IMG/VR virus record: IMGVR_UViG_3300013121_000012
Coordinates: 21,427-85,426 of that record
Source: a virus
Taxonomy: Duplodnaviria; Heunggongvirae; Uroviricota; Caudoviricetes
DNA: 64,000 nt
Strand: one strand, 5' to 3'
Positions 1 to 64,000 of the stretch are shown here, piece after piece. Position numbers and translations under genes: made by a program. Positions within the stretch are counted from its first letter, which is position 1; the number at the start of each line of letters is the position of its first letter. The notes under the pieces are model-generated. The model made no database searches. It worked only from the letters and a program-made list of their open reading frames with translations, and had not been told where the DNA came from.

Positions 1-25
1 GACCATTACCTATCGAGCAATTCTA

Positions 26-835
26 ATGAGACTAAATACATTAACGCTATCAGATTTACATCTCCCAATAAACGATTCTATGAATTCGTTTTCTTCAAAT
101 ATGTCATTACTATTTGATTTTCTAAACTATCAAATTAATAAGAAAGTCAAATATGAAAAAATTGTTCTTATTGGTGACATCATAGAAGACTGGTATATTG
201 ATTCGAATGATGTATTCAAAAACTATCCAGAAATCATGATGTTGTTTTTCTATAAGCTGAAGATGCTTACTAAACGCATTATCTTCGTTAAAGGTAATCA
301 TGATTCAGATAGCACTTGGGGTAAATTGCCGCGAAGAACAAAAGAGTTTTTAGAAGGGCTCGATGTTGAAATTTGCTATAGACAATTTCATGAAGATAAT
401 CTTGTTTACTCTCATGGTCATAAAGGAGAGAGTGGATTTCCTTTGATAATGTTGCTTAATATTCTTGGAGCGAAGATAGTATTTAATACGTTAAAATGGA
501 TAGCTAAACTTTTTGGAACAAAAGGTAAAACTCTATACTCTAAATTAAAGCCATATTACGACAAAATTACAAACTCGGACGGTATCGGCGACACGCAAGA
601 AGAACACGAAATCTATTATACTAAGGTTCGTGCGCGACTTAATGTTCCAGAAGAATGTACGTTAGTATGCGGACATACACACCGCCCTCTCGTTTTAGAA
701 TCCATGAAAGTTATTAACGACGGAGACTGGATGAGTCACACGACATTCGTAGAAATCGATCATAATTCTAATATTGCATTTTTATGTAAATATACAAGAG
801 AAGGCATACAAATCGAAAACCAATTGGAATTCTAA
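26..835 (+). CDS. calcineurin-like metallophosphoesterase
   Basis: Motifs SDLHLP, GDIIED, GNHD and GHTHRP, which are the metallophosphatase signature blocks. Confidence 0.6.
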   Translation: MRLNTLTLSDLHLPINDSMNSFSSNMSLLFDFLNYQINKKVKYEKIVLIGDIIEDWYIDSNDVFKNYPEIMMLFFYKLKMLTKRIIFVKGNHDSDSTWGKLPRRTKEFLEGLDVEICYRQFHEDNLVYSHGHKGESGFPLIMLLNILGAKIVFNTLKWIAKLFGTKGKTLYSKLKPYYDKITNSDGIGDTQEEHEIYYTKVRARLNVPEECTLVCGHTHRPLVLESMKVINDGDWMSHTTFVEIDHNSNIAFLCKYTREGIQIENQLEF

Positions 836-1956
836 TGGATCATATTAAGAAATATTACTCTCATAAGCTATTCGAAGCCGACGTCGTATCGGATACCGGT
901 GGTGTGCCAGCTCCAGCAGGCGCAGGAAAACAAGGATTAGTTACACCCGACACAGGCTCTAAAGTTCCAGCTAAGAATCCAAACGAAATCAAAGAAAAGA
1001 CTGCTGTTTCAACAGACACTCTAGATAGCGGAACAGATCAGAAAACAGGACCATCTGCTACAGAAATATTCATCGCTTACTTTTACAACAACATGAAGCA
1101 ATTCGGTCCAAAATTGGACGATACGATCAACAGCGCAATTAAAGAAGCTGAATCAGAAAATGGAATTAAAGGCGCAAGAGGATTTGCTGGTATTGCGGGA
1201 GCAGAGTGGATTGTTCTTCGCAGATCAATTTTTTATGCTGCAATGATGTACATCTTTCTTCGCTTCGTCAATAAGACCGGCGCAGAAAGTATGAAGAATG
1301 CTGTTATCGCAAAGAAAGCGGCAGGTGCAATTGCGGCAGGAAAGAAATCAAAAGAACAGCGCGATAAAGAAAAGGCTCTTAAAGAGAAAGCGAAGCAGAA
1401 TACAAACGAAGAGATTGCATACATAGAAGGATTGGCTGAAATCGGCGGACTCTTCAGAGCTCTTGCTCAAAGAACTCCGACAGCTGGAATCAATAAGCAA
1501 GGGACATTCAGATATTTCACTAAAGATGTTGCTACGATGTATGGAATACTTCTTGGAACAAAGAATGGTATTCGTTACTGCAGATCGCCTATTGGAAGCG
1601 GAAAAAACCACGTAGAAAGATTCTATGATGCGACAAACTTAAATCAGACATACGCTGTCACATTGAAATACATAAACAATATCGCTAAAGGTCAACCACC
1701 AAATGATAAGTGGGCGACACTGACGCCAGACATTCTTCAAAAGACTCTTGCCGGATCAGCATTTCAACTTAACTATGGAGAATTAGCAAGAGTAACTGGT
1801 GAGATGGCGAAGCAAATGTTTTTGTTGGCATACGAGAACGAAGACATCAAGATAAATCAAGCAAACGAAAAAGTTCAGAACGCACTCTCTAAATTTACTG
1901 GTATCCACCCAAAAGGAACAGTTACTAAGAAAATCAGTAACGATGTATTGAAGTAA
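835..1956 (+). CDS. hypothetical protein (Ala/Gly/Lys-rich N-terminus)
   Basis: Long ORF in the gene-dense + strand array; no recognisable motif. Confidence 0.4.
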   Translation: MDHIKKYYSHKLFEADVVSDTGGVPAPAGAGKQGLVTPDTGSKVPAKNPNEIKEKTAVSTDTLDSGTDQKTGPSATEIFIAYFYNNMKQFGPKLDDTINSAIKEAESENGIKGARGFAGIAGAEWIVLRRSIFYAAMMYIFLRFVNKTGAESMKNAVIAKKAAGAIAAGKKSKEQRDKEKALKEKAKQNTNEEIAYIEGLAEIGGLFRALAQRTPTAGINKQGTFRYFTKDVATMYGILLGTKNGIRYCRSPIGSGKNHVERFYDATNLNQTYAVTLKYINNIAKGQPPNDKWATLTPDILQKTLAGSAFQLNYGELARVTGEMAKQMFLLAYENEDIKINQANEKVQNALSKFTGIHPKGTVTKKISNDVLK

Positions 1957-1957
1957 T

Positions 1958-2506
1958 ATGGAATTCGCAGGCGAAGAAGATAGACCAAAAACGCTTAAGC
2001 TATTTGATCCAAAGAATCCTGAATACATGCTCGCTGCATCGGTTATTCAAGAACAAATGGAAATAGCTTCACCACATATATTGTGGTTCACGAAGAATGT
2101 TGCAGTCACTGAATCTAAACTCACGGAAGTGGATACAACTTATGGAGAAGAAGCTTCTTCAAAGAAGTTCTTTAATCCGCCTGTTCAAGTTCATGGATTC
2201 TTAGATGTGAATCCTATGATCATTGAATTAAGTAAGCTTGGTTATAATAATCTTCGCGAAATCAATTTGATTATGAATCAAATGGACTTAATGGAGAAAC
2301 TCGGCGATCTTCCAAAAGAAGGTGATGTATTTCGTATCACTTTTTTGCGACCAGGAACCACTGATGAAAATATATTTTATAGTGTTGCTACCGTGCTACC
2401 AACAGATCAGTTCAATCATATGTATTTGAACTTGATGATTGGAGCTGAACAAACAGATTTGGCGGATGTGCACGAAGAAGTAAAAAGTTATTTTAACATG
2501 GAATAA
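1958..2506 (+). CDS. hypothetical protein
   Basis: ORF with tight spacing to its neighbours. Confidence 0.4.
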   Translation: MEFAGEEDRPKTLKLFDPKNPEYMLAASVIQEQMEIASPHILWFTKNVAVTESKLTEVDTTYGEEASSKKFFNPPVQVHGFLDVNPMIIELSKLGYNNLREINLIMNQMDLMEKLGDLPKEGDVFRITFLRPGTTDENIFYSVATVLPTDQFNHMYLNLMIGAEQTDLADVHEEVKSYFNME

Positions 2507-2517
2507 TAGGAGAAAAA

Positions 2518-3264
2518 ATGATTAAGAATGATAAATGGGTTGAACAGTTTGTAATGCAGGAAGAAGCCGCATACAATGAAGCAGAAATTTCTGGTGGGTT
2601 CAACAAACCAAAGGCATCTGACCGTACAAAGTATGGCGAAGCTAATCCAAAAAACGTCGGCGCTGAAAAAGCTGCACAAGCAGAAAAAGCTGCCGATGCA
2701 AGCGAATCTGGTGTTGGTGCCGTAAGAGTTGGAAAACCTTACAAAGCCGCAGACGGAATCGAACACGTAATTTTCAAAGTGTCAGTTACAGTTGGGAAAG
2801 CAGGGAAGAAAACAATTACTGTCCACGTTCCAACAGAACTCGACGGAAGAAAACTCTCAACAAGAGCGATCAAGCAATTGGCGATCTCTGTTGCAGATAA
2901 CAAAGTACAAGGCATCATGAAAAAACTCACTGCAGCTCAGATGAGTGAAGATGTTGCTATCACTGAAGCAAAAAAGAAAGACGAAGAAGCGGCTGAAACT
3001 CCAGCCGAAGAAAAGAAAGAAAAGAAAGCTGGTGGAAAAGAAGAATCCGGCGAAGTTGATCCAGAAGATCTCGATCTAGATTCACTTGATTCTGACACAA
3101 AAGTCGATCTTATCGAACGCATTATGTCTTCACTACAAGACAACTGCGAAGAAAAAGAATATCAGAAGTGCTTTGACAAGGTGTCTGACATGATGGACTC
3201 ATTCATGCCAGAACAATCTGAAGAACCAGTCACTGACGATAGCGAAGAAGAGGAAGAAGAATAA
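2518..3264 (+). CDS. hypothetical acidic protein (possible scaffold/assembly protein)
   Basis: RBS aggagaaaaATG; Lys/Glu-rich with a poly-Glu C-terminus; lies in the structural block upstream of the sheath. Confidence 0.35.
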   Translation: MIKNDKWVEQFVMQEEAAYNEAEISGGFNKPKASDRTKYGEANPKNVGAEKAAQAEKAADASESGVGAVRVGKPYKAADGIEHVIFKVSVTVGKAGKKTITVHVPTELDGRKLSTRAIKQLAISVADNKVQGIMKKLTAAQMSEDVAITEAKKKDEEAAETPAEEKKEKKAGGKEESGEVDPEDLDLDSLDSDTKVDLIERIMSSLQDNCEEKEYQKCFDKVSDMMDSFMPEQSEEPVTDDSEEEEEE

Positions 3265-3762
3265 TTGATTGATGTCAAATTCAATCAGTCACTTCTAATC
3301 AAGACGATTCAAGATGAGGCAAAATCTCATCTTGAATCGATCAGAGAAACCAAAATAAATGAAATCACGAGACTCTTTGAATCATCCAAAGAGTCTTTCT
3401 CCTTAGTTAAAATCAACATCGAGAACACAAAAACAAACGAGAAACGAAAAATCTCGTTTGGTCTCGAGCCATCAATATCATTCAATAATGATCCTGATAA
3501 AATCGTGGCAAATATCACATTTCCTGAAACAGAAGACAGTGTATTATTCTATGCACAAAACGAAGGTGCTGGTTTGACTGGAACTATTGGTGATACAGTG
3601 TTAGAAGCTATTAACACGATTCTTAAGAAGAGTGGCAAGAAAGAAATTCAGCGCGAAAAAGATGTAGAAATATATCTTGAGCCTTCTAAAGCTTTCCAGA
3701 AGTTTATCACATCGATACAAGTCGATGTCTCTGGTGTTAAGAAGTCAATCGGTAACGTCTAA
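3265..3762 (+). CDS. hypothetical protein
   Basis: ORF; stop/start overlap with the next gene. Confidence 0.4.
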   Translation: MIDVKFNQSLLIKTIQDEAKSHLESIRETKINEITRLFESSKESFSLVKINIENTKTNEKRKISFGLEPSISFNNDPDKIVANITFPETEDSVLFYAQNEGAGLTGTIGDTVLEAINTILKKSGKKEIQREKDVEIYLEPSKAFQKFITSIQVDVSGVKKSIGNV

Positions 3763-4589
3763 TGGCACAACAAAACGAAGCACCACTATTCCTTTTTGGA
3801 ATCTACGTCGTAGAGATTGCCAAATACTTTAACACATTCAGATCTTTCAATAAAGACGATTTGAAAGAAATACCAAATCCAAACGCAAAACCTGGCGAGA
3901 AACCAACGTTTCCTAATCCAAACTATGGTCAGACGATACCATTAAACATCGTATATGGTTCACCTAAAGCGAGCATGAGAAAATACTTATCTCGTTACAA
4001 CGGTATGATGCGAACGCCAGTCCTCAACTTTTATGGAGTTGATTGGATTCGCAGAGTAGAAAAAGAACCAATCATGAGGCTCTTCAATAAGAAGGAAGCG
4101 AGAGAAACTGGTGTGGCACAAGTACGTCGTCCGCCAATGCAATTTGATGTAAACTATTCCTTCTCTTTATTTACATCGTCAATACAAGAACGCGATCATA
4201 TCCTTTATCAAATCTACACTGCGTTTCCTAGAAATGAGTTGTCGCTCATCTATCAGGATCCAACTAATCCTGATCCGGATGATTTCATATTCATTCCATT
4301 GAAAATTGATTACAATGCGCAGGATGAAAGTGAGCTAGAAGGTATGGGCGAAAAGGAAACTCGTGATATTATCAGAACAAGTTTTTCACTTGTTGGACAG
4401 CACGTAGTTCCTTATCCATCAAGAGAATATCCAGTCATTAAGAGCATTCATTTTGTTGATAAGATGAGAGACCCGGCAGGTGATGTTGTAACACAATACA
4501 ACTTAGACATCGTACCTGATCCTGATGGTCACATCATCCTTGACATAGGAGCCAATATTGATTTAACGGCTTTAGGAATAAATGGTTAA
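3762..4589 (+). CDS. hypothetical (structural block)
   Basis: ORF; ATGA overlap with the upstream gene. Confidence 0.4.
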   Translation: MAQQNEAPLFLFGIYVVEIAKYFNTFRSFNKDDLKEIPNPNAKPGEKPTFPNPNYGQTIPLNIVYGSPKASMRKYLSRYNGMMRTPVLNFYGVDWIRRVEKEPIMRLFNKKEARETGVAQVRRPPMQFDVNYSFSLFTSSIQERDHILYQIYTAFPRNELSLIYQDPTNPDPDDFIFIPLKIDYNAQDESELEGMGEKETRDIIRTSFSLVGQHVVPYPSREYPVIKSIHFVDKMRDPAGDVVTQYNLDIVPDPDGHIILDIGANIDLTALGING

Positions 4590-4642
4590 ATTTTTTTGAC
4601 GGGGACGATGATTGCAAAATATAAAATAGAGGAATCGTATAG

Positions 4643-4816
4643 ATGAAGAAAATAGAAATCAAAAACAAAATGTATCAGCCGTTCAAACTCCTTGCAAATG
4701 GATCTATCGAATTGATCGAGGCAAAAGAGAAGCGAACAGTTAAGATGGCATCTGTAACGGATCAAATCATAACTGCAGCAGAACGAGGCTTCATCTCGTA
4801 CAAAGTAATTGAGTAA
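4643..4816 (+). CDS. small hypothetical protein (57 aa)
   Basis: ORF below the track threshold; preceded by a TTGACG-N18-TATAAA promoter-like element and aggaa. Confidence 0.3.
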   Translation: MKKIEIKNKMYQPFKLLANGSIELIEAKEKRTVKMASVTDQIITAAERGFISYKVIE

Positions 4817-4834
4817 AATAGGGAGCACTATTAA

Positions 4835-7800
4835 ATGAGTAATACAGTCGCAGACATTAAAGGAAAAGGTTTCGTTTTCGAACAAACAGCGGAACAACAA
4901 TTTATTCCTTCACCAACAGGCACAATCGCAGTTGGTATCGGTGGGGCAAATTGGGGTCCTCTTAAAACTCCTGTCTACATCAGCGCGGGAAATCAGGAAT
5001 TCCGTAAATTGTTCGGAGATCCAATCGACGCAGAGTTCTGCAAAGACTCTTCTGCTTTGATGCTTGATTATCACCTCAAAAAATCAGCTATCGGTTGGTT
5101 TACACGTATCTCTGGTCCAAATGCAACTAAAGCTGCATTGGAACTATATAAGCCAAACGAAAGTGCTCAGATTACTGGTACAAAAAACGTTAAGAACTCT
5201 TCGTTCGTTTTCTATGACGCTACAGACGGCGTAAAGCAAAACAACCAAATGAAGATCCGCACACGTATCGATGAAGGTAACAACCTTTTCTCTGACCGTG
5301 ATGTAACTGTTTCTCTAACGGCTTCTGAAAAAGCTGTTCTTAAAACAGACGATCTTACAAACGTACAAAATTATTCTAAAAATACAACGATCCGCGTAGT
5401 CGACGGGAATGTTTCTGGAAATGAGGAATACTTCTATGTCGTACAAGAAAGCGACGGATTCAATAAACTAAAAGACGATGTGACTTCAGGTCGCTTTGCA
5501 AATGCAGCCGTTGGTTGGATTTACAATGCGATGAACCTCATCAAGAACAACGCAGCAGTAGCTCTTAAAGATATTACTGGTGCAGCGGGCTTGAAAGCAC
5601 GTCGTATCTTCGGTGTCGACACATGGGCGGGAGATGTTAAATCGTTCCTTCGCTTGGACTCAGCAATCGTTAATGCATCACGCTTCAAAGTTAAGGGTGA
5701 AATCGCATTCGTAGCTAATGATAAATTGGCTGGTGTTGATTCTACAGTCGTAGCCAACCCACTATTTACTTATTCAAACCTCGCAACAGGTGTAAAATAC
5801 ATCGCAGAAGGTGGTAACGTTACAATCACAGAAGGTTTGTTCACAACAGTAGTTAACCAAGGTGAAGTTTTCACTAAAGGTGCTGGTGGAGCAAACGGTG
5901 CTCAGGCAACTATCGTAACTCTTACAACTGGCGAAGTATATGTTGTCGAGTCAGACGCTGGCGGAGCAAACGACGTAAGAAAACTCGTTAAAGTTGCAGC
6001 CGCTGGTACTTCGGTAATTTACGGAACTGCATGGAACACTGTTCTAGATGCAGCTTCAGTACAAACAGCCGGAACTAAAATCTTGGTCAATCCTACTGCA
6101 GGATCATTCGCTCTTTACACAGTTAACGTTGGCGCTGATGCTATCACGTTGACTTCTACAACAGGAGCAGACGATGGTAAGTACATTGATCTTCATGCTA
6201 AACAAATTCACACGCACACTAACACAAGCGTACCGAAATGGGTTAAAAACGCATATACGCTTGCTGATGGTGATACTTTTTATTCTGATGCTACTTATTA
6301 CGAGTATGATATTGCTCCAGCGTGGATCACAACGGCAGCGGTCGACGGAGATAAAGTACTTGATCTTGAAGCTATAAAAGTATTTGAGAGAGCAGCAGGT
6401 GTTTTCTCAATCACAGACATCGACCCAGTTGGTGTTGGCGGCGACGGATTGAAAGTTCCATATCATCTTCAAAATAACAACTGCTACTACTACCGATACA
6501 ATGCGGCTACAATCGCATATGTTCGCAAAGAAATGAACAGCGGTGTTTATATCCTTGATCCTGATTCAACAGCAACCGTAACAAACTTCACATCCCCAGC
6601 GGATGATAACAAGAAAGCGACGTTCACAGAGTCTACTGCATCATTTGCGGCTGGAACGGCGACTGTCGACGGTGAAGTATACTTCGCTGAAGAAGACGGC
6701 GCACTCTATTTCAGAGGCGCATCTGCCTTCGTAAAGCGCTTGAGCAACGACGAATCAGCAACGATCCCAGATAATACACTCCAGTTTATCTCATCAGATC
6801 GCGGTGCACTTTCATTCGTGAGAGTCATCGAAGCATTCGCTAATATCTTTACAGTAGACAACGTAACAAAAGCTTTCGGTGTCAATACAACAATCTCAGA
6901 AGTACTCGACGAAATCAATCAGGTCTTTGCCGACGATACAACTCTTTACGGATTGTTCACTGAAGCTCCGCAATATGCGTATGCTCTTATCGATAGCGCA
7001 AACAAACTAGTTCTTTCTACATTCCAGAAGAGCTCTACAGCGAGAATCAGAATTAAGAATGATGGCATCTCAGCAATCAACTCTTATGTTCTCCTTGGGT
7101 TTGTTAACCTTGACGACTTAACTCTTTACCCTACACAACCAGCGTACTTCGAAGCAATTGGTGTCGATAGCACATTGACTTCTTCATGGGAAGCTTTCTA
7201 TACAGGATTTGATGGTAACACAATTCAACTTGTAAACTCACTCACAGTTGATGGTCCTGAATTGAAAGTATACTTCAGAGGAACTCTCATCGCGTCGTAT
7301 ATCAATTACAACTATACGCCAACATCATCTAACTACATCGTTAAGCTGATCACAGAAGATCCAAATGTTAACTCTATCGTTAAGATTTCTCTTACTGCTG
7401 GTCAAACGATTCCATACGGAACGTTCACTCTTAGCGGTGGTAACTCAGATGCACTTACAATCAACGATGCAGATTATGCAAACGAAGTTGTAAAATACCG
7501 CAACGTCGACCTCTTCGACCTTGACTTACTATCTGTTTCTGGTATCAGCTCACAGACAGTTATTGAAAAGATCAAAGAAGTTGCAGAGTACCGTAAAGAC
7601 TTCTTTGGTATCATCGATCCACCACAGTTGCTTTCAGTCAACGGTGTTATTAACTGGCACAATGGTGCTGGTGACGGAAATGACCTCACATTGGATGACG
7701 CTCAGAAACTCAACAGCGAGTTCTTGGCAACATACTACCCATGGTTGGCACTTCCAATTCAAAGAACGGATAAGACAGTGTTCCAGTGGCACGCTCCATC

Positions 7801-8383
7801 AACTCGTGTAGTTGGCGCGATTGCTCAGAACGATGCGATCCTTAAACACAAAGTTGGTGCGCCTGCTGGCCAGATCAGAACATTGTTTGACTCAGACTCA
7901 ATCAATGCTCTCGAAGTATACCTCGAAGACGAAGATAAACAACGTATTTACGCCGACGTATATAACAACAACATCAACCCAATCTCTTACACTGTAGCAG
8001 ATGGTTTCTTTATCGATGGTCAAAAGACTACACTAAGAACTCCAAATGCTCTTCGCAGAATTAACGTAATGAGAACTGGATTGTACCTCAAGAAGCGTAT
8101 TCAGAATGGAGTAAAATTCTACTTCTGGAACCCAACTGATCCAATTGCTTGGAACGACTTCAGAGAATTTGCTGTTGGTATCTTTAACTACCTCGTTAAC
8201 GTACGAGCAATTAAGGACGACTTCGTAGTAAAATGCGATAAGACAACAAACGGTCCTGAGATTACTTCACAGAACGGATTGGTAGCGATTGGCGAATGGA
8301 CACCAATCAAAACAACAGAACGTATTAAGTTCATATCACGTATCAAAGAGGAAAAGGTAAACGTTTCTCTTGAAGCGTTATAA
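4835..8383 (+). CDS. tail sheath protein (very large, 1182 aa)
   Basis: N-terminal block ..TGTIAVGIGGANWGPLKTPVYISAGNQEFRKLFG.. and C-terminal block ..FYFWNPTDPIAWNDF.. match the conserved ends of contractile tail sheath proteins (T4 gp18-like). RBS agggag. Confidence 0.7.
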   Translation: MSNTVADIKGKGFVFEQTAEQQFIPSPTGTIAVGIGGANWGPLKTPVYISAGNQEFRKLFGDPIDAEFCKDSSALMLDYHLKKSAIGWFTRISGPNATKAALELYKPNESAQITGTKNVKNSSFVFYDATDGVKQNNQMKIRTRIDEGNNLFSDRDVTVSLTASEKAVLKTDDLTNVQNYSKNTTIRVVDGNVSGNEEYFYVVQESDGFNKLKDDVTSGRFANAAVGWIYNAMNLIKNNAAVALKDITGAAGLKARRIFGVDTWAGDVKSFLRLDSAIVNASRFKVKGEIAFVANDKLAGVDSTVVANPLFTYSNLATGVKYIAEGGNVTITEGLFTTVVNQGEVFTKGAGGANGAQATIVTLTTGEVYVVESDAGGANDVRKLVKVAAAGTSVIYGTAWNTVLDAASVQTAGTKILVNPTAGSFALYTVNVGADAITLTSTTGADDGKYIDLHAKQIHTHTNTSVPKWVKNAYTLADGDTFYSDATYYEYDIAPAWITTAAVDGDKVLDLEAIKVFERAAGVFSITDIDPVGVGGDGLKVPYHLQNNNCYYYRYNAATIAYVRKEMNSGVYILDPDSTATVTNFTSPADDNKKATFTESTASFAAGTATVDGEVYFAEEDGALYFRGASAFVKRLSNDESATIPDNTLQFISSDRGALSFVRVIEAFANIFTVDNVTKAFGVNTTISEVLDEINQVFADDTTLYGLFTEAPQYAYALIDSANKLVLSTFQKSSTARIRIKNDGISAINSYVLLGFVNLDDLTLYPTQPAYFEAIGVDSTLTSSWEAFYTGFDGNTIQLVNSLTVDGPELKVYFRGTLIASYINYNYTPTSSNYIVKLITEDPNVNSIVKISLTAGQTIPYGTFTLSGGNSDALTINDADYANEVVKYRNVDLFDLDLLSVSGISSQTVIEKIKEVAEYRKDFFGIIDPPQLLSVNGVINWHNGAGDGNDLTLDDAQKLNSEFLATYYPWLALPIQRTDKTVFQWHAPSTRVVGAIAQNDAILKHKVGAPAGQIRTLFDSDSINALEVYLEDEDKQRIYADVYNNNINPISYTVADGFFIDGQKTTLRTPNALRRINVMRTGLYLKKRIQNGVKFYFWNPTDPIAWNDFREFAVGIFNYLVNVRAIKDDFVVKCDKTTNGPEITSQNGLVAIGEWTPIKTTERIKFISRIKEEKVNVSLEAL

Positions 8384-8409
8384 TTAATGGAGCAAAATTA
8401 GGAGACACA

Positions 8410-9081
8410 ATGGCAAACATTTTCCAAATAAGATACATTCAAAACTCTCAGACTAAGAATCAAAACAGATTCACTCTGAGATTCTTGAACTTGGATCAAG
8501 TTCTTCAGAGAGCGAAGAACCACAGAATCAAGAGCGTTCGTGATATTTACGCGGGCGCTGAGAAGGTCTTGAAAAGAGATAACTTCGACTTCGCTCAAAC
8601 ACTTGAACTTGGTCTTCTTTCAGTTAACGCTCCAACTATCACTATTGAAAAGCAAAGAATTCCTCGCTTCAACGACTCAGTAGGTGCAACTACTAAGTTC
8701 GGTGAACCAGAAGATATGACGGTAACATTCATTGACTATGTCAATGGATCACCGTCTGCGATTCTGAAGGTTTGGCATTCATTGGTCGGTGACAAAACTA
8801 CTGGCTACATGGGTTTCAAAGAGGAATACATCCTTGAAAAAGCGCACCTATATAAATATGGTCCAGATGCACCTGGTTATTCAGAAGAAGAAATTGCAAC
8901 AAGCTATCTCGAGAAACACGAGATTATCAACTTGCACCCGCTCTCTGTTCCAATCGGTGAAATGAGCTATGAAAACGGTGAAGCGATCAGAATTGAAGCG
9001 CAATTCTCGATTGACAACATCTACATTGTAGATTACCAAGGATATATCAAAGACAATGCTGGTAATTTCCGCGTTGGCTAA
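8410..9081 (+). CDS. putative tail tube protein
   Basis: Immediately downstream of the sheath gene; RBS aggaga; the size fits. Assigned by synteny only. Confidence 0.4.
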   Translation: MANIFQIRYIQNSQTKNQNRFTLRFLNLDQVLQRAKNHRIKSVRDIYAGAEKVLKRDNFDFAQTLELGLLSVNAPTITIEKQRIPRFNDSVGATTKFGEPEDMTVTFIDYVNGSPSAILKVWHSLVGDKTTGYMGFKEEYILEKAHLYKYGPDAPGYSEEEIATSYLEKHEIINLHPLSVPIGEMSYENGEAIRIEAQFSIDNIYIVDYQGYIKDNAGNFRVG

Positions 9082-9095
9082 GATACAATTAACCA

Positions 9096-9293
9096 ATGAA
9101 AGAAATTCTTCCAAAGGATATAGACCAGGTCGACCTCTCAATATTTGAGGCATACAATATCTACGACTCGTTGAAAGAAATATTTGACGAGTCGGAGAAG
9201 AAAAAGTTTAGTCAGCCAACTAAATACCTTAAGAAAGACAAGAAGAAAAAGAAGGTAGAGGATAATGAAAAACAAACACCTCCCTTCGCATAA
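9096..9293 (+). CDS. hypothetical small protein
   Basis: ORF. Confidence 0.3.
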   Translation: MKEILPKDIDQVDLSIFEAYNIYDSLKEIFDESEKKKFSQPTKYLKKDKKKKKVEDNEKQTPPFA

Positions 9294-9576
9294 AGAAGTT
9301 CTCGACTCAGTCTTCGAAAGCCGTCAAGTCAAAATAATCTTTCCAGAGAAATCTGCCGAATTTACTGACGTGGCCAAGTTTTTGAACTCGCAAGAGTTTG
9401 ATGACGTGGTAGAACATGTTTTATCAGTCATAAAAGAAGGTCTTCAGAAGAGTATCGAAAAACAAAGCAAACGCGTGAATCCAGAGAATTTTCATAAAGC
9501 GTTTGTTGCAAAACTACCAATAATTCTCAAGACTCTTTCAACAAGAGCAAAAACATCAAAGTACTTAAAAGGATAA
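9265..9576 (+). CDS. hypothetical protein
   Basis: ORF. Confidence 0.35.
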   Translation: MKNKHLPSHKEVLDSVFESRQVKIIFPEKSAEFTDVAKFLNSQEFDDVVEHVLSVIKEGLQKSIEKQSKRVNPENFHKAFVAKLPIILKTLSTRAKTSKYLKG

Positions 9577-9580
9577 CAGA

Positions 9581-10069
9581 ATGGGATTAGCGAATACATA
9601 TTTAGAGGCAGCAGTCAAAGCAGAAAAGACTATTGATGCTCAGGCATTTCTAGAAGCTCTGGAGAATAACGACTTAGAAGCATTTGCGGAAGCAATGTCA
9701 GCTATGCGAAAGCTGAAGAAGTTTAAAGATGCAAAAGAAGCTCGCGCAGCTCTTGAAGGAGACTTCACAAAACTTCGTAAAGATATTCAAGACATAGAAG
9801 ACACTATTGCGGAAATGATTCACGATGTAGCTTTTCTTTTAATGGATCCTAACGAAGAGGATCGCGATTCACAAGACGATGAAGAAGCTTTTGATAAAGC
9901 TCAAGAGATGTTCGCTCCGTTGATTAGAGGAGTAACATCTCTTGATTTTAAAAGAGTAAAAGAAAAAATTATTGCTGCTGTCGGAAGACACGTGGAATCT
10001 AAACACCAAAAAGAATCTGAACAGGCTTCCGAAAAAGCTAAAGCTGAAGCTGCCGCAAATCAGGAATAA
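9581..10069 (+). CDS. hypothetical acidic coiled-coil protein
   Basis: ORF. Confidence 0.35.
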   Translation: MGLANTYLEAAVKAEKTIDAQAFLEALENNDLEAFAEAMSAMRKLKKFKDAKEARAALEGDFTKLRKDIQDIEDTIAEMIHDVAFLLMDPNEEDRDSQDDEEAFDKAQEMFAPLIRGVTSLDFKRVKEKIIAAVGRHVESKHQKESEQASEKAKAEAAANQE

Positions 10070-10071
10070 TC

Positions 10072-10362
10072 ATGAAAGACACATACTTAGAAGATATTCA
10101 AAAACAAGTTTTTGCTGAAGGGAAAACACCAAAATCTGCAATAAGATTTATGAATAAGTATCTTCATTCTTTAGCTAGTGACGGCGAGGGATTAAGATTT
10201 CTCGCAAAGAAATTCAAAATTAGATATAAGTCTCTTTCGAAAGCAACGATTAATGACGAGCCAGAATTAGACGATGAAGTTAGAAATCAAATAGACGAAT
10301 TAAGCGACGACGCTCTTCTCGAATTATATCAGATCGCTAAAAAAAGATACGGCGAACTTTAA
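10072..10362 (+). CDS. hypothetical protein
   Basis: ORF. Confidence 0.35.
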   Translation: MKDTYLEDIQKQVFAEGKTPKSAIRFMNKYLHSLASDGEGLRFLAKKFKIRYKSLSKATINDEPELDDEVRNQIDELSDDALLELYQIAKKRYGEL

Positions 10363-12314
10363 CTCTCAATAATAATCTTGCTCTCGTCGTCTTTCTTGAC
10401 GATCTTTAGAACTTCAACTGGTTTAACATTACTCTTAACATAGTCATCATGACTTACGATATGAATCAGCGTATCGGTTCCGAACTTAGCTAAGATCAAC
10501 GCTATCACTTTCTTGATAGTTGGCTTATCCATACTCGTGAATATCTCATCGAAGAAGATGATATTAGACCCATTGAGATTGATTCGAGTCAAATCAAAGA
10601 TCGACAGATTGATTACGAAGTTGATCTTGTTTCTTTCACCTGTAGAGAATTCTTCCGGAAACATTCCATAGTCATTGACTGTTAATGTCTCTTTCATAGT
10701 AGAATCAAAAGACAAGTCGACCTTACCTTCATACATTGTGCTCATGTTCTTTTGAAGGATAGTATTGAACACTGGAACGATCTGAGATACCAAGTGATTC
10801 TTGATACTGTTCTCTTCTTTCACATCCAGGATCGCATGGAGGATCTCCATGATCTCCTTTCGCTTAACCTTAGCACTTCTATCCTTATATAGGATGGCCA
10901 GTTCACTTGAGTCCTTTTTGATCTCTTCACGATACATTTTGAGATTTGTGGTATCAATAGTAAATGACTTAAGCTGATTGATCTTTTCAGATGCGCCAGT
11001 AATTTCGGCAATGATATTTCTCATCGACTCTTCCGTCTTGCTTTTATCTAACTTCTTACGAAGAGACTCATCAAGAGATATCGCTTTGAACTGCTTATAT
11101 GTGCTTTGATAATCTGCTGATGCTTTTGAAAATTTACTTTCTAGATCTTTCAAGAAGCTCTGATCTTTGACGAGATTTTCTTTGTGCTCGTTTGTATCTT
11201 CGATCCAGCTGTCGATATCTTCTCTGATTTTTGCTTTTTTGTTCTCCCATTCATCTTTATGCTGAATGTGACCGCAATTTTCGCATGATTCTGGTTTTAG
11301 GTTTTGTAGTTCGGTATTAAGGTCCTGGATTCTTTTTTCTTGTTTAGCAATCTTATTTGTACGTTCTGTGATTCGCGACTTCATATCCTTAATGTTTTCA
11401 TTAAGAATACGTATGTCTGATTCATACGCAGTAACAACTTGCTTCAATTCAGCATACAACTTAAGATCATTGGTAATGACAATTGGATCGATCTTGCCGA
11501 ATTTCTTGAGTATTGTTTCTTGTTCTAGGATTGCTTCGGCATTCTCTTTCTTCTTTTGTTTGAGAGCCATGATCTCTTTATCGAAGAAGATCTTAGTCTT
11601 TTCTTTTGTCTTTTCAAGAGATGTGATTTCTTCGTTAAGTCCAGTAAGAACCTTGCGGATCGCAAGTAACTTATTATAGTTGTTGTTCCACAATCCTTGG
11701 AACTTACTGAGTTGGATTATGTTCTCAAATATCTCAGCGCGTTTTGGCGGAGACATTTCTAAGAAGTCCGTCATATCATCACGAGCAAAGAGAATACTCT
11801 TCATGAACGTCTGATGATTGATAAGGATAATATTGTTTATGAGGTCTTGTGTTTCATTCGTCTCGTCACGAGAAAGGTCTTCCCACTCATCTGGCACGGA
11901 CCCATCATCTGTGCCTATCGATTTTTGTTTGTATAAGAACAAACCATTGCCAAGACTTTTGTATTGACGATAACGTTCAATTCGATAGCGAACATTGTTC
12001 GCAGTGAATGTTAACCATCCTTTTACATGCTTACCAGTTTTACGGTTGGCAATTCGATTGAGTTTTATATTCTTTCTTTTAAGGACTTCTCCGAACAGAA
12101 TCCAGCCGATTGCAATCGGAAACGAGCTCTTACCAGCTCCGTTACCAGCTTTGGCCTCTTCCTCTTCGTACTGCTCGGATAGGACAGACGTTCCTTCATC
12201 AAGGTTTTCGCCATAGATCCATCTCACGCCTTTGATTTTGTCGAAGCGCACGACTTGTTCTTCTTCGCCAAAAGAAAGAAAATTCTTGATGCGAAGTTCT
12301 TCGAATGTTAGCAT
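10359..12314 (-). CDS. Rad50/SbcC-family recombination ATPase (gp46-like)
   Basis: Walker A GNGAGKSS, a long coiled-coil with a central CENCGH zinc-hook, and a C-terminal IIFFDEIFTSMD Walker B/D-loop. Confidence 0.75.
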   Translation of the reverse strand: MLTFEELRIKNFLSFGEEEQVVRFDKIKGVRWIYGENLDEGTSVLSEQYEEEEAKAGNGAGKSSFPIAIGWILFGEVLKRKNIKLNRIANRKTGKHVKGWLTFTANNVRYRIERYRQYKSLGNGLFLYKQKSIGTDDGSVPDEWEDLSRDETNETQDLINNIILINHQTFMKSILFARDDMTDFLEMSPPKRAEIFENIIQLSKFQGLWNNNYNKLLAIRKVLTGLNEEITSLEKTKEKTKIFFDKEIMALKQKKKENAEAILEQETILKKFGKIDPIVITNDLKLYAELKQVVTAYESDIRILNENIKDMKSRITERTNKIAKQEKRIQDLNTELQNLKPESCENCGHIQHKDEWENKKAKIREDIDSWIEDTNEHKENLVKDQSFLKDLESKFSKASADYQSTYKQFKAISLDESLRKKLDKSKTEESMRNIIAEITGASEKINQLKSFTIDTTNLKMYREEIKKDSSELAILYKDRSAKVKRKEIMEILHAILDVKEENSIKNHLVSQIVPVFNTILQKNMSTMYEGKVDLSFDSTMKETLTVNDYGMFPEEFSTGERNKINFVINLSIFDLTRINLNGSNIIFFDEIFTSMDKPTIKKVIALILAKFGTDTLIHIVSHDDYVKSNVKPVEVLKIVKKDDESKIIIES

Positions 12315-12355
12315 CTATTGATATTGTATTTGATTAGAGGACAGGACGCTTTTAT

Positions 12356-12688
12356 TTATCGCTCATCCCATATAGCGATGACTTTTTCGGCAGGAAACCT
12401 AAGAGCATTAAGACGATCGAAAGATTCGATCCCTGTTTTTGCGTACTCTTCCGTGATTGCTCTGACGAATATCTTTTTAGACGCTGGATCTTGCCAGACA
12501 TCGAACTTATATATCGTGTCTTGCGGGTAATTACCTACGATGATTGGATTGCCTACTCTGAGAGACAAACCATCAATCAGTTCGATGGCGTGGATCTTTA
12601 CTGTTGCATTGACTTTTTCAACTGTTACAAGTGGATTGTCTTTGAAGACTTTTGCATATCCACCTTCTTTACTGAAGGTCCATTTCAT
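12356..12688 (-). CDS. hypothetical protein
   Basis: ORF lying between the Rad50 and Mre11 genes. Confidence 0.35.
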   Translation of the reverse strand: MKWTFSKEGGYAKVFKDNPLVTVEKVNATVKIHAIELIDGLSLRVGNPIIVGNYPQDTIYKFDVWQDPASKKIFVRAITEEYAKTGIESFDRLNALRFPAEKVIAIWDER

Positions 12689-12910
12689 TTAGTGCCACTT
12701 CTTTCGTCCTTTCCAAAATGGTTTACCGAATATTCCGCCCGGATCAATTTTAACTGCGACCGTTGTAAGATTGTCAAACGTAATTCCGCATCTTTTCTTT
12801 CCGCATTTTGGGCATTCTGCTTTCCCATCAGTCGCTTTCATATCGTCATACGATATTAGTTTTTCTTGGATGTCTCCACAGTCTGGGCACTTGTAATCAT
12901 ATAATGGCAT
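12689..12910 (-). CDS. zinc-ribbon protein (CPxCG x2, FmdB-like)
   Basis: CPDCG...CPKCG motifs. Confidence 0.45.
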   Translation of the reverse strand: MPLYDYKCPDCGDIQEKLISYDDMKATDGKAECPKCGKKRCGITFDNLTTVAVKIDPGGIFGKPFWKGRKKWH

Positions 12911-12934
12911 AATCTATTATATCTTAAGCTGTTT

Positions 12935-13993
12935 TCATAATTTTATTTCAGCCATTATTTCTTCTGGCGTATACTTAAATTTCTTTTCATTCATCTTAAC
13001 AAACTCTTCTATGACTTCATCAGGATCTTTGTAGACGAGATCTTGCCATTCTTGAATCGATGCAATTTGGAAATCATCAGTAAGAGAAGCAGTTGCTTCG
13101 GCTGCTACAAACTTGACGTGATAGTTTTTCTTTTGAAGTGCATACTTCAGTTTCTCAAGAACTGCTGGATCTACATCTGATTTTTTATTGATGCGTATGA
13201 AGTGTTTCTCGAGCTTCATCATCCTTTCAATGTTCTTCTTTGTAAGATCGAGAGTAATGAACTTCGGAGAGAATTCGTTTTCAACGAACTCAAACTTTTC
13301 TGGCTTCGCCGTATCAAAGAACACAAAACCATGATCACCTTCTTCATCACCATGACGAGCTTGAAACGGAGACGAAACATATGCGCAGTTATCTTGTCTT
13401 TGATGAAAGTGAAAATGGCCAAAGAAAGCAAAATCAAACTTAGCGAATAAGTGTTTGTTGATGTTAGTATATTGATCCGTGTAACCGTCAGCTTGCATAA
13501 CGAACCCATTAAGACCAAAATGTCCGAAGAACAGATTTCGTCCCGTTCCCATATTCACGTTCTTTACTATTCGTACGACATCGTCTTCAGCTGTGTACGG
13601 ACATAGATGCAATCGTGTTTGTCCATTATCTATATCAACATATTCATAATCTTTGTCGACGACTTTCGCGAAGGGACGAAATGTTTTGAGAAGATGGATT
13701 GAATGGTCGCGCTTCATGTATGAGTCGTGATTACCTACGAGATAAATAGATTGTTCGAAGTTTTGTGCAGCTTCATATTCCATGGTAAACGTTTTATCAA
13801 GTACTTCAGTAGCTACAACATCCTTAAGATGATAGAAGTCTCCAAGATGGATTTTGATTTTGACTTTTCGGTCGGCACATTCCTTGTAAAACTTCGCAAA
13901 AGCAGGAGCGATATGGTCGTCATAGAACCGCGCATTTTTTCGATGCGCCTTCACATGCGTGTCGCTGTATAGGCCGATCATTGTAGAGCTCAT
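12935..13993 (-). CDS. Mre11/SbcD-family nuclease (gp47-like)
   Basis: Phosphoesterase motifs YSDTH, GDFYH, GNHD and GHFH; upstream partner of the Rad50 gene. Confidence 0.75.
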   Translation of the reverse strand: MSSTMIGLYSDTHVKAHRKNARFYDDHIAPAFAKFYKECADRKVKIKIHLGDFYHLKDVVATEVLDKTFTMEYEAAQNFEQSIYLVGNHDSYMKRDHSIHLLKTFRPFAKVVDKDYEYVDIDNGQTRLHLCPYTAEDDVVRIVKNVNMGTGRNLFFGHFGLNGFVMQADGYTDQYTNINKHLFAKFDFAFFGHFHFHQRQDNCAYVSSPFQARHGDEEGDHGFVFFDTAKPEKFEFVENEFSPKFITLDLTKKNIERMMKLEKHFIRINKKSDVDPAVLEKLKYALQKKNYHVKFVAAEATASLTDDFQIASIQEWQDLVYKDPDEVIEEFVKMNEKKFKYTPEEIMAEIKL

Positions 13994-14224
13994 TGCTTAA
14001 TTGTAGTGCGAGAAATTTTTTGACGCATTGTTTTTGTGCGGCGTTTTTCCCGTGCGTCGCTGTCCCGAAAAAAATACATTAGAGATTGAGAGGGGGAGAG
14101 AGGCTGTTTATCTAACCTTCTTAAATTCTTTTTAACGCCGAAATTTTCCCGAGCCTATTAGGAATATGAATAAATATCGCTAAAAATATGATGTGTTGTT
14201 GTTTATGCGATAGAATGTACTATT

Positions 14225-15313
14225 ATGGCAAACACAAAGCGAGTTTTTATATCACTTGGAGGTGCGGGAAATAACATCCTTGATTCCATCCAAAAGGAGA
14301 CTAGTCTGATTCATGATCATGATGATGCAGTCTATATCAACTTTGCAAAGACCGATATATCGGATAAGAGCAAAGGACAAAAGTGTGTCTTAGATGCTGG
14401 CGGAACTGGACGAGATCCAAACGTCGGTAAAAAGATGGCACAAGAAAATCTTCCAAAGATTGAAAACTTTCTTAAAGCTGTTCTTAAGAAAACAACTTAC
14501 AATGAAATTATTGTCATCGCTTCTTTAGGTGGTGGTACTGGCGCATCTCTGTCGCCTTATGTCGTTGATCTCTTGAGAAATCAAGACATTCCTATTTCAG
14601 TATTCTCTGTGTTGCCTTCTACTAAAGAGGGCGTCAGTACTATGCCTAACGCGATTAAAGCGTTCATGAATATCTATAACAACTACGTGTTGTACGATAA
14701 ACTCAACTCATTCTTCTTATTTGATAATGAGTTCTATGAAAAGTTCGGGAATTACGATTCATTCGACTTCAGAAATATCAATATAGAGATTGCAAAAACA
14801 ATCGAAGAGATTCTTGATGAATCAAAGGTTGCACGCAACTCACAAGGCTATCAATCGCTTGACGTTAATGAACGTAAGCGTGTGTTCTTTTGGGGTAAAG
14901 GTATCAGCGATTATTGCAAGATTCCTCTTAAGAAAGATACGAAAGCTGAAGATGTACGGTATGCATCATACATCTACTCAGACAAATACAAAACAACAAC
15001 AGCAAAAGCAGTCGCAGCACAGGTTCTCTTTAGAAATGGAGTTACGACAGCCGAGAATAATGGGCTTGTTGAAAAAGCAAATGAAATTCTTGGCATGCTT
15101 AAGAAGAATTTCAAAAATTCAGCATTTTACTTTGGTTACACGTTCGATAACAACGAGCTTGAATCAGACATTGAAATACGTCTGATTGTAAGCGGACTTG
15201 ATGTTCCTAAGAGCTTCACATCCGATGCAAAGAAAGCGAGCAAGAGCGTAGGTAAACTCAAAGAAGAAAATCACGACTTCGCAATTACTGATGACATCGA
15301 TCTCAATTTCTAA
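14225..15313 (+). CDS. tubulin/FtsZ-like GTPase (PhuZ/TubZ-like)
   Basis: N-terminal SLGGAGNNI (FtsZ GGGxGNN-like box) and SLGGGTGASLS (tubulin signature GGGTG[ST]). Confidence 0.6.
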   Translation: MANTKRVFISLGGAGNNILDSIQKETSLIHDHDDAVYINFAKTDISDKSKGQKCVLDAGGTGRDPNVGKKMAQENLPKIENFLKAVLKKTTYNEIIVIASLGGGTGASLSPYVVDLLRNQDIPISVFSVLPSTKEGVSTMPNAIKAFMNIYNNYVLYDKLNSFFLFDNEFYEKFGNYDSFDFRNINIEIAKTIEEILDESKVARNSQGYQSLDVNERKRVFFWGKGISDYCKIPLKKDTKAEDVRYASYIYSDKYKTTTAKAVAAQVLFRNGVTTAENNGLVEKANEILGMLKKNFKNSAFYFGYTFDNNELESDIEIRLIVSGLDVPKSFTSDAKKASKSVGKLKEENHDFAITDDIDLNF

Positions 15314-15324
15314 TATAGTAAATT

Positions 15325-15663
15325 ATGATCGAGATCGAATTAGAAAGGATTGATAACTTCAAGAAGAAGTTAGAGTCACTAGCCGAAGAAGCTGGTCTTC
15401 AACCTTCAGTGGAAGCTTTTATGGAGTATAAAGAAAGGGAAACTCAGTATGTTCCAAATGCATACAAGTATTTATTCAGTGCTCCGTTGGCTTTCTTAGC
15501 GGCATCTAAGAGTTTCAAGAAAATGTATGAAAGCTTAGATGTAGATTTTGCAAGAGATCTTGTCGATGCTGATGAATTACGAAGTGCAAAAGTAAGGGTT
15601 CTTACGAACCGAGAATTAAGAGATGGAATAAAGAAAATACTAGGAAAGGAATGCGCGTACTAA
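15325..15663 (+). CDS. hypothetical protein
   Basis: ORF. Confidence 0.35.
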   Translation: MIEIELERIDNFKKKLESLAEEAGLQPSVEAFMEYKERETQYVPNAYKYLFSAPLAFLAASKSFKKMYESLDVDFARDLVDADELRSAKVRVLTNRELRDGIKKILGKECAY

Positions 15664-15672
15664 GAGGAAACA

Positions 15673-16245
15673 ATGGATCTATACATCAGACTACTAGACG
15701 ACAAGACTACGTTCATCGACAATCAAGGTGAAGCATTCTCTTTAAAGAAAAGAAAAAACAACGTAATCAAGAAATTCTATCTACCTATATACTCAACAAC
15801 ATCAGAACTTGAATGGGTGTATGAAGCTCTCGAATTCAAGATGATACCAAGAGGCGAAATACAATTCGCTAACTCGTTGCCACTAAAGATCGTGGCAACA
15901 AAAACACGCAATATCATGTATCAAGATTTCTCTAAGAATTCTTGCTTTATCGTAAGAACGAGAAAGGGTTTGACAAAAAGATCTTTTGATGATATTGTTA
16001 TGGGCGATGAACTTATTGTTTATGATGCCGACAGAAAAGAGATTACATCTGAACAACTGATTGATAAGATGACGATCACAGAGAACGGAGAAGAAAATAT
16101 ACGAGCACTCACTACAGATAAGGGTGAACAACTTCCACTATTCTCCACTGATGATGGAATGAATCATGATGAAGGTAAGATGAGTAATTACATGATTAAA
16201 TCTCAATGGGGTTTTATCATTAATGGAATCTTAATAACAAATTAA
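15673..16245 (+). CDS. hypothetical protein
   Basis: ORF. Confidence 0.35.
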   Translation: MDLYIRLLDDKTTFIDNQGEAFSLKKRKNNVIKKFYLPIYSTTSELEWVYEALEFKMIPRGEIQFANSLPLKIVATKTRNIMYQDFSKNSCFIVRTRKGLTKRSFDDIVMGDELIVYDADRKEITSEQLIDKMTITENGEENIRALTTDKGEQLPLFSTDDGMNHDEGKMSNYMIKSQWGFIINGILITN

Positions 16246-16256
16246 GGAGAACAGAA

Positions 16257-16574
16257 ATGGCGACACCAGTAAATAAATTGGTAAGAAACAAAGAACCAAA
16301 CGTAATCAAAGCGGGCGGACAAAAACCAAAGGTAAAGAAACTCAAAGAGGACGCAGAATACCTCGAAGCGCTTCGCGATAAAATCGTAGATGTAGCAAAA
16401 GAATTCAGTACTCATCGTGTCATTGACTCTTTGGCAGATATGCTTCAGTTGATTGATGACACGGCGAAAGCTATGGGAACATCAGTTGCTGAAGTTAAGA
16501 AAATCAAAACTGCAGTCAAGAAAGAAAAGGGTGGATACTCAGGACGTAAGTTCTTGGTAGAAATCCGTGACTAA
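16257..16574 (+). CDS. hypothetical basic protein
   Basis: RBS aggaga. Confidence 0.35.
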   Translation: MATPVNKLVRNKEPNVIKAGGQKPKVKKLKEDAEYLEALRDKIVDVAKEFSTHRVIDSLADMLQLIDDTAKAMGTSVAEVKKIKTAVKKEKGGYSGRKFLVEIRD

Positions 16575-16776
16575 AAACATCGTTGTTCTGGATAACGAAG
16601 GAACGAAAAAACTCAATGAGTTTAAAGAGAGAGAAAAACAACAGATGATTGATCATTTGAAAAATCTCGCTAAACTCATTGAGGATGGAAAACAAACAAT
16701 CGAATGCCGATATGAATACTCCGCTAGAGACAGAAAGGGAGATCAAGTCGGTACAATAAAGGTTTTTGTCGCATGA
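16567..16776 (+). CDS. hypothetical small protein
   Basis: ORF. Confidence 0.3.
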   Translation: MTKNIVVLDNEGTKKLNEFKEREKQQMIDHLKNLAKLIEDGKQTIECRYEYSARDRKGDQVGTIKVFVA

Positions 16777-17036
16777 AAATAATCTCCGCTCGTGATTTAT
16801 CAAAAGTTTCGTTTGCGAGCGGAGAAGTGGCAGCACGAAAATGGTGGGAAACGAAACATCAGTCTGTAGAAGCATTATTACTTAAACAGGCGAAATTAGG
16901 ATTCAGAGATGTCAAGATATTGGTTCCTGATCCTTATGCAATATTTATCTGTGGAATACTCACAGAATTGGGTTACAAAACAAATACTGGTTTTGTAGTA
17001 GAAGAAAATCAAAGAGAGATAAATGTTATATGGTAG
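16773..17036 (+). CDS. hypothetical small protein
   Basis: ORF. Confidence 0.3.
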   Translation: MKIISARDLSKVSFASGEVAARKWWETKHQSVEALLLKQAKLGFRDVKILVPDPYAIFICGILTELGYKTNTGFVVEENQREINVIW

Positions 17037-17317
17037 AAGATAAAAATGAATTTGGATTGATAGTAGCTGGATTTGCTAGAACAATTTCAGTCGCTAGTGT
17101 CGAATCTGCGTCATATCATTGGATGATGGATAACATCGATAAATTCAATGAAAGAATAATTGAACAATCCACAAAAGGTTTTCGTAGATTGGCAATTAGC
17201 GTGCCAAATGAGTATGTTGGTTTTGTTACAAGATATTTTTGTAGTGCGAAGTATCTTATAGATAAGAATATCGCAAACGAAACAAATGGATTCACAGTGA
17301 TGGTTATAAAATGGTAA
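17030..17317 (+). CDS. hypothetical small protein
   Basis: ORF. Confidence 0.3.
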   Translation: MVEDKNEFGLIVAGFARTISVASVESASYHWMMDNIDKFNERIIEQSTKGFRRLAISVPNEYVGFVTRYFCSAKYLIDKNIANETNGFTVMVIKW

Positions 17318-18267
17318 ATAGAGAAGAAGAAAATTACTTACTCCTAGCAAAAGAAATCATTGCGACTGGTTCTGAACGAATGGACAGAACAGGAGTTGGC
17401 ACAAAAGCTCTCTTTGGTACTCGTCTTGAATTCAGTCTTAAAGACGGAAAATTTCCGTTACTTACTACTAAAAAGATGCACACGAAGAGCATCATTCACG
17501 AGTTACTTTGGTTCTTAAAAGGGTCAGACAACATCCAATATCTTAAAGACAACAAAGTCACGATATGGGACGAGTGGGCAAAAGAAGATGGAGATGTTGG
17601 TCCAATTTACGGCTATCAGTGGAGAAAGTGGAGACAATACAGAGAAATTCCTGAAGGAATCCGTGTTACGTATATCGATCAGATCGCGAATGTAATCAGT
17701 AGCATCATAAACAATCCATCATCACGCAGACACTTGGTTAGTGCATGGAATCCAGCAGATATCGATCTGATGGGACTTCCACCATGTCATTATGCATTTC
17801 AATTTTTCTGCAGAGAAATAGATATTATTGAAAGAGCCATGTTGCTTCAAAAAATAAATGTCAATGCTTTTAACGCACTAAATCTGCATGCTACTAAAGA
17901 AGAATTAACGAATATTCTAGATGATTATAAAGTGCCAAAGAATTACCTATCGTGCATGTTCAATATGAGAAGCATCGACGTAGCTCTTGGACTTCCGTTC
18001 AATATTGCTTCATATGCACTTCTTACTCATATGATTGCTCAGATCACGAACACAGCTCCTGATAAACTGATCTTTATTGGTGGAGATACTCATGTCTATT
18101 CGAATCATGTTGATGGTTTACTGGAACAATGTACTCGACGACCAATGACATTTCCAAAGATTCTTCTAAATCCGGATGTAAGAGACATTGATGAATTCAC
18201 GTTCTATGATTTCAAAATAGAGGGATATGAATCTCATCCTAAAATTGAGTTTCCTATCGCAGTATAA
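17311..18267 (+). CDS. thyA: thymidylate synthase (L. casei-type, with ~50-aa insert)
   Basis: Motifs RMDRTGVGT, LLWFLKG, PCHYAFQF, SCMFNMRSIDVALGLPFNIASYALLTHMIAQ. An in-frame insert lies after the PCH region, so it is not an intron. Confidence 0.9.
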   Translation: MVNREEENYLLLAKEIIATGSERMDRTGVGTKALFGTRLEFSLKDGKFPLLTTKKMHTKSIIHELLWFLKGSDNIQYLKDNKVTIWDEWAKEDGDVGPIYGYQWRKWRQYREIPEGIRVTYIDQIANVISSIINNPSSRRHLVSAWNPADIDLMGLPPCHYAFQFFCREIDIIERAMLLQKINVNAFNALNLHATKEELTNILDDYKVPKNYLSCMFNMRSIDVALGLPFNIASYALLTHMIAQITNTAPDKLIFIGGDTHVYSNHVDGLLEQCTRRPMTFPKILLNPDVRDIDEFTFYDFKIEGYESHPKIEFPIAV

Positions 18268-18272
18268 TAATC

Positions 18273-19061
18273 ATGGAAGAAGCAAAAAAGAAAATAGAAT
18301 TATCCGACATCGATGTATACTTTCTCAAACCGGAAGAAACTAAACTATTATGGGATTTCGACAGTAATGACAGTGGTATCTGGGAAAAGAGAGAAAATTT
18401 TTATAATGGGATAAGAAAACCAGAGCGTCATGTTTTGGCAATCGATATCACAAGACCTTGGTTCTATAATCTATTTAAACCAAAAATAGAAGGAGAGCCT
18501 AGAAGCGACATATATGCTACAACACTATATCTCAATTGCAATCTCCGTCAATTTAACGAATGGATCAAAGCAAAATATTTTGCTAAGTTCGAAGAAGAAC
18601 TTTGTTTGACAGATGCTGAAGAGCAAAATGTAACACTCAAAAAAGTAAACAACGATCAGGCAAATTCAATACGCTTTCTTCAATCAAGAATAAACACTCT
18701 TGAGTCGGAACTAGAAGAGTTACGAGCTAAAGAAACTATTAAGGCTCAAGCAGATAAAAAAGGAATACAAGTCTCAGGACAAGATAGTCTTCAAGATGCT
18801 CAAGAAGTTTTATTCGGTAAACGACAAGAAAAAATACTAGAACCTGAGCCTGATATTGAAGAAGATCCAGAAGAACCACTAGATAAATTTGAAGAGAAGA
18901 TAGAAGAACCAATCACAAATTGGAAAGCAATGTATTTTGCAGAAACTTCTGAACTTAAAAAGAAACTCGAGTTCGTTGATTCACAATTCAAAACACTCTT
19001 AGTTCTCATTACAACAAGAGAAATTCCTGCAGAAAGATTTTTAGATTATCTTAAACAGTAA
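18273..19061 (+). CDS. hypothetical acidic protein
   Basis: ORF lying between td and frd. Confidence 0.35.
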   Translation: MEEAKKKIELSDIDVYFLKPEETKLLWDFDSNDSGIWEKRENFYNGIRKPERHVLAIDITRPWFYNLFKPKIEGEPRSDIYATTLYLNCNLRQFNEWIKAKYFAKFEEELCLTDAEEQNVTLKKVNNDQANSIRFLQSRINTLESELEELRAKETIKAQADKKGIQVSGQDSLQDAQEVLFGKRQEKILEPEPDIEEDPEEPLDKFEEKIEEPITNWKAMYFAETSELKKKLEFVDSQFKTLLVLITTREIPAERFLDYLKQ

Positions 19062-19062
19062 G

Positions 19063-19611
19063 ATGATTAAGTTAATCGCGGCATGTGGTAAAAATGGAGA
19101 GATTGGCAAAGACAATCAACTCCTCTTCAAGTATCCTGAAGACATGCGTAACTTTAAAGAGGTTACGACCGGTCATCATGTTGTTATGGGAAGAAAAACG
19201 TGGGAGTCAATAGGTAAAAAACCACTACCACATCGCGGTAATCTAGTAATTACTAGTTCAGTACCTTCATCGTATCAGAATCTTGATAAAGATAATCCGA
19301 TGAACTACTTGGCTTTCTTTTCACTAGATAGTGTTATGAATGGCCGAGATAGTCTTAGAGAATCACATGGCGTTTACAATAGCGACTATCATCATTTCAT
19401 TATTGGCGGTGGCCAACTTTATGACTACTTTCTAAAGAATGACTTAGTAGATGAAATCATCCTTACTTTAGTACATAAAGATTTTCCAGACGCAGATACG
19501 TTCATAGATTTAGAACTGATAGCAAAACGGTTTGATATTGTTCATGCAGTAGAATACGATAACGCTGAATTCGTTATTGTTACTCTCAGACGTAACCTAC
19601 TGAAAATATAA
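19063..19611 (+). CDS. folA: dihydrofolate reductase
   Basis: MIKLIAACGKNGEIGKDNQLLF...VVMGRKTWESIG...GGGQLY: the DHFR signature. Confidence 0.85.
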   Translation: MIKLIAACGKNGEIGKDNQLLFKYPEDMRNFKEVTTGHHVVMGRKTWESIGKKPLPHRGNLVITSSVPSSYQNLDKDNPMNYLAFFSLDSVMNGRDSLRESHGVYNSDYHHFIIGGGQLYDYFLKNDLVDEIILTLVHKDFPDADTFIDLELIAKRFDIVHAVEYDNAEFVIVTLRRNLLKI

Positions 19612-19614
19612 TAT

Positions 19615-20334
19615 GTGCTACAAAGATTAAAAGTAATATTCGATGTGCTGTTCCCAATACTTAAACCAGTATGGGATATGCTATTCGCAAAGAAAGATCC
19701 ACAGAAAGAATTAGAACAACAGAACTATTGGAACGATCCGAAGATCGATGAAGAATTAGCCGATAGTATTAATAGAAGTCCTGAAAAGGAAGCTATTGAT
19801 AATGCTCTTAATTCTGTATACGCAGAAGAGAAAAAGAATCCTTCTACTCCTCAGATTCTATCATCACCTCTCAAAGGATTAGGCCGTCATGTCACTAGCC
19901 CTTATGGGCCAAGAGAACTTCCTGGTCAGAAACCAAAATTCCATATTGGTACAGATTATGGTATTGAAGAAGGCGGTAAGTGCGTTGCAATCGAAGATGT
20001 CATTGTGCTCAAAGTACTCGACATAGATAAGAAATATCCTGTTCGTTTCAAAAAAGTAAAAGGTGTATGGAAGAACATTGCCCCGGAAGGAAGTGCATGG
20101 ACCCCATATGTAAACACAAAATCACTTCGCGATCCAAACCTTGAATATCATTATAAGCATGTTCGTCCGGGCGTTAAAGCTGGTCAAGTAGTCAAACGTG
20201 GGGAAGTAATTGGTTCGTGCGGAAACTATGGATATTCAATGGGCTCGCATTTACATCATGAGGTGTGGGTAAAAGGAAACCACGTCGATCCAGAAAAATG
20301 GTATAAAAGTATGTCAAAATACTTTGTAAAATAA
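19615..20334 (+). CDS. M23-family metallopeptidase (putative lysin)
   Basis: FHIGTDYG (HxxxD) and GSHLHHE (HxH) motifs. Confidence 0.55.
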   Translation: MLQRLKVIFDVLFPILKPVWDMLFAKKDPQKELEQQNYWNDPKIDEELADSINRSPEKEAIDNALNSVYAEEKKNPSTPQILSSPLKGLGRHVTSPYGPRELPGQKPKFHIGTDYGIEEGGKCVAIEDVIVLKVLDIDKKYPVRFKKVKGVWKNIAPEGSAWTPYVNTKSLRDPNLEYHYKHVRPGVKAGQVVKRGEVIGSCGNYGYSMGSHLHHEVWVKGNHVDPEKWYKSMSKYFVK

Positions 20335-20336
20335 AA

Positions 20337-21065
20337 GTGATCATTTATAAAGTCACAAACAAATTAAATAGCAAAATTTACATTGGTTATACGACGAAGT
20401 CCTTAGAAGAACGTCGACGTACGCACATATTAGGATCAAAATATCATACTTATTTTTCTCTTTTTTATAGTGCTATTCGCAAATATGGCATTGATAATTT
20501 TATTTGGGAAATTATAGACGAAGCGACGACAATCAAAGAAGCCGAAGATAAAGAAATTTTCTGGATTAATAAGTTATGTTCATGTAGCCCTTCGATCGGG
20601 TATAATATTACAAGAGGAGGAACTGGTGGAGATACCATAAGTAATCATCCTAACAAAAAACAAATTATTGAAAAACGGATCGCGAAAATTAACGGAGACA
20701 AGAATTATCAATGGAAAAACATTGATACAGACTATCTATATGAATGCGCAAAACAAGGAAGAACACTCAAAAGTGTTTGCGAAGAATTAAAATTAAACAA
20801 GAAAATCCTAAGAGACAGATTCAAAAAAACTTTTGGAGTCAATTACATAGATGTGTTCGAAAAACACGGTCACAATTTTCACAAGACTGAAAGAATCAAA
20901 ATTAATGATCTTGTTGAAAAAGTCGAAGACTACATAAAGAAAGGATTCGAGCGAGACAAAATAGCGGAATTTCTCAACCTCTCAGTTCCTGGATTCAAAT
21001 TGAAACTTAAAAGAGAAAACACGTCATATAGAAAAATCAAACAACTCGCTCTCCAGGAAATATAG
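20337..21065 (+). CDS. GIY-YIG homing endonuclease
   Basis: N-terminal IYKVTN...IYIGYT...R; it also has a C-terminal DNA-binding region. Confidence 0.7.
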   Translation: MIIYKVTNKLNSKIYIGYTTKSLEERRRTHILGSKYHTYFSLFYSAIRKYGIDNFIWEIIDEATTIKEAEDKEIFWINKLCSCSPSIGYNITRGGTGGDTISNHPNKKQIIEKRIAKINGDKNYQWKNIDTDYLYECAKQGRTLKSVCEELKLNKKILRDRFKKTFGVNYIDVFEKHGHNFHKTERIKINDLVEKVEDYIKKGFERDKIAEFLNLSVPGFKLKLKRENTSYRKIKQLALQEI

Positions 21066-21068
21066 ACT

Positions 21069-21464
21069 ATGAAAAAATTTTTACTAGTTATCCTTTGCAA
21101 TGTGTTCATGTCTTGTGCACTATTGCAACCAAAAACAGATCCTGTCGAACCAAGAAACGAAATGGCAGATCTTGTTATTAAGCTAATTGACAACGTAGAC
21201 AACGTGTCAACTATTTCTGAACTCTCTCTTAAAGAACCAACAGAAACAGAAAAGCGCAAGAAAATCGTATACAGAATTCAGTCAAGAACAAGAACATATG
21301 ATGCTCGCTGCGAACTTGAAATCATTTTCTTTGGTGATTCAAAGAGATATGTATTCAAGATTGAGAAGATCAATTTAAGTCAAGATGGAAGAATGGCGCA
21401 AGTTCTTGAAATCAAGACTTCTTCTAAGCAAGAATTGGTCTCGCTAATAAGAGATAATTTCTAA
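21069..21464 (+). CDS. putative lipoprotein
   Basis: Signal peptide MKKFLLVILCNVFMSC with a lipobox-like Cys. Confidence 0.45.
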   Translation: MKKFLLVILCNVFMSCALLQPKTDPVEPRNEMADLVIKLIDNVDNVSTISELSLKEPTETEKRKKIVYRIQSRTRTYDARCELEIIFFGDSKRYVFKIEKINLSQDGRMAQVLEIKTSSKQELVSLIRDNF

Positions 21465-21530
21465 TTAGCTCCATTTACAGGATGTCTGTTGCGCTCTATA
21501 ATACAATAGCTAAAGTGCTATAGGAGCAAC

Positions 21531-21842
21531 ATGTCAATACAAGAACAATTACCAACAACATTCGCCCACGAACTTCAGTCGGCAGGAGTAAAAGTCATTA
21601 CTGAGAGACTTTCTTCAACAGGGAAGTATCACGAAATCGTGATTCAAGATACGCTAGAAGCAAGGAAAGCTTTTATGCGAACAGTCAAAAAAACCATGGT
21701 AAACAATGGCGTCGATTCGATGTATGATACACTCAGCAAGAAGACGTATCATTGCAAGCGACACCTCGTGAAGATCGGAGAAGACATAAAAGAATTCTTC
21801 GGAACTCGCACGATTCTCATTCCTTGGGCAGTCGTAGATTAA
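21531..21842 (+). CDS. hypothetical protein
   Basis: Preceded by a CCATTTACA-N17-TATAAT promoter and RBS aggag. Confidence 0.4.
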   Translation: MSIQEQLPTTFAHELQSAGVKVITERLSSTGKYHEIVIQDTLEARKAFMRTVKKTMVNNGVDSMYDTLSKKTYHCKRHLVKIGEDIKEFFGTRTILIPWAVVD

Positions 21843-21876
21843 CATGAAGTAAGGACAATCCAAGCATATAATAATT

Positions 21877-22197
21877 ATGCTTGGAAAGCCCTCGAATCAC
21901 ATCACTACATTAGACGACATAAAAGGTTGGCTCCTTCAGTGGAGACTAAACCGCATAGTCAGATTCTTCAACAAAGAGTTAGATGTCACACTAAATTCCG
22001 TCACCGTCTCAGAAGATTCAAAAGCTTTCATTCTCGTATTCAGAAAAACACCCCAATCATTTTTAGAACTAACAGTGTCAAATATACACAAGTTTGCATG
22101 GCAATATGAGTGGAATATCGCCTCTCCAGGCTTTCAGACATCCATAAAGTCCGAATCGTACAAAGACTTCTCAAAAGCAATCCTTAAAATACTATAA
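21877..22197 (+). CDS. hypothetical protein
   Basis: ORF. Confidence 0.35.
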   Translation: MLGKPSNHITTLDDIKGWLLQWRLNRIVRFFNKELDVTLNSVTVSEDSKAFILVFRKTPQSFLELTVSNIHKFAWQYEWNIASPGFQTSIKSESYKDFSKAILKIL

Positions 22198-22227
22198 TCT
22201 GGCTTACCTGAAAATATAAAATGAGCC

Positions 22228-23580
22228 ATGATACGTTATCTCGATATCTCATTCCCACTTACGTCAATTGAAAAAAACGTAATCACAGTTCCGTTCAAAA
22301 TAATCTATCAGACACCATCAAAAGCATTAGAATCTAGATTGGCAGAAAAATACCCTGATCTAGTCACAATGTCAGGCTATAATGCCGAGCAACTCAAACG
22401 ACTTCTGGTCATGAAGAAAGAAATCCAGAACGGACTGACTCCTTCGGATATCGATGAGATTCATAATGTGTTCTATGAAAAGTACTTCTTAGATCCAATC
22501 CAGAAAACAGACAATGTCACAAAAATAAAACTGACAGCATTTGACTGCAAGATGTGGACGGACGAAGAGCCGTATCTCGAAATCAATGGAGAGATTTCTG
22601 CAGACATCGACGAGATGTTTCAAAAGTTATATCTGAGAAAGAAGATCATAGTAAAGAAAGACATGAAGTCTTTCAAGCAAACGGTCACATTAAAACTCAT
22701 ATCACATTTGCCTTTGATATACATATTCGATAAGCCCACATTTCTATTCTCGTTCTTCTTTAATAACATCTTCCTTAAGTCCATAGACAAGAGAGGGACA
22801 TTCTGGAATACAAAAATGCGTACGCAGTTCAAGGTTAAGAACTTCGAAAAAGCAGAAAAGAGTTTTGAGTTTATCGGTTTCAATCAGATCACAATCAAGA
22901 TTCTAGACTTCGGAACGAATCTCATGAATAAGATTTCGAATAACAAACTAGAGACCGGAGTATTAGCGATGATGGCATTAGGAATGGTAAGAAACAGACA
23001 TATGTATGGTGAGGCCGCTACTCCTGGAAAAACTGCAGTTATTACTTATGGAAGATTTAACCCAGTAACAAGAGGACATGAAAAAGTTTTCGATATAATT
23101 AATGCCCAAGCTACAAAAGCAAATGGAGACATGATTGTATTCGCATCTCCATCAGAAGGAGACTCAAAGAATCCAATTAGTTTCTCGACAAAAATCAAAC
23201 TCATTAAAGAACTAATACCACGATATTCAAAATCATTTAGCCCAAAGAAGTTCACATCATTTATAGATATTCTTGTCTACCTATACAAAATGGGATATAA
23301 GAATATAGTCATCGTCGTCGGTTCGGACAGAATTAAGAGCATCAAGACTTTATCTAATAACTACAATGGGATCAGAGGAAAAGCTCATGGATTCTATAAG
23401 TTCGATACGATCAAAGTAGTATCGTCTGGATCAAGAGATGATGACGCAATCAGCGGAACACAGATGAGAGAGTGGGCGGCGAAGAACAATATACAGAAAT
23501 TCAAATCTGGTCTTCCTTCGGGAGCAACGCTTAAACAAGCAAAATATATAATGAATATGATTCGCGAAGGCAGTAAATGA
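22228..23580 (+). CDS. two-domain protein with C-terminal HxGH nucleotidyltransferase (NMNAT/cytidylyltransferase-like) domain
   Basis: ITYGRFNPVTRGHEKV is the (H/T)xGH motif of the nucleotidylyltransferase superfamily. The N-terminal ~230 aa are unknown. Confidence 0.45.
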   Translation: MIRYLDISFPLTSIEKNVITVPFKIIYQTPSKALESRLAEKYPDLVTMSGYNAEQLKRLLVMKKEIQNGLTPSDIDEIHNVFYEKYFLDPIQKTDNVTKIKLTAFDCKMWTDEEPYLEINGEISADIDEMFQKLYLRKKIIVKKDMKSFKQTVTLKLISHLPLIYIFDKPTFLFSFFFNNIFLKSIDKRGTFWNTKMRTQFKVKNFEKAEKSFEFIGFNQITIKILDFGTNLMNKISNNKLETGVLAMMALGMVRNRHMYGEAATPGKTAVITYGRFNPVTRGHEKVFDIINAQATKANGDMIVFASPSEGDSKNPISFSTKIKLIKELIPRYSKSFSPKKFTSFIDILVYLYKMGYKNIVIVVGSDRIKSIKTLSNNYNGIRGKAHGFYKFDTIKVVSSGSRDDDAISGTQMREWAAKNNIQKFKSGLPSGATLKQAKYIMNMIREGSK

Positions 23581-24818
23581 AGAGCAGACTTTTAGACGCA
23601 GCAAACTTTTATACGGAAGGCGGAGCAAGTGGCCACCTATCACATATTCACGATGAATTGGATTTGACTTTCGCACAGCTAAAAGACATGATCAGAAAAA
23701 TGTCCGAAGGCAAAGTAAAGACTATCGAAAAAGTTGACGGTCAGAATATTTGGATTACATATAAGAATGGAGTTGTAAAAGCGGCTCGTAACTCTGGTGA
23801 TCTTAAAACAGATGGAATGACTCTTAAAGAACTGCTTCAAAAATTTGCAGGAAGAGGTTCTGTCAAACAAGCTTTTGGCAGAGGAATGATTGGATTCATA
23901 CGACTGATAAAGTCTTCTAAAGTAATGCAAGATGCATTCAATGTTGGAGACGATACTCTGTGGATCAACGCAGAGATTATGTTCAGCGATAACGCAAACA
24001 TTCTTCTTTATGATGGAAATAATCTTGTACTACATAATGCAAAGATATTCGATAAACAGAAGGGAGAAGCTATTGAAACTCCGGATTCAAAAGCACGCTT
24101 CACTAAGATTGAATCGGAAGCAAAGAAAGTAAAACAAATCAAGGGTTGGAATGTATTCGGTAATATCGCGGTCAATCTCAGAACATTTGATCCAACTCCT
24201 GCAATAAACGAACTCAATACATTTATGAAAACGTGGAATCTTAAGGAGTCAAATAGTCTCCTTGATTACATACGTGTAGCAATAGAGAATTCACATCTTA
24301 CAGAATCATTCAGAGGGAATCAAGCTGTTACGGATTTCTTAGTAAAGAAGATGAGCGGCGAAACAGTACCTAACGTAAACGTTCTGAAGAAATCGGTATC
24401 ACCAACTCAAGCAAAAGAACTAAGTAAACTTAACGCAGACATATTCAAGATAAAGAAAGAAGTGCTAACTCCAATCGAAAGTTTGCTTCACGACGTTTCT
24501 GTATTAGCTTTGTCGGGTGTTCATAGCGCTCTTATTCAAAAACCTATGGAAGAACTCGAAAGACTCAAATCAGAAAGTGTTAAGTTGCTTTCAAGTAATA
24601 TTGATGAAACAAAATCTCAGAAGATCATGCATCAGATGAGTAAAATCGTTGGAAAGAATATCAGATCCATTGGTCCAAACAACATCAATGCTGTCATTAA
24701 AAGCCTAGACTCAGCAATCGAAGGCGTAGTATTTCAATATGATGATAAACTGCTGAAAATTACCGGGAACTTCGCGCCATTAAATCAGATACTTGGCGCA
24801 ATAAAATATTCAAGATAG
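23577..24818 (+). CDS. possible ligase-like nucleotidyltransferase
   Basis: EKVDGQN (motif I KxDG), EGVVFQ (motif IV-like) and KLLKITG (motif V-like). The spacing is plausible, but the call rests on short motifs only. Confidence 0.3.
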   Translation: MKSRLLDAANFYTEGGASGHLSHIHDELDLTFAQLKDMIRKMSEGKVKTIEKVDGQNIWITYKNGVVKAARNSGDLKTDGMTLKELLQKFAGRGSVKQAFGRGMIGFIRLIKSSKVMQDAFNVGDDTLWINAEIMFSDNANILLYDGNNLVLHNAKIFDKQKGEAIETPDSKARFTKIESEAKKVKQIKGWNVFGNIAVNLRTFDPTPAINELNTFMKTWNLKESNSLLDYIRVAIENSHLTESFRGNQAVTDFLVKKMSGETVPNVNVLKKSVSPTQAKELSKLNADIFKIKKEVLTPIESLLHDVSVLALSGVHSALIQKPMEELERLKSESVKLLSSNIDETKSQKIMHQMSKIVGKNIRSIGPNNINAVIKSLDSAIEGVVFQYDDKLLKITGNFAPLNQILGAIKYSR

Positions 24819-24825
24819 GAATCAA

Positions 24826-25614
24826 ATGGAATTCAAAGTAGAAGATAAAGAACAAGCAAATACGCTATTTAAGTTTTTTGAGAAGTGGTATATGGAGAGC
24901 GTGGCGAGTGACGCGCACGAAGAAGAATTGCGTAAAGGACTTCGCAAATTCAAGAAGTTAATTGTCAAGGCGCCAAAGAACACAAAATACTCGGACATCT
25001 TTGTGTCATCAGGTAATAAGAGTGCTTGGATTGAAGTAAAAATGAATCACAGTGATAATCTTCCAAACCCGCGTTTCTTCTATGATGGCAGCAAATGGGG
25101 AAGTACATATGACACTCCCGCGGCAAAGATCATGGTGAAACTATTGAATGAATCTCCAGAATCAAAGAAGTTCATTAATGAAATCAAGACATTCACAAAA
25201 GTAAAGAACCCAAAAATGGGAAGTGGATTTGATAAATCTGATCCATCATATATCGGATTAGATAAACTGCAAAAGTTTTTTGCTAAACGTAACGATCAGT
25301 ACTTCTTTAGAAAAGAGGGAGTAGATGTAGCAAAGATTGTTGCGGCGCACTATACATCTGGTAAAGCGGAACCCGCACAGTATATCCAAACTGGTGATGA
25401 TTTCTACTTGTTTGGACCGAGTAATCCGATGGGACTGCCTGCCGGAATACCTGTATTAAAAGGAAAAGGAAACGTGAAGGCGAGATTCTCAATGAGAAGC
25501 GGATCATATGAGATTCAAGCGGAAATCAAATTCGATCCAAAAACAATACAACATTCTGCTTATTCGATCCTTCCTGGTTCCAAAAAGAAGAACCCTTTCG
25601 AAAAGTATCGTTAA
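24826..25614 (+). CDS. hypothetical protein
   Basis: ORF. Confidence 0.35.
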   Translation: MEFKVEDKEQANTLFKFFEKWYMESVASDAHEEELRKGLRKFKKLIVKAPKNTKYSDIFVSSGNKSAWIEVKMNHSDNLPNPRFFYDGSKWGSTYDTPAAKIMVKLLNESPESKKFINEIKTFTKVKNPKMGSGFDKSDPSYIGLDKLQKFFAKRNDQYFFRKEGVDVAKIVAAHYTSGKAEPAQYIQTGDDFYLFGPSNPMGLPAGIPVLKGKGNVKARFSMRSGSYEIQAEIKFDPKTIQHSAYSILPGSKKKNPFEKYR

Positions 25615-25632
25615 GAGAGCGAAATATAAAAT

Positions 25633-27342
25633 ATGCATAATATCTTTGAATCAGACATTAGAGGCTATCTAGAAGCCAGTTTCTCTACAGACCAGACTAA
25701 AAGAGCTTTCAAAAACATCATCTCTTTAGTATCAAGAAAGGTCGGAAAGAAATTTATGGGTGGTATGGTGCCACTCAAATTCAAAAGAAAAGGCGATAAC
25801 CTATATGGTTACACTTACTACACTGATAACAAAGCTGTTCGATTCAATCTTTCAGCTTCTGGTGGATCAACAGAGATATTATCAGTAGACGTATGGACTT
25901 CTCCTGCGATGAAACCACAATTGATGGCGGACATTAAAGGGCAAGGACTAAACCTAGTACAGACAGTCAACCTAGTTACTCAAATGCTTAAAGGCAGAAA
26001 GGGCGAGATCGAAGTAGATAAAGAAGCTTCTGCTGGAATGGACGAAGATCCATTCATGAATAAACGCTCGTCTAAAGATGCAGAAGAAATGGCTGCAACT
26101 CATGAAGATTCAGAGTATGAATACAGATATATTAACCTCGGCGAAACTGTCGAGATGGTCAACGAAGCCCGTGGAAGAAAACCAGTAAGACGCATTCGTG
26201 TAAAAGTTAAAAAAGGAAAAGATAAAGAAGAACAAGCTCAAGCTCCTTCTCGTCCAGGAAGAGGTGGCAAACGTGTAAGTGTCCGTGCAGCTTATGATGA
26301 AGTAAGTGAACTAGAACAAAAATTCCAAAGCAATCCATTATTCGGAAGAGCTGGTGTAGAATCATTCGATCAGATCGAAGCATTCGTAAAATCAGTTATC
26401 AAATTCCGCAGAACAGGTCTCTTAATTACCGGAGATCCTGGTGTTGGTAAGACATTTACTGTTCAGAAGATGCTAGATAAATCTGGCGTTCGATATGAAG
26501 AATTCAAAGGTAATATCAAGTCAGCAACGAACCTATACTCGTTACTTTTCGATAACAACGATCCAGATAAAATCCTAGTCTTTGACGACTGCGACTCAGT
26601 ACTTCAAGATGAAGCACAAACAGAAATCCTCAAAGGTGCTCTCGATGATAAGAAGATCCGATTGATTTCTTATATCGCTAAAAACCTTATGACTCCAGAA
26701 GAATACGTAAAGTATCTCATTTCTGAGGGAGATAAGAAAGGTGCGATCGCATATGCTCAAAGTGTTAAATTAGAAAATGATCCTAAGATCAAGAAAGCTC
26801 TGTTGAAACGATCCACATTTGAAGATGTTATGGGTGGCGGAATTGAATCTGCCTTTGACTACTTCGAAGCAAAAGTCGTAGATGATACAGACGATGAAGA
26901 GGAAGCTCCAGAAGAAGATGATGAACCAGCTATGAAAGTTCGTGGCGCAGGTGCAAAACTTCCTATGCCAAACAAGTTCGCTTATGTCGGACGTATGATT
27001 GTTATTTCAAACCTATATCAATCAAGTATTCCAGGTGCATTACGTACACGTTTGAATCCTGTTGAATTAGATTTGACTCCAAAAGAAATTATGACTCGCA
27101 TCAAAGATGTTAACCTATCGATTGGTGGAGCATCAAAACAAGATATACAAAAAGTCTGGAACTTCATCAACAATGAAGTCTCAGAATACCTAAACAAAAT
27201 GGACTTCAGATCATTTGCTAACGCAGTTAAAGTTTATCTTGACCTCGACGGTAAAGGTCCATGGAAAAAGTGGGTTGGAACATCGCTCGTCAATACGTTC
27301 GGTAAATTTGGCGGAGCAACTGGTAAGAAAAAGAAACGTTAA
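25633..27342 (+). CDS. P-loop ATPase (AAA-like)
   Basis: Walker A GDPGVGKT and Walker B ILVFDDCD. Confidence 0.5.
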   Translation: MHNIFESDIRGYLEASFSTDQTKRAFKNIISLVSRKVGKKFMGGMVPLKFKRKGDNLYGYTYYTDNKAVRFNLSASGGSTEILSVDVWTSPAMKPQLMADIKGQGLNLVQTVNLVTQMLKGRKGEIEVDKEASAGMDEDPFMNKRSSKDAEEMAATHEDSEYEYRYINLGETVEMVNEARGRKPVRRIRVKVKKGKDKEEQAQAPSRPGRGGKRVSVRAAYDEVSELEQKFQSNPLFGRAGVESFDQIEAFVKSVIKFRRTGLLITGDPGVGKTFTVQKMLDKSGVRYEEFKGNIKSATNLYSLLFDNNDPDKILVFDDCDSVLQDEAQTEILKGALDDKKIRLISYIAKNLMTPEEYVKYLISEGDKKGAIAYAQSVKLENDPKIKKALLKRSTFEDVMGGGIESAFDYFEAKVVDDTDDEEEAPEEDDEPAMKVRGAGAKLPMPNKFAYVGRMIVISNLYQSSIPGALRTRLNPVELDLTPKEIMTRIKDVNLSIGGASKQDIQKVWNFINNEVSEYLNKMDFRSFANAVKVYLDLDGKGPWKKWVGTSLVNTFGKFGGATGKKKKR

Positions 27343-27343
27343 T

Positions 27344-27970
27344 ATGATTAAGAGATTACTAGCAGAATCATCAGCGAAAGAATTCGGACCTGAAAAAGCT
27401 ATCATTGGTTTCACAATCAACTTGTGGTCAGTGATTGATGAGACCGATAAGGTCATGAAGAAAGACGCGACTGTATTAGTTCGTGCAAATTCTGTAGACG
27501 AGTTCATAAAGAATCTCGATGATGCCTGTGAGAAAATAGCAAAAGCTCCATTAGGAGAAGAAGCAGAGAAAACAATCCGTGCAAAATTAACTCCTCTTGT
27601 AAACGCATTTAAGAAGCAAGAACTTCAGAAAATGAAAACATCAGGAAAATTCCACGAAGAGTCTTTCCTAGAAGGTTGGAATTGGGCATACGATGATGAC
27701 CCTAAAGACATAAAACGATATGTAGCTAAAGAATCAAAAGCTATGATCAAGAAGTTCACAGGCAAAGATGTAAAAGTTATTGCATATAAACAAGATCCTG
27801 GTTATGGTTATCAGAATGTTTACATGGTAATTTTTGAAACCGGAAAAACGACGGGTATGTGTATTGCTAACCTAAAAGAAAAGAAATTCATAGAAGAACC
27901 AGGTGACATCGAAGATTACGGCATGTCATTAGAAAAATTACAACAAAAATACAAATTCCAGAGGGTGTAA
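27344..27970 (+). CDS. hypothetical protein
   Basis: Start trimmed to the first ATG after the upstream stop (the track ORF began inside the previous gene). Confidence 0.4.
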   Translation: MIKRLLAESSAKEFGPEKAIIGFTINLWSVIDETDKVMKKDATVLVRANSVDEFIKNLDDACEKIAKAPLGEEAEKTIRAKLTPLVNAFKKQELQKMKTSGKFHEESFLEGWNWAYDDDPKDIKRYVAKESKAMIKKFTGKDVKVIAYKQDPGYGYQNVYMVIFETGKTTGMCIANLKEKKFIEEPGDIEDYGMSLEKLQQKYKFQRV

Positions 27971-27971
27971 T

Positions 27972-28199
27972 ATGAAATCATTAGAATCAAATCTTGACTC
28001 AGTACTCAAAAACATCTATTCCGAGGAAGCAGGAAAACGTCCCTCCAAAGAAGATATTGAGAAATTCAAAGAATTCAGAAAGACATACATAGAAACCTTC
28101 AACAAGGTACAAAAAAGATTCATGGAAGGCGAACTAAGCTTCTTTGACATCGAAATGGAATTTGGCCGCTTTCAAAAAGAAACATACACAGATTTTTAG
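27972..28199 (+). CDS. hypothetical small protein
   Basis: ORF. Confidence 0.3.
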   Translation: MKSLESNLDSVLKNIYSEEAGKRPSKEDIEKFKEFRKTYIETFNKVQKRFMEGELSFFDIEMEFGRFQKETYTDF

Positions 28200-28209
28200 C
28201 CAAACGCCA

Positions 28210-28238
28210 TTTACAAAAAATCACTTAAAAGTTATAAT
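28210..28238 (+). promoter_or_regulatory. sigma70-like promoter (TTTACA-N17-TATAAT) with conserved CGCCAT upstream
   Basis: One member of the recurring CCATTTACAA...TATAAT family. Confidence 0.55.
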
Positions 28239-28432
28239 AGTCTACGAGTGCCGGTTGCAACGGCAAGACGTAGTTGCACCCTGTCAAACCTGTTGAAAGG
28301 AAGCGCTTGGTACGCAGTCAGCAGTAAACTCTAGAACACACATAACAAAATAATGTCAGCTGTGAGTGGCTGGAATACGGTTCGAAACGTAAACTCAAAT
28401 GAATATTCCTATGTGTGTCCGATCGCAATACT

Positions 28433-28567
28433 ATGAAAATTAATAAAGTCAAAATTGTCAAGCGTGTATCACGCAAAGCATTTTCTGGAAAGAAGATGGT
28501 TGTCAAAGCACACAAAAGCAAAAAGGCTTACACTCGTAAAGTGAAGCATAAGGGAGAAAACAAATGA
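28433..28567 (+). CDS. small Lys-rich basic protein (44 aa)
   Basis: ATG...TGA ORF below the track threshold, downstream of the promoter and a ~180-nt structured leader. Confidence 0.3.
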   Translation: MKINKVKIVKRVSRKAFSGKKMVVKAHKSKKAYTRKVKHKGENK

Positions 28568-28636
28568 TTGATAACGCATTACGTTTTGTAATTTACGCAA
28601 TCGGTGTCGTAATCATAAATCTCATAATGGGATAAC

Positions 28637-29224
28637 ATGGAAGACACGGTAATCAAAAGCACTTTCGCTGAGGAAGTTTCTCACGCGATCAAGAAATACA
28701 AAGAGCATGAAAAAGCTATCAAAGCAATTCGTCTCAAAGTAAATAACTCGATACGTGTATATGGAAAAGCATCATACAAGCTTACTCCAGGTTACCGCAA
28801 ATTCCGAATTGCAATCTCACGCGTGATGAACCACAAAAATCCTGATCAGTTGGTCGATACAGTGAAGCATGAACTTGCTCATATAGTCGATGCATTGATC
28901 CGCGGCAAAAGCAATCATGATGATCATTGGAAGGAAGTCGCTGAAACTCTTGGCGCTCGTCCAGTCGCAACTGCAAAAATGGCCAACCGCACAGAAGTGA
29001 TTTCTACACACGTGCGGACACGCCGTCAGACATTCCACGCTTACGAGTGTGCATGTATGATACGTTGTCATAAGCGTGCTAAGAAAGATGAGACTCGCCA
29101 TCGTGGCGAAGCCACAAATCTCGGTTGCAGAAAATGCAAAGAAAATCTCGTCTATGTTGGAACAGCACATGTCGAGAAGTGGAAAGAATACGCTGATGAA
29201 AAGAAAAAGGAAATGACTATATGA
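28637..29224 (+). CDS. SprT-like zinc metalloprotease domain protein
   Basis: HELAH (HExxH) followed by a Cys-rich zinc ribbon. Confidence 0.45.
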   Translation: MEDTVIKSTFAEEVSHAIKKYKEHEKAIKAIRLKVNNSIRVYGKASYKLTPGYRKFRIAISRVMNHKNPDQLVDTVKHELAHIVDALIRGKSNHDDHWKEVAETLGARPVATAKMANRTEVISTHVRTRRQTFHAYECACMIRCHKRAKKDETRHRGEATNLGCRKCKENLVYVGTAHVEKWKEYADEKKKEMTI

Positions 29225-29415
29225 TGCCCTATGTTCCACCTCCAATAAGACATCCTCAAAAACCAGTCGAAGTATCAATTGATGCTGCGATTAAAGGAGG
29301 AGAAGAGGCTATCGGAATAATTGTAATATCCTTCATTTTGTTTTTTCTTGGAATCACAGGATTCTACTGGTTAACAAGATTGGTTGATTATTTCCTAAAA
29401 TCAAAAGGCTGGTAA
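29221..29415 (+). CDS. small membrane protein
   Basis: Hydrophobic TM segment. Confidence 0.35.
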   Translation: MMPYVPPPIRHPQKPVEVSIDAAIKGGEEAIGIIVISFILFFLGITGFYWLTRLVDYFLKSKGW

Positions 29416-29556
29416 TCATGATTTCCCCTATCGGCGTAATTGCTTTTCTGCAACAACAACGTCAACGACGCGACGAAGAAGAACGTCAGCGTCGTAAGAC
29501 TAATGAACTCATTGAAAAAATGAAACTCAAAGAAATCTCGAAAAGGAAAGAAGAAA

Positions 29557-29901
29557 ATGATAAGTCCTCTTGATCTTGCAGTCATTACACGTAAACAAGA
29601 AAATGTCGTTAATGCTTCCGAATCCTATTGGGATAAGATTGAACCACAACTCGAAAAAGCATTTGTCGATGCGGCAAAAATAGGACGTCACGAAATCTTT
29701 TTCGAAGTCCAGAAAGAATTCAAAGTTCATGTTGCATCTCGATTAATGAATATGGGTTATCGTCTGGATTACGATCCTTTGAATAAAAATTCTCATATTC
29801 TGAAAATCTCATGGGGAAATAAACTCATGGAAGCTTCAAGAAAAATCTATATGGAAGAACATGTGTGCGAATGCACACATTGTAAAAGGACAATGAAATG
29901 A
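29557..29901 (+). CDS. hypothetical protein
   Basis: ORF. Confidence 0.35.
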   Translation: MISPLDLAVITRKQENVVNASESYWDKIEPQLEKAFVDAAKIGRHEIFFEVQKEFKVHVASRLMNMGYRLDYDPLNKNSHILKISWGNKLMEASRKIYMEEHVCECTHCKRTMK

Positions 29902-30344
29902 TCATCACAGGAAACGATCTCTCTTTTGCTTTGGTTGCAATGAGTGACGCAACATCTTATTATCAAGAGAAAGCGGAAAACTATAAAAAACAAAAAGGGC
30001 TAAAAGGAAAAAAGCGTCTGATCCAATATGCATTGGAAAACGCGGAGAAAGCCGAAGCTCTTACACAAGCAATTCGAAAAGCCTGTTGGGGAGGAATTAC
30101 ATTCATGAAAAAACTCTTACTCATTGCAACTCTTTTTGCAATCTCCTGTTCAAAAGAAGAAAGCGATCGTCTCGTAAATGACTGTATTAAAAGTCATACG
30201 GAAGCCATGATCACGACAACTCTCGATGCATCAGGAAATCCTCAAATGACAACAACTTGGGTTGATGTCTGTGATCAATACGAATTACGTGTCATCATCA
30301 ATAAACGTAAGTATCGTTTCAAAATTACCGGAGAGGCAAAATAA
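29898..30344 (+). CDS. hypothetical; C-terminal part (from 30105) looks like a lipoprotein (MKKLLLIATLFAISCS)
   Basis: An internal signal peptide plus lipobox; the real start may be 30105. Confidence 0.35.
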   Translation: MIITGNDLSFALVAMSDATSYYQEKAENYKKQKGLKGKKRLIQYALENAEKAEALTQAIRKACWGGITFMKKLLLIATLFAISCSKEESDRLVNDCIKSHTEAMITTTLDASGNPQMTTTWVDVCDQYELRVIINKRKYRFKITGEAK

Positions 30345-30345
30345 C

Positions 30346-30567
30346 ATGACAGTCCTCGATCTCGATCCATCCACTCCGAAATACGACGCTAAGAAAGCGA
30401 TCAATGAAATCGAATGGATGACGGATTACCTCGCGAGTCAAATCGAAGTAGAAGGAATCTCAAATTCTGCACGAATGAGTTACGCAAGAGAAATTAACAA
30501 GAAGAAGGACGAACTGATCGCCTACATCAAAAAACTCGAAGAGGAACGTTTCCTTCACGTAGAATAA
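30346..30567 (+). CDS. hypothetical small protein
   Basis: Start trimmed to the ATG after the upstream stop. Confidence 0.3.
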   Translation: MTVLDLDPSTPKYDAKKAINEIEWMTDYLASQIEVEGISNSARMSYAREINKKKDELIAYIKKLEEERFLHVE

Positions 30568-30570
30568 GAT

Positions 30571-31305
30571 ATGAAATTCCAATACTTCTCAGATCTACAT
30601 ACTGAATGTCATCATCATGAGTTACGTCGTGCGATCAACGTCGATAAACTCATTAAGAAAGAGGAAGGAATAGTAATCTTCGCTGGCGACATCATGGTCT
30701 TCAACGAAGAAAGAAATCCTTCGCGTATGTTTGGCCCTCTCACGACTGCGGGTGTCGACCTGTTCTACATTCCAGGAAATCATGAATTCTACCGCTCAAA
30801 TGCGAGATTTATGTTCGACACAATTAAGTTCCATACTCGTGTTGTCGAAAGAGAAGATTTCATCGTCATCTTATCTCCTCTTTGGTCTCATCTTCGCGAA
30901 GGTGTCAAAGAGCGCGTAGAACAAAGCATCGCTGATTTCTACCGAATTGAAGGGCATTCTGGAGATTTTCATAACGAAATTCATGCTTACTGTAAAGAGT
31001 TTGTACGACATCATCTCGCGAGATATATAAATGATCCTCGTAAGAAGATTGTTGTATCCCATTTCTCACCAACTCAACATTCAATTGCTCCTTATTGGAG
31101 AATGCATGGTGGAGTTATCAATGAGTATTTCTCGAATAGTATGACAGATATGATCGAAGAATTCCAACCAGATGTTTGGGTTCACGGTCACACTCATGAT
31201 ACATTCGACTACATGATCGGAAAGACGAGAATTCTGTGTAACCCAAGAGGTTATCCAGATGAAAAGAAACCAGGAGAATTCCACTATAATGTGGTAGAAG
31301 TATGA
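30571..31305 (+). CDS. calcineurin-like metallophosphoesterase
   Basis: SDLH, GDIM, GNHE and GHTHD motifs. Confidence 0.6.
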   Translation: MKFQYFSDLHTECHHHELRRAINVDKLIKKEEGIVIFAGDIMVFNEERNPSRMFGPLTTAGVDLFYIPGNHEFYRSNARFMFDTIKFHTRVVEREDFIVILSPLWSHLREGVKERVEQSIADFYRIEGHSGDFHNEIHAYCKEFVRHHLARYINDPRKKIVVSHFSPTQHSIAPYWRMHGGVINEYFSNSMTDMIEEFQPDVWVHGHTHDTFDYMIGKTRILCNPRGYPDEKKPGEFHYNVVEV

Positions 31306-31559
31306 CAAAAACAAACGAAGCAATTTCAGATGAACGAATTAAAAATGCTATTAACGTAATCACACGTTTCGGCGGTATTGACGGCGATCATCACAAAGCT
31401 TGGGTTTTAGATCAAGCAGTTCGTGCTCTTTTTGGTGGAAAACCAAATCGCGATGCATACGAATCTACTCCAGAATACGAACAACATGTGAAAGAAGCAT
31501 GTGAAGGTGATAACGGAGAACCCGATGAATACGAGTGGGATCAAGGAATTCCTCCATGA
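31302..31559 (+). CDS. hypothetical protein
   Basis: ORF. Confidence 0.3.
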   Translation: MTKTNEAISDERIKNAINVITRFGGIDGDHHKAWVLDQAVRALFGGKPNRDAYESTPEYEQHVKEACEGDNGEPDEYEWDQGIPP

Positions 31560-31600
31560 ACGCAATTGTAAATAAATACAATTAGGAGAAACAAAAAACA

Positions 31601-32419
31601 ATGAAGTCGAATCAAGAAGAAATTTTTGGTTTTCTCAACAGGTTTAAGAAACCGATGATCGCTGTTGCAGGCGTTCTGATTTTCTTTCTGTTGCTAAATC
31701 CAATTACGTGCGTGAAACCTGGCCATCGTGGCGTGGTTCTAAAGTTCGGAGCCGTTTCGGGAAAAATCCTGAATGAAGGTGTGAACTGGCGAACTCCATT
31801 CGTCGACGAAGTCGTACAAATCAGTGTTCAAGTACAAAAAGTGGAAGAACAATCTCAATCTGCGTCAAAGGACCTTCAAACAGTCCGTACGGAAATTGCG
31901 CTGAACTTTCATATTTCTCCAGAAGCCGTGAACGAGTTGTATCAGAAAGTCGGTCTCAAATACGCAGACACGATAATCGAACCTGCCGTTCTTGAAACTA
32001 TGAAAGCCGTGACGGCTCAATACTCTGCTTCTGAATTGATTACAAAACGTGAACTTGTTTCTGACGCTGTCAAAGTCTCGTTGAAAGAGAAACTGAAAAC
32101 TTATTATCTGATCGTCGATGAAATATCGATGAAGGATTTCCAATTCAGTCAATCATTCTCTGAGGCGATTGAAGCAAAACAGAAATCCGAACAGGAAGCT
32201 CTTAAAGCTCAGAACGATTTGACTCGTATTAAGGTAGAAGCGGAACAGCAAATCGCTACCGCTAAAGCAGAAGCCGAATCGTATCGACTTAAGAGTCAAC
32301 AAATTACACGTAACATGATCGACATGGAACTCGCGAAGAAGTGGGACGGACACTATCCTCAAGTAATGAGTGGTGGTGGAACCATCTTGCAAATTCCAGT
32401 ACCAAAATCGAATCAATAG
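31601..32419 (+). CDS. SPFH/band-7 (prohibitin-like) membrane protein
   Basis: N-terminal TM segment, then a PHB-domain-like region (GHRGVVLKFG...) and a coiled-coil tail. Confidence 0.65.
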   Translation: MKSNQEEIFGFLNRFKKPMIAVAGVLIFFLLLNPITCVKPGHRGVVLKFGAVSGKILNEGVNWRTPFVDEVVQISVQVQKVEEQSQSASKDLQTVRTEIALNFHISPEAVNELYQKVGLKYADTIIEPAVLETMKAVTAQYSASELITKRELVSDAVKVSLKEKLKTYYLIVDEISMKDFQFSQSFSEAIEAKQKSEQEALKAQNDLTRIKVEAEQQIATAKAEAESYRLKSQQITRNMIDMELAKKWDGHYPQVMSGGGTILQIPVPKSNQ

Positions 32420-32481
32420 GTAATTCACAAGGAGGTCTACTTTTTGTGGACCTCCAATGCAATACTACATATAATAAACCT

Positions 32482-32880
32482 ATGGCAAATTCGGAATTCG
32501 CAATGGAAGAACAAGAAAAACAAAATCTTCTTGAAACTATCAATGATCTTGAAAGCATCCTTGATGAAAAGGAAGAAGAATTAGATGCACTCAATACAGA
32601 AATTCTAGAACTTCAAAAAGAAGTCAACAAGTTCAGAAATGGAATAAGACAAAATGACAACATAAACAGAGAACTAGTATCTTTCCAAGCACAATTATTA
32701 AATATTGTACGAGGAATGGATGGAATTACGGAACAAGATTTCTTACGATATGCACATCACTTCGTTCACAATTTGCGTTCTCAATTGGAATCCAGCCAGT
32801 ATGTTCGCTTAGAATGCGAAAGACAGAATACCCCAGTATATTCGGTACATTCTAGAACTTTTAAATTACCAGGGTTTTAA
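32482..32880 (+). CDS. hypothetical coiled-coil protein
   Basis: Start trimmed to an internal ATG; the upstream part of the track ORF overlaps the previous gene and a hairpin. Confidence 0.35.
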   Translation: MANSEFAMEEQEKQNLLETINDLESILDEKEEELDALNTEILELQKEVNKFRNGIRQNDNINRELVSFQAQLLNIVRGMDGITEQDFLRYAHHFVHNLRSQLESSQYVRLECERQNTPVYSVHSRTFKLPGF

Positions 32881-32881
32881 T

Positions 32882-33148
32882 ATGAAAAAACTCTCAATAA
32901 AAATTGAGGATCGATTCGTCGAACCACTCCTTCTCAACAAAGGATTTCTCCTTGATGTCAAGGATAAAGATCAATTGGTCGAAAGATTTCGTATTGTTGC
33001 CCGTATTGCAAGGATTCGCCAACTTAGGTTGAAAGCATATTTGAATAAAATCAAGAATTCTGAAACGCTTCAGCATTCTCTTTTGTTTATTGCCAAGGTT
33101 TTAATTGCTGCACAAAGCAAAAAATATAAGAATCTTGCATCGACATAA
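32882..33148 (+). CDS. hypothetical protein
   Basis: ORF. Confidence 0.3.
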   Translation: MKKLSIKIEDRFVEPLLLNKGFLLDVKDKDQLVERFRIVARIARIRQLRLKAYLNKIKNSETLQHSLLFIAKVLIAAQSKKYKNLAST

Positions 33149-33167
33149 CGTAAAATATACTACATAA

Positions 33168-33241
33168 GCTCTAGTAGAGAATGGTATATCGGTTCCGCTT
33201 AAAACGGGATGTCATTGTCGGTTCGAATCCGACCTAGAGTA
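33168..33241 (+). tRNA. tRNA, class-I size, anticodon loop cuUAAaa (Leu-type anticodon UAA)
   Basis: Acceptor gctctag/ctagagt, T-arm gtcgg-TTCGAAT-ccgac, discriminator A. Confidence 0.55.
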
Positions 33242-33244
33242 AAT

Positions 33245-33321
33245 GCCGGTGTGATGCAATTTTGGCAGACATCTCTCATTCAAAACGAGAGTTTTTGGGG
33301 GTTCGAGTCCCTTCACCGGCA
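33245..33321 (+). tRNA. tRNA, class-I size, probable anticodon CAA (loop uuCAAaa closed by an A·C mismatch)
   Basis: Acceptor gccggtg/caccggc, T-loop TTCGAGT, discriminator A. Confidence 0.45.
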
Positions 33322-33337
33322 CAAAGTTTTTTAATAA

Positions 33338-33411
33338 GCCACTGTACACCAACGGTAGAGTGAGCGGTCTTAGAAGCCGTAAAGTGATGGGTTCGAATCC
33401 CTCCAGTGGTA
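33338..33411 (+). tRNA. tRNA, class-I size, anticodon loop cuUAGaa (Leu-type UAG); weak T-stem
   Basis: Acceptor gccactg/cagtggt, T-loop TTCGAAT. Confidence 0.45.
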
Positions 33412-33421
33412 CATAAAAATT

Positions 33422-33495
33422 GGTCTTGTGCGCGAAATGGTATAGCGGCAGTCCTGAGAAGGCTGTGTTTGTGGGTTCGAATCTCACCAAGACCA
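33422..33495 (+). tRNA. tRNA, class-I size, anticodon GAG (loop cuGAGaa; Leu-type)
   Basis: Acceptor ggtcttg/caagacc, D-stem cgcg, anticodon stem cagtc/ggctg, T-arm gtggg-TTCGAAT-ctcac, 5-nt variable loop. Confidence 0.6.
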
Positions 33496-33770
33496 CATGA
33501 ATATTGGTTGACAAGAGATTGTTAGAAACTCTTGGTAGCTCGAAATGATTGTTCTACGTAGTCTATTCGTAGTGATCATAGTAGAGTGCACTAAGACTGG
33601 ATGACGCAAAAATCTTTTGTCCGAAATGTTCATCATTTTCCTGGGTGATTAGAAAACAAAAAGTCTACGCCGAAAGAAAATGAAAATAATTTAATTGATT
33701 TAGAATTTAGAATTGACGCGGTTATGAATGGGTTTCTTGAACGTTTTTCCCCCGCAATAAACGTTCTTAA

Positions 33771-33858
33771 CCTCCTGTGGTGTAATGGCAGCACAACGGA
33801 TTTATATCCCGTCGCACCAGATTAGTGGTTTGTGAAGGTTCGATTCCTTCCAGGAGGA
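33771..33858 (+). tRNA. class-II (long variable arm) tRNA, anticodon unresolved
   Basis: Acceptor cctcctg/caggagg, T-arm gaagg-TTCGATT-ccttc, variable-arm hairpin acca/tggt. The anticodon region has an irregular 9-nt loop. Confidence 0.45.
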
Positions 33859-33939
33859 CATGAGTTTGAAAACGACAATAACAGTCGCTTTGAAGATGAA
33901 ATTAAATTGTAGTAGTCGACATTGTTCAAACTCACAAAT

Positions 33940-34013
33940 GGGTTGCTCGTCTAATGATTAGGACACCGTCCCCTTTACGGACGGAAATCGGGACTCGATC
34001 CCCCGGTGGCCCA
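33940..34013 (+). tRNA. degenerate tRNA-like element (possible pseudo-tRNA; loop ccUUUac)
   Basis: Acceptor gggttgc/gtggccc with three G·U pairs, T-loop CTCGATC, anticodon-like hairpin ccgtcc-cctttac-ggacgg. Confidence 0.25.
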
Positions 34014-34193
34014 CATTTTCTCACCAAAGAGAGTAAGAATCTCATGAGGACGGGTGATTCCCTTGACTGCTTGTAATTAAGCGTCCCATTATCTTCTAAT
34101 CGGAAGAATGCCCGAGCGTATGACGACTTGGCAAGTGAGAAAAAGAAGATAAAGTGAAAAACTAAGCCGCGGCTTGTATGCGCTTTATCATTC

Positions 34194-34264
34194 AGGAACT
34201 TAGTTCACTGGTAGAATTTTTGTACGACGCACAAAAGAAAAGAGTTCGATTCTCTTAGTTCCTA
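34194..34264 (+). tRNA. degenerate tRNA-like element (no U33; possible pseudo-tRNA)
   Basis: Acceptor aggaact/agttcct, T-arm aagag-TTCGATT-ctctt, anticodon hairpin tttgt-acgacgc-acaaa. Confidence 0.3.
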
Positions 34265-34298
34265 CATATTATTCGAACAAAGAACAAATATAATATGT

Positions 34299-34874
34299 AT
34301 GAGTTCTTTAAAGTTCGAACCTATAGATCAATATATTCTCAAATCAAAGGATTTGAGACAATCGCATCTTGACTTAAAATCTGAATGCATTGAAATAGGA
34401 GGCGCTGACTCAAAACATTATAGAGGATTATTGGCTCATGTTCTTAAAACAACAATTCCATCTGGAAAAAAGATTCATTTATGTCATGCATGCAATAATC
34501 CAAAATGTTCCAATGTCAAACACTTATACTGGGGAACTGTAAAAGAGAATGCGCGTGATAAATTTGAATGTGGAAGAATGAGCTCTAAAAAAATAAAAGA
34601 ATCGCTTTTGAGAAAATTTGGATCAGAAGAAAATCTTCGGAAGCATTTCTCTGAAAATGGAAAGAAAAACAAGGGAAGAATCTTAGATCCAGAAAAAACC
34701 AAACACAGAATAGATTTAATACGATATTGTAATGTTGATTTTTCGAAATATGGTTGGGTACAAGAAGTGAGTAAAGTTACTGGAGTACATACGCAACACA
34801 TTAATAAACTGGTAAAAAGACATTTACCAGAAATTTATGCAATTGCCTTCAAGAGGAAAACAAAGGTATCATAG
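34299..34874 (+). CDS. HNH homing endonuclease
   Basis: HLCHACNNPKCSNVKHLYWGT: an HNH motif embedded in the tRNA array. Confidence 0.55.
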   Translation: MSSLKFEPIDQYILKSKDLRQSHLDLKSECIEIGGADSKHYRGLLAHVLKTTIPSGKKIHLCHACNNPKCSNVKHLYWGTVKENARDKFECGRMSSKKIKESLLRKFGSEENLRKHFSENGKKNKGRILDPEKTKHRIDLIRYCNVDFSKYGWVQEVSKVTGVHTQHINKLVKRHLPEIYAIAFKRKTKVS

Positions 34875-34889
34875 AAATATAATACATAT

Positions 34890-34958
34890 CGCGTGAGCGC
34901 TAGGGAGCACGGTTCTCTCATAAGGAACCTTTGGTGGGTTCGAATCCCATGCACGCGA
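34890..34958 (+). tRNA. tRNA-Met/Ile2 (anticodon CAU), short D-arm
   Basis: Anticodon arm ggttct-cuCAUaa-ggaacc; T-arm gtggg-TTCGAAT-cccat. Confidence 0.5.
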
Positions 34959-34962
34959 CCAT

Positions 34963-35033
34963 GGAGCATTAGTGTAGTGGTTATCACGGCTGATTGTCGA
35001 TCAGCAAATAGGGGTTCGATTCCCCTATGCTCC
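34963..35033 (+). tRNA. tRNA-Asp (GUC)
   Basis: Acceptor ggagcat/atgctcc, anticodon arm gctga-uuGUCga-tcagc, T-arm agggg-TTCGATT-cccct. Confidence 0.6.
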
Positions 35034-35239
35034 GCACTACTTTCTCTAATCTACCTTAACTGGCAAACTGAGGAAGTATAATCGACGGTCTATTTCAAGC
35101 TTACGAGTTTGTTAGAAGATTGTACCCTACTTCTTGCAAGTAGGGATTAGGATGAAATACAAAATCGGTGATTAAGTTCCCGAATACAAAGGTTCATTCG
35201 CCCACAATGAAATGTTCGAACGAGTAGTTGTGGTTTTTA

Positions 35240-35317
35240 GGTCACGTATCGGCGGGGTCTTCTAAGCCTTAAGCACGTAAATGGATGAAAATGCGGGTTC
35301 GATTCCTGCCGTGATCG
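35240..35317 (+). tRNA. tRNA-like gene, anticodon arm not resolved
   Basis: Acceptor ggtcacg/cgtgatc, T-arm gcggg-TTCGATT-cctgc. Confidence 0.35.
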
Positions 35318-35340
35318 CAGCATCATAGGATGCATTTATC

Positions 35341-35742
35341 GGGGGCGCATTTGGCTTCGATTGTCCTGTTTGAAAACAAATTCTCAGTCGAGGAGTGTGC
35401 CTCGTAAAAAACAACAAAGCATATAAATGCAGAAAAGAAAGAAGGTAAACTACTCGTTGGAAACTTTGGTGCTACACCAGTTTCTCGTGGCGTAGTTGCC
35501 GCACTCGCAGCTTAATTTTAAGTTGCAAGAAACCCACAAGAGTTCGGTAGTGGTGTTTCTCCTTACAGAACTAAGAGATAAGAAAACGACGAAGGTTCTT
35601 ATTTATGAAAATTTCAGATTCGCCGAAGCCACCGACGCTTGTGTCTTATGTAGGTGAGCAGGAACAGTCAATAAGACTCTAAACTGTAAGATGAATCTGT
35701 TTTACAAGGGGTAAGACAGGGGTTCGATTCCCCTCGCCTCCA
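35341..35742 (+). ncRNA. ssrA: tmRNA (ssrA-like)
   Basis: 5' GGGGGCG pairs with 3' CGCCUCC-A and gives a G3·U70 pair (Ala identity). A T-arm agggg-TTCGATT-cccct lies next to the 3' end. The 5' region GGCTTCGATTGTCC resembles the tmRNA GGATTCGACGGG block. An internal reading frame ends ...GVVAALAA-TAA, a typical degradation tag. Confidence 0.65.
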
Positions 35743-35867
35743 CAAAGAATGTTTTTAACCATAGGCGGATCTCCGTTTATGAATCTCGCTATGACGGATA
35801 GCGATCACATCACTGAGCAGTTACAGTAATGTCGAGAAGTTAGAAGCCAACATCCGTCAGCAATATT

Positions 35868-36203
35868 ATGATTACATGTCCACAATGCAAAGGGTCAGGT
35901 TACGCAGAAGAAGGTAGAACTTACTGTGCGGTTTGCGAATCTGTCGGTTATCTCCCTCAAATCGTTGCGTCAGCAATCCGCTACAATGGAATAGTCTATA
36001 CTGGAAAACGTCATAACAACATTATTCATGAGATGGTAACGAAATATCTCATTCGTAAACCTACAATTGACAATGAGCAAGGATTCGTAGACGAGAACGG
36101 AAATTATCTTACTCGCAAAGAAGGTGCTCGTCTTGCTCTAAAAAGCGGCCAAATTGAAAAACTATCTTGGCCACCGAACCTTTATAGTGAAGACTTATGG
36201 TAA
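35868..36203 (+). CDS. hypothetical zinc-ribbon protein
   Basis: CPQCKGSG...CAVC. Confidence 0.35.
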   Translation: MITCPQCKGSGYAEEGRTYCAVCESVGYLPQIVASAIRYNGIVYTGKRHNNIIHEMVTKYLIRKPTIDNEQGFVDENGNYLTRKEGARLALKSGQIEKLSWPPNLYSEDLW

Positions 36204-36219
36204 ATCGATATAATAAACT

Positions 36220-36408
36220 ATGCCTAGTCCTTATGCGATTATCGAATATAATCTTTCTCAAGGACAAGATGAGCATACACTAACAAGCGACAATCTCGCA
36301 GATCTAATTGAAGAAGTGATCGATGCTGTCAAAGAAGACAGAAAGAATAATACTCTTGTGTTCACAGCAAAATTCAAAAGACTTGTAGAGGAACTAAGGA
36401 AAACATAA
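36220..36408 (+). CDS. hypothetical small protein
   Basis: ORF. Confidence 0.3.
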   Translation: MPSPYAIIEYNLSQGQDEHTLTSDNLADLIEEVIDAVKEDRKNNTLVFTAKFKRLVEELRKT

Positions 36409-36671
36409 TGACACGAATTGTTCCAGACGATACGCGTAAAAAATGGAGAATTGTTATGCTTCCTAATAAGAAGTATGCAGTTCAAAGAAAATTCTTGTTT
36501 TGGTGGTTGTATGAAAGTATCACTGTCCCCTCCGGATTTGCTGATTTTGAAGATCTTATTCTCGAATTCGAGAAACTCAAATTAGCCGAAGAGCATATTA
36601 AAAAGAACTGCAAGAAACAAAAAACAAATAATGTAATATGTCACTACAATGACGAAGGAATAGAAGTATGA
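36408..36671 (+). CDS. hypothetical protein
   Basis: ORF. Confidence 0.3.
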   Translation: MTRIVPDDTRKKWRIVMLPNKKYAVQRKFLFWWLYESITVPSGFADFEDLILEFEKLKLAEEHIKKNCKKQKTNNVICHYNDEGIEV

Positions 36672-37663
36672 TACGACAAGTAAAAGCAGTAGTCTATTTT
36701 CATTCGAATTGTTTCGACGGAGTAGGAGCCGCTGCAGTCGCAAAATACCTCCTGAACAAAGAAGGAATAAACGTAACATGCATTCCTTATACTCATGGAA
36801 CTCCTGAAGGAGTAGCAATTCCACAATGGGTAAGTTCACATAAAGATGCCGGAATAACAGATGAAATCTACTGTGTAGACTTCACTCCTAAGAAATCAGA
36901 CGCAGAACGATTCATGAAAACTGGTGCAACGGTTATTGTTCTTGATCATCATATCTCTGCAATAGAGAAAGTTGAAGCGGATCCAGAATACAAAGCAATG
37001 TTCGATACAGTGGAATTCGACATCCATAGAAGTGGATGCGGAATTACATGGGATTACATCTCTGCTGGATTACCTCGTCCTAAGTTCGTTGATCTAATTG
37101 AAGACCGTGATCTGTACAAATTTCGCTGGCCATATACAAAAGAATTCTACCACTTCCTCGGAACTCTTGATTTTGATATCGACGAATTCGTAAAAGTGCT
37201 AGCACACTCGGTGGAAAACATTGATAATGAAAATTGTCTGGCGGAATACCTAAATAAAGGAATTGCGATAGGCAAATACTACGATTCACATATTGAATCT
37301 CTTGCGAGAGAAGCGTTTGTTGGAATATTCCAATTCGGAAACAAATTCATTCCGTTCTATAATGTTCCATATTTCTATGGATCAGATTTGTGTAATAAAA
37401 TCATTAACACAAAGAACACACCATATTGCGGTTACTTCTCGATAATGAGAGGACGTATTCGTGGAGGAATAAGAAGCAAGAAAGGACATGATGATTGTCA
37501 TATCCTTTGTGCACAAGTAGGTGGCGGTGGTCACGCTAATGCTTCTGGATTTGAAACATCTATCAGCAAGCTTTTAGGACCTATGGGAATGCAAGTTAGC
37601 GAATGGCTCGTGGCTCTCGATGATCAGGAGCTTGTTGATAAATTTTACAAGAAGGAAAAATGA
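36668..37663 (+). CDS. DHH/DHHA1-family phosphoesterase (NrnA-like nanoRNase / phosphodiesterase)
   Basis: FHSNCFDGVGAAAV (DHH motif I/II region), VLDHHI (DHH) and GGGGHANASG (DHHA1 GGGH motif). Confidence 0.6.
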   Translation: MIRQVKAVVYFHSNCFDGVGAAAVAKYLLNKEGINVTCIPYTHGTPEGVAIPQWVSSHKDAGITDEIYCVDFTPKKSDAERFMKTGATVIVLDHHISAIEKVEADPEYKAMFDTVEFDIHRSGCGITWDYISAGLPRPKFVDLIEDRDLYKFRWPYTKEFYHFLGTLDFDIDEFVKVLAHSVENIDNENCLAEYLNKGIAIGKYYDSHIESLAREAFVGIFQFGNKFIPFYNVPYFYGSDLCNKIINTKNTPYCGYFSIMRGRIRGGIRSKKGHDDCHILCAQVGGGGHANASGFETSISKLLGPMGMQVSEWLVALDDQELVDKFYKKEK

Positions 37664-37947
37664 GAATCGACGCTAAACAAGCATTTGAAAATGTTCTCAA
37701 TTCAGAACATTATTATGATAATGCAAAAGTAAAATACTGGGATTCGATTCGCGAAGACATCGAAGAGAAGATCATAAAACAATCCAAGCTCGGAAAAGTA
37801 TTTCATGAAACATCAGTTAGGAAAGAATTTTCTGGCTACGTCACAGAGCAATTAAGAAAGAATGGATTTCAAGCTAGTGAAAAAGGGCCTACATCTCGAT
37901 CAGAAGAGTTTGTTAAAATAACAATAGGATGGCAGAACGAAAAATGA
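37660..37947 (+). CDS. hypothetical protein
   Basis: ORF. Confidence 0.3.
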   Translation: MRIDAKQAFENVLNSEHYYDNAKVKYWDSIREDIEEKIIKQSKLGKVFHETSVRKEFSGYVTEQLRKNGFQASEKGPTSRSEEFVKITIGWQNEK

Positions 37948-38180
37948 CAGAAACAAAACCAAATTTCACTCATATGTCGAATGATGCATTCGAATGGTTC
38001 GTGGAATGTTACATCAATGCAGTCTCAATGGCTAGAACATCCAAATCCCTAATGGCAAAAGGAATTCCAAGCCTAGGCCAACACTTTCAGAACTACTACG
38101 GCATTAAGGATGAAGAGCTTACTGCCGAGAAAGACATCAATAAACAATTTCACATTATCAAGCGAAAGTACATAAAATGA
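37929..38180 (+). CDS. hypothetical protein
   Basis: ORF. Confidence 0.3.
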   Translation: MAERKMTETKPNFTHMSNDAFEWFVECYINAVSMARTSKSLMAKGIPSLGQHFQNYYGIKDEELTAEKDINKQFHIIKRKYIK

Positions 38181-38359
38181 TTTCTTCACAACAGCTTCTA
38201 TATACGTCGGCGATGTTCGACCAATACATGAAGAAAAGTGGACTTCGTTTCGGACAGCATTTCTGTAATACATTTGGTGTGACAGATCCAAATGTGTTTT
38301 ATGAAAACAACACAGACGTCGCAATCGCAAAGATTCGTGAAAAATACGTAAAAGATTGA
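38177..38359 (+). CDS. hypothetical small protein
   Basis: ORF. Confidence 0.3.
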   Translation: MISSQQLLYTSAMFDQYMKKSGLRFGQHFCNTFGVTDPNVFYENNTDVAIAKIREKYVKD

Positions 38360-38369
38360 AAAATATCTT

Positions 38370-38603
38370 ATGCGGCTCTGTCGCATGTACATCGCAATAC
38401 TTCTCTGTATGAATTTCGTCTCAGGAATTCCGCAGATAAAAACCGACGAATATGCAATCAACGGAATAAAGGGTGATGATGTAATTTACAACGACAAATC
38501 GTCTTGCTTCCTTATATTCAATGGAAAACGAATAGAGAAGGAATGCATACAAGAAATCAGACCATGCTTCTTTACCAAGGAAGCTTTCGTTTGTCTTAAA
38601 TAG
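38370..38603 (+). CDS. small secreted protein (signal peptide)
   Basis: N-terminal hydrophobic signal-like segment. Confidence 0.3.
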   Translation: MRLCRMYIAILLCMNFVSGIPQIKTDEYAINGIKGDDVIYNDKSSCFLIFNGKRIEKECIQEIRPCFFTKEAFVCLK

Positions 38604-38608
38604 AACCA

Positions 38609-38637
38609 TTTACAACATACTCGTTTTTCTGTATAAT
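38609..38637 (+). promoter_or_regulatory. sigma70-like promoter CCATTTACAA-N17-TATAAT
   Basis: Same conserved architecture as at 21474, 28210, 52094 and 52620; lies upstream of the RNA ligase gene. Confidence 0.5.
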
Positions 38638-38656
38638 AGAGAAACCAGGAGGCAAC

Positions 38657-39799
38657 ATGCAAGTTGACTTAAAGAAGATCGAACAATACGTTGCCTCTGG
38701 CAAAGTATCAAAGCGCAAACACCCAACACTCCCTTTGAATATCTACACATATTCGAAGTTAACTGAAATCAATAACGAGTGGGATGAAATCACAGCTATG
38801 TGCCGAGGATTAATTCTCGACTTAAACGGAAACGTTGTCGGAAATCCATGGCCAAAGTTTTTCAACATTGAACAAACTGGCGGATCAGCGCACATTAAGA
38901 AATTATGGTCGCATCCAGAAATTGGACACGATGTAATCAAACATAAGGGAACTGAATACAAGATTCCAGCGGTTGACTATGTTGCTTATGAAAAAATGGA
39001 CGGATCAATCCTCTATGGTTGCCGTTATTTTGACCAAATGGTCTTAGCATCAAAGGGTTCGTTCGAATCTGATCAAGTAAAAGTTGGAGAAAAAATCCTT
39101 AAGGAAAAGTACCCAACATTTATGGTGCCAGAAGGACATACGTTCATCTGGGAAATCATTTATCCAGCGAACCGGATAGTTGTTGACTACGGCGATATGT
39201 GCGATCTAGTTCTTTTAGGTATCCGTAATACGGATCTTAATATGGACTGGTTCGGATATAAAGAATCGTGGCTCAAAATCTTTCCACGACCAACTGTTTA
39301 CGAAAAGACAATTGAAGAACTTCTCGTTGAAAAAGACCGCAAGGACTTCATCAACAAAGAAGGATTCGTAATCCATTTTGAAAATGGCGAAAAGGTTAAG
39401 ATTAAGTATGAAGCTTATTTTGATCTTCACAAGATAATGACTAACGTCACATCAAAGGATATTCTCGAAGCTCTTGAAAAGGGCGACTCAGTCGTTGCTT
39501 TCTGCGAGCAAAAGGATATTCCAGATGAAATGCTTGATGAAATCAAAGCAGTCGAAAAGGACTTTATCAATCGCTACGCCAAAATCGAAGAAGATTGCAA
39601 GTACTATTTGTCTGTTGCTCTCGATAAGAGAGAACGTAAAGCTCAAGCAAAGAACGTCATGGAGTTTACTCCTGAGAATTTACGAGGAATCGTATTCGCT
39701 ATGCTCGACAATAAGGATTATTCAAAGATGATCTTTACTCTGTTGAAGATTGACGAAAAGATGAATCGCAAATTTATTGGAAAAGCAGGAGCGTCGTAA
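38657..39799 (+). CDS. RNA ligase, Rnl1 (T4 RnlA-like) family
   Basis: CRGLILDLNGNVVGNPWPKFFNIEQTG parallels T4 Rnl1 CRGIMFE...PMEKFFNLNENP. RBS aggagg. Confidence 0.75.
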   Translation: MQVDLKKIEQYVASGKVSKRKHPTLPLNIYTYSKLTEINNEWDEITAMCRGLILDLNGNVVGNPWPKFFNIEQTGGSAHIKKLWSHPEIGHDVIKHKGTEYKIPAVDYVAYEKMDGSILYGCRYFDQMVLASKGSFESDQVKVGEKILKEKYPTFMVPEGHTFIWEIIYPANRIVVDYGDMCDLVLLGIRNTDLNMDWFGYKESWLKIFPRPTVYEKTIEELLVEKDRKDFINKEGFVIHFENGEKVKIKYEAYFDLHKIMTNVTSKDILEALEKGDSVVAFCEQKDIPDEMLDEIKAVEKDFINRYAKIEEDCKYYLSVALDKRERKAQAKNVMEFTPENLRGIVFAMLDNKDYSKMIFTLLKIDEKMNRKFIGKAGAS

Positions 39800-39822
39800 G
39801 ACGCTCTTTTAAAGGAACTAAT

Positions 39823-40410
39823 ATGCAAGAAGTATATATCTTACGCGGAGTGCCAGCTTCAGGAAAATCAACCTGGGCAAGAGCATTCGTAAAACAAAAC
39901 CGAGATTTCGTAATCATATCTCGCGATGGAATCCGTGAAATGATCGGAGACTATTCACACTCACCACAAACAGAGAATCTCGTTACGAAGTTATATGATA
40001 AGATGGTTAAAGAACTCCTTTCTATGAAGAAGTCTTTGATCCTCGACAACTGTCATGCGCAACCAAAGTACATTTCAGAAACTCTCAAGTTGATCGAAGG
40101 AACTCGTCTCAACGTTAAAGTCACACTCAAAGAGTTTGAATATGATGTCGAGACATGCGTTGAGCGTGATGCAAAACGTGAACGTACTGTCGGTCGTGAA
40201 GTAATCGAAAAGATGGATCGTGCTATCCGCCAAAATCCATTCAAACACGTCGAAAAGATGGTGAATGAATGGAAGGCGAGTGTCGCCTCCAATCCTGATA
40301 CGAAGAGAGCGTGGAGCAATCCTACACTCAACTTCAAACCAGGATTGCCTTTAGCGGTAATTTTTGATATAGATGGTACATTAGCTCACATTTCTAGAAA
40401 GATCCAATAA
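39823..40410 (+). CDS. polynucleotide 5'-kinase domain of Pnk (T4 PseT-like), ends in the HAD DxDGT motif
   Basis: P-loop GVPASGKST. The C-terminus ...VIFDIDGTLAHI then reaches a stop, so the phosphatase domain is cut off after motif I. Confidence 0.75.
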   Translation: MQEVYILRGVPASGKSTWARAFVKQNRDFVIISRDGIREMIGDYSHSPQTENLVTKLYDKMVKELLSMKKSLILDNCHAQPKYISETLKLIEGTRLNVKVTLKEFEYDVETCVERDAKRERTVGREVIEKMDRAIRQNPFKHVEKMVNEWKASVASNPDTKRAWSNPTLNFKPGLPLAVIFDIDGTLAHISRKIQ

Positions 40411-40429
40411 TATAATAAAATATATTATT

Positions 40430-41092
40430 GTGAAAGTAAAACAGAAATGCTCGATATGCGGCCATGATTATGAGTGCTTTCCTAGTGCAATAAAACTAGG
40501 AAAAAGCACATGTTCGAAAAAGTGCTCATATATACTTCGAGGTAATAAACGAGCGAATGATTTATCTGGAAAAAAATTCAGACATTTGACGGCCATCAAA
40601 AGAGTACAAAATAAAAATGGAAAAGTTTTTTGGTCAGTACTTTGTGATTGTGGAAATACCTCAGAGGTTGATGCGAATGCTTTAACAAGAATCGACGGTA
40701 AAGGCGCTGTATCTTGTGGTTGCATGAATTTTCGCAAGGGAAAAGAAAGTTCAAATTGGAAAAGTCCAAACGAAATATCTCACGCTTATTTTTTCCGAAC
40801 ACAATGTAATGCAAAAAGAAGAAAACTCGAATTTTCTATAACAATAGAAGAAACTTTCGAGATATTCAAAAATCAAAATCGTCTCTGTCGAATCAGTGGA
40901 ATGCCTATTTCTTTAGGCCAAAATATGAGAACGATGACAGCTTCTTTAGATCGAATCGATTCATCTAAAGGATATATCAAAGGCAATGTTCAATGGCTTC
41001 ATAAAGACATCAATCGTCTTAAGAGCAATTGGAATCAAAAAGTTTTTATAGAACTTTGCAAAAAGGTAGCAAATTATGAAAGAAAAATATGA
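40430..41092 (+). CDS. HNH homing endonuclease inserted inside the pnk gene
   Basis: ...ASLDRIDSSKGYIKGNVQWLHKDIN: an HNH_3-type motif, plus a Cys-rich N-terminus. Confidence 0.6.
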   Translation: MKVKQKCSICGHDYECFPSAIKLGKSTCSKKCSYILRGNKRANDLSGKKFRHLTAIKRVQNKNGKVFWSVLCDCGNTSEVDANALTRIDGKGAVSCGCMNFRKGKESSNWKSPNEISHAYFFRTQCNAKRRKLEFSITIEETFEIFKNQNRLCRISGMPISLGQNMRTMTASLDRIDSSKGYIKGNVQWLHKDINRLKSNWNQKVFIELCKKVANYERKI

Positions 41093-41456
41093 CAACTCGA
41101 TGCGCTCTCCATTTGATTGGAAACGAGTCGGAGAAGATGTTGTAGATCCGGTCGTAAGATGGATGCTAGAACGTTTTCAAAATGAAGCAAAAATAATAAT
41201 CGTATCAGGAAGAGATTCTGTTTGTCGAAAAGAAACAGAAGATTGGCTTCTTGAAAATGGAATTCTTTATGATGAGTTATTTATGCGCGGAGAAAATGAT
41301 ATGCGCAAAGATTCAATCATTAAAAGAGAAATCTATGAAAACTATATTAAAGACAAGTATAACGTTATGTTAGTTGTTGACGATAGACAACAGGTCGTTG
41401 ATACTTGGAGGGAAATGGGAATGAAAGTTGCCCAAGTGGAACCTGGAGATTTCTAA
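41076..41456 (+). CDS. polynucleotide 3'-phosphatase domain of Pnk (continuation of 39823..40410)
   Basis: RSPFDWKRVGEDVVDPVV...IIIVSGRD...VVDDRQQVVDTWREMGMKVAQV aligns with T4 Pnk GPYDLEKCDTDVINPMV...VVVSGRE...[21 protein letters not shown]. Confidence 0.75.
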   Translation: MKEKYDNSMRSPFDWKRVGEDVVDPVVRWMLERFQNEAKIIIVSGRDSVCRKETEDWLLENGILYDELFMRGENDMRKDSIIKREIYENYIKDKYNVMLVVDDRQQVVDTWREMGMKVAQVEPGDF

Positions 41457-41803
41457 TGGCAGTAAAAATAGAACTCGAAATCAATGATAGCGGTCAGTTA
41501 GTTGACGCTATCATTGACATGTCTATGTTAGCTACTGAAAGAGAAACAAAAGAACTTCGGTTACAATACAGAAAACAAACAGATCTAGCAATAAACAAGC
41601 TGTGTGCTCTTTTTGAAAAGCATCACAAAGATTTCAGCGACAGAGACTTCCTTCTGCTAAGAAGGTTCCTTTATAAAGTCAATAAATACGACCCATTCGA
41701 AGATGTCTCTGATGAATTCATAGATCGTTGTGAAAAAGTTAACTATAAGATTCCTCGCGATTTCGATAAATCAGGTAATCTAATTCCTGATCCGTCTTTC
41801 TAA
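41456..41803 (+). CDS. hypothetical protein
   Basis: Start trimmed. Confidence 0.35.
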   Translation: MAVKIELEINDSGQLVDAIIDMSMLATERETKELRLQYRKQTDLAINKLCALFEKHHKDFSDRDFLLLRRFLYKVNKYDPFEDVSDEFIDRCEKVNYKIPRDFDKSGNLIPDPSF

Positions 41804-41827
41804 AAAACAAGATATAATGGAGTAACA

Positions 41828-42034
41828 ATGGAACCAGCAAGTGGAGTATTCGTTCTCTTAGAAAAACGAAAATGGGGATGGTTTACGTACTGGAAGCGAG
41901 TCGTAAAGATTGTAGCCGACGATGTCAATACATTCCGTCATGCAGTCGAGACAGTTCCAGGAACTGTGATTCTCGACCCCGACACAGACGCTCTTATCAA
42001 AGAAATTCCTGCGATAGGAGAGGAGACAGAATGA
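41828..42034 (+). CDS. hypothetical small protein
   Basis: ORF. Confidence 0.3.
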   Translation: MEPASGVFVLLEKRKWGWFTYWKRVVKIVADDVNTFRHAVETVPGTVILDPDTDALIKEIPAIGEETE

Positions 42035-42870
42035 AGAAACTATTGATTGCGATTTTATTCGCATCAGCATCTATCTTTTCCGCAGTCTCATGTCAAAGTG
42101 AGAAAGAAAAAGAGAATGCAAAACTAACGGCGAAACTCGAGGAAATGAAACAATGCCTCAAGTACACAGACCAAGAAGCGTGCGAAGTAAAGATCGGAAT
42201 GAAGATCTACAAACACGAGACTGGAAACTTTATCTTTAAAGATTCTGAAACTGACAAGTTTGTTTTACCGGTACCACCTCAAACAGGGCAACCGCAAGGA
42301 CAACCTCAGATTCAAACCTTTAATCAATATCCTCCAGCACCTGTCGTGAATAACTATTATCCTCCACAACAGTACCATCACGGAAATTCAGATTTCTTTT
42401 TTGGTGCGATGCTCGGAATGGCGCTGTCACATGGATCTTATTATCCACCTTCAGCGTATCATAATGGAGTAATTGTAAACCGAACAACTGTTATTAACAA
42501 CAACACTCGCTCATATTCTCCAAGCGCCGATCGTCAATGGCGACAAGAACGTACAGCAAAGATGGAACGTTATCAGCGAATGGAACATGCTCGTAATCAG
42601 CGAGCCGAACAAATTCGTCAAGAACGCCAAGTTAAAAGAGAACGTGCAGAACGTGCACGAGAATTGAAAGCGCAGCGATCTGATCCGAATTATCGCGCAG
42701 AACAACGCCGTCAGCGAAATGCAGAAGTTCATGGTCGTTCATCAAGCAGAAGTTCATCATACAGCTCAAGCAGCCGATCAAGTTCGTCTTATGGATCTTC
42801 AAACAGAAGTTCATCATACGGATCAAGCAGCCGATCAAGTTCATATTCAAGTGGCGGAAGACGCCGATAA
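42031..42870 (+). CDS. lipoprotein with Pro/Gln-rich, Arg/Glu-rich and C-terminal Ser-rich tandem repeats
   Basis: MKKLLIAILFASASIFSAVSC lipobox; RSSSY(G/S)SS repeats encoded by a ~57-nt tandem DNA repeat. Confidence 0.5.
   Translation: MKKLLIAILFASASIFSAVSCQSEKEKENAKLTAKLEEMKQCLKYTDQEACEVKIGMKIYKHETGNFIFKDSETDKFVLPVPPQTGQPQGQPQIQTFNQYPPAPVVNNYYPPQQYHHGNSDFFFGAMLGMALSHGSYYPPSAYHNGVIVNRTTVINNNTRSYSPSADRQWRQERTAKMERYQRMEHARNQRAEQIRQERQVKRERAERARELKAQRSDPNYRAEQRRQRNAEVHGRSSSRSSSYSSSSRSSSSYGSSNRSSSYGSSSRSSSYSSGGRRR
42747..42860 (+). repeat. 2 x ~57-nt tandem direct repeat (inside lipoprotein gene)
   Basis: cagaagttcatcatac(a/g)g(c/a)tcaagcagccgatcaagttc... occurs twice. Confidence 0.6.
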
Positions 42871-42907
42871 AATTCAGAGAGGAGATTCTCCTCTCAACGC
42901 AATACTA

Positions 42908-43366
42908 ATGAAAGAGGATTCTCTTTCTGACTGGAAAACAATGGCAGACATAAAACAGATCGCTCCACTAAAACCTATTGCCGCAGATGGAATACCGACA
43001 ATTTTCAAATTATTGTCCGGAGTCGCAGCACAAGGTTTATATCATCTTCCAATGGGAGCAGACATCGTAAAAGCCGGAGTGAGTTCTAGAGGATATTCTA
43101 CTTTCGAAGAAGAAATACTTAAAATAAAAACCGCTATGAAATGCAACGCAAAAGAAACCGCTGAAAAAATTCTAGAATGCTTGGACATAATCCAAGAATC
43201 TGCTGAAGAATTAGAAGAGAATCCTGATGAAACGCAAGTCGAAGAATTGTCAGCGAGAATTTACTCGGCGAATCAAGACATCATAAAAATCATGAATGCG
43301 TTCAGTGTTTCCGACGCAGAATACAGAAAGAAATTAAAGGCGATGCCAAGGAAGAAGTTCATATAA
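42908..43366 (+). CDS. hypothetical protein
   Basis: Start trimmed; the upstream part of the track ORF is an out-of-frame read-through of the lipoprotein repeats. Confidence 0.35.
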   Translation: MKEDSLSDWKTMADIKQIAPLKPIAADGIPTIFKLLSGVAAQGLYHLPMGADIVKAGVSSRGYSTFEEEILKIKTAMKCNAKETAEKILECLDIIQESAEELEENPDETQVEELSARIYSANQDIIKIMNAFSVSDAEYRKKLKAMPRKKFI

Positions 43367-43611
43367 TGCCATTCTTCAGAAAAATCACTAAGACTCGTCA
43401 AGTTCACTATATACATAATAGTGGGCGAGATGCTTCTTACAAAGCGTCGAAGTCTCAAAAAGAAATTATAGAAGATCTAGAAGAATCAAATAATATTCTG
43501 ATTGAAGAGAATATGGAACTAAAGACAAAACTGTTAGCGGTTGAATTTGTTTTAACTGTTACTGGTCTTTTATTCGGCTGGTTCTTAAACAAAACCTATC
43601 GTTGGTTTTAA
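43366..43611 (+). CDS. small membrane-anchored protein
   Basis: C-terminal TM segment. Confidence 0.3.
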   Translation: MPFFRKITKTRQVHYIHNSGRDASYKASKSQKEIIEDLEESNNILIEENMELKTKLLAVEFVLTVTGLLFGWFLNKTYRWF

Positions 43612-43620
43612 GAAGGTAAT

Positions 43621-44679
43621 ATGGAATGGAAAGTATACAAAAGCAAAGTTGAAGTCTTTCCTCATAAAGGGGCAGACAAACTAGAACTCGTAAAAGCGGG
43701 ACTATATCAGTTCGTCACGCAAAAAGGACTATATAAAACAGGCGACGATGCATTCGTTATACCTGAGAAAAGTGTTCTACCAGATGCCCTAAAACCGCAT
43801 TGGGAACAGTTCCTGAAAGGACCGGATAAAAACCGCGTAGGTTCTATTCGTCTCAGAAATGAAGCATCTCAAGGAATTCTGCTTTCAATGGACAAAGCAA
43901 AAGAAATATTTGCTGACATCGAAACAGCGGAATATGGAACGGACGTAAGTGAATTCCTCGGAATTACAAAATACGAACCACCAATTCCTCCACAATTCGC
44001 CGGTCAAATGAAACCACTTCAAGGAGAGAAACACTTCTTCGATTGTACTCATTTCAGTATCTATGAAAATGAATTCAGAGAAGAGGACGATGTTATCGTC
44101 ACAGAGAAACTTCACGGAACACAATGTAACTATCAATATAACATCCTTACTGGCGAAGAACAAATCACATCGAAAGGATTACTTCAAAAAGATATTTGCA
44201 TTGTTGAAAATCCAGACAACATTTACTGGAGGGCAATCCGTGAAAGCAAAGTAAAAGAATGGATCGACGAATGGATCTCATGTCTTCCTGCCGGAGATGA
44301 ATTCAAAAAAGTTCAAATAACTGGAGAAGTTATTCCGTGTCAAAAAGGATATTCTTATGGTCTAACGAAACCAAAGTTCTTCATTTTTAACATTGCAGTA
44401 TGGGAAGTTGATGAATCATTTTCAACGTGGTTCCCGGATGAAGATGAGATACTTCCATTCGACAAAGCTCCAATTCTTTTCGCTGGAAAATATGCTGATG
44501 TTTGTTACAGACTCCAAGAGATGTGCGAAGGAATGGAAACGGTTTCTGGAAAAGGATTACACATCCGCGAAGGAATCGTTGTTCGTCCAGTTCCAGATCG
44601 CAGAACACATTCTGGTGAATGGCTTCGTTTGAAAGTCATCAATCCAAAATACAAAGAGGATGGAGAAGAGTTGTCATGA
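43621..44679 (+). CDS. ATP-dependent RNA/DNA ligase-family nucleotidyltransferase (Rnl2-like motifs)
   Basis: TEKLHGTQ (motif I, KxHG as in Rnl2 KIHGTN), EGIVVRP (motif IV) and WLRLKVINPKYK (motif V). Confidence 0.45.
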   Translation: MEWKVYKSKVEVFPHKGADKLELVKAGLYQFVTQKGLYKTGDDAFVIPEKSVLPDALKPHWEQFLKGPDKNRVGSIRLRNEASQGILLSMDKAKEIFADIETAEYGTDVSEFLGITKYEPPIPPQFAGQMKPLQGEKHFFDCTHFSIYENEFREEDDVIVTEKLHGTQCNYQYNILTGEEQITSKGLLQKDICIVENPDNIYWRAIRESKVKEWIDEWISCLPAGDEFKKVQITGEVIPCQKGYSYGLTKPKFFIFNIAVWEVDESFSTWFPDEDEILPFDKAPILFAGKYADVCYRLQEMCEGMETVSGKGLHIREGIVVRPVPDRRTHSGEWLRLKVINPKYKEDGEELS

Positions 44680-45065
44680 GAAGTATAAGACTTGAAAAAA
44701 TCTGGTGGTATCGCGGTTACAAATGCGCGGTCATCTTAACAAGAACAAGAGAAGAAAATTGGAGATGCGGTTACGTACGCGTTACTCGTTTCCATAACGC
44801 GTTCGAAGAAGATTACGAACTCATGCCAAAGACAAGTATTCACGAAGGTCTTAGCGATTCAGGTTATGATCTTCCGTTCCAACGAGCTTCTGTTTGGCAG
44901 AAATTTCTTAATTGGCTTGGTGGAAAATTCAAGCTTACTTGGTGGTTCGGATTCGACTGCGCTCATGCAGTTGATGAAGGCAACCCAAAAGATATCGATT
45001 TCTGCATAAAGGAATGTGAAGGATTGGTCGATGACTTGATCCTCATGCAAAAAGGCGAGTTATGA
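44676..45065 (+). CDS. hypothetical protein
   Basis: Start trimmed. Confidence 0.3.
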   Translation: MRSIRLEKIWWYRGYKCAVILTRTREENWRCGYVRVTRFHNAFEEDYELMPKTSIHEGLSDSGYDLPFQRASVWQKFLNWLGGKFKLTWWFGFDCAHAVDEGNPKDIDFCIKECEGLVDDLILMQKGEL

Positions 45066-45367
45066 TCGTTAAAGCGAGAAGAATTGAATCGGAAGAATTC
45101 TTTTTTTACGACGGCACACAAGAATCTTTCGAGGAATTTCTTAAATGGGTTCCTCCAATGTACTACATCAATGGATGTCCGCAAAAAGGAAGTGTAGAAA
45201 GACGCAACGAAGGAAAAGGATCAGACAGAGAAATCTGGTGCTCAGGATGGAAACAATTCATTCGAATAAAACCTAATTTCTACGTTCATAAAAAATCATT
45301 TCCATCCGACTCGTGTATTTGGTCAGAAGAAAAATTCAAACAATATTACAAGAAGACACGAAAATGA
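45062..45367 (+). CDS. hypothetical protein
   Basis: ORF. Confidence 0.3.
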   Translation: MIVKARRIESEEFFFYDGTQESFEEFLKWVPPMYYINGCPQKGSVERRNEGKGSDREIWCSGWKQFIRIKPNFYVHKKSFPSDSCIWSEEKFKQYYKKTRK

Positions 45368-45579
45368 TCAAAGCAATCAGAAGATGGTGGATAAAAACTG
45401 GAATCGACGCCTGTTACAAAGAATACGAAAATCTGAATCATTTTTGGAAGTTCGAATGTTCTAATTTTTTTAGAGGGCCACAATCGGCAAAAAGAAATCG
45501 TGTGCGAGCTCATCAATGGCAACATAGAATAGATGAAAGACTCGATAAACTCGAAGCAAAATTGAAGGAACTAAAATGA
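45364..45579 (+). CDS. hypothetical small protein
   Basis: Start trimmed. Confidence 0.3.
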   Translation: MIKAIRRWWIKTGIDACYKEYENLNHFWKFECSNFFRGPQSAKRNRVRAHQWQHRIDERLDKLEAKLKELK

Positions 45580-46379
45580 ATAACAGCAAAGACAGTCTCG
45601 GCGATCGCATGAAGGGATATGAAAATATCTGGAAGACAAAACTTCCACGTCGCCTTCCAATGATCATGAGAGTGGATGGAAAAGCATTTCACACATACAC
45701 TCGCGACTGTGAAAAACCATTCGATAAAAGACTTGCTGATCTTATGGATGCAACAGCGAAGCATCTTTGTGAGAATATCCAGGGTGCTCAGATCGCATAC
45801 GTTCAAAGTGATGAGATAACAATTCTCGTTCATGACTACAAGACTCTTCAGAGTGATGCGTGGTTCGATAAAGAACTTCAGAAGATGTGTTCAATCTCTG
45901 CGGCATTAGCAAGTACGTTCTTTACTGTTAATAGCCACAAATTGTGGAAATATGATGATGCAGATCTACCGTCTGGAATGAACAGAATCAAAACTGCTCT
46001 CTTTGATTCTCGTTGCTTCATTGTACCAGAACATGACGTTGTCAACAACTTTATTTGGAGACAGCAAGACGCAGTACGTAACAGCATTCAAATGCTTGCT
46101 CGTTCTCTTTACTCACACAACGAATGCAACAATAAAAATCAGGCGGCTCTTCAGGAGATGATTCACCAGAAAGGCCAAAACTGGAATGATGTTCCTACTG
46201 GCTTCAAACGTGGTCGCTGCGTATACAAGAAACCATTTTATGTTGTCAGCGATGAACGCATGCACGATGAAGATGTTGTACGCAACAAGTGGATTATCGA
46301 TTCAGAAATTCCTACGTTTACTGTTGACAGAGATTTTATAGGAAAATGGTTAGCAGTTAATGAGGAAAAAAATGATTGA
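45576..46379 (+). CDS. Thg1-like protein (tRNA-His guanylyltransferase family, 3'-5' nucleotidyltransferase)
   Basis: N-terminus DRMKGYE...PMIMRVDGKAFHTYT parallels the Thg1 RIDGKKFHEFS core, and SDEITILV parallels the Thg1 SDEYSF block. Confidence 0.65.
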   Translation: MNNSKDSLGDRMKGYENIWKTKLPRRLPMIMRVDGKAFHTYTRDCEKPFDKRLADLMDATAKHLCENIQGAQIAYVQSDEITILVHDYKTLQSDAWFDKELQKMCSISAALASTFFTVNSHKLWKYDDADLPSGMNRIKTALFDSRCFIVPEHDVVNNFIWRQQDAVRNSIQMLARSLYSHNECNNKNQAALQEMIHQKGQNWNDVPTGFKRGRCVYKKPFYVVSDERMHDEDVVRNKWIIDSEIPTFTVDRDFIGKWLAVNEEKND

Positions 46380-46803
46380 AATAGATTTGAAAAGACTTCG
46401 TCAAAACGAAAAAATTAATTTTCGAATTGCTTATGAAATTAACGGAGATTGGATCCAAACAAAACCCGTTGAGGTATTTATTGAAACGATTCCGACTACG
46501 ATCATGATTATTGATCACATAGAAAAAGAAATAAAACCTATCAAAGGTGAAAGTCGTTTAAGCGACTATATATTTCGAAAATTACTTGAGCTCAAAAATG
46601 ATATGCGTCTTATTCTAAATGTAGATAAAGAAAACGGAGAAGTTCTCAATTCAGAAGAATTTATAGTAAGAAAAAATTCTCCTATAGCGTTTCCAAGAGA
46701 TTCATACGGAGTGCCATTTTTAAAAGAGGAAGGGAAACGATACGCAATTAATTTCGACATTATAGAAAGAGTTACTCGCGGATTAAGATATGGAATTGTG
46801 TGA
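46360..46803 (+). CDS. hypothetical protein
   Basis: ORF. Confidence 0.3.
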   Translation: MRKKMIEIDLKRLRQNEKINFRIAYEINGDWIQTKPVEVFIETIPTTIMIIDHIEKEIKPIKGESRLSDYIFRKLLELKNDMRLILNVDKENGEVLNSEEFIVRKNSPIAFPRDSYGVPFLKEEGKRYAINFDIIERVTRGLRYGIV

Positions 46804-47071
46804 ATTATGCCAACTAGAATCGAATAATTTAACTAAACATCATCTGATTCCACGAACACTGCACTCGAACAAGTGGTTTAAACAACGATACACTAAAGAA
46901 CAGTTGCATGAAGGAATTATGGTCGATCGTGATTGCCATAATGAAATACACAAGTTGCATGACAATAAGCATCTTGCAAAAGTGCTTAATACTCTGGATA
47001 AATTGCGATCAGATGAGAAGATAGCAAAATACGTTTCTTGGAAAAAGAAGAGATATAATAAACATGGGTGA
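46790..47071 (+). CDS. small HNH endonuclease
   Basis: CELCQ...HHLIP...H motifs. Confidence 0.5.
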   Translation: MELCELCQLESNNLTKHHLIPRTLHSNKWFKQRYTKEQLHEGIMVDRDCHNEIHKLHDNKHLAKVLNTLDKLRSDEKIAKYVSWKKKRYNKHG

Positions 47072-47216
47072 ATTACTTCATATTCTGGGTTTTTGCCCAG
47101 ACCGCTTCGCACATTTCAGTCTTACGACTCTTTTGTGTACAAACGAAATACTATTCACAATTTATTACTTGTGGCTTAAGTTCAGAACGTCCTTCTAGCC
47201 ACCAAAGGTGGTTAAA

Positions 47217-47879
47217 ATGAAACGTTACAAGTACCCAAAAACAATGCATTTTCCATGGTCGCCTGGTCTTCAGAACGACGACCGTATGCTTGAATCTGTC
47301 AATGTTTTTATAGGCAAAGAAGTCATCATTACTGAAAAGTTCGATGGCGAGAATACATCGATCTACGCAGATCATATTCATGCCAGGAGTTTAGACTCAC
47401 AGAATCATCCGAGCAGAAACTGGGTAAGAGCATTCGCTGCAAAATTTCAGCATCAGATACCAATTGATTGGAGAATCTGTGGAGAGAATATGTATGCGAT
47501 GCATTCTATTTTCTACAAATATCTGCCATCGTACTTTCTAGGATTCTCAATATGGGATGATAAGAATAACTGCTTACATTGGGATGAAACGATGAATTGG
47601 TTTCAAATGTTCGGAATAACACCCGTGAGACCGATCTATCGCGGAATCTTTGATGATAAACTAATTCAATCATTGATCATGGCAAATGGATCAGCGATTA
47701 TGGATGAAAACATGGAAGGATATGTTTGCAGAACGGTTGAAGGATTTCATTACGATGACTTCCAGAAATGCGTTGCGAAATATGTACGAAAAAACCATGT
47801 TCAGACAGATGAACATTGGATGAATAAGGAGATAGTTAAGAATGGCCTCGACACAAGATCAGAAATCAGCGGCAAGTGA
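47217..47879 (+). CDS. small RNA-ligase-family nucleotidyltransferase (PF09414-like)
   Basis: TEKFDGEN (motif I KxDG), EGYVCRT (motif IV) and VAKYVRKNH (motif V); RBS aaaggtgg. Confidence 0.5.
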   Translation: MKRYKYPKTMHFPWSPGLQNDDRMLESVNVFIGKEVIITEKFDGENTSIYADHIHARSLDSQNHPSRNWVRAFAAKFQHQIPIDWRICGENMYAMHSIFYKYLPSYFLGFSIWDDKNNCLHWDETMNWFQMFGITPVRPIYRGIFDDKLIQSLIMANGSAIMDENMEGYVCRTVEGFHYDDFQKCVAKYVRKNHVQTDEHWMNKEIVKNGLDTRSEISGK

Positions 47880-48354
47880 TTTATCTCTTGAAACAGAAGC
47901 AAAGAAGTTAGTTTGTCCTATATCGATTTATACTGGCAAACCTCAGACTTGTCTTGGAAGTTCTTGTGTAGGATGGAAAACGACTTCTTCTCAAGAAATC
48001 AAATCAGAAATAGCCGATGGGATATTTCTAGAAGGAATGGCGTATACAGAACTTATGACGGGAGAAAATGAATCTCATGCGTACGTAATAAGAAACGGAC
48101 TCATAATTCATGAGAAATGGAATGCTAAAAAAGATCCAACAGTTCTTAAGGTAATATCTCACGATGAAATAATGAATGAAAAATTCGGAATGAGAAAGTG
48201 GCTAGAGGTCGTACGAAAAAGAAGACCGATGGCGATTGAACATGACGGCTCGCGTAATATTCAATATAATACAGAAGAACAGAAATTTTACCACATATAT
48301 GATGAACCACTAGTACAACGAAAAGGATATTGTGCGGTGATTTACGATAAATAA
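47842..48354 (+). CDS. hypothetical protein
   Basis: ORF. Confidence 0.3.
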   Translation: MASTQDQKSAASDLSLETEAKKLVCPISIYTGKPQTCLGSSCVGWKTTSSQEIKSEIADGIFLEGMAYTELMTGENESHAYVIRNGLIIHEKWNAKKDPTVLKVISHDEIMNEKFGMRKWLEVVRKRRPMAIEHDGSRNIQYNTEEQKFYHIYDEPLVQRKGYCAVIYDK

Positions 48355-48366
48355 AAGGAGAAGACG

Positions 48367-48834
48367 ATGGCCAAAAAAGAACAAGCGCAACTCAAAAACT
48401 TAATTGATTTTGATTGGGAACAAATCAAAGAATTTGTAATGAATTCTTCTGATGAGTCGCTTGTCTATGTAGGATGTGACTCAAAAGATCATAAAACTCA
48501 TGTCGACTTCGTGACTGTTGTTTGTGTACACATCGACGGCCGTCATGGATCCAGAGTATTCATAGACAAGAAACGGATAAAGAAGAGAATGTATCTTCAC
48601 GACAGACTATGGCAAGAAGTTGTTCTTACTAAAGATGCAGCAGAAAAAGTCAGAGGATTTGTCGGAAAGAAATACCTCGAAACTCACGTTGACTTGAATC
48701 CAAACCGCAAGTACAAGAGCAATACAATCCTTAAAGATGCGCTTGCTTATCTTGTTGCTTTCGGCTTCAACGTCAAAGAAAAACCAGAAGCTCATAGCGC
48801 AAGTTATGCAGCAGACCACTATTTGAGAATATGA
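48367..48834 (+). CDS. hypothetical protein
   Basis: RBS aaggaga. Confidence 0.35.
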   Translation: MAKKEQAQLKNLIDFDWEQIKEFVMNSSDESLVYVGCDSKDHKTHVDFVTVVCVHIDGRHGSRVFIDKKRIKKRMYLHDRLWQEVVLTKDAAEKVRGFVGKKYLETHVDLNPNRKYKSNTILKDALAYLVAFGFNVKEKPEAHSASYAADHYLRI

Positions 48835-49253
48835 AAATGAAATGTGGAGTTTGCAGATACCCCGATGAAATACGAGTCGAGTATTTTCAGACTCCACAAT
48901 ATTTTCCTTATAATCCTCGTCCAGTTGAGATAACAGATGAGGCAATTGCTATACATAGAGCATTAGAAAAACATTATAACATAAGACCAAATATTCCCGA
49001 AGATTATGGTATGCCAAATGAAAACTACGAACAATTCAATTCACCAGAAGAGCATCTAAAATCAATCAAAGAGAGATGGCCAAAATACGAAGAATTACTG
49101 AAATTGAAGAAATCAGATTTTAACGACTTAGAACGATATTTAGCTACGGCGGCTCACAGAGAATGGGCTGAAAGACAAGATCGCTTAGCAGTTAATTTAG
49201 CAATCGATATATTCAGAAAATATGAAGAGGAAGCATTTGACCCAGCAATATAA
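48831..49253 (+). CDS. hypothetical protein
   Basis: ORF. Confidence 0.3.
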   Translation: MKMKCGVCRYPDEIRVEYFQTPQYFPYNPRPVEITDEAIAIHRALEKHYNIRPNIPEDYGMPNENYEQFNSPEEHLKSIKERWPKYEELLKLKKSDFNDLERYLATAAHREWAERQDRLAVNLAIDIFRKYEEEAFDPAI

Positions 49254-49290
49254 ACTATTTTTGTGTCTTCTAAGGAATATAATATGGTAG

Positions 49291-49992
49291 ATGCAAGAAG
49301 TATATGTGTATGCTTATCTTGATCCAAGAAAGAAATGCGCGCTAGAATATTCGAATGTTTGTTTCTTATATGAACCGTTTTATATAGGTCAAGGAATCGG
49401 CAATCGATACAAAAATCATCTGAATATAATTAATCACCACGAATGTAAAAGATCTAAACTCGAGTGGAAATTTAATCCAGAAAAATGCAAAATTCTTACC
49501 GATATTTACATAGAAACAAAATCTTATCCATTCATAGAAAAGATTGCAATATTAAAATCAAGAGATGAGGCGAATTTAGAAGAAGAAAAATATATAAATC
49601 TAATTAAAAGGAAAACTGACGGCGGATATTTGACAAACATACTTAAGAATCACCAAGTTGATAATTCCGTCAAAAAAGGAAAAACCCTAGAGGAATTGTA
49701 TGGAAAAGAAAAATCTGATGAAATAAAGAGAAAACTTTCTGTTAGCTCAAAAGCAATGTTATCTTCTCCTGAAATGAAAGAAAAAATTAAGGCTCTTCGT
49801 ACAGGAAAAACAAACCCAAAAGCTAGAAAAATATCTCAGTTTAATTTAGATGGGACATTTATAAAGGAATTTGAATACATAAATCAAGCTGTAAAAGAAT
49901 TGAATTTGATTCCTGCAGCAAAAAACGCAATCATAGGAGTGGCGAGAGGAAGAAGACATAAAGCGTACGGATTCATTTGGAAGTACTCATAA
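49291..49992 (+). CDS. GIY-YIG homing endonuclease
   Basis: VYVYAYLDP...YEPFYIGQGIGNRYKNH: a GIY-YIG N-terminal domain. Confidence 0.6.
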   Translation: MQEVYVYAYLDPRKKCALEYSNVCFLYEPFYIGQGIGNRYKNHLNIINHHECKRSKLEWKFNPEKCKILTDIYIETKSYPFIEKIAILKSRDEANLEEEKYINLIKRKTDGGYLTNILKNHQVDNSVKKGKTLEELYGKEKSDEIKRKLSVSSKAMLSSPEMKEKIKALRTGKTNPKARKISQFNLDGTFIKEFEYINQAVKELNLIPAAKNAIIGVARGRRHKAYGFIWKYS

Positions 49993-50177
49993 TGAGAAAA
50001 CTCCTAAAGAGAATTTCGCTTCCGTTTAAGATCTTGCATCATAAACATTCAATAGTCTACGAAGTTCCAGGAGTAAAGAAAAAGAAAATCAGCGCGCTTT
50101 GGTTAGTACTTATATCGTTCATCTATATCTTTGGCATCTTGTGGATGCAATATATCAATTGTGCAAGAACAATTTGA
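49977..50177 (+). CDS. small membrane protein
   Basis: TM segment. Confidence 0.3.
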   Translation: MEVLIMRKLLKRISLPFKILHHKHSIVYEVPGVKKKKISALWLVLISFIYIFGILWMQYINCARTI

Positions 50178-50199
50178 TACACGCACTATTAAAAAAAAC

Positions 50200-50514
50200 G
50201 AAAATTTTTATGCGAAATTTCGGTTTGTTGTAATATAATAGTAATATCGGAAGCGAGAAAAGAGCTACTTCGAATCAACTACAAACAGCTTTAAAAAGAA
50301 AACAATCTCTTTTCAATTTTTCTCCGAGATAATGCACGTCAGAAGACTGACAGCAAGGTAAGTGAGTTACTTCGGCCCTTAGTGGGCAATTTTTATTTGA
50401 AAAAAAATCCGGTTGGTGCGAATCCAGCAAAGATGGCGAAAGCCAGGGAGCAATCCCGCCTCACTCCAATTTCCTTCAGTCGAGTGCACCGTTCTCATAA
50501 TAAAGAAAAATTAA
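50200..50514 (+). ncRNA. candidate structured ncRNA upstream of the Ro60 gene (possible second Y-like RNA)
   Basis: A noncoding stretch with a -10-like element at ~50228 that ends at the intrinsic terminator at 50515. It contains GNRA-type hairpins (ggcgaaagcc) and a T-arm-like hairpin ttgg-TGCGAAT-ccag. Confidence 0.3.
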
Positions 50515-50540
50515 GGCTCCCAATGAGGAGCCTTTTTTAT
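50515..50540 (+). terminator. intrinsic terminator
   Basis: ggctcc-caatga-ggagcc + TTTTTTA. Confidence 0.65.
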
Positions 50541-50555
50541 TTTAGGAGTGACAAT

Positions 50556-52037
50556 ATGTCAAAGTTTAACAAGAAAACAAAAACAACAATCAAGCCAAAG
50601 GTCGTCGCCAATAAAGGCGGTGGTGTAGGCTTTGCGCAGAGTAAGGAAATGGAACTCGCTTCTATTTTGCTTACATCGTTCCTATCAGGGAACACACATG
50701 AATCAGAGTCAGCGCAAGAACAAAGAATCTCGAATCTCCTTGATTCGTTTGGCGATTCAAACTTCCCAGCGAAAGCTGCGGTGTTTGCTCGTAACGAATT
50801 CGGTATGCGTTCAGTTTCACACTTGATCGCGTCTGAAATCGGTGAAAGAGTTAAGGGAGCAGAATGGACAAAACGATTCTTTGAAAAGGTTGTTCGCCGT
50901 CCAGACGACATTACTGAAATTCTTTCACGCACACTCGCAGAACAAGGAACAGTTCCTAATGCGATGAAGAAAGGACTTGCAGCTTCTTTCTCTAAGTTCG
51001 ATGAGTACCAACTCGCGAAGTATAGAGGAGAAGGAAAAGCAGTTTCTTTGATTGACGCTGTCAATCTTCTTCACCCAACTCCAACAGCGAAAAACAAAAT
51101 CGCTCTCAAGAAATTGATTGCCGATAAGCTTCGTTCAAAGGAAACATGGGAATCAAAGATTTCTGAAACAGGAAAATCTGAGAATGTCGAAGAAGCTAAG
51201 ACGGAAGCTTGGGCAGATTTAATCACTTCCGAAAGAATTGGTTATCTCGCTCTTGTACGAAACCTCCGTAACATTCTCACAAGTGTTACTGATGTAGGCG
51301 TTATTGAAAAGGCTTGCGATATCCTTAAGGATAAGAACAAGTGCAAGAACAGTCTTATCTTCCCTTTCACTTTCTGGTCAGCGTACTTTGAAGTTGAAAG
51401 TATGTCACTCTCAAGTGTTACAAAGAAGCTTGTCATGAGCGCTTTGAACAAAGCACTTGAAATGTCATGTGACAACATCCCAGTATTCGAAGGACGAACA
51501 CTCGTTGCTATCGATTATTCTGGATCAATGGGTGGAACTGACATCTGCAACAAATTGAGCAATCGAGGCGTTGCATCATTGTTCGCTACTGTTCTCGCTA
51601 AGAAGAACCCAACATCTGACATCGTTATCTTCGGAGACGATTGCAAGTATGTTAAGAACTTCAACGCAGACGACAGCATCTTCACAAACCTAAAAAACTT
51701 GATGAAGAATAACCAATATGCGGGAGACAATACTGTTCATGTTGGTCACAGTACAAATTTCTATTCAATCTTCAATGCCGCAAAGCATAAGTATGATCGA
51801 ATCGTAATTTTCTCTGATATGCAAGCGAACTCTGGATATGGTTGGTCTGGACTAGAAGCATACAACAAGAAGTTTGACGTAAAGCCACTCATTATTGCTG
51901 TTGATCTTCAAGGCAACGGAACAACTCAGTTCAAGAAAGACTTCGTTCAAGTAGTCGGATGGTCTGAAAAGATTTTCGATCTTATGAAGAACGATGCTCA
52001 GACACTTGTCAACAGAATCAAAGCCATCGAGCTTTAA
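50556..52037 (+). CDS. rsr: Ro60 (TROVE domain + C-terminal vWA/MIDAS) ortholog, Rsr-like
   Basis: RBS ttaggagtgacaATG. The C-terminal vWA has LVAIDYSGSMGG (MIDAS DxSxS). An N-terminal ~350-aa helical region is typical of TROVE proteins. The length (493 aa) matches bacterial Rsr. Start trimmed from the track ORF. Confidence 0.65.
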   Translation: MSKFNKKTKTTIKPKVVANKGGGVGFAQSKEMELASILLTSFLSGNTHESESAQEQRISNLLDSFGDSNFPAKAAVFARNEFGMRSVSHLIASEIGERVKGAEWTKRFFEKVVRRPDDITEILSRTLAEQGTVPNAMKKGLAASFSKFDEYQLAKYRGEGKAVSLIDAVNLLHPTPTAKNKIALKKLIADKLRSKETWESKISETGKSENVEEAKTEAWADLITSERIGYLALVRNLRNILTSVTDVGVIEKACDILKDKNKCKNSLIFPFTFWSAYFEVESMSLSSVTKKLVMSALNKALEMSCDNIPVFEGRTLVAIDYSGSMGGTDICNKLSNRGVASLFATVLAKKNPTSDIVIFGDDCKYVKNFNADDSIFTNLKNLMKNNQYAGDNTVHVGHSTNFYSIFNAAKHKYDRIVIFSDMQANSGYGWSGLEAYNKKFDVKPLIIAVDLQGNGTTQFKKDFVQVVGWSEKIFDLMKNDAQTLVNRIKAIEL

Positions 52038-52064
52038 AAAAGACTGAAAAGTCCGCTATTAAAA

Positions 52065-52090
52065 GCGTCCCTCCGTGGACGCTTTTTTTA
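52065..52090 (+). terminator. intrinsic terminator
   Basis: gcgtcc-ctccgt-ggacgc + TTTTTTTA. Confidence 0.65.
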
Positions 52091-52093
52091 TGC

Positions 52094-52122
52094 TCATGCG
52101 CCATTTACAAGTTTTCACTTAA
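52094..52122 (+). promoter_or_regulatory. sigma70-like promoter CGCCATTTACAA-N17-TATAAT driving the downstream ncRNA
   Basis: Near-identical to the promoter at 28210. Confidence 0.55.
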
Positions 52123-52129
52123 GTGTTAT

Positions 52130-52370
52130 AATAAAGCACTTCCGGAAAAGAGGGCGCCCCTCTGGAACGGAAGGAGAAACTGCGGGGTAGCCCAATATGG
52201 TAGAGGCATCGGCGTGAAAGCCGAAACAGTGTTGGTTCGATTCCAATCCTCATGGCTTTCGAAGGTTTTGCGGGAACAACGCCCGCAGTTTCCTAACAAA
52301 AAACTGGACGGATGCGAAGTGAATTTCATGCATGGTTTACAGATTAAACCAGCTGACTTTTTACCAATTT
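52130..52370 (+). ncRNA. Y RNA-like ncRNA (YrlA-like), core helix 52176..52292
   Basis: gaaactgcgggg...cccgcagtttc forms a ≥11-bp terminal helix that encloses a D-arm-like gtagcccaatatggtagagg and a T-arm gttgg-TTCGATT-ccaat. It is followed by a hairpin ggttta-caga-ttaaacc and a T-rich tract. Confidence 0.5.
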
Positions 52371-52619
52371 TTCAATGCCAGTAAAAATGGTGACTTTTAT
52401 CTCGACCTCTGTTGGAATAGTAAACCGCCGGTCGTGAGGGTTTTAGCAGTATTTGTCGCAATGAACACAAAATCTGCCATATATTCTCGGATTTCGAGTC
52501 TAATGTAAGTAGGCGACCGTAATAACGCATCGCTCCTTTTAGATAAGATTCCGGATCTTGGATTTCGAACTGATCATTTGAGATTGTTTCAAATTCGAGA
52601 ATATTTTGCAATCATACCA

Positions 52620-52648
52620 TTTACAAGAAAACGAATAAAGATTATAAT
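52620..52648 (+). promoter_or_regulatory. sigma70-like promoter CCATTTACAA-N17-TATAAT
   Basis: Upstream of the 52659 ORF, followed by RBS aaggag. Confidence 0.5.
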
Positions 52649-52658
52649 AAGGAGCAAA

Positions 52659-52883
52659 ATGGAAACAAAGTTCAAAGTCGGACAAAAAGTCTTCGTGATG
52701 ATCGACAACAAGATCGCTGTCGACACAGTCAAAACTGCGAACATCGCTCCAGGCACAGACGTTGGAATTTATCGCTTAAAAAGCACGAAATCCAATTCTC
52801 AGAAATACTATTTTGATGGAGATCTTTTTCAGAATGAGCAATTGCTCGTTGACATGCTTCTCATGAATATCAAGGAGAGATAA
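52659..52883 (+). CDS. hypothetical small protein
   Basis: Start trimmed to the ATG after the RBS. Confidence 0.35.
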   Translation: METKFKVGQKVFVMIDNKIAVDTVKTANIAPGTDVGIYRLKSTKSNSQKYYFDGDLFQNEQLLVDMLLMNIKER

Positions 52884-53224
52884 TGAGCTTCGCAAGACAA
52901 TCAGTAATGAAAGCCGTCATGAAAGAATTACTTGCAAACCCTGCTGGTATGACATATTCTGAAATCTGGAATATCATTGCTCGCGAGGGTCGAGGATTTA
53001 CAAAAGAAACTCATCCGCGTCTGTTTACAAAAAACGGCAATTTTAACAATTCGCTTTACTCAGCGGATTTCAAAGGTTGGGTACGTCTAAGATGCTTGTT
53101 CTTAAATCAGAACGGTCGCTTGTACACAATGCGCTACAACTTCACTCCTAATCAAATTGATCAAATGAAATTTTGGTCAAAAGACTGGGATAATGTTGCA
53201 ATAAATGCAGGAGCAGTATTATGA
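52883..53224 (+). CDS. hypothetical protein
   Basis: ORF. Confidence 0.3.
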   Translation: MSFARQSVMKAVMKELLANPAGMTYSEIWNIIAREGRGFTKETHPRLFTKNGNFNNSLYSADFKGWVRLRCLFLNQNGRLYTMRYNFTPNQIDQMKFWSKDWDNVAINAGAVL

Positions 53225-53445
53225 TAGAAGTAGTTTACATCGGCGATAAATTCTATGGAGATTCTGGGACGATGATGTCTTCAATCTACAAAAAAGAAGG
53301 AAAAAAATACACTCGATTTGATTGGGGGTTTTTGCAAATCGCACTAGCAAATGGCGAAAATGTGAAAATCCGTCAAGCTAATCGTAAAGAAATGCTTCAT
53401 TTCAAAACGATGCTCGCTGATCATATACTGAAAAAACAAAAATAG
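53221..53445 (+). CDS. hypothetical protein
   Basis: ORF. Confidence 0.3.
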   Translation: MIEVVYIGDKFYGDSGTMMSSIYKKEGKKYTRFDWGFLQIALANGENVKIRQANRKEMLHFKTMLADHILKKQK

Positions 53446-53514
53446 GTTCCATATATAGTGGCAATTGTTTCCGCTGTCTACGGAAACACCGGGGTTCGAT
53501 TCCCCGTGGAACCG
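53445..53514 (+). tRNA. tRNA-Asp (GUC), short
   Basis: Acceptor ggttcca/tggaacc, anticodon arm ttccg-cuGUCua-cggaa, T-arm cgggg-TTCGATT-ccccg. Confidence 0.5.
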
Positions 53515-53536
53515 CACTAAAAATCTGGAGGGATAT

Positions 53537-54211
53537 ATGAAAACATTCACTTTCGAAAGTCAAATGAAAGTTATTGGCGAAATGAATCCCTTTACGGATG
53601 AGCAGATAAAAAATGAGCCGATGCTTTTTAATTGCGATTTGAAAGCAGCATACGATCTCGGTGGACCAATCACTCAGGAATTCCTCGATAAAGTCATGGA
53701 CTTTGTTGATGATGAAAAAGTCGTGATTGATACTCGAGTACACATGCTCATGAAGGGTTGGTTCCCGTGCATTCCTGGATTTCATCATGACGATGTTCCA
53801 AGAAGTGGTCGCGATGGACAACCTAACTACTTCAATCCAGAATACAAAAGCAAACACGTAATGGCACTCGTAAATGCCGATGTCTGTCCAACAGAATTTG
53901 CAATAGGTACCACGATTCTTCCCGATATTGAGGAAGGAATCTACTATAAAGAGTGGCATCCAATGATTGAAAAACGACTTGAAGAAAAAAGCAAAATCAA
54001 TCATTTACTCTTAATGGAAAGAGTGCGTGCCAAGGGGAATCCAATCATTTATTTTGATTGGCAAACATTCCATCAAGGAACTAGAGCCGTAAAAAATGGC
54101 TGGCGATGGTTTGCTAGACTGAGCTATAATACAGATCGTGTGAAAAATTGCACGAACGAATTACGAAGACAAGTTCAAGTGTATCTTGAGCACCCAATGG
54201 AAGGATGGTAA
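53537..54211 (+). CDS. hypothetical protein
   Basis: RBS ggaggg; start trimmed. Confidence 0.35.
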   Translation: MKTFTFESQMKVIGEMNPFTDEQIKNEPMLFNCDLKAAYDLGGPITQEFLDKVMDFVDDEKVVIDTRVHMLMKGWFPCIPGFHHDDVPRSGRDGQPNYFNPEYKSKHVMALVNADVCPTEFAIGTTILPDIEEGIYYKEWHPMIEKRLEEKSKINHLLLMERVRAKGNPIIYFDWQTFHQGTRAVKNGWRWFARLSYNTDRVKNCTNELRRQVQVYLEHPMEGW

Positions 54212-54493
54212 ATGATAGCATTCGCGATAAAACCTGAAAATCAAGAACAAGTAAATGATTTCGTATACTCTATGAAAAGAGAGTTCGAAAACAAAGAAAG
54301 AGATATGGTAGGCGTAATCGCTATACCCGGTTTTAGTCGATGGTATATTGAAATCGATATCGATAAAAACGAAAGGAATTTCGAGAGAATAGCGAATGTC
54401 ATGAATTCGTTTAATGGATTCGGTAATTCTCTGCGAGGTTGGAAAGTTTACGAAGATAACGACAAAATTCTTCCGTATTGTGAGGCGCAATGA
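54212..54493 (+). CDS. hypothetical protein
   Basis: ORF. Confidence 0.3.
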   Translation: MIAFAIKPENQEQVNDFVYSMKREFENKERDMVGVIAIPGFSRWYIEIDIDKNERNFERIANVMNSFNGFGNSLRGWKVYEDNDKILPYCEAQ

Positions 54494-55602
54494 AAATAGT
54501 ACTTAAAAAGAAATCATCGACGGGAGCACCATTAATCTGGACTGCAACTGTCAAAGGAAATACCGTGACTTACACTCACGGGCAAGAAGGTGGAAAACTG
54601 CAGACGAAAGTCGATGTCCACAAAACTGGGAAGAACATCGGGAAGAAGAATGAGAAAACTCCAGAAGATGTTGCACTCTTTGAAGCTGAAACTACAGCTC
54701 TGAAGAAAATCGACAACGGGTACAAACTCGTTGAAGGTAAGATCAATGAACATACAACTAAAGCTGAAAAAGCAATGCACGTTCCTCAACCAATGCTTGC
54801 TCACAAGTATGTTGATCACAAACACAAACTCGGTAATAAGTTTTATGTACAAAAGAAGTACGATGGAATCCGAGGAATCTTCGACACGAATACAGGAAAA
54901 GGTTACTCACGAAATGGTAAACAAATCCTCGGTGTTCCACATATCGAAGAATCAATACGCTCTCTTAAAATAAAGGATGCATGGATCGACGGTGAATTGT
55001 ATTCACACGATCTGTCATTCGAACAAATTATTTCAATCACCAAGAAGACTAAAACTCTTGCTGATGAAAAGGACCGCAAGAAAATCATACTTGTGGTATT
55101 CGATGCAGTTGTTCCTGGCAACACAATGCAACGTCATGAGTGGGTCAAGAAACACATCGGCAAGACGAAATATCTCGAAATTTCTGAGATGCATGAGTGC
55201 ACTCACGACAAGCTCGAGAAGATGCATGATAAATTCGTCCAAGAAGGTTACGAAGGAATCATGGTCAGGAATGTTGATGGAAAGTATGAGCACAAACGCT
55301 CATACGGGCTCCTCAAATTCAAGAAGTTCTTTGATAAAGAATTCAAGATCTTTGGCTTTCATAAGCAAGATCATCAAGATACTCTTGGAGCGATGGAGTT
55401 TGTCGATCACAAAGGCGACCACTTTAGCGCTGGCTTGAAGATGAGTCACGAAATGCGTCAAGAAATCTGGGACAATAAAGAAGCTTACCGCGGCAAAATG
55501 GCGACTGTCCGCTATCAAGAGATTACTCAGCCGAATAAAGCAGGAATTCCTGTTGGTGTCCCACGATTCGGTGTAGTTGTTGCCATAAGGGATTACGAAT
55601 GA
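54490..55602 (+). CDS. ATP-dependent DNA ligase
   Basis: QKKYDGIRG (motif I KxDGxR), EGIMVRN (motif IV) and LLKFKKF (motif V). Confidence 0.7.
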   Translation: MKIVLKKKSSTGAPLIWTATVKGNTVTYTHGQEGGKLQTKVDVHKTGKNIGKKNEKTPEDVALFEAETTALKKIDNGYKLVEGKINEHTTKAEKAMHVPQPMLAHKYVDHKHKLGNKFYVQKKYDGIRGIFDTNTGKGYSRNGKQILGVPHIEESIRSLKIKDAWIDGELYSHDLSFEQIISITKKTKTLADEKDRKKIILVVFDAVVPGNTMQRHEWVKKHIGKTKYLEISEMHECTHDKLEKMHDKFVQEGYEGIMVRNVDGKYEHKRSYGLLKFKKFFDKEFKIFGFHKQDHQDTLGAMEFVDHKGDHFSAGLKMSHEMRQEIWDNKEAYRGKMATVRYQEITQPNKAGIPVGVPRFGVVVAIRDYE

Positions 55603-55808
55603 TAAAAGAAATAATCGCTGCAATCTTACTGATCGCAGCAATAATCGGAGCGTATGTTTTCGTAGATGTATCTCAAAGAAAATCTGCGGAAAGGTATGAA
55701 GCAATTTATGGCGAATAAAATCGTCATAACGATAATCACTGCTCTCATCGTAGTATACTTCACTATGTATGGTGGCTGCTACATAGCAATGTTCAAAGGA
55801 ATGAGATT

Positions 55809-56144
55809 ATGAAAAATGCAGGATTACGAGAAGATTCGATTATTCGAGTTCTGAACGCAGAAGGAGAATTCATACGCCGAGGAACATACAATTGGGCTGA
55901 TAAAAACCCAACTGTAGAAAGCAACCATAATCTTCGTGGATTGAAACCAAATATCACTCAGAGATTCGGAGACTTTACCGATTACGAAGGCAAAATTACT
56001 CTTCGAGACAAAGATCATGCAAAAAGATTCGAGGAGTTTCTCAATGAAACAATTATTGAGTACGAACTCAAAGAAATCAATCGCATGACAATGAGGCAAT
56101 ATTTAGAACGGATGGGAAAACTTACTCGTCCTGGAGATGAATAA
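55809..56144 (+). CDS. hypothetical protein
   Basis: ORF. Confidence 0.3.
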   Translation: MKNAGLREDSIIRVLNAEGEFIRRGTYNWADKNPTVESNHNLRGLKPNITQRFGDFTDYEGKITLRDKDHAKRFEEFLNETIIEYELKEINRMTMRQYLERMGKLTRPGDE

Positions 56145-56155
56145 AGAGGGGAAAC

Positions 56156-56497
56156 ATGGAACAAACATTCGCAAATCAAGGCGTGACATTACTCGCGCAC
56201 AAACAAACGGATAAGTTCGTACGATTCGTCGTAGCTGATACTGAAGCTGGTCGGACAAAAACAGTGCGTGCAGTACGCAACGCTGGATACGATGTCGACA
56301 CTCTCAAGAAAGACGTACAAGTCTTTACGAAGTGGGACAAGTTTGAGAATGTTCGTGTGTTTACATTCTCCGCCGAGAAACTTTTCTGTGATACACACAA
56401 AGCTGCATCAAAGCAAGCAGGAATCTCAGGATCTGTTCCAATGCATTTGTCACTCCAAGAACTTGCGAAGATGCAAGCGTCTGGTGTACGGGTATGA
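56156..56497 (+). CDS. hypothetical protein
   Basis: RBS gagggg. Confidence 0.3.
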   Translation: MEQTFANQGVTLLAHKQTDKFVRFVVADTEAGRTKTVRAVRNAGYDVDTLKKDVQVFTKWDKFENVRVFTFSAEKLFCDTHKAASKQAGISGSVPMHLSLQELAKMQASGVRV

Positions 56498-57117
56498 CAA
56501 AAGCACAAAGAGAATTCGATCTCATTTGGCAAGTCCGATACTTGCTACTCGGTAAATTCGCTGAGCTATTTCGGCTCCGCGATGAAGCACTAGAGATTAG
56601 CCCGATGATTGATTATTCGGTCATCGCCGACAAACTTAACGAGTACATGAAAAATCGTGTACAAGAGCTCAAAGACATCGTCAAAAAACACGAGCTCATG
56701 AAGTACTATGATATTTCTCCGTACGTGATCCCGACATTCAACTATCTCAATCGAAAGATCGAGAGAAAGGAATTCAACTTCATAAATGATCCGAAGATCA
56801 AAGGTCGTTTGATTCATGTTGGTGGAAGTCACGCTTGTCTCTATGACGAATATTACTGCAAAGACTGTGAGACGTTCGTCGTAACACGAGATGATACTGA
56901 CGATTGCATGATTCTTCCAGTGTGTCCAACATGTAACAATATCCAAAACTACATTTGGAAAACAGTACGAGACGACGGAACAATGGCATATATCCACTAC
57001 CGAAACAGAACTCTTAAGTGGTATCGTATGCACAAGCGTGATTTGAAAATCCAAAAGTTCTTGGGTCGCTTTACGCCGAAGAAGATAACTGAGCGAATCA
57101 GTTATTGGGGCGCATAA
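56494..57117 (+). CDS. hypothetical protein with CxxC...CxxC zinc motif
   Basis: CKDCETF...CPTCNN. Confidence 0.3.
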   Translation: MTKAQREFDLIWQVRYLLLGKFAELFRLRDEALEISPMIDYSVIADKLNEYMKNRVQELKDIVKKHELMKYYDISPYVIPTFNYLNRKIERKEFNFINDPKIKGRLIHVGGSHACLYDEYYCKDCETFVVTRDDTDDCMILPVCPTCNNIQNYIWKTVRDDGTMAYIHYRNRTLKWYRMHKRDLKIQKFLGRFTPKKITERISYWGA

Positions 57118-57214
57118 ATAAAACCGTCTTGAGTTGATTCTACATACAATAGAATATAGCAACTCCAAATGTCCTTATAAATAAAGGAAAATTAAAAACA
57201 ATTACGGAGACAAA

Positions 57215-57409
57215 ATGGCACAACCACAAACAATCACATTGAAGCAAGGTCAGATCAACAAGATCGTTAAACTCGCATCAGGGACATCGAAGAAAGCAGG
57301 TCTTTCAGCTCGAACAATCTCTGAAGAAACAGGTTTCCCTCGCCGTCAAGTAATGGCAGTTCTCGAAGACAACAACCTCGCTTCGTACTCAGCCGGTTCT
57401 TACAACTAA
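57215..57409 (+). CDS. hypothetical small protein
   Basis: RBS acggaga. Confidence 0.3.
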   Translation: MAQPQTITLKQGQINKIVKLASGTSKKAGLSARTISEETGFPRRQVMAVLEDNNLASYSAGSYN

Positions 57410-57494
57410 GTAAGACACCCACTCTCCCCGTGTAATCAGGAGAATGGACCGGCGAAGATAATCGCGGATAGCCGGTTCCAATGCAATACTACTA

Positions 57495-57620
57495 TGAAAA
57501 TAAAAAATGCAATTCTTAAAGCGACTCAGATAACAATCGCAATTGCTTTCTTTATATATGTTATCGTCGTCGTTATGACACTCGGTTTTATGGCCGCAAG
57601 TCTCGGAGGACTCAAGTGAG
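57495..57620 (+). CDS. small membrane peptide (41 aa)
   Basis: ORF below the track threshold; a single TM segment. Confidence 0.25.
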
Positions 57621-57870
57621 TAAAGATCTTGTTGAATACAACGTCCTCGCAAAAGGATTCATCGACAAACTCGAAGAGCTTCAAAAAGAAAAAGATCTTG
57701 AAACTCTTAAGAAAAAGATTATCGCAATACTTCAAAGCGAAGAATACTCTGGTGCGAATGGCACTCGAAAGAAGTGGATAGAAAAGGTTGGTGCAATGAG
57801 CACAATGCGAGATGTCCAGTTCTTTCTTTACAATTTCATTCTCGCAGCAAATGGAATGAAAGCGACATGA
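57616..57870 (+). CDS. hypothetical protein
   Basis: ORF. Confidence 0.3.
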   Translation: MSKDLVEYNVLAKGFIDKLEELQKEKDLETLKKKIIAILQSEEYSGANGTRKKWIEKVGAMSTMRDVQFFLYNFILAANGMKAT

Positions 57871-58418
57871 ATCATTTTCAGCTCAGATTAAAATTCGGAG
57901 AAGAAGCAGAAAATCTGTTTGAAGAAGTACTGAAACTTCAGATTCTTCCGAATAAAGGATATGAGCGCTTTACATTTCAAAGTCTCCGTGATAAACACGG
58001 ATGGAATTCAGTAGAATGTCAGAAATTCACAAAGGTGAATGGAGACTTTAAAGTCATCGGTCAAGATGACGAAGAGTTGTTCTTTGACGTCAAAGGTACA
58101 GAGAAACTTTCTCTTGATTCTCTTGAATTCGCAAGAGAAGATCTTATATTCGCGATGAACTTTCATTTGAGAAGAGAACACTGTTTCTTCTTCAGAAAAA
58201 GTGATGTCGCTAACAAAATCAAGAATGTCTGTAAGAAAGTCAAACTTCCAAGTGGAGACGATGGATTTTCAATATGGGCGGCACAAGATTTTCCTCAAGA
58301 AAGGCTATACACTGAACTGCCAAGAAAGATTCTATCGCTGAAGAAAAAACTTCGCAAGAAAGCTGCTGAAGAATTTTCAGATAAATTTTTCGGGAATGTT
58401 CTAACTCCAGAAATATAA
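57867..58418 (+). CDS. hypothetical protein
   Basis: Start trimmed. Confidence 0.3.
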   Translation: MNHFQLRLKFGEEAENLFEEVLKLQILPNKGYERFTFQSLRDKHGWNSVECQKFTKVNGDFKVIGQDDEELFFDVKGTEKLSLDSLEFAREDLIFAMNFHLRREHCFFFRKSDVANKIKNVCKKVKLPSGDDGFSIWAAQDFPQERLYTELPRKILSLKKKLRKKAAEEFSDKFFGNVLTPEI

Positions 58419-58743
58419 TAGCAACATGGAGCAGATGATTAATACTTTCAGTTTTAATTATTGTGCAGCTCGTCATTCGCAGACGGGTAAACCTGAGATT
58501 CGCTAATCTCAAAGGGTTTCCATACTTCATCCCAAAGCACTCTTTAAAAAATATGGACCAGAGCCCCTAGAGAGGGAAGCTCTCGAGTCAGAGAACTCGT
58601 TCGGTATCGTTTCAAGTCATACGGGAAACCTTATTACTTGGGGCGAAGGCGCGAAAGAGAAGGATCTTTGAGGAGATCAGAAGTAAAACGAGGCGTCGCA
58701 ACACGCCTATCTGAGTCGAAACTTTGACAACGTTACTTTACTT

Positions 58744-58814
58744 AGGCGATTAGTTCAATGGTAGAACGGCAGACCGATAATCTGCTAACGTGGGTTCGAT
58801 TCCCTCATTGCCTA
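58744..58814 (+). tRNA. tRNA, probable Ile (GAU)
   Basis: D-arm gttc/gaac, anticodon arm gcaga-ccGAUaa-tctgc, T-loop TTCGATT with an imperfect stem. Confidence 0.4.
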
Positions 58815-58870
58815 CATAAGTGGATCATGATTATTTTGCGCAAAGATAGTCAGATCCACAAATATACATT

Positions 58871-59407
58871 ATGAAAGAAATCATAATGGAAGATTCTTAT
58901 GGGAAAAAAAGAGCCCATGTAGAAGTTAACTGCAAAAATTGTGATAAGCAATTTTTTAGAGTTAAAAGAAAAGTGATTGAAAAAAACTTCTGTTGTAGAT
59001 TGTGTTCGGAAGAACACAAAAAGAATTCAGATATTTTTGAAACGCAGTGCGCTTTCTGTAAAAGTTCAATCAAAAGAAAGAACAGCAGAAAAAGAAATAG
59101 TAAGTCTGGTCTGTATTTTTGCTCTAGAGACTGTAAAGATAACGCACAACGTTATCATAACTCTCTAAGAATAAAAGAATTCGAATCTATAATGCCAAAC
59201 CATTATGGAACAGGAGAATATAGATACAGAAAGAAAGCGTTCGATAACGCAAAGGTTATCAAGTGTAATTTTTGTGATTACTCGAATGAGAAAATTCTTC
59301 AAGTTCATCACATCGATGAGGACAGAGAAAATAATGAATTGTCAAATTTAATGATCGTTTGTCCAACTCATCATTGCGAAATACACTATGGAGAATTAAA
59401 AATTTAG
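58871..59407 (+). CDS. HNH homing endonuclease
   Basis: Cys-rich N-terminus; C-terminal ILQVHHIDEDRENNELSNLMIVCPTHHCEIH. Confidence 0.65.
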   Translation: MKEIIMEDSYGKKRAHVEVNCKNCDKQFFRVKRKVIEKNFCCRLCSEEHKKNSDIFETQCAFCKSSIKRKNSRKRNSKSGLYFCSRDCKDNAQRYHNSLRIKEFESIMPNHYGTGEYRYRKKAFDNAKVIKCNFCDYSNEKILQVHHIDEDRENNELSNLMIVCPTHHCEIHYGELKI

Positions 59408-59575
59408 GGCCTTGGGACTGCTGGAGGTGGTCGTCTCGCTTGCACCGAGAATAACAGGTCGGTTTGAACCCGACAAGGTCCACATGAACAAACAACAACC
59501 GCAAACCCTCCGGTAGTAGATGCATCGAATAGATGGAATGCTTTCGATGATAAACTCTGTTGTTTGTTCACTTAT

Positions 59576-59647
59576 TGCCTCGTAGCCAAGTGGTAAGGCA
59601 GGTGACTGTTAATCATCGTATCGTAGGTTCGATCCCTACCGAGGCAG
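59576..59647 (+). tRNA. tRNA-Asn (GUU)
   Basis: Anticodon arm ggtga-cuGUUaa-tcatc, T-arm gtagg-TTCGATC-cctac. Confidence 0.55.
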
Positions 59648-59666
59648 CAGTATAATAAGGAGAAAA

Positions 59667-59858
59667 ATGATAGTAGTATACATCATTCTAGGTCTAAGTT
59701 TATTGGGTTTGATTTTAGAACGAATCGAATATCATAGACTTCCTCCTAAAAGACAAAAAGCATACGACAGAGCTTTGGCTTATCGAATGAAAAAAGAAGA
59801 AGAAAAAAGAGAAAGCGATAAAAAAATCGACGAACTCAATAGTGGTTTTCTTCTCTAA
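59667..59858 (+). CDS. small membrane protein
   Basis: RBS aaggagaaaaATG; N-terminal TM segment. Confidence 0.3.
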   Translation: MIVVYIILGLSLLGLILERIEYHRLPPKRQKAYDRALAYRMKKEEEKRESDKKIDELNSGFLL

Positions 59859-59863
59859 TAAAT

Positions 59864-59955
59864 TCCGCGGTACACTAATTGGTAAGTGACCTCACTGTTA
59901 ATGAGACGTAAATCCCTTCGGGGAATATATAGAGGTTCGAGCCCTCTCTGCGGAG
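59864..59955 (+). tRNA. class-II-sized tRNA with Asn-type anticodon loop cuGUUaa and a 24-nt extra arm capped by UUCG
   Basis: Acceptor tccgcgg/ctgcgga, D-arm cact/agtg, T-arm agagg-TTCGAGC-cctct, extra arm atccc-ttcg-gggaat. Confidence 0.4.
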
Positions 59956-59958
59956 CAA

Positions 59959-60516
59959 ATGATTCACTTTACAAGTGATACTCATTATTTCCACAGTAAA
60001 ATAATCGAGTATTGTAATCGACCGTTCAAATCCGTCGAGGAAATGAACAAAACCATGGTTGACAACTACAACTCAGTTGTCAAACCAGAGGATACTGTTT
60101 ATCATTTAGGAGATTTTGCATTCGCGAATGAATCGCGGATAAAGCAAATTTTCTATCAGTTAAACGGTAAGAAAATACTGATCTTTGGAAATCACGATGT
60201 TGATCCAAAGTATAGTGGTAAGAAAGCATATTCGCAGCTTTTTGACGAAGTGCATGATTACCTCGAGTTGAAAATCAATGGAGAAAGGATTGTAATGTTT
60301 CACTTTCCTATTGATTCATGGAACAAAAGACATCGCTCTGCGATTCACTTGCATGGACACACGCATGGAACGCATCAAGAGAAAAACAAACTTGTTCCAA
60401 ACAGATTTGATGTTGGCGTTGATTGCTGGGATTTCAAACCAGTTTCTCTCAACAAAATTCTGTCAATGAAACAGGAAGTCACTATTCATGATAGGTATCA
60501 AACACCTGTCGTGTAA
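59959..60516 (+). CDS. calcineurin-like metallophosphoesterase
   Basis: SDTHYFH, GDFAF, GNHD and GHTHG motifs. Confidence 0.55.
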   Translation: MIHFTSDTHYFHSKIIEYCNRPFKSVEEMNKTMVDNYNSVVKPEDTVYHLGDFAFANESRIKQIFYQLNGKKILIFGNHDVDPKYSGKKAYSQLFDEVHDYLELKINGERIVMFHFPIDSWNKRHRSAIHLHGHTHGTHQEKNKLVPNRFDVGVDCWDFKPVSLNKILSMKQEVTIHDRYQTPVV

Positions 60517-60526
60517 GCGACACATT

Positions 60527-60599
60527 GGCTTGTTAGCAACTGTGGTCAATGCGCTCCCCTGAAGAGGGAGACAACTCGGTTCGATTCCGAGACAAGCCA
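60527..60599 (+). tRNA. tRNA-Phe (GAA)
   Basis: Acceptor ggcttgt/acaagcc, anticodon arm ctccc-cuGAAga-gggag, T-arm ctcgg-TTCGATT-ccgag. Confidence 0.65.
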
Positions 60600-60653
60600 C
60601 AATCATACTGTTAATGCGAATGCTTTTTAAGCGTACGCTATAATATAATAGAT

Positions 60654-61118
60654 ATGAACAAAAGAAAATGGACCGATGAAGAATTTTTGGAAGCTGTAAA
60701 AACTTCCATCAGCAAATCGGACGTTCTGAAAAAACTAGGACTCACGTTGAGACCAGGAAATTTTAGAACATTTGAAAAATATGTTAAACTTTTGAATGCA
60801 GACATTTCTCATTTCAAAGGAAAAGCACACGGAACAACTAAAATCGTGAAATACACGATTGAAGAATTGTTGGTAGAAAATTCTACGAACTATAATTCTT
60901 CGACCATAAAAAGAAGGTTGTTAAGTGAAGGCATTATCAAACATGTCTGCGATATTTGTGATTTAAAAGAATGGAATGGAAAACCACTAATAATGGTTCT
61001 CGATCACATCAATGGAATTCACACAGATTACAGAAGAGAAAATTTGAGAATGCTTTGTCCAAATTGCAATAGTCAACAAGAGACTTTTTGCAGAAAGACA
61101 AAAATTAACAGGCATTAG
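60654..61118 (+). CDS. HNH homing endonuclease
   Basis: ICDICDLKEWNGKPLIMVLDHINGIHTDYRRENLRMLCPNCN: a paralog of the 62520 ORF. Confidence 0.65.
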   Translation: MNKRKWTDEEFLEAVKTSISKSDVLKKLGLTLRPGNFRTFEKYVKLLNADISHFKGKAHGTTKIVKYTIEELLVENSTNYNSSTIKRRLLSEGIIKHVCDICDLKEWNGKPLIMVLDHINGIHTDYRRENLRMLCPNCNSQQETFCRKTKINRH

Positions 61119-61179
61119 TGAACTGGTATCATACGGAGCTTGGTCCTCTGAGAAGTGGGTTCGATTCCCACGTGCCTGA
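61109..61179 (+). tRNA. tRNA, probable anticodon UGG (Pro-type), atypical loop
   Basis: Acceptor caggcat/gtgcctg, T-arm gtggg-TTCGATT-cccac. It overlaps the 3' end of the HNH ORF. Confidence 0.4.
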
Positions 61180-61186
61180 CAAATAA

Positions 61187-61258
61187 CCGCGTGTAGCGCA
61201 GCGGAAGCGCACTCCGTTTGGGGCGGAGGGGTCGAAGGTTCGAATCCTTCTACGCGGA
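61187..61258 (+). tRNA. tRNA-Pro (UGG)
   Basis: D-arm gcgc/gcgc, anticodon arm ctccg-uuUGGgg-cggag, T-arm gaagg-TTCGAAT-ccttc. Confidence 0.6.
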
Positions 61259-61279
61259 CATTGAGGAGAAAAATATATT

Positions 61280-61444
61280 ATGTGCATTTGTGTGTGCAAA
61301 CATGTTTCTCACAATACAATATCTAAGCTTATCGAAGAAAAGAAAAGCAAAGATGAAATTATAAAATGTACAGGCGCAACAACAATGTGCGGTACATGTA
61401 AAAGAGCTTTTGACTCTTTTTACGAAAACAGGACTTTAGTCTAA
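61280..61444 (+). CDS. small BFD-like [2Fe-2S]-binding domain protein (54 aa)
   Basis: MCICVCKHVSHNTI...CTGATTMCGTCK (C-x-C ... C-x2-C); RBS gaggag. Its 3' end overlaps the start of tRNA-Trp. Confidence 0.4.
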   Translation: MCICVCKHVSHNTISKLIEEKKSKDEIIKCTGATTMCGTCKRAFDSFYENRTLV

Positions 61445-61499
61445 TGGTAGAATTCTTGGCTCCAAACCAAGAGGCGTGGGTTCGATTCCTACAAGTCCT
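61430..61499 (+). tRNA. tRNA-Trp (CCA)
   Basis: Anticodon arm cttgg-cuCCAaa-ccaag, T-arm gtggg-TTCGATT-cctac. Confidence 0.6.
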
Positions 61500-61681
61500 G
61501 CATTTGGTTAGCTCATTGAGGTTTGCAAAATAAAAGAATCGTCCTCAATCTTGCTCGAGTCAAGTCCTGACGAAAAATGTATACAAAAGTAAGTCAGTCC
61601 ACGAGAGTAGCAAACTAACCGAAGAAAATTCGAGAACGGTTGCCAACGGATAATCTCCAACTGGTCAGAGTTCTCGAAAAT

Positions 61682-61755
61682 GCGGGTATGGTGTTTCAAT
61701 GGTAGCATCGCGGTCTTCCAAACCGAAGGTGTCGGTTCGATCCCGACTACCCGCT
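61682..61755 (+). tRNA. tRNA-Gly (UCC)
   Basis: Acceptor gcgggta/tacccgc, anticodon loop cuUCCaa, T-arm gtcgg-TTCGATC-ccgac. Confidence 0.6.
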
Positions 61756-62005
61756 CATGAGATAAGTGCTCCCTCGGGGAGAATACTGCTCAAACAGTTT
61801 TTGTGGTTTCTTAAGAAAAAACCATTTAACTCTCTATAGATTAAAGTAGTGATGAAGCGGTACCAGTTGTAGTCATGAATAAATCACTCCCCTTAAGGAG
61901 AGATGCGGTGCAAGTCCGACATGAGGGACCAACGGGACACAGCGTAAGATGCGCAACGGCAGTTGGTGCCGGAGGTTTTGGTGAAAATCCAAATGACCCG
62001 ACCAA

Positions 62006-62095
62006 GCGGGAGAGGCTACTATTGGTTCTGTGGCGTTCGTCTGTAAAACGAAACCCTCCGGGTAAAGATTGTGTGTTCGATTCACACCTTCCGCA
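62006..62095 (+). tRNA. tRNA-Tyr (GUA), class II
   Basis: Acceptor gcgggag/cttccgc, anticodon arm ttcgt-cuGUAaa-acgaa, a long variable arm, T-arm gtgtg-TTCGATT-cacac. Confidence 0.6.
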
Positions 62096-62392
62096 CAGTG
62101 ATATTTAAGATTCTCTAATCGCGAAGAAATGCGGAGAACGCCGAGAATGTACGAAATATCAGACCGAATTTAACCTTTTGACTGGTCGCCTTTCGCAGGT
62201 TTCATCGTTAAAGAAAAGGCATCGAAGAGAATGGAGTAATTAACCATTGCTCTTCAATGGAGTGGTCGTCTGCGGCCTAACAGTTCGTCTTGAAAACGAA
62301 TACGGTACCAATGTGTACGGGGATCGACACCTCACCACTCCGCAGCTCATGTGCCAAGTGTACAAGGAGCATAGAATTCGTTAGCAATGACG

Positions 62393-62463
62393 AATTCCGA
62401 ATGTCGCGTTCGTCTAATGGTAGGACATTGGGTTTTCAGTCCAAGAATCTCGGTTCAAACCCG
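62393..62463 (+). tRNA. tRNA-Glu (UUC)
   Basis: D-arm gtct/ggac, anticodon arm ttggg-uuUUCag-tccaa, T-loop TTCAAAC. Confidence 0.5.
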
Positions 62464-62519
62464 TGACGCGATGCCAGCAATAATAAATGCAATTCGGTTC
62501 GATTCGGAATATAATATGA

Positions 62520-63062
62520 ATGGAACAGTTTGTTAAATGTCTAAAAGATGATTGTGAAAACACTCTGACTTTAGAGAAAGTTAAGCGCGGAACAAAATTT
62601 TGTTCTCGATCTTGTGGAATTTCACATGGAAATACCATTAGACAAAAAGCTCCCACGATTGTTCACTGTGATAGTTGTGGAAATAAAATTGAAGGGCCGA
62701 ATTTTTGGCTCAACGGAAAGCTTAAATTCAAAAACAAATTCTGTAATGATACTTGCAGAAGAGATTTTGATAATAAGAAAAAGATTTCTTTGGTCGAATC
62801 TGGAAAAGCAACCGATAACGACAGAAGAGTTTTGAAAGAATACTTGGAAAACAAAGAAGGACACAAATGCAAAATTTGTGGAATTACTGATTGGTTAGGA
62901 AAACCTTTGATAATGATCTTAGATCATATTGATGGTCATTCTGAAAACAATGAACTGTCTAATTTAAGACTAGTTTGTTCGAATTGTGATTCGCAACTCG
63001 ATACATATAAAGCTAGAAATAAAGGAAACGGAAGAAAGAATAGAAAAGCTCTGCAAGCATAA
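62520..63062 (+). CDS. HNH homing endonuclease
   Basis: ICGITDWLGKPLIMILDHIDGHSENNELSNLRLVCSNCD; Cys-rich N-terminus. Confidence 0.65.
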   Translation: MEQFVKCLKDDCENTLTLEKVKRGTKFCSRSCGISHGNTIRQKAPTIVHCDSCGNKIEGPNFWLNGKLKFKNKFCNDTCRRDFDNKKKISLVESGKATDNDRRVLKEYLENKEGHKCKICGITDWLGKPLIMILDHIDGHSENNELSNLRLVCSNCDSQLDTYKARNKGNGRKNRKALQA

Positions 63063-63119
63063 ATGGCGATGCACCGGTCTTGTAAATCGGGGAACGGGAT
63101 TCGATTTCTCGGCGGAGCA
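63048..63119 (+). tRNA. tRNA-Thr (UGU)
   Basis: Acceptor gctctgc/gcggagc, D-arm gcat/atgc, anticodon arm ccggt-cuUGUaa-atcgg, T-arm cggga-TTCGATT-tctcg. It overlaps the last codons of the HNH ORF. Confidence 0.55.
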
Positions 63120-63124
63120 CAATG

Positions 63125-63238
63125 AAGGGTGAGTTGGTCGTGGAACAGCATGCAGCCCCAATGAGGATCGTTACCTCAATCGAGTCGGAAGACAAGATGA
63201 TTTGGTCTGGAAGGTAGGTTCGATTCCTACCGCTCTTC
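63125..63238 (+). tRNA. unresolved tRNA-like element (canonical T-arm and acceptor 3' strand; 5' partner only found 114 nt upstream)
   Basis: gtagg-TTCGATT-cctac + cgctctt. The candidate 5' strand aagggtg is at 63125. Confidence 0.2.
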
Positions 63239-63249
63239 ACAGGAATAAT

Positions 63250-63483
63250 ATGAAAGAATTGGTTAAAACAAATAAGGTTCACGTACTTGATACTGAAAGA
63301 TCTTTCTGGGAAGACTTTATTCCAGTAGATTTACCTTATACGTTTATAGGCCGGAAAACGTTCGATAAAAAATCTCTTAAGGAAACAAAAGAGATATTTG
63401 AAAAACTGGCGGAACATTGCAAAGAAAACAATGTCGCGGTAATTATATGTGACTCGCTTAATGGCGGCACAAGAGGAATATGA
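63250..63483 (+). CDS. hypothetical protein
   Basis: Start trimmed to avoid the tRNA-like element. Confidence 0.3.
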   Translation: MKELVKTNKVHVLDTERSFWEDFIPVDLPYTFIGRKTFDKKSLKETKEIFEKLAEHCKENNVAVIICDSLNGGTRGI

Positions 63484-63818
63484 AAGTCAACAAAGAATTG
63501 TTTGCTCATAAAAGAGAAATGAAACGCAGACAAAAAGATTTGATTGAGAAATGGATGAATACAAGAGTAGAAGATACTCCAATCCATAATGATCAAGCAA
63601 GAAGAACTGCGATTGCTTTAGAGCAGCAATTCAAAAAGAATTTCAATCTCGTAGGAGAGGATAAATTGGAATTCATAACGGATGAGACAGAAAGAGCTAA
63701 AAGATTCCGTTCGATATTTTACACGGCCACAGGCCGAAAACTAGAAACAAAATTTAAAAGGAGAACAAAGCTAAATGAAGAAAACTTTCGCGAAGAGCAA
63801 AAACCACAAAACATCTAG
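63480..63818 (+). CDS. hypothetical basic protein
   Basis: ORF. Confidence 0.3.
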   Translation: MKVNKELFAHKREMKRRQKDLIEKWMNTRVEDTPIHNDQARRTAIALEQQFKKNFNLVGEDKLEFITDETERAKRFRSIFYTATGRKLETKFKRRTKLNEENFREEQKPQNI

Positions 63819-63891
63819 GATCGTACCAAAATTTAGCATTGGGTCTGACTTTTAATCAGAATAAAAGTGAGTGCAATTCTCACCGGTCCTA
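63817..63891 (+). tRNA. tRNA-Lys (UUU), divergent copy (T-loop TGCAATT)
   Basis: Acceptor aggatcg/cggtcct, D-arm ccaa/ttgg, anticodon arm tctga-cuUUUaa-tcaga. Confidence 0.45.
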
Positions 63892-63898
63892 CAATAAT

Positions 63899-63971
63899 GG
63901 GATCGTGGCGCAATAGGTAGCGCAAGGGGCTTTTAACCTCGAGGTTGTGAGTTCGATTCTCACCGGTCCCA
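63899..63971 (+). tRNA. tRNA-Lys (UUU)
   Basis: Acceptor gggatcg/cggtccc, D-arm gcgc/gcgc, loop cuUUUaa, T-arm gtgag-TTCGATT-ctcac. Confidence 0.6.
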
Positions 63972-64000
63972 CAAAGTATAATCGGTTCGTATGATAATTG

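Follow-up and report, generated by a model that had tools for sequence, protein, structure and literature searches.

An open reading frame (ORF) lying between two tRNA arrays of a phage genome raised the question of whether this virus encodes a 3'-5' polymerase and, if so, which RNA ends the enzyme would serve. No enzymes other than Thg1-like proteins (TLPs) are known to polymerize nucleotides 3'-5', and what biological role TLPs play in bacteria is not yet settled. The ORF was analyzed within a stretch of 64,000 nucleotides (hereafter the window) from a genome of approximately 207 kb. The phage identity of the window was supported by PHROG matches to a tail sheath, an SbcCD-like nuclease, and thymidylate synthase, and 22 tRNA genes plus a tmRNA were identified, in keeping with the initial annotation of a phage with large tRNA arrays.

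The start codon of the candidate TLP gene (Table 1) follows an AGGA ribosome-binding site after a 6-nt spacer and overlaps the stop codon of the preceding ORF as ATGA. The initial annotation had taken the N-terminal block PMIMRVDGKAFHTYTRD for the Thg1/TLP signature and had proposed a PF04446 search and a structure prediction as checks. This identification was borne out by the Pfam PF04446 Thg1 model (E = 7.3e-30, 104 bits with the gathering cutoff at 29.2, spanning model positions 2-130 of 130), by PHROG 4717 “tRNA-His guanylyltransferase” (E = 1.3e-86, 245/250 profile positions), and by full-length similarity to BtTLP (PDB 4kgk; E = 4.4e-61, residues 6-262, 45% identity). Eukaryotic Thg1 matched with only E = 1e-7 to 1e-11 in the comparison with PDB sequences, over the N-terminal catalytic core.

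Mapping of the residue roles described for BtTLP (PMC3701042) onto the phage protein revealed conservation of all catalytic and nucleotide-binding residues with a side-chain role, and BtTLP R28, D30, H35, T38, K43, L49, S74, D75, E76, R147, and M158 were identical. These active-site residues were mostly invariant or nearly so in an alignment of 55 relatives, among which R32, D34, G35, and F38 as well as the S78-D79-E80 triplet did not vary. D34 of the signature is one of the two catalytic aspartates that bind metal, consistent with the earlier placement of the motif near the catalytic carboxylates of a palm-like fold, and the three carboxylates D34, D79, and E80 are equivalent to D29, D76, and E77 of the human enzyme and D30, D75, and E76 of BtTLP. 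Alignments to 3otb, 3wbz, 5xox, and 4kgk matched R162 with BtTLP R147 and M173 with BtTLP M158, a position held by Asn in Thg1, while the phage sequence VRNSIQM (M173) aligned with HINNL(YN) of human, Candida, and yeast Thg1. The difference between BtTLP M158 and N158/N161 of Thg1 (hN158/ScN161) has been discussed previously (PMC3701042). Based on these comparisons, the ORF encodes a Thg1-like 3'-5' RNA polymerase of the bacterial type whose active site is intact. By its motifs the protein is assigned to the templated 5'-end repair subgroup and not to the dedicated tRNA-His G-1 enzymes, because a TLP-type sequence stands in place of the eukaryotic HINNLYN.

The AF2 monomer model (pLDDT 90, pTM 0.87) agreed with the Thg1/TLP fold and points to a palm-like (RRM-type) polymerase fold for the phage protein. 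Its best Foldseek match was BtTLP (4kgm/4kgk, target-normalized TM 0.95), followed by the archaeal TLP and then Thg1, and all 32 matches with E < 1e-3 were Thg1 or TLP structures, with GGDEF and Cas10 palm domains in the weak tail. The phage TLP thus shares the functional residues, the predicted fold, and the TLP-type motif replacing HINNLYN with BtTLP (4KGK/4KGM) and differs from it in being phage-encoded and in two short insertions (residues ~127-140 and ~222-233), for which the model is less confident (pLDDT about 72-74). The reading of the motif as a coincidence in an ORF outside the Thg1 family is contradicted by the full-length HMM, PDB-sequence, and structural matches together with the conserved catalytic residues, and was discarded.

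Table 1. Positions of the TLP gene, its active-site motifs, and the surrounding RNA-related features in the window.
Feature	Position	Strand	Evidence or remark
Upstream array: 7 tRNAs and tmRNA	33168..35745	+	
T4 Rnl1 (gp63)-family RNA ligase	38657..39799	+	phrog_562 E=2.7e-53
PNKP 5' part: P-loop polynucleotide kinase and HAD motif I (DIDGT)	39823..40410	+	AAA_33 E=1.7e-18
HNH homing-endonuclease ORF interrupting PNKP	40430..41092	+	phrog_3322 E=8e-24, phrog_374 E=5e-19
PNKP 3' part: rest of HAD phosphatase domain	41076..41456	+	PF25109 HAD_PNKP E=3.2e-40
Rnl5-type (DraRnl/NgrRnl family) ATP-dependent RNA ligase	43621..44679	+	0.9 kb upstream of TLP; TIGR02306
Thg1-like protein (TLP) gene	45576..46379	+	267 aa, ATG start; PF04446, PHROG 4717, BtTLP 4kgk, AF2/Foldseek
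Motif PMIMRVDGKAFHTYTRD, residues 28-44	45657..45707	+	R32, catalytic D34, H39, T42 = BtTLP R28, D30, H35, T38
S78-D79-E80, second metal-binding aspartate and third carboxylate	45807..45815	+	BtTLP S74-D75-E76; human S75-D76-E77
W161-R162...M173 segment WRQQDAVRNSIQM	46056..46094	+	TLP-type counterpart of eukaryotic WRQxDCHINNLYN
Small 223-aa PF09414 RNA ligase	47208..47879	+	0.8 kb downstream of TLP; PF09414 E=7.8e-31
RNase H-like protein (PF04308)	48367..48834	+	PF04308 E=3.8e-24; ortholog kept in L108
Ro60 ortholog (TROVE and vWA)	50382..52037	+	PF05731 E=4e-18, PF25045 E=5e-7; ortholog kept in L108
Candidate Y-RNA-like transcript	52176..52292	+	ARAGORN “tRNA-???”, fold, promoter/terminator scan
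Downstream array: 14 tRNAs, including Rfam-only tRNA-Thr 63048-63119, reaching window edge	58744..63972	+	

The TLP gene sits in a same-strand block of approximately 13 kb that holds three RNA ligases, a PNKP, an RNase H-like protein, and Ro60 with a tRNA-like RNA, and this block is flanked by the tRNA arrays and the tmRNA. The Rnl1 identity of the first ligase comes from PHROGs and an ortholog only, as a Pfam scan of the ORF itself was negative; the L107 ortholog, 78% identical, has PF09511 and a KxDG motif was visible in the alignment. The two PNKP parts share 88% and 79% identity with residues 2-189 and 194-310, respectively, of the unsplit 310-aa PNKP of L107, from which the HNH homing endonuclease is missing. 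An intein was ruled out as the cause of the split because the three ORFs occupy three different frames, and a group I intron was unsupported, no Rfam match of any kind being obtained at E <= 1 in positions 40300-41200. Since the HNH endonuclease gene splits it into two ORFs, the function of the PNKP is uncertain and it may be non-functional. The Rnl5-type ligase upstream of the TLP gene scored 239 bits against TIGR02306 RNA_lig_DRB0094 (cutoff 151), carries PF09414 and a PHA02142 OB domain, and matched the Naegleria RNA ligase 5cot (E = 6e-10). The small ligase downstream matched phrog_24030 (E = 1e-72), and a PDB sequence search with it gave no relative.

In the candidate Y-RNA-like transcript that follows Ro60, an 11-bp helix closes a tRNA-like module (52181-52256), and a promoter-like site (52104-52132) precedes the transcript. 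The module scored 27.5 bits with the Rfam tRNA model, under the gathering score, the fold z-score of the element was just -1.7, and the Rfam YrlA model did not match it. A YrlA-like match was observed near the Ro60 of a different phage contig (L116).

The adjacent Rnl1 and Pnkp homologs are reminiscent of the T4 healing-and-sealing pathway, although the PNKP gene of the window is split by the HNH endonuclease gene, and Ro60 with the tRNA-like RNA recalls the bacterial rsr-Y RNA-rtcBA operon but occurs here without RtcB. Both known systems share the logic of the island in that damaged translation RNAs are restored, but the lesions that they repair are breaks (anticodon loops, 2',3'-cyclic-phosphate ends), and neither has a 3'-5' polymerase. 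Other phage genes of PHROG 4717, such as Bacillus phage Bc431v3 gp143, Xanthomonas phage XacN1 ORF126, and that of Bacillus phage Goe8, belong to the same family. The phages that carry them are large and rich in tRNAs, and an RNA ligase or RtcB frequently lies a few kb away from the gene (3-4 kb in XacN1 and Goe8). Compared with these phages, the repair island of the present lineage is unusually dense (three ligases, PNKP, and Ro60). The TLP was 46% or less identical to that of any INPHARED phage, and a megablast of positions 40-52 kb of the window against phage genomes gave no DNA-level match.

Conservation of the island was evaluated in other viral genomes. RNA-repair genes flanked the TLP gene in 8/10 distinct contexts of the closest relatives (at least 58% identity), including RtcB; an Rnl5-type ligase with PTH2; PNKP-HAD with RlaP; RlaP; and Rnl1, PNKP, RlaP, Rnl5, and a CCA-adding enzyme. 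Rnl5-type ligases were the commonest TLP neighbor in this subclade, and the 80% identical relative maintained synteny. In a broader IMG/VR sample of 97 TLP loci, raw counts gave about 10 loci where PNKP, RtcB, or an RNA ligase was no more than 10 kb away and 15 loci with tRNAs near the TLP. The idea that phage TLPs as a rule lie near RNA ligases or PNKP was rejected because only about 10% of the broad loci show this, and the strong linkage between TLP and RNA repair is restricted to the subclade of the window.

All 22 tRNAs of the window have acceptor stems paired at 7/7 positions (Watson-Crick or G-U), and none of their genes overlap, with spacings of just 3-6 nt between some of them. No tRNA-His was present among the 22, in agreement with its apparent absence from the array as remarked before, within the 64 kb covered of the ~207-kb genome. 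The Rfam tRNA at 63048-63119 was rejected as a tRNA-His; its anticodon loop, read by hand, is CTTGTAA and the gene is therefore a tRNA-Thr(UGU). Two functions had been suggested in the initial annotation: maturation of phage tRNAs was unsupported, all acceptor stems being fully paired, while repair of nuclease-damaged tRNAs was the better supported of the two, as the protein is TLP-type and the repair island is conserved in its closest relatives.

Based on family membership, active-site conservation, predicted fold, and gene linkage, we infer that the phage TLP probably carries out the templated rebuilding of truncated tRNA 5' ends during infection, acting within the co-oriented repair island; substrate, pathway order, and biological purpose are proposed. 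By homology to BtTLP, the enzyme would bind a tRNA with a truncated 5' end and use ATP or GTP to activate its 5'-monophosphate, with D34 and D79 coordinating two metals. With the 3' acceptor-stem strand as Watson-Crick template, it would then add the missing nucleotides singly in the 3'-5' direction until the stem is complete again. In the island the TLP would work alongside the Rnl1-type, Rnl5-type, and small ligases, the PNKP, the RNase H-like protein, and Ro60 with its tRNA-like RNA. The PNKP kinase could provide the 5'-phosphate needed by the TLP, and the purpose would be that tRNAs of the host and/or the phage remain usable despite nuclease damage in infection. BtTLP prefers 5'-truncated tRNA: on tRNA lacking G+1 its kobs is 0.91 per min, whereas with ATP the value for full-length tRNA-His is about 0.0007 per min, and the D75A substitution abolishes its activity (PMC3701042). 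Against the repair role, classic defense nucleases cleave anticodon loops (PMC7824862), a lesion beyond TLP repair, and no phage-defense nuclease removing tRNA 5' nucleotides was documented in the literature searched. The low linkage in the broader IMG/VR sample and the split PNKP gene also weigh against it.

The name-giving activity of the family is a different one, in which a C73-templated G-1 would be added to or restored on phage or host tRNA-His to enable charging by HisRS. This function is the annotation in most phage records, a G-1-less tRNA-His could lie in the genome beyond the window, and bacterial TLPs can perform the reaction in vitro, where GTP-dependent activation of full-length tRNA-His is measurable (PMC3701042). 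It is nevertheless unlikely for the phage TLP, a protein without HINNLYN in which Met replaces the Thg1 Asn, and the neighborhood is one of RNA repair rather than of tRNA maturation. The strong preference of BtTLP for truncated tRNAs over tRNA-His (PMC3701042) also argues against it. Near the TLP genes of other viral contigs, three of four tRNA-His genes (L070, L090, and L095) encode G-1 with C73, the fourth (L066) being unreadable. A further point against the G-1 function is that bacterial tRNA-His has a genome-encoded G-1 retained by RNase P. Eukaryotic Thg1 (human 3OTB, C. albicans 3WBZ, and yeast 5XOX) adds G-1 opposite A73 without a template and recognizes the tRNA-His anticodon; the phage TLP shares the superfamily, the fold, and the three carboxylates with these enzymes but lacks HINNLYN and is not expected to have the non-templated G-1 and anticodon specificity.

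Substrates other than tRNA, such as the Ro60-associated tRNA-like RNA, structured small RNAs, or phage transcripts with template-paired 5' ends to be rebuilt or extended, are suggested by Ro60 and the tRNA-like element, which share the block with the TLP gene and lie 4-6 kb downstream of it. Rnl5-type ligases (DraRnl, NgrRnl) seal nicks in duplex RNA, and this geometry of the frequent TLP neighbors is similar to that of the TLP substrate. Such substrates appear improbable, since the characterized bacterial and archaeal TLP substrates in the cited literature are all tRNAs and Ro60 was near the TLP at 0/106 loci. Mitochondrial-style 5' editing, by which encoded mismatched 5' nucleotides of tightly arrayed phage tRNAs would be swapped, is performed by TLPs in protist mitochondria (PMC3701042), and the short spacing of some tRNA genes would fit it. 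This activity is highly improbable here and, for the tRNAs of the window, was effectively refuted by the fully paired acceptor stems of genes that do not overlap.

Phage genes of this family have already been noted as unusual (PMC3601020) and a comparative survey from 2021 places Thg1 in the RNA-repair repertoire of jumbo phages (PMC7824862). Homologs of the TLP were found in 164 phage records, and because genes of this kind are annotated in more than 160 sequenced phages and the survey already lists Thg1, the identification alone, although solid, adds little and is rather ordinary. No study of the biochemistry or genetics of a phage TLP was found in the literature searched. Phage TLPs in healing-and-sealing islands offer a natural setting, infection under a tRNA-targeting defense, for genetic tests of TLP role. 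A more speculative and rather doubtful extension is that in this phage lineage two enzymes, the TLP and the Rnl5-type ligase of duplex RNA, constitute a conserved core, supported by PNKP, RlaP, and CCA-adding enzymes, that counters an undescribed host defense acting on tRNA acceptor stems or 5' ends and not on anticodon loops. If this were true, phage TLPs would be markers of a new class of tRNA-targeting immunity.

Profile, structure-sequence and fold searches identified the 267-aa product of the gene under study as a Thg1-like protein (TLP) with the fold of the family and an intact active site. The initial annotation had recognized a Thg1/TLP signature in residues 28-44 (PMIMRVDGKAFHTYTRD) and proposed an HMM search and structure prediction as checks, both of which bore it out. 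The Thg1 model PF04446 matched over its entire length (E=7.3e-30; 104 bits, gathering cutoff 29.2) and PHROG 4717 "tRNA-His guanylyltransferase" over almost the full profile (E=1.3e-86). By far the closest solved structure by sequence was the characterized Bacillus thuringiensis TLP (BtTLP; 4kgk/4kgm), with 45% identity over residues 6-262 (E=4.4e-61), and the structure-sequence search gave 9e-7 for the archaeal TLP 5axk and only 1e-11 to 1e-7 for yeast, Candida, and human Thg1. An AlphaFold2 model built with 55 relatives as input (mean pLDDT 90, pTM 0.87) was matched by Foldseek to BtTLP (target-normalised TM 0.92-0.95, rmsd 1.5-2.9 Å), then archaeal TLP, then eukaryotic Thg1, with GGDEF and Cas10 palm domains only as weak tail matches. 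A chance resemblance of the motif was ruled out by these agreeing HMM, structure-sequence, and Foldseek matches. The ATG start codon follows an AGGA Shine-Dalgarno sequence (6 nt spacer) and overlaps the stop codon of the preceding ORF as ATGA, which suggests translational coupling inside a long same-strand gene block.

The two metals in BtTLP are bound by D30 and D75, and its third carboxylate is E76 (PMC3701042). According to the same paper, R28 and R147 are located at the incoming nucleotide, K43 has a role in adenylylation, the purine is sandwiched by T38, L49, and M158, and D75A abolishes activity. The HMMER alignment showed BtTLP functional residues to be identical in the window protein (R32, D34, H39, T42, K47, L53, S78-D79-E80, R162, and M173), and D34, D79, and E80 also align to human Thg1 D29, D76, and E77. 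R32, D34, G35, F38, S78, D79, E80, W161, and R162 were invariant among the 55 relatives. The signature had been placed near the catalytic carboxylates, consistent with its inclusion of D34, the equivalent of metal ligand D30. The window protein carries VRNSIQM (SKNSISM in BtTLP) instead of the HINNL(YN) of human, Candida, and yeast Thg1, and M173 where Thg1 has its specific Asn, sequence features that place it with TLPs rather than eukaryote-type Thg1.

This TLP is a fairly divergent addition to an already known phage gene type. Homologs were found in 164 phage-collection records, mostly annotated as tRNA-His guanylyltransferase, two conserved peptide patterns alone matched 362 IMG/VR contigs, and >7,900 proteins matched at E<=1e-10. 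The same gene in Bacillus phage Bc431v3 was called "highly unusual" in 2013 (PMC3601020), and a 2021 jumbo-phage comparison recorded both Thg1, as a sporadic RNA-repair component restoring 5' nucleotides, and Ro/TROVE together with its tRNA-like partner (PMC7824862). Literature searches turned up no study of a phage TLP by biochemistry or genetics. The phage identity of the window (38.7% GC) was supported by PHROG matches to tail sheath, SbcCD-like nuclease, and thymidylate synthase, and megablast of the 40-52 kb segment found no DNA-level relative among 50,697 phage records. A PhuZ-like match is a hint that the phage is large and has cytoskeletal or compartment features.

The repair island, i.e., the RNA-repair genes surrounding this TLP, is unusually complete (table below) and includes three distinct ATP-dependent RNA ligases inside 9 kb. 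No solved-structure relative of the 223-aa ligase was found by sequence, and this gene is apparently fragmented in the relative L108 (84-aa and 98-aa ORFs). The polynucleotide kinase-phosphatase (PNKP) is cut exactly after HAD motif I (DIDGT) by ~660 nt with an HNH homing-endonuclease ORF. In L107, the 80% related phage, the gene is unsplit and encodes 310 aa. The split gene of the window may be restored by splicing, act as two separate proteins, or be inactive. An intein was excluded by the presence of three ORFs in three frames, and Rfam detected no group I intron at the split. Since promoter-like matches occurred across the sequence no more often than after shuffling, the boundaries of the transcription units can be taken only as suggestive.

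Features of the window around the TLP gene
Feature	Coordinates	Strand	Evidence or remark
PhuZ-like tubulin ORF	14225-15313		PHROG match confined to the N-terminal 150 residues, E=8e-11
tRNA-Ile(UAU)	33771-33859		89 nt
HNH-type ORFs amid tRNA genes	34299-34874; 58871-59407; 60654-61118; 62520-63062		homing-endonuclease-like; Pfam matches weak, below gathering score
tmRNA	35341-35745		Rfam 106 bits; tag peptide AEKKEGKLLVGNFGATPVSRGVVAALAA; directly after first tRNA array
Promoter-like site	38609-38637		11/12; immediately 5' of Rnl1 gene
T4 Rnl1-family ligase	38657-39799	+	phrog_562 E=3e-53; 78% identical to PF09511-bearing ortholog
PNKP (39823-41456), two ORFs	39823-40410; 41076-41456	+	
HNH homing-endonuclease ORF in PNKP	40430-41092		
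Rnl5-type (DraRnl/NgrRnl) ligase	43621-44679	+	TIGR02306, 239 bits vs cutoff 151
TLP	45576-46379	+	PF04446, PHROG 4717, BtTLP
Small PF09414 ligase	47208-47879	+	223 aa
PF04308 RNase-H-like protein	48367-48834	+	
GIY-YIG-type ORF	49291-49992		homing-endonuclease-like; Pfam match weak, below gathering score; in repair island, outside tRNA arrays
Ro60	50382-52037	+	TROVE + vWA
Terminator-like hairpin	52061-52086		strong; 3' of Ro60
tRNA-like element	52181-52256		6-nt anticodon loop
Helix enclosing tRNA-like element	52176-52186 with 52282-52292		perfect, 11 bp
Second tRNA-Asp(GUC)	53445-53515		overlaps 5' end of phrog_1843 ORF
phrog_1843 ORF	53465-54211		match from residue 25
Second tRNA-Asn(GUU)	59864-59956		93 nt
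tRNA-Glu	62403-62476		only tRNA encoding CCA end
tRNA-Thr(UGU), assigned by hand	63048-63119		Rfam only (44.5 bits), missed by ARAGORN; overlaps 3' end of HNH-like ORF 62520-63062 by 15 nt

The linkage of TLP to RNA end-healing and sealing genes was conserved within its own lineage, occurring in eight of 10 distinct contexts comprising the window and nine relatives with TLPs at least 58% identical to it. The closest relatives (L107-L109, 80% identical) share the window synteny of DHH, Rnl1, PNKP, Rnl5-type ligase, TLP, ligase remnant, RNase-H-like, GIY-YIG, and Ro60. An RtcB gene ends 4 nt upstream of TLP in L025/L026 (67%), an Rnl5-type ligase lies one gene upstream with PTH2 and Macro downstream in L110 and L111 (60%), PNKP-HAD, cREC, and RlaP are near TLP in L112 (64%), RlaP is at 5 kb in L113 (59%), and L115 (59%) encodes Rnl1, PNKP, TLP, RlaP, Rnl5-type ligase, and CCA-adding enzyme. 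Repair genes were absent within 10 kb in L021-L024 (77%) and within 8 kb in L114 (58%). Among cultured phages, XacN1 has an RNA ligase ~4 kb and Goe8 an RtcB ~3 kb from TLP. A broader set of 97 IMG/VR loci, whose TLPs are <=57% identical, was scanned by iterative HMM search with six ligase/RtcB/PNKP seeds; only ~10 loci had a match within 10 kb, and tRNAs were present in 15. The linkage is claimed for the lineage only, not as a general enrichment. The TLP neighbours in L115 (4617-14765), L110, and L111 include RlaP, CCA-adding enzyme, PTH2, Macro, NAMPT, and an anti-Pycsar Apyc1 homolog. RNA-repair genes thus share these loci with genes that may counter nucleotide-signal defences.

The window encodes 21 ARAGORN tRNAs, one Rfam-only tRNA, and a tmRNA. 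The Ile(UAU) and second Asn(GUU) tRNAs have long extra arms or inserts atypical of these isoacceptors, and the true start of the phrog_1843 ORF is probably downstream of the tRNA-Asp it overlaps. Ro60 is followed by the terminator, an 11/12 extended -10 promoter-like site, and the tRNA-like element, and this RNA resembles a Y RNA in form and is a candidate for one. The Rfam YrlA model did not match the element, and a YrlA-like match (40.6 bits, below gathering score) was identified in another phage contig, L116 (4173-4241), ~600 nt after its Ro60.

A role in 5' editing of mismatched tRNAs was rejected as all 22 window tRNAs have fully paired acceptor stems (7/7), with zero overlaps between tRNAs. 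The initial annotation had remarked that G-1 addition to tRNA-His seemed absent from the array, and no tRNA-His was found within the 64-kb window, where the downstream array reaches 63972 of 64000; an identical protein (P0001) is from a 206,805-bp contig. Three of four tRNA-His genes near viral TLPs (L070, L090, and L095) encode G-1 and C73, the fourth (L066) being unreadable. In the bacterial arrangement, the encoded G-1 is left in place by RNase P, so that no addition is needed for these three. A dedicated tRNA-His G-1 addition enzyme is made less likely by this arrangement, by the TLP-type motifs, and by the substrate preference of BtTLP, which has a kobs of 0.91 per min for activation of tRNA without G+1 and a rate of ~0.0007 per min with ATP on full-length tRNA-His (PMC3701042). 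The main weakness of the proposed tRNA 5'-end repair role is that well-known defence tRNases cleave anticodon loops (PMC7824862), a lesion beyond TLP repair, and no description of a defence nuclease removing tRNA 5' nucleotides was found in the literature examined.

Bacterial and archaeal TLPs rebuild 5'-truncated tRNAs using the acceptor-stem 3' strand as template and accept many tRNAs (PMC3701042; PMC4820378), and BtTLP can use ATP or GTP for activation (PMC3701042). By analogy, the window TLP most likely rebuilds tRNA 5' ends through templated 3'-5' addition with BtTLP-like chemistry. The PNKP kinase could phosphorylate 5'-OH ends, giving the 5'-phosphate activated by TLP, and breaks would be sealed by the neighbouring ligases. 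Rnl5-type ligases (DraRnl and NgrRnl) seal nicks in duplex RNA. From substrate to cooperation with these enzymes, we infer that TLP would act as one member of a phage RNA-repair toolkit, which may serve counter-defence or RNA quality control.

What the first reader, a model, noticed from the sequence alone, without database searches (positions are those of the whole stretch)
50190..52400. Phage-encoded Ro60 (TROVE-vWA) ortholog in its own transcription unit flanked by structured ncRNAs
The trimmed ORF 50556..52037 encodes a ~493-aa protein with a C-terminal vWA/MIDAS motif (AIDYSGSMGG) and a long N-terminal helical region, which is the architecture of bacterial Rsr/Ro60. In bacteria, Ro60 acts as an RNA-quality-control ring that is tethered by Y RNAs, and rsr loci are typically adjacent to Y-RNA genes and sometimes to RNA-repair genes. 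Here the gene sits between two intrinsic terminators, with noncoding stretches on both sides that carry their own promoters. A Ro/Y-RNA module embedded in a phage that also carries tRNA repair enzymes, a tmRNA and large tRNA arrays would be an unusual, coherent 'RNA surveillance' package.
Basis: partly seen in the sequence, partly recalled or inferred. Interest (0 to 1): 0.9.

Follow-up and report, generated by a model that had tools for sequence, protein, structure and literature searches.

The report
Phage Ro60 gene with Y RNAs
A giant phage carries a genuine Ro60 RNA-binding ring protein preceded by two small partner "Y RNAs", an arrangement already known from other phages and bacteria, so this is a clear new example and not a new kind of system.

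Summary
ORF 50556..52037 (+) is a true Ro60/Rsr ortholog: it passes the curated cut-offs for TROVE and for the Ro60-type vWA domain, has a complete MIDAS motif, and its predicted structure matches only Ro60 structures over its full length. The window is a jumbo myovirus-type phage with RNA ligases, Thg1, a tmRNA and more than 20 tRNAs.

They are two tandem modules upstream: a hairpin type at 50247-50327 and a type with a T-arm at 50328-50496. A covariance model built only from 50 unrelated Ro60-adjacent RNAs recognises both. They are the best-conserved part of the locus.

No room for a promoter separates them from rsr. The gene is therefore read through the terminator at 50513-50542 and is not its own transcription unit.

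It has a 5-6-nt "anticodon" loop and no Ro-binding motif, so its link to Ro60 is unproven. A further structured RNA (52391-52616) follows it.

Phage Ro60 with Y RNAs was described in 2014, 2021 and 2025, so this is a new member of a known kind. Interest is modest.

The parts
50205..50239 (+). Conserved putative promoter block of the Y-RNA/rsr operon (-10 TATAAT at 50234-50239; weak -35)
   Evidence: The block is nearly invariant in all six loci, while the sequence further upstream diverges. The sigma-70 scan did not call it, so its function as a promoter is inferred.
50247..50327 (+). Y RNA module 1 (hairpin type, like YrlB/Yrn2). 5' strand: UCGGAAGCGAGAAAAGAG-CUACUUCGAA. Then a variable loop. 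3' strand: CUCUUUUCAAUUUUUCUCCGA.
   Evidence: Model R1, built from 50 independent Ro60-adjacent RNAs, scores 34.0 bits (E about 2e-7) at 50239-50342 with filters off. The stems are conserved around a variable loop in six relatives. The YTACWTC motif is at 50265.
50328..50496 (+). Y RNA module 2 (YrlA-like). The closing stem is GACUGA(C)AGCAAGG..GUGAG-UUACUUCG paired with CUCAC..CCAAUUUCCUUCAGUC. Inside it lie a GCCC/GGGC hairpin, an A/U hairpin, a T-arm (50412-50428), an acceptor-like hairpin UGGC-GAAA-GCCA (50434-50445), and GGGA-GCAA-UCCC (50446-50457) where YrlA has its D-arm.
   Evidence: This is the top hit of R1 and the only full-length hit in the 64-kb window: 50339-50494, 27.2 bits, E 2.5e-4. 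RNAalifold on six relatives predicts 69 pairs for the whole upstream transcript, both Y modules and the terminator included, five of them with compensatory changes. Together with module 1 it is 86-93% identical in nucleotides across relatives, against 75-78% for the rsr CDS in the four more distant ones.
50513..50542 (+). Intrinsic terminator between the Y RNAs and rsr (hairpin plus U-run)
   Evidence: Found by the terminator scan. The stem shows compensatory changes among relatives. The same Y RNA, terminator, rsr order occurs in L084 and in phage csAssE-Sib.
50556..52037 (+). rsr: Ro60 ortholog (TROVE HEAT-repeat ring plus vWA domain with MIDAS residues D320, S322, S324, T400, D421), 493 aa
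   Evidence: Pfam TROVE and vWA_Ro60 both exceed their cut-offs. It matches PHROG 850. 2863 homologs were found. The best PDB sequence match is Thermus phage phiLo Ro60, E 6e-21. The AF2 model has pLDDT 86.8, and the top 13 Foldseek hits are all Ro60, with TM 0.73 to 1YVP. The MIDAS columns are invariant in A4.
52061..52093 (+). Intrinsic terminator ending the rsr transcript
   Evidence: Found by the terminator scan. It is conserved, with compensatory changes, in the relatives.
52103..52132 (+). Phage promoter ATTTACA-N17-TATAAT driving the downstream ncRNA(s)
   Evidence: Matches 11 of 12 consensus positions and has an extended -10 TG. The class occurs 5 times in the window, all on the + strand, against 0.05 expected. 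It is invariant in six loci.
52139..52287 (+). tRNA-shaped ncRNA. It has a 5' hairpin (52139-52173) and a cloverleaf with an extended acceptor helix (52176-52260). The D and T loops are intact and the 'anticodon' loop is the 6-nt GUGAAA. A UUCGAA linker and a 3' hairpin (52269-52287) follow.
   Evidence: ARAGORN calls it 'tRNA-???'. Rfam tRNA gives 27.5 bits, below the cut-off of 29. The orthologous elements receive different or no 'anticodons'. The cloverleaf forms standard pairs in 86.5% of cells, against 29-48% when the partners are slid, and 12 of 25 pairs show compensatory changes. R1 matches only its T-arm.
52391..52616 (+). Further conserved structured RNA of unknown class. A 16-bp long-range helix (52481-52497 with 52589-52604) encloses three hairpins.
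   Evidence: RNAalifold predicts 35 pairs, 13 with compensatory changes. The forward strand folds at -24.6 kcal/mol against -11.8 for the reverse. There is no Rfam hit and no homolog in IMG/VR.

Best explanation
This is a phage copy of the Ro60/Y-RNA ribonucleoprotein module.

**Expression.** One transcript starts near 50240. It carries two tandem Y RNAs: module 1, a plain hairpin type, and module 2, a YrlA-like type with a T-arm. An intrinsic terminator at 50513-50542 stops most transcripts, giving abundant small RNAs. The fraction that reads through is the rsr mRNA.

**Assembly.** The Ro60 ring binds the conserved bulged stem formed by the 5' and 3' ends of each Y RNA. That stem pairs GGNAGYGAG...UUACUUCG with ...AAUUUUCUCC.

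**Function.** The distal part of the Y RNA (the T-arm domain) tethers or gates another factor. By analogy with Deinococcus, Salmonella and Thermus phage phiLo, that factor is most likely the host 3'-5' exoribonuclease PNPase. During infection the particle would then redirect or restrain degradation of structured RNA, next to the phage's tRNA, tmRNA and RNA-ligase genes.

**Shown here:** the identity of the protein, the family membership and conservation of the two upstream RNAs, and the operon layout.

**Inferred:** partial termination, binding between Ro60 and the Y RNAs, and the effector.
For: **Protein**
- TROVE at 66 bits and vWA_Ro60 at 30.5 bits both exceed their Pfam cut-offs.
- The MIDAS residues are invariant in 24 homologs.
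- The AF2 model (pLDDT 86.8, pTM 0.84) matches Ro60 structures only, over its full length.

**Y RNAs**
- The 7-mer YTACWTC is about 10-fold enriched in the 400 nt upstream of Ro60 on the same strand in 160 independent loci. It occurs there in 63 of 80 viral and 45 of 80 genomic loci.
- 50 such RNAs share a structure in which 26 of 31 pairs show compensatory changes.
- Model R1, built without any sequence from this clade, finds 50339-50494 as the only full-length hit in the window (27.2 bits, E 2.5e-4). With filters off it also finds 50239-50342 (34.0 bits).
- As a positive control, R1 hits immediately upstream of the annotated Ro-like genes of Gordonia phage Neville (60.6 bits) and phage csAssE-Sib (73 and 40 bits).
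- The Y region is the most conserved segment of the locus: 86-93% nucleotide identity, against 75-78% for the CDS in the four more distant relatives.

**Layout**
- No promoter-like site lies between the terminator and the ATG. The gap is about 20 nt and holds only the ribosome-binding site.
- The order Y RNAs, terminator, rsr recurs in L084 and csAssE-Sib.

**Literature**
- Two or more Y RNAs upstream of rsr, processed from one precursor, one with a tRNA-like part and one a long hairpin (PMC4201824).
- A phage Ro60 binds upstream Y-like RNAs and host PNPase (PMC12135203).
- Highly transcribed ncRNAs lie upstream of an Rsr homolog in a Listeria phage (PMC12282133).
Against: - The CM scores for module 2 are modest (18.8-27.2 bits), and E-values from the shortened calibration are rough.
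- Module 2 has a GNRA hairpin where YrlA has its D-arm. Its T-loop reads UGCGAAU in the window (G in place of the U that becomes pseudouridine 55), although relatives L001 and L005 have a canonical UUCGAUU loop.
- The published 5'-strand motif GNCGAAN0-1G is not matched exactly in either closing stem.
- Rfam 15 gave no Y-RNA hit. It gave none for the positive-control phages either.
- No expression, binding or effector data exist for this phage. The host is unknown, so whether it has PNPase cannot be checked.
- The upstream promoter is not called by the consensus scan.
Confidence: 0.82

Rival explanations
1. The 300-nt upstream RNA is mainly a cis-acting leader or attenuator of rsr. On this reading, a riboswitch-like or protein-dependent structure decides whether the 50513-50542 terminator forms, and no trans-acting small RNAs are made.
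For: The RNA lies directly 5' of rsr and ends in an intrinsic terminator about 20 nt before the start codon. There is no intervening promoter. Its sequence conservation is extreme. Autoregulation by Ro60 binding to its own leader would be a natural circuit.
Against: Both modules match a model built from RNAs that in many loci are not followed by a terminator. No alternative antiterminator pairing with the terminator stem is predicted in the consensus fold. In M. smegmatis, Y RNAs in the same position are processed into stable Rsr-bound RNAs (PMC4201824). The two roles do not exclude each other.
Confidence: 0.1
2. One reading: the downstream tRNA-shaped RNA (52176-52292) is the Y RNA that tethers Ro60.
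For: It is tRNA-like, as bacterial Y RNAs are. It lies on the same strand about 100 nt after rsr and is retained at that position in all six clade members. Its 6-nt 'anticodon' loop recalls D. radiodurans Yrn1 (PMC4201824). Its cloverleaf is closed by an extended helix in place of free acceptor ends.
Against: It has no GGNAGYGAG...UUACUUCG / UUUUCUCC frame, and R1 matches only its T-arm at 10.9 bits. It has its own promoter after the rsr terminator. The Y-RNA motif shows no enrichment downstream of Ro60 in 160 other loci, and ARAGORN finds no odd-loop tRNA-like call there. In the closest relative, L004, it has been swapped (59% identity against 91% for rsr).
Confidence: 0.12
3. The downstream tRNA-shaped RNA is independent of Ro60. 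It would be a tRNA mimic or decoy made by the phage, for example to bind or divert host tRNA-directed nucleases, modification enzymes or RNase P. Alternatively it is a decaying tRNA gene within the phage's tRNA-rich region.
For: The tRNA elbow is intact (G18G19 and the T-loop UUCGAUU), but the loop of 5-6 nt has G where U33 should be and varies among orthologs. Its sequence turns over quickly while the fold is kept. It has its own strong promoter. The phage invests heavily in tRNA repair. Phage Ro60 genes often sit in tRNA arrays.
Against: A pseudogene would not keep an invariant promoter and compensatory changes in all four arms. There is no direct evidence for any target. Adjacency to rsr is conserved in the clade.
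Confidence: 0.55
4. The protein is a generic vWA protein and not Ro60.
For: The N-terminal part of the TROVE profile aligns weakly in the single-sequence Pfam scan; the best stretch covers only residues 191-292.
Against: The TROVE score is almost three times the cut-off and the Ro60-specific vWA family is matched. The sequence aligns over its full length to phage phiLo Ro60. The predicted fold matches Ro60 structures over its full length at TM 0.73, whereas plain vWA proteins cover only about 200 residues.
Confidence: 0.01

Closest known systems
Bacterial Rsr (Ro60) with YrlA/YrlB or Yrn1/Yrn2 Y RNAs (D. radiodurans, S. Typhimurium, M. smegmatis; Chen et al. 2013, 2014)
   Same: It has a TROVE plus vWA ring protein. 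Two Y RNAs lie on the same strand next to the gene, one a plain hairpin and one carrying tRNA-like elements. As in M. smegmatis, they lie upstream and are co-transcribed. The Ro-binding site is a stem formed by the 5' and 3' ends.
   Different: Module 2 keeps the T-arm and the acceptor-like hairpin but has a GNRA hairpin in place of the D-arm, plus two extra hairpins. The 5'-strand motif is the variant GGNAGYGAG/ACAGCAAGG, not GNCGAAN0-1G. An intrinsic terminator separates the Y RNAs from rsr. There is no rtcBA operon or RtcR control; other RNA ligases and Thg1 lie nearby.
Thermus phage phiLo Ro60 with Yrl1/Yrl2 (Hu et al. 2025; PDB 9KOP, 9L5Y)
   Same: Both are phage-encoded Ro60 proteins. 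phiLo Ro60 is the best match by sequence among solved structures (E 6e-21, about 27% identity). It also has two Y-like RNAs directly upstream of the gene. In phiLo, binding to host PNPase has been shown.
   Different: The phiLo Yrl RNAs were defined by a CGAA motif and are not recognised by model R1. Here the Y RNAs belong to the widespread UUACUUCG class. The host and temperature regime are unknown.
YrlA-type RNAs upstream of Ro60 in mycobacteriophages, Gordonia phages and crAss-like phages
   Same: The position, strand and closing-stem motifs are the same. The order Y RNAs, terminator, rsr is the same as in csAssE-Sib. R1 hits all of them.
   Different: Those RNAs carry a complete tRNA-like domain with a canonical D-arm and score 40-105 bits. 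The window's modules score 19-34 bits.
TROVE proteins in jumbo-phage RNA-repair gene sets (Iyer et al. 2021)
   Same: This is a jumbo phage in which the TROVE protein sits alongside Rnl-family RNA ligases and other RNA-end-healing genes, tRNAs and a tmRNA.
   Different: That survey did not describe the phage Y RNAs. Here they are mapped.

Membership tests
Ro60 / Rsr (TROVE-vWA ring proteins) | TROVE (HEAT-repeat) domain above the curated threshold | tested here: met
   PF05731 scores 66.2 bits against a cut-off of 23. PHROG 850 gives E 1.5e-36.
Ro60 / Rsr (TROVE-vWA ring proteins) | C-terminal Ro60-type vWA domain with a MIDAS motif (DxSxS...T...D) | tested here: met
   PF25045 scores 30.5 bits against a cut-off of 27.7. 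D320, S322, S324, T400 and D421 are invariant in 24 homologs.
Ro60 / Rsr (TROVE-vWA ring proteins) | Ring-shaped alpha-helical-repeat fold closed by the vWA domain | tested here: met
   The AF2 model has pLDDT 86.8 and pTM 0.84. The top 13 Foldseek PDB hits are all Ro60 and full-length, with TM 0.73 to Xenopus Ro 1YVP and 0.64-0.68 to phiLo Ro60. This is a predicted structure, not a solved one.
Ro60 / Rsr (TROVE-vWA ring proteins) | Binds Y RNA on the outer surface and misfolded RNA ends in the central hole | not testable with these tools
   Needs EMSA, pull-down or a structure.
Bacterial/phage Y RNA (YrlA class) | Encoded within about 4 kb of the Ro60 gene on the same strand | tested here: met
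   Modules at 50247-50327 and 50328-50496 lie 60-310 nt upstream of rsr on the + strand.
Bacterial/phage Y RNA (YrlA class) | Long stem formed by the 5' and 3' ends that carries the Ro60-binding site | tested here: met
   In both R1 alignments the closing-stem pairs are almost all standard: none is flagged in module 2, and one pair, the outermost, in module 1. The stem shows covariation in the 50-sequence family, with 15 of 15 closing-stem pairs having compensatory changes. It is conserved in six relatives.
Bacterial/phage Y RNA (YrlA class) | Published 5'-strand motif GNCGAAN0-1G | tested here: not met
   The exact motif is absent from both closing stems. It occurs only as GGCGAAAG in the acceptor-like hairpin loop at 50435-50442. 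The stems carry GGAAGCGAG and ACAGCAAGG. These fit the variant consensus GG(Y)AG(Y)GAG / GCAGCAAG seen in 50 independent Ro60-adjacent RNAs.
Bacterial/phage Y RNA (YrlA class) | T-arm (5-bp stem, 7-nt T-loop) | tested here: met
   Module 2 has GUUGG-UGCGAAU-CCAGC at 50412-50428. L001 and L005 have a canonical UUCGAUU loop. Module 1 has none, as expected for the hairpin type.
Bacterial/phage Y RNA (YrlA class) | [quoted passage not shown] | tested here: met
   UGGC-GAAA-GCCA at 50434-50445, with a compensatory GC-to-AU change in L005. At 4 bp it is shorter than typical.
Bacterial/phage Y RNA (YrlA class) | D-arm with conserved G18G19-type loop (UAGCUCAGUGGUAGAGC) | tested here: not met
   The D-arm position holds GGGA-GCAA-UCCC, a tetraloop hairpin at 50446-50457. 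Module 2 is therefore YrlA-like in layout but is not a full tRNA mimic.
Bacterial/phage Y RNA (YrlA class) | Match to an independent covariance model of the family | tested here: met
   R1 gives 27.2 bits (E 2.5e-4) for module 2 as the top window hit, and 34.0 bits for module 1 with filters off. Rfam 15 gave no Y-RNA hit here or in the control phage loci.
Transfer RNA (for the downstream element 52181-52256) | 7-nt anticodon loop with U33 and an anticodon conserved among orthologs | tested here: not met
   The loop is 5-6 nt (GUGAAA, GUGAA or GUGGA), with G at the U33 position when it is read as a 7-nt loop. ARAGORN calls differ across orthologs: ???, ???, Ser, Pro, Pyl, none. Rfam tRNA gives 27.5 bits, below the cut-off of 29.
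Transfer RNA (for the downstream element 52181-52256) | Cloverleaf with D-loop and T-loop elbow nucleotides | tested here: met
   86.5% of cells pair and 12 of 25 pairs show compensatory changes. GG in the D-loop and UUCGAUU in the T-loop are conserved.

The most novel reading that the evidence does not exclude
The promoter-driven transcript downstream of rsr holds a 5' hairpin, a tRNA-shaped domain with a closed, extended acceptor helix and a 5-6-nt GUGAA loop, and the structured block at 52391-52616. On the most novel reading, this is an undescribed phage ncRNA that works with the Ro60 particle. It could be a third, motif-less partner supplying the complete tRNA elbow that Y module 2 has lost. 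Or it could be a decoy that draws host tRNA-cleaving defence nucleases onto an RNA that the neighbouring repair and surveillance genes handle. Its cassette-like exchange between close relatives would then reflect an arms race.
Probability: 0.15. Interest if true: 0.6.

Novelty: new member of a known kind. Interest (0 to 1): 0.3.

Why it matters
This locus adds a clearly mapped Ro60/Y-RNA operon from an uncultured jumbo phage. It also yields three points of wider use.
1. Ro60-adjacent Y RNAs in phages and in many bacteria (Saprospiraceae, Verrucomicrobia) share a closing-stem signature, GG(Y)AG(Y)GAG...UUACUUCG / ...UUUUCUCC. A simple model built on it finds them reliably. Rfam 15 returned no Y-RNA hit for any of them.
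2. The order Y RNAs, terminator, rsr recurs in unrelated phages. This suggests the small RNAs are deliberately made in excess over the protein.
3. Some tRNA genes annotated next to phage Ro60 genes are really the tRNA-like domains of Y RNAs.

None of this changes how Ro60 is understood. The practical value is better annotation, plus a compact candidate system for testing what phage Ro60 does during infection.

Tried and rejected
- **Rfam 15.** The whole window at gathering thresholds and 49950-52700 at E up to 10 gave no Y-RNA, riboswitch or T-box hit. The only hits were a sub-threshold tRNA and terminator look-alikes. Rfam also gave no Y-RNA hit in the control phage loci, so its silence carries no weight.
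- **DNA similarity to GenBank phages.** blastn of the locus found nothing.
- **Exact 16-mers of the upstream RNA in IMG/VR.** Only chance hits, including tRNA 5' ends.
- **Single-protein scan of IMG/VR.** No close relative found.
- **15-mer of block 3 in IMG/VR.** 69 hits, all chance by blastn.
- **In-frame N-terminal extension.** I considered that the extension of the ORF from GTG 50382 might be coding. I rejected this because relatives carry indels that are not multiples of three and the terminator lies inside it.
- **Similarity to human Y1 RNA.** The 5' strand resembles human Y1 (AAGGUAGUGAGUUAUCUC, recalled from memory). I treat this as unverified and do not use it as evidence.
The 52178-87/52283-92 stem is not conserved in relatives. 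A different, conserved extension of the acceptor helix replaces it.
- **Odd tRNA-like elements downstream of Ro60 as a general feature.** They are not one.
- **P0012 locus.** Its DNA could not be fetched.
- **A review of the field (PMC10870794).** Not held in the library.


Full report
**1. The observation**

ORF 50556..52037 (+) encodes 493 aa, contains VAIDYSGSMGG, and is preceded by an AGGAG ribosome-binding site at 50544-50548. Terminator-like hairpins followed by T-runs lie at 50513-50534 and 52061-52086.

A near-consensus promoter lies at 52103-52132. Its form, ATTTACA-N17-TATAAT, occurs five times in the window, always on the + strand, against 0.05 expected by chance.

Upstream, only a conserved TATAAT (50234-50239) with a poor -35 is visible. 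The scan did not call it.

The window is phage DNA. It encodes:
- a tail sheath and a PhuZ-like tubulin;
- SbcCD, thymidylate synthase and a DNA ligase;
- three RNA-ligase-family ORFs (38657-39799, 43621-44679, 47208-47879);
- a Thg1-like enzyme (45576-46379);
- a tmRNA and 21-23 tRNAs.

**2. The protein is Ro60**

- Pfam TROVE scores 66.2 bits (cut-off 23) and the Ro60-specific vWA family scores 30.5 bits (cut-off 27.7).
- The protein matches PHROG 850, annotated "RNA-binding protein".
- 2863 homologs were found. One is 95% identical, four are 72-78% identical, and the rest of the 120 best listed are 42-49% identical.
- The best sequence match among solved structures is the Ro60 of Thermus phage phiLo, full-length, E 6e-21.
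- An AlphaFold2 model built on a 24-sequence alignment has pLDDT 86.8 and pTM 0.84.
- Its 13 best Foldseek matches in the PDB are all Ro60 or Rsr structures over the full length: Xenopus 1YVP at TM 0.73, phiLo 9KOP, and D. radiodurans 2NVO. Plain vWA proteins follow, covering only about 200 residues.
- The MIDAS residues D320, S322, S324, T400 and D421 are invariant in the alignment.

The "generic vWA" alternative is excluded.

**3. Phage Ro60 is not new**

tblastn finds a homolog in 99 GenBank phage records, including crAss-like, Vibrio, Streptomyces, Gordonia, Xanthomonas, Rhizobium and haloarchaeal viruses. The best is an uncultured 635-kb phage at 43% identity.

Earlier work already covers this ground:
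- Chen et al. 2014 reported YrlA RNAs within 4 kb of Ro60, on the same strand, in 254 bacteria and 22 phages (PMC4201824).
- Iyer et al. 2021 noted TROVE proteins in jumbo phages in the context of RNA repair (PMC7824862).
- Hu et al. 2025 solved phiLo Ro60. They showed it binds two upstream Y-like RNAs and host PNPase (PMC12135203).
- A 2025 Listeria phage study saw highly transcribed ncRNAs upstream of an Rsr homolog (PMC12282133).

**4. The flanks in close relatives**

Five independent metagenomic relatives (L001, L002, L004, L005, L007) keep gene-free gaps of about 380-530 nt upstream and 580-680 nt downstream of rsr.

Aligning them shows that the upstream gap, from about 50235 to the terminator, is almost invariant. 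It is 86-93% identical in nucleotides. The rsr CDS is 75-78% identical in the four more distant relatives. The small ORF just upstream is 47-79% identical across the five relatives.

Indels that are not multiples of three, and the terminator itself, rule out coding in this region. RNAalifold predicts 69 pairs, five with compensatory changes despite the low divergence.

**5. The upstream RNA is two tandem Y RNAs**

I fetched 160 further Ro60 loci, 35-46% identical to the window protein. Eighty came from IMG/VR phage contigs. Eighty came from bacterial genomes, mainly Saprospiraceae and Verrucomicrobia.

Most of them have one to three RNAs directly upstream, on the same strand, with a common frame:
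- a 5' strand, GG(Y)AG(Y)GAG followed by 5-8 nt of stem and then UUACUUCG;
- an effector domain;
- a 3' strand, the stem complement followed by AAUUUUCUCC.

The 7-mer YTACWTC occurs at 3.85 per kb (viral loci) and 2.03 per kb (genomic loci) in the 400 nt upstream on the + strand. Inside the gene, within 400 nt downstream and on the opposite strand of the upstream 400 nt it occurs at 0.07-0.42 per kb; more than 400 nt upstream on the + strand it is still about 1.0 per kb. It is present in 63 of 80 viral and 45 of 80 genomic loci.

Fifty non-redundant examples with the YrlA order (V, T-arm, acceptor-like hairpin, D-arm) align to a consensus of 31 pairs. Of these, 26 have compensatory changes, including every pair of the closing stem.

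A covariance model (R1) was built from these 50 sequences, none from the window's clade. Its results:
- **Window, default filters.** 50339-50494 is the best hit and the only full-length hit in the 64-kb window: 27.2 bits, E 2.5e-4. All other hits are tRNA fragments: single T-arms or D-arms, or a T-arm joined to the neighbouring tRNA's D-arm.
- **Window, filters off, 50000-52700.** It also finds 50239-50342 (34.0 bits, E about 2e-7) and 50343-50494 (18.8 bits).
- **Positive controls.** It hits directly upstream of the annotated Ro-like genes of Gordonia phage Neville (60.6 bits) and phage csAssE-Sib (73 and 40 bits).
- **Relatives.** It hits one of the two modules in each of the five clade relatives at 24-36 bits: module 2 in L001, L002, L004 and L005, and module 1 in L007.

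The upstream transcript therefore carries two modules.

*Module 1 (50247-50327).* UCGGAAGCGAGAAAAGAG-CUACUUCGAA, then a variable loop, then CUCUUUUCAAUUUUUCUCCGA. This is a plain hairpin Y RNA like YrlB or Yrn2.

*Module 2 (50328-50496).* The closing stem pairs GACUGA(C)AGCAAGG-UAA-GUGAG-UUACUUCG with CUCAC-UCCAAUUUCCUUCAGUC. It encloses:
- a GCCC/GGGC hairpin and an A/U hairpin;
- a T-arm (50412-50428);
- a UGGC-GAAA-GCCA hairpin in the acceptor-like position;
- a GGGA-GCAA-UCCC hairpin where YrlA has its D-arm.

Having two Y RNAs upstream of rsr, one with tRNA-like elements and one a hairpin, made from one precursor, is the arrangement described for M. smegmatis. It also fits the generalisation in Chen et al. 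2014.

Module 2 departs from canonical YrlA in three ways:
- It has no D-arm.
- Its T-loop is UGCGAAU in the window, though canonical in L001 and L005.
- The published GNCGAAN0-1G motif is replaced by a variant that is nevertheless the norm in the 50-sequence family.

**6. Operon layout**

Between the terminator's U-run (ending at 50542) and the ATG at 50556 there is only the ribosome-binding site. No promoter-like site was found anywhere between 50240 and 50556.

rsr must therefore be transcribed through the terminator, from the promoter of the Y RNAs or from further upstream. It is not a separate transcription unit.

The same order (Y RNAs, terminator, rsr) is seen in L084 and in csAssE-Sib. 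I infer that partial termination sets a high ratio of Y RNA to mRNA. Attenuation controlled by Ro60 is possible but untested.

**7. The downstream flank**

*The tRNA-shaped RNA.* The promoter at 52103-52132 is invariant in all six loci. It drives an RNA with these parts:
- a 5' hairpin (52139-52173);
- a tRNA-shaped domain (52176-52260);
- a UUCGAA linker;
- a 3' hairpin (52269-52287).

ARAGORN calls the domain "tRNA-???" and Rfam tRNA gives 27.5 bits, below the cut-off of 29. The orthologous elements are called ???, Ser(tga), Pro(tgg) and Pyl(cta), or are not called at all. The "anticodon" hairpin has a 5-6-nt GUGAA(A) loop with G in the U33 position.

The cloverleaf plus a 4-5-bp extension of the acceptor helix forms standard pairs in 86.5% of cells. 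The figure is 29-48% when the partners are slid, and 12 of 25 pairs have compensatory changes. This is a conserved tRNA mimic and not a decoding tRNA.

It lacks the Y-RNA closing-stem frame, and R1 sees only its T-arm. Its sequence turns over fast (44-77% identity). In the closest relative, L004, it has been exchanged for the L002-type version (59% identity against 91% for rsr).

The Y-RNA motif is not enriched in the 400 nt downstream of the other 160 Ro60 loci. ARAGORN finds only ordinary tRNA genes there, none with an odd loop. A functional link to Ro60 therefore rests on adjacency within one clade.

*Block 3.* Further downstream, 52391-52616 is a second conserved structured RNA on the + strand. 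A 16-bp helix (52481-52497 with 52589-52604) has several compensatory changes, and 13 of 35 predicted pairs covary. It has no Rfam match and no homolog in IMG/VR. No terminator separates it from the tRNA-shaped RNA, so the two may be one transcript. The next promoter of the same class follows at 52619-52648.

**8. Mechanism**

*Shown:* a Ro60 ortholog, two family-typical Y RNAs immediately upstream and co-oriented, and the operon layout.

*From established knowledge of the family:*
- Ro60 binds the 5' strand of the Y-RNA closing stem on its outer surface.
- The other end of the Y RNA tethers an effector, which is PNPase in Deinococcus and Salmonella.
- phiLo Ro60 with its Yrl RNAs binds host PNPase and slows it (PMC12135203).

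*Inferred for this phage:* the particle forms during infection and either specialises or restrains a host exoribonuclease. This would protect or cull structured RNAs while the phage expresses its own tRNAs, tmRNA and RNA-repair enzymes. The effector and the biological role are unknown.

**9. Verdict**

The finding is real and the central interpretation is correct. However, the Y RNAs were mislocated, the transcription-unit claim is wrong, and the system is already known in phages. It is a new member of a known kind, with a somewhat degenerate YrlA-type module. Next to it lie two unexplained, clade-specific structured RNAs, and these are the only part that could hold something new.

Noticed in passing
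window 52391-52616 (+): A conserved structured RNA of unknown class lies between the tRNA-shaped RNA and the next promoter. A 16-bp long-range helix (52481-52497 with 52589-52604) has compensatory changes in six loci. It has no Rfam hit and no homolog in IMG/VR.
   Followed up: partly
L035 (GenBank OR575929.1, phage csAssE-Sib) 2449-2885: Three tandem Y RNAs precede the annotated Ro60 gene and a terminator. The annotated 'tRNA-Tyr' (2624-2696) and 'tRNA-Lys' (2769-2842) lie inside Y-RNA closing-stem frames (GGUGAG..UUACUUCG ... UUUUCCUC). They are probably Y-RNA tRNA-like domains and not tRNA genes.
   Followed up: partly
L023 1784-1969; L025 2260-2390; also L062, L080, L107, L133, L147, L148, L150, L154, L167, L171, L183, L184, L190: This is a subclass of Ro60-adjacent RNAs. 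In it, UUACUUCG is followed by a tRNA-like domain in the normal D, anticodon-arm, T order, without an acceptor stem (Rfam tRNA partial matches 5-66). It occurs alongside the circularly permuted YrlA order and resembles D. radiodurans Yrn1.
   Followed up: partly
window 21473, 28209, 38608, 52103, 52619 (+): The promoter class ATTTACA-N17-TATAAT occurs five times, all on the + strand, against 0.05 expected. These are probably the phage's early, host-sigma-70-type promoters. They argue against a Bacteroidota-type host promoter, even though the closest bacterial Ro60 homologs are in Saprospiraceae.
   Followed up: partly
L004 2150-2330 versus window 52139-52300: In the closest relative (rsr 91% nucleotide identity), the tRNA-shaped RNA is only 59% identical and resembles the version in L002. 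This looks like cassette-like exchange of the element between related phages.
   Followed up: partly
window 49291-49992 versus L001/L002/L005 upstream genes: A GIY-YIG (homing-endonuclease-like) ORF lies upstream of the Y RNAs in the window and in L007. Relatives L001, L002 and L005 have CYTH and HD-domain genes at that position.
   Followed up: no
window 35341-35745 (+): The phage tmRNA (Rfam 106 bits) has an unusually long predicted tag peptide, AEKKEGKLLVGNFGATPVSRGVVAALAA.
   Followed up: no
window 63048-63119; 33771-33859; 59864-59956; 62006-62096 (+): Rfam calls a tRNA at 63048-63119 that ARAGORN misses. Three tRNA calls are unusually long at 89-93 nt (Ile-tat, Asn-gtt, Tyr-gta), which may indicate introns or long variable arms.
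   Followed up: no
window 53445-53515 (+): A tRNA-Asp(gtc) about 1 kb downstream of the locus is retained at the same relative position in the four relatives whose contigs reach that far (L001, L002, L004, L005). It overlaps mechanically listed ORFs on both strands.
   Followed up: no
window 14225-15313 (+): A PhuZ-like tubulin (PHROG 4733, E 8e-11) hints at a nucleus-forming or spindle-using jumbo phage.
   Followed up: no

What the first reader, a model, noticed from the sequence alone, without database searches (positions are those of the whole stretch)
52130..52370. Y RNA-like ncRNA with tRNA-mimic module immediately downstream of the Ro60 gene
A consensus promoter (52094-52122) follows the rsr terminator. 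The transcribed region contains a perfect ≥11-bp inverted repeat (gaaactgcgggg / cccgcagtttc, 52176-52187 versus 52282-52292). This helix encloses a D-arm-like sequence (gtagcccaatatggtagagg), a GNRA-type hairpin (ggcgtgaaagcc) and a canonical T-arm (gttgg-TTCGATT-ccaat). A long terminal helix plus a D/T-arm tRNA mimic is exactly the architecture described for bacterial YrlA-type Y RNAs, which bind Ro60 by the stem. There is no acceptor-stem partner for a true tRNA.
Basis: seen in the sequence. Interest (0 to 1): 0.85.

Follow-up and report, generated by a model that had tools for sequence, protein, structure and literature searches.

The report
Anticodon-less tRNA mimic beside phage Ro60

Summary
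The sequence features are real. A strong sigma-70 promoter (52104-52132) follows the Ro60 terminator. It drives a 5' hairpin (52139-52173) and then a tRNA-like cloverleaf (52176-52260).

Seven distinct related metagenomic versions keep the promoter, the 5' hairpin and the cloverleaf. Compensatory changes support the cloverleaf, including an extended 9-12 bp acceptor stem. The anticodon-like loop is only 4-6 nt in every version, so the RNA cannot decode.

The YrlA interpretation fails on topology. YrlA is a permuted tRNA with arm order T, closed acceptor hairpin, D, and its anticodon stem opens into the Ro60-binding stem. This RNA has the normal order D, anticodon arm, T, with an open acceptor stem.

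The 11-bp inverted repeat is exact, but most relatives lack it.

A covariance model built only from bacterial Ro60-linked RNAs finds nothing in the finding. It hits 50247-50337 (E about 5e-6) and, weakly, 50347-50489. Both sites lie upstream of Ro60.

The element is best read as a non-decoding tRNA mimic within a Ro60 and tRNA-repair gene island. Whether it binds Ro60 is untested.

The parts
52061..52092 (+). Intrinsic terminator of the Ro60 gene (stem-loop plus T run)
   Evidence: Conserved with compensatory changes in the homologues (alignment A1).
52104..52132 (+). Sigma-70-type promoter: TTTACA, 17 nt, TGnTATAAT. It is preceded by the conserved GCGCCA. The inferred transcription start is about 52138.
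   Evidence: 11 of 12 matches, TG extension. Invariant in 6 of 6 loci. The promoter class occurs 5 times in the window against 0.02 expected by chance.
52139..52173 (+). 5'-terminal hairpin: CUUCCG[GAAA]AGAGGG-CGC-CCCUCU[GGAA]CGGAAG
   Evidence: (I1). A hairpin sits at the same position with a different sequence in L002, L003, L010 and L013. Other transcripts from the same promoter class also start with a hairpin.
52176..52187 (+). 5' strand of the extended acceptor-like stem (GAAAC + UGCGGGG). It is also the 5' arm of the 11-bp long-range inverted repeat.
52188..52247 (+). tRNA-like core. U8-A9 lie at 52188-52189, the D arm at 52190-52207 and G18-G19 at 52199-52200. The anticodon-like arm spans 52209-52224 (5 bp plus a 6-nt loop, GUGAAA). 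The T arm spans 52231-52247 (loop UUCGAUU).
   Evidence: The invariant positions are U8, A9, G10, A14, G18, G19, the G53-T54-Psi55-C56 positions, A58 and C61.
52248..52263 (+). 3' strand of the acceptor (CCUCAUG) plus its extension G(C)UUUC, running into the conserved UUCGAA/CGAA motif (52260-52263)
   Evidence: UUCG follows the helix in all homologues.
52269..52292 (+). Local 3' hairpin UGCGGG-AACAACG-CCCGCA (52269-52287). It overlaps the 3' arm of the long-range repeat (52282-52292), so the two pairings exclude each other.
   Evidence: The homologues carry different 3' hairpins.
50246..50329 (+). Context: upstream Y RNA module 'Ya', a short YrlB-like hairpin carrying the clade's stem consensus and CUACUUCGAA
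   Evidence: R2 scores it 35.2 bits, E 5e-6. It is nearly invariant in 6 loci.
50333..50497 (+). Context: upstream Y RNA module 'Yb'. It has the same stem consensus (CAGCAAG..GUUACUUCG / AAUUUCCUU) around a D-like hairpin, an AU hairpin, a T arm and two GNRA hairpins. A terminator follows at 50513-50538.
   Evidence: 69 pairs, 5 with compensatory changes. (second-best R2 hit, 10.6 bits, E 0.13)..
50556..52037 (+). Context: Ro60 gene (TROVE + Ro60 vWA domains)

Best explanation
What it is (shown; confidence about 0.9): a small RNA gene with its own strong promoter, conserved in one clade of tRNA-rich, probably huge, phages. The transcript starts with a 5'-terminal hairpin and then folds into a tRNA-shaped cloverleaf.
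- Every nucleotide that builds the tRNA elbow is kept.
- The acceptor-like stem is open and lengthened to 9-12 bp, because the 5' leader pairs with the 3' trailer.
- The anticodon arm is closed by a loop of only 4-6 nt, so the RNA cannot read a codon.
- No CCA end is encoded.

How it most likely works (inferred; about 0.4): it is a stable tRNA mimic. It presents the acceptor, T and D 'top half' and elbow of a tRNA to proteins that recognise tRNAs, and it has no normal 7-nt anticodon loop for an anticodon nuclease to recognise. It would act as a decoy or adaptor within the phage's island of tRNA-directed genes: two RNA ligases, a Thg1-like tRNA 5'-end repair enzyme, Ro60 with two Y RNAs, and tRNA and tmRNA genes.

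It is not a YrlA-type Y RNA. Direct binding to Ro60 is possible but is the second choice (see rivals).
For: - Promoter, 5' hairpin and cloverleaf are conserved in window, L002, L003/L004, L005, L006, L008 and L013, and in L010 (partial, cut off at the contig end). Ro60 identity runs 72-95% for the loci reached through their Ro60 protein; L013 came from the promoter pattern scan.
- Cloverleaf with extended acceptor: 85% of cells are paired against 29-51% for slid controls. 12 of 25 pairs change on both sides, and 0 of 500 shuffles reach the covariation score.
- G-U pairs in the stems place the RNA on the + strand.
- The elbow nucleotides are invariant.
- Homologues score 36-49 bits on Rfam tRNA. 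ARAGORN gives them inconsistent identities (Pro, 'Pyl'-CUA, Ser, ???), because the loops are 4-6 nt.
- Neighbouring genes are RNA ligases, Thg1-like and RNaseH-like, with CYTH and HD genes in relatives.
- The RNA cassette is mosaic relative to Ro60. L002 Ro60 is 95% identical to the window's but carries the L006/L010-type module, and L003 has two tandem modules. This fits a fast-evolving decoy better than a co-evolving Ro60 ligand. The upstream Y RNAs are almost invariant.
Against: - There is no expression, processing or binding data.
- In the window itself the thermodynamic optimum is the 11-bp long-range helix, not the cloverleaf: -62.9 against -51.5 kcal/mol, long-range pair probability 0.999. 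The window's D stem and acceptor are weaker than in the homologues (Rfam 27.5 bits, below the gathering score).
- The alignment used for covariation was fitted to the model, and only 7 distinct sequences exist.
- A paired leader and trailer is a poor substrate for normal tRNA end processing. This is from general knowledge and was not tested.
- No terminator was found after the element, so it may be only one part of a longer transcript.
- The decoy role is inferred from gene context alone.
Confidence: 0.5

Rival explanations
1. It is a third Ro60-bound RNA, a Y RNA of unusual 'inverse' topology. Ro60 would bind the extended acceptor helix together with the CGAA-containing 3' strand, or in this window the 11-bp terminal helix. 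The tRNA-like body would act as the effector or tether module, as proposed for D. radiodurans Yrn1.
For: - It lies directly after Ro60 on the same strand in all loci.
- Yrn1 is described as having the D-to-T orientation and a 5-bp 'anticodon' stem with a 6-nt loop, as seen here.
- A CGAA/UUCGA motif abuts the helix in every homologue. CGAA is the motif used to identify the Ro60-binding Yrl RNAs of Thermus phage phiLo.
- Ro60 also binds helices that carry 3' single-stranded tails.
- Y stems are lineage-specific: R2 also misses the validated phiLo Yrls. A negative R2 result is therefore not decisive.
Against: - There is no match to the Y stem model. The best hit is 6 bits, E 1.7, and it falls on the local hairpin.
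- The same phage already has two modules with that consensus upstream.
- All 65 Y-stem units found in the bacterial relatives (41 of the 80 loci) lie upstream of Ro60.
- The motif sits on the 3' side, whereas in known Y RNAs it is on the 5' strand.
- The 5' end is locked in its own hairpin and does not pair with the 3' end.
- The RNA is mosaic and variable, while Ya and Yb are nearly invariant.
- The whole neighbourhood is syntenic, so adjacency alone is weak evidence.
Confidence: 0.28
2. It is a tRNA-like processing signal ('punctuation'). RNase P and 3' tRNA-processing nucleases would cut at the cloverleaf to release or define the ends of the flanking RNAs, namely the 5' hairpin RNA and the conserved structured block at 52481-52604. 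The tRNA-like 3' ends of some long non-coding RNAs work this way.
For: - No terminator lies between the promoter and the next promoter at 52620.
- A second conserved structured RNA lies downstream on the same strand.
- The conservation pattern, with acceptor, T arm and elbow strict and the anticodon loop free, is what RNase P and RNase Z recognition needs (established knowledge).
- M. smegmatis YrlA is cut by RNase P.
- Module number varies between loci (L003 has two) without loss of the flanking elements.
Against: - Pairing of leader and trailer, which extends the acceptor to 9-12 bp, is conserved. It would tend to hinder tRNA end processing rather than help it.
- A processing signal does not need a dedicated strong promoter directly upstream.
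- Nothing shows that the flanking RNAs need defined ends.
Confidence: 0.15
3. It is a decaying tRNA pseudogene with no function of its own, left over in a genome rich in tRNA genes.
For: - The window copy scores below the Rfam tRNA threshold and has mismatches in the acceptor and D stems.
- ARAGORN cannot assign an anticodon.
- Odd '???' tRNA calls also occur in tRNA arrays next to bacterial Ro60 genes.
Against: - The promoter is invariant, and compensatory changes occur in all four stems.
- All elbow nucleotides are invariant.
- The same non-tRNA features, a short loop, an extended acceptor and UUCGA after the helix, recur in lineages whose sequences have otherwise diverged widely.
Confidence: 0.07

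Closest known systems
YrlA (Y RNA-like A) of bacteria and mycobacteriophages (Chen et al. 2014, PMC4201824; Wang et al. 2018, bioRxiv 10.1101/312249)
   Same: - Encoded within 4 kb of Ro60 on the same strand.
- Keeps the D- and T-arm nucleotides that form the tRNA elbow.
- Lacks a functional anticodon loop and an encoded CCA end.
- Also occurs in phages.
   Different: - YrlA is circularly permuted: T arm, closed acceptor hairpin, D arm. Its anticodon stem opens into the Ro60-binding stem made by the 5' and 3' ends.
- Here the order is D, closed anticodon arm, T, the acceptor is open and extended, and the 5' end sits in a separate hairpin.
- The clade's Y stem consensus is absent.
- It lies downstream of Ro60. 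All 65 Y units found in the relatives lie upstream.
Deinococcus radiodurans Yrn1
   Same: As described in PMC4201824, Yrn1 has the D-to-T orientation relative to the 5' end. The stem-loop between the arms occupies the anticodon position, with 5 bp and a 6-nt loop, exactly as in the window copy.
   Different: - Yrn1's helix of 5' and 3' ends carries a Ro60-binding site conserved on both strands, and its D arm is incomplete.
- Here the D arm is complete and no Ro60 site could be recognised.
- I did not have the Yrn1 sequence for a direct comparison.
Canonical tRNA (Rfam RF00005)
   Same: Cloverleaf, U8, A14, G18-G19, the T loop UUCGAUU, a 5-bp T stem and a 5-nt variable loop. Homologues score 36-49 bits.
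   Different: - The anticodon loop is 4-6 nt and no consistent anticodon exists.
- The acceptor is lengthened by leader-trailer pairing.
- UUCGAA follows where a discriminator and CCA would be.
- It has its own promoter and a 5' hairpin.
- The window copy falls below the gathering score (27.5 against 29).
The phage's own upstream RNAs Ya and Yb, and Yrl1/Yrl2 of Thermus phage phiLo (PMC12135203)
   Same: All are small structured RNAs flanking a phage Ro60 gene. Yb also contains a T arm and a D-to-T ordered tRNA-like core. A CGAA-type motif lies next to a helix.
   Different: Ya and Yb carry the stem consensus shared with bacterial Ro60-linked RNAs (R2 hits), lie upstream, and are almost invariant. 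The finding's RNA has none of these properties.
tRNA-like processing elements such as the tRNA-like 3' ends of long non-coding RNAs, and the stable tRNA-like RNAs of phage T4 tRNA clusters (recalled from memory, not checked here)
   Same: These are non-decoding tRNA-shaped RNAs recognised by tRNA-processing enzymes. The T4 examples lie among phage tRNA genes.
   Different: No processing data exist for this RNA. The paired leader and trailer and the link to a Ro60 locus are not features of those examples.

Membership tests
YrlA-type Y RNA | Encoded within about 4 kb of Ro60 on the same strand | tested here: met
   The element starts about 100 nt after the Ro60 stop codon, on the + strand.
YrlA-type Y RNA | Circularly permuted tRNA-like domain: T arm, then a closed acceptor-like hairpin, then the D arm | tested here: not met
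   The order is D (52190-52207), closed anticodon-like arm (52209-52224), T (52231-52247), and the acceptor is open.
YrlA-type Y RNA | Long stem formed by the 5' and 3' ends that carries the Ro60-binding motif. The motif is GNCGAAN0-1G near the 5' end. In this Ro60 clade the consensus is G(C/U)AG(U/C)GAG..(U/C)UACUUCG / UUUUCUC. | tested here: not met
   - Covariance model R2 of that stem gives only 6 bits (E 1.7) in 52130-52370. It gives 35.2 bits at 50247-50337.
- The 5' end forms its own hairpin.
- The 11-bp terminal helix is absent in L003, L005, L006, L008 and L013.
YrlA-type Y RNA | Conserved nucleotides for tRNA tertiary structure (elbow) | tested here: met
   U8, A14, G18, G19, the G53-T54-Psi55-C56 positions, A58 and C61 are invariant in 7 distinct sequences.
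YrlA-type Y RNA | Bound and stabilised by Ro60/Rsr | not testable with these tools
   This needs RIP or gel-shift assays with the phage Ro60.
Yrn1-type Y RNA (D. radiodurans) | D-to-T orientation with a 5-bp stem and 6-nt loop in the anticodon position | tested here: met
   UCGGC-GUGAAA-GCCGA lies at 52209-52224.
Yrn1-type Y RNA (D. radiodurans) | Ro60-binding helix conserved on both strands, made by the RNA's 5' and 3' ends | not tested
   No Yrn1 sequence or model was available. Structurally, the 5' end here does not pair with the 3' end.
Canonical decoding tRNA | Cloverleaf scoring above the Rfam tRNA gathering threshold | tested here: inconclusive
   The window copy scores 27.5 bits against a gathering score of 29. 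Homologues score 35.8-49.1 bits.
Canonical decoding tRNA | 7-nt anticodon loop with U33 and an anticodon that is consistent between orthologues | tested here: not met
   The loops are 4-6 nt: GUGAAA, GUGAA, GUGGA, CGAG, UACC and CCUAA. ARAGORN gives ???, Pro, 'Pyl', Ser, ??? and ???.
Canonical decoding tRNA | 7-bp acceptor stem with unpaired flanks and a discriminator/CCA 3' end | tested here: not met
   The acceptor is extended to 9-12 bp by leader-trailer pairing, with covariation in the extension. UUCGA follows the helix and no CCA is encoded.

The most novel reading that the evidence does not exclude
The RNA is a new class of phage effector RNA: an anticodon-less tRNA with an 'inverse YrlA' topology, meaning an open, extended acceptor stem and a closed anticodon stem. 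It would act in one of two ways. It could be a new type of Ro60 ligand, bound through the extended acceptor helix and the CGAA-bearing 3' tail. Or it could be an abundant decoy that soaks up host tRNA-targeting defence proteins while the neighbouring ligases and Thg1-like enzyme repair real tRNAs. In the window's lineage, the mutually exclusive pairings (acceptor plus 3' hairpin, or the 11-bp long-range helix) could make it a conformational switch.
Probability: 0.25. Interest if true: 0.7.

Novelty: new variant of a known kind. Interest (0 to 1): 0.5.

Why it matters
Ro60 and its Y RNAs are an old puzzle. Their best-understood role, tethering Ro60 to PNPase, comes from one bacterium, and the purpose of the tRNA-like module is unknown.

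This phage locus packs several related elements into a few kilobases:
- two Y RNAs with the stem consensus shared by many bacterial Ro60 loci;
- Ro60 itself;
- a separately promoted tRNA mimic without an anticodon;
- another structured RNA;
- RNA ligases and a Thg1-like tRNA repair enzyme nearby.

The locus therefore offers a compact system to test whether Ro60 RNPs work on tRNAs. It would also show whether phages deploy non-decoding tRNA look-alikes as decoys or adaptors.

There is a practical lesson too. tRNA finders annotate such mimics as tRNA-Pro, tRNA-Ser or 'tRNA-Pyl'. That can create false suppressor-tRNA or recoding calls in huge-phage genomes.

Tried and rejected
- Rfam at gathering thresholds on the whole window, and at E<=10 on 52000-52700, found only the sub-threshold tRNA match and terminator-driven noise. 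I tried to obtain a positive control for a YrlA model in Rfam on phage Ro60 loci and found none. Rfam's silence on Y RNAs is therefore uninformative.
- Nucleotide search of the phage collection found no match.
- Scans of viral contigs with the Ro60 protein, the RNA core and the promoter pattern all found nothing.
- The closest phage record, LR745206 (Ro60 42.7% identical), has no comparable RNA downstream. It does have an R2 hit upstream of its Ro60.
- Covariance model R1 of the tRNA-like module does not separate the family cleanly from real tRNAs. The family scores 61-91 bits and real tRNAs up to 56 bits. It could not be used to find distant members.
- nhmmer searches with the upstream RNA and with block 2 found nothing convincing outside the phage clade.
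- R2 does not detect the experimentally validated Yrl1/Yrl2 of Thermus phage phiLo. No experimental anchor was obtained.
- The supplementary alignments of Chen et al. 2014 are not held, and two reviews are not held.
- The idea that the shared 'GAAAAGAG' in the 5' hairpin and in Ya marks a common Ro60 site was dropped. In Ya that sequence is the variable helix strand. Hairpins at the 5' end also follow the same promoter class at unrelated places.
- The small ORFs overlapping the element were rejected as genes. The region is mosaic with indels, and no gene is called there in any related contig.
- PHROGs and Pfam gave nothing for the three small genes downstream.

Full report
**1. Setting**

The window looks like part of a large, tRNA-rich phage genome. 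It carries 22 tRNA genes and a tmRNA. It has no nucleotide match among 50,697 phage records. The ORF ending at 52037 is a Ro60 homologue with TROVE and Ro60 vWA domains. Relatives of 493-502 aa fix its start at the ATG at 50556. The nearest Ro60 in a phage record is 42.7% identical, in the 635-kb uncultured phage LR745206.

**2. The observation**

- The Ro60 terminator is at 52061-52086.
- The 11-nt inverted repeat at 52176-52186 / 52282-52292 is perfect.
- The T arm is canonical.
- The 'GNRA hairpin' is really a 5-bp stem with the 6-nt loop GUGAAA.
- ARAGORN calls 52181-52256 a tRNA with a 2-nt anticodon. Rfam tRNA aligns 52181-52255 at 27.5 bits, just below the gathering score of 29.
- Both tools pair UGCGGGG (52181-52187) with CCUCAUG (52248-52254). 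The statement that no acceptor partner exists is therefore wrong.

**3. Relatives**

Five Ro60 proteins of 72-95% identity led to contigs from metagenomes. A scan for the invariant promoter pattern added more. All have a gene-free gap of about 600 nt after Ro60. In every case the gap holds the terminator, the same promoter, a hairpin beginning 2-3 nt after the inferred start, and a tRNA-like module.

The modules differ widely in sequence, and L003/L004 carry two in tandem. Single-sequence folding gives clean cloverleaves in L003, L006 and L013. Their acceptor stems reach 9-11 bp because the leader pairs with the trailer.

I aligned seven distinct sequences to a covariance model. 85% of pair cells are standard pairs, against 29-51% when partners are slid by 1-3 columns. 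12 of 25 pairs show changes on both sides, including pairs in the acceptor extension. No shuffle out of 500 reaches the covariation score. The alignment was fitted to the model, which favours the structure. The slid controls and the independent single-sequence folds point the same way.

U8, A9, G10, A14, G18, G19, the G53-T54-Psi55-C56 positions, A58 and C61 are invariant. Frequent G-U pairs place the RNA on the + strand.

**4. Not a decoding tRNA**

The loop of the anticodon-like arm is 4-6 nt in every version: GUGAAA, GUGAA, GUGGA, CGAG, UACC and CCUAA. ARAGORN accordingly assigns Pro, 'Pyl'(CUA), Ser or '???' to orthologous positions. UUCG(A) follows the acceptor 3' strand instead of a discriminator and CCA. 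The homologues nevertheless pass the Rfam tRNA threshold at 36-49 bits, so automatic annotation would call them tRNAs.

**5. The long helix**

In the window, thermodynamics strongly prefers the 11-bp long-range helix: -62.9 against -51.5 kcal/mol for the cloverleaf plus local 3' hairpin. The 3' arm can instead pair locally with UGCGGG (52269-52274), so two exclusive conformers exist.

The long-range helix is not conserved. L008 has the same 5' strand but a different 3' hairpin. L003, L005, L006 and L013 lack the helix, and only L002 has an analogous pairing. I treat it as lineage-specific and not as the family's defining stem.

**6. Test against YrlA**

Chen et al. 2014 and Wang et al. 2018 define YrlA as a circularly permuted tRNA. 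Its order is a 5' Ro60-binding motif, then a variable arm, T arm, closed acceptor hairpin and D arm. Its anticodon stem continues into the Ro60-binding stem made by the 5' and 3' ends.

The present RNA is the inverse: open acceptor, closed anticodon arm, order D to T. That orientation, with a 5-bp stem and 6-nt loop, is how the same paper describes D. radiodurans Yrn1. I could not compare sequences with Yrn1.

**7. Where the Y RNAs are**

The gap upstream of Ro60 (about 50246-50540) is more conserved than the gene itself. It folds into a consensus structure of 69 pairs and ends in a terminator just before the Ro60 ribosome-binding site.

Eighty loci from bacterial genomes with Ro60 39-44% identical carry small RNAs with a common stem: G(C/U)AG(U/C)GAG, a variable helix strand, (U/C)UACUUCG, a module, the complementary helix strand, then UUUUCUC. 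A strict pattern finds 65 such units in 41 loci, all upstream of Ro60.
- 29 are short hairpins (YrlB-like).
- 17 carry only a T arm.
- 18 have T before D (YrlA-like).
- 1 has D before T.

I built covariance model R2 from 26 short bacterial units only. It hits window 50247-50337 at 35.2 bits (E 5e-6), plus the same site in every related phage contig and in LR745206. With filters off over the whole Ro60 locus, the second-best hit is 50347-50489 (10.6 bits, E 0.13). That hit aligns the same stem around an 85-nt insertion that contains a T arm. The finding's interval gives only a 6-bit hit on its local hairpin.

The phage's homologues of known Ro60-linked RNAs are therefore upstream. One caveat applies. 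R2 also misses the experimentally validated Yrl1/Yrl2 of Thermus phage phiLo, whose Ro60 is only about 27% identical. The stem is lineage-specific, and the negative result does not exclude Ro60 binding by other means.

**8. Context**

Upstream genes include two RNA ligases (43621-44679 and 47208-47879), a Thg1-like tRNA 5'-end repair enzyme (45576-46379) and an RNaseH-like protein. Relatives add CYTH and HD-domain genes. About 50 of the 80 bacterial loci have same-strand tRNA arrays directly before their Y RNAs and Ro60, 413 tRNAs in all. Ro60 in this clade is thus embedded in tRNA-centred neighbourhoods.

**9. Interpretation**

Shown: a conserved, separately promoted, non-decoding tRNA mimic with an extended open acceptor stem.

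Inferred: it acts through its tRNA shape. I favour a decoy or adaptor role in the tRNA-repair and Ro60 island (about 0.4).
- The cassette is mosaic and fast-evolving relative to Ro60, whereas Ya and Yb are nearly invariant.
- It lacks a normal 7-nt anticodon loop, the part that anticodon nucleases attack.

The rivals are Ro60 binding as an unusual Y RNA (about 0.28), a role as a processing signal for a longer transcript that also contains the structured block at 52481-52604 (about 0.15), and a pseudogene (about 0.07).

**10. Verdict**

The YrlA assignment is not. The element is a new variant within the known theme of tRNA-like RNAs at Ro60 loci. Its interest is moderate. The locus as a whole, with two upstream Y RNAs, Ro60, the tRNA mimic and a further structured RNA, deserves experimental attention more than the single element does.

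Noticed in passing
window 50246-50540: Two tandem Y RNA modules, Ya (about 50246-50329) and Yb (about 50333-50497), followed by a terminator (50513-50538), lie directly upstream of the Ro60 start codon. They are nearly invariant across 6 phage loci. They share a stem consensus with small RNAs upstream of bacterial Ro60 genes. No Rfam family matches them.
   Followed up: yes
window 52345-52625 (stem 52481-52498 / 52587-52604): A second conserved non-coding block lies downstream of the finding. It has a 17-bp long-range stem with compensatory changes in 7 loci, enclosing a variable hairpin and a GAUC..GAUC hairpin. The motif (G/T)TGACTTTT is repeated just upstream (52352-52361 and 52389-52398). 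No Rfam match was found and the function is unknown.
   Followed up: partly
window 43621-49992 and 54490-55602: An RNA-repair-like gene island holds two RNA ligases (43621-44679 and 47208-47879), a Thg1-like tRNA-His guanylyltransferase family protein (45576-46379), an RNaseH-like protein (48367-48834) and a GIY-YIG endonuclease (49291-49992). An ATP-dependent DNA ligase lies downstream (54490-55602).
   Followed up: partly
L024-L103 (80 bacterial genome loci): About 50 of the 80 loci with the closest bacterial Ro60 genes carry large same-strand tRNA arrays immediately upstream of the Y RNAs and Ro60. These loci are mostly from Saprospiraceae, other Bacteroidota and Verrucomicrobiota genomes assembled from metagenomes. 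ARAGORN tRNAs in all, and the last one before Ro60 is often tRNA-Gln. Some of these contigs may be phage or mobile-element DNA binned into the genomes.
   Followed up: partly
L022 3457-3880 (crAss-like phage csAssE-Sib, OR575929.1): Three tandem hits of the Y stem model lie just upstream of the annotated Ro sixty-related gene. Two of them enclose the genes annotated as tRNA-Tyr and tRNA-Lys. Those 'tRNAs' may be the tRNA-like modules of Y RNAs.
   Followed up: no
L003 4065-4226 and L004 (JGI contigs Ga0208826_1008239 and Ga0116193_1021727): These relatives carry two tandem tRNA-like modules after the promoter. ARAGORN calls the second one 'tRNA-Pyl (cta)', an apparent amber suppressor. This is probably an artefact of a 5-nt loop read as a 7-nt loop.
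   Followed up: partly
window 21471, 28207, 38606, 52101, 52617; L011/L018, L012/L017, L015: The promoter class CCATTTACAA-N15-TTATAAT occurs 5 times in the window against 0.02 expected by chance. The copy at 28207 and the copies in L011/L018 are followed by long structured leaders or possible non-coding RNAs of 70-170 nt that begin with a hairpin.
   Followed up: no
window 35341-35745; 33168-35035; 53445-63972: A phage-encoded tmRNA (106 bits; tag peptide AEKKEGKLLVGNFGATPVSRGVVAALAA) and 22 tRNA genes lie in two clusters. A tRNA-Asp(GTC) 1.1-1.5 kb downstream of the finding is syntenic in all related contigs that extend far enough downstream.
   Followed up: no
L001 2492-2569 (LR745206.1, 635-kb uncultured phage): The best hit of the Y stem model (37.7 bits) lies about 430 nt upstream of this huge phage's Ro60. 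This suggests a YrlB-like RNA there too. The record has no annotation.
   Followed up: no
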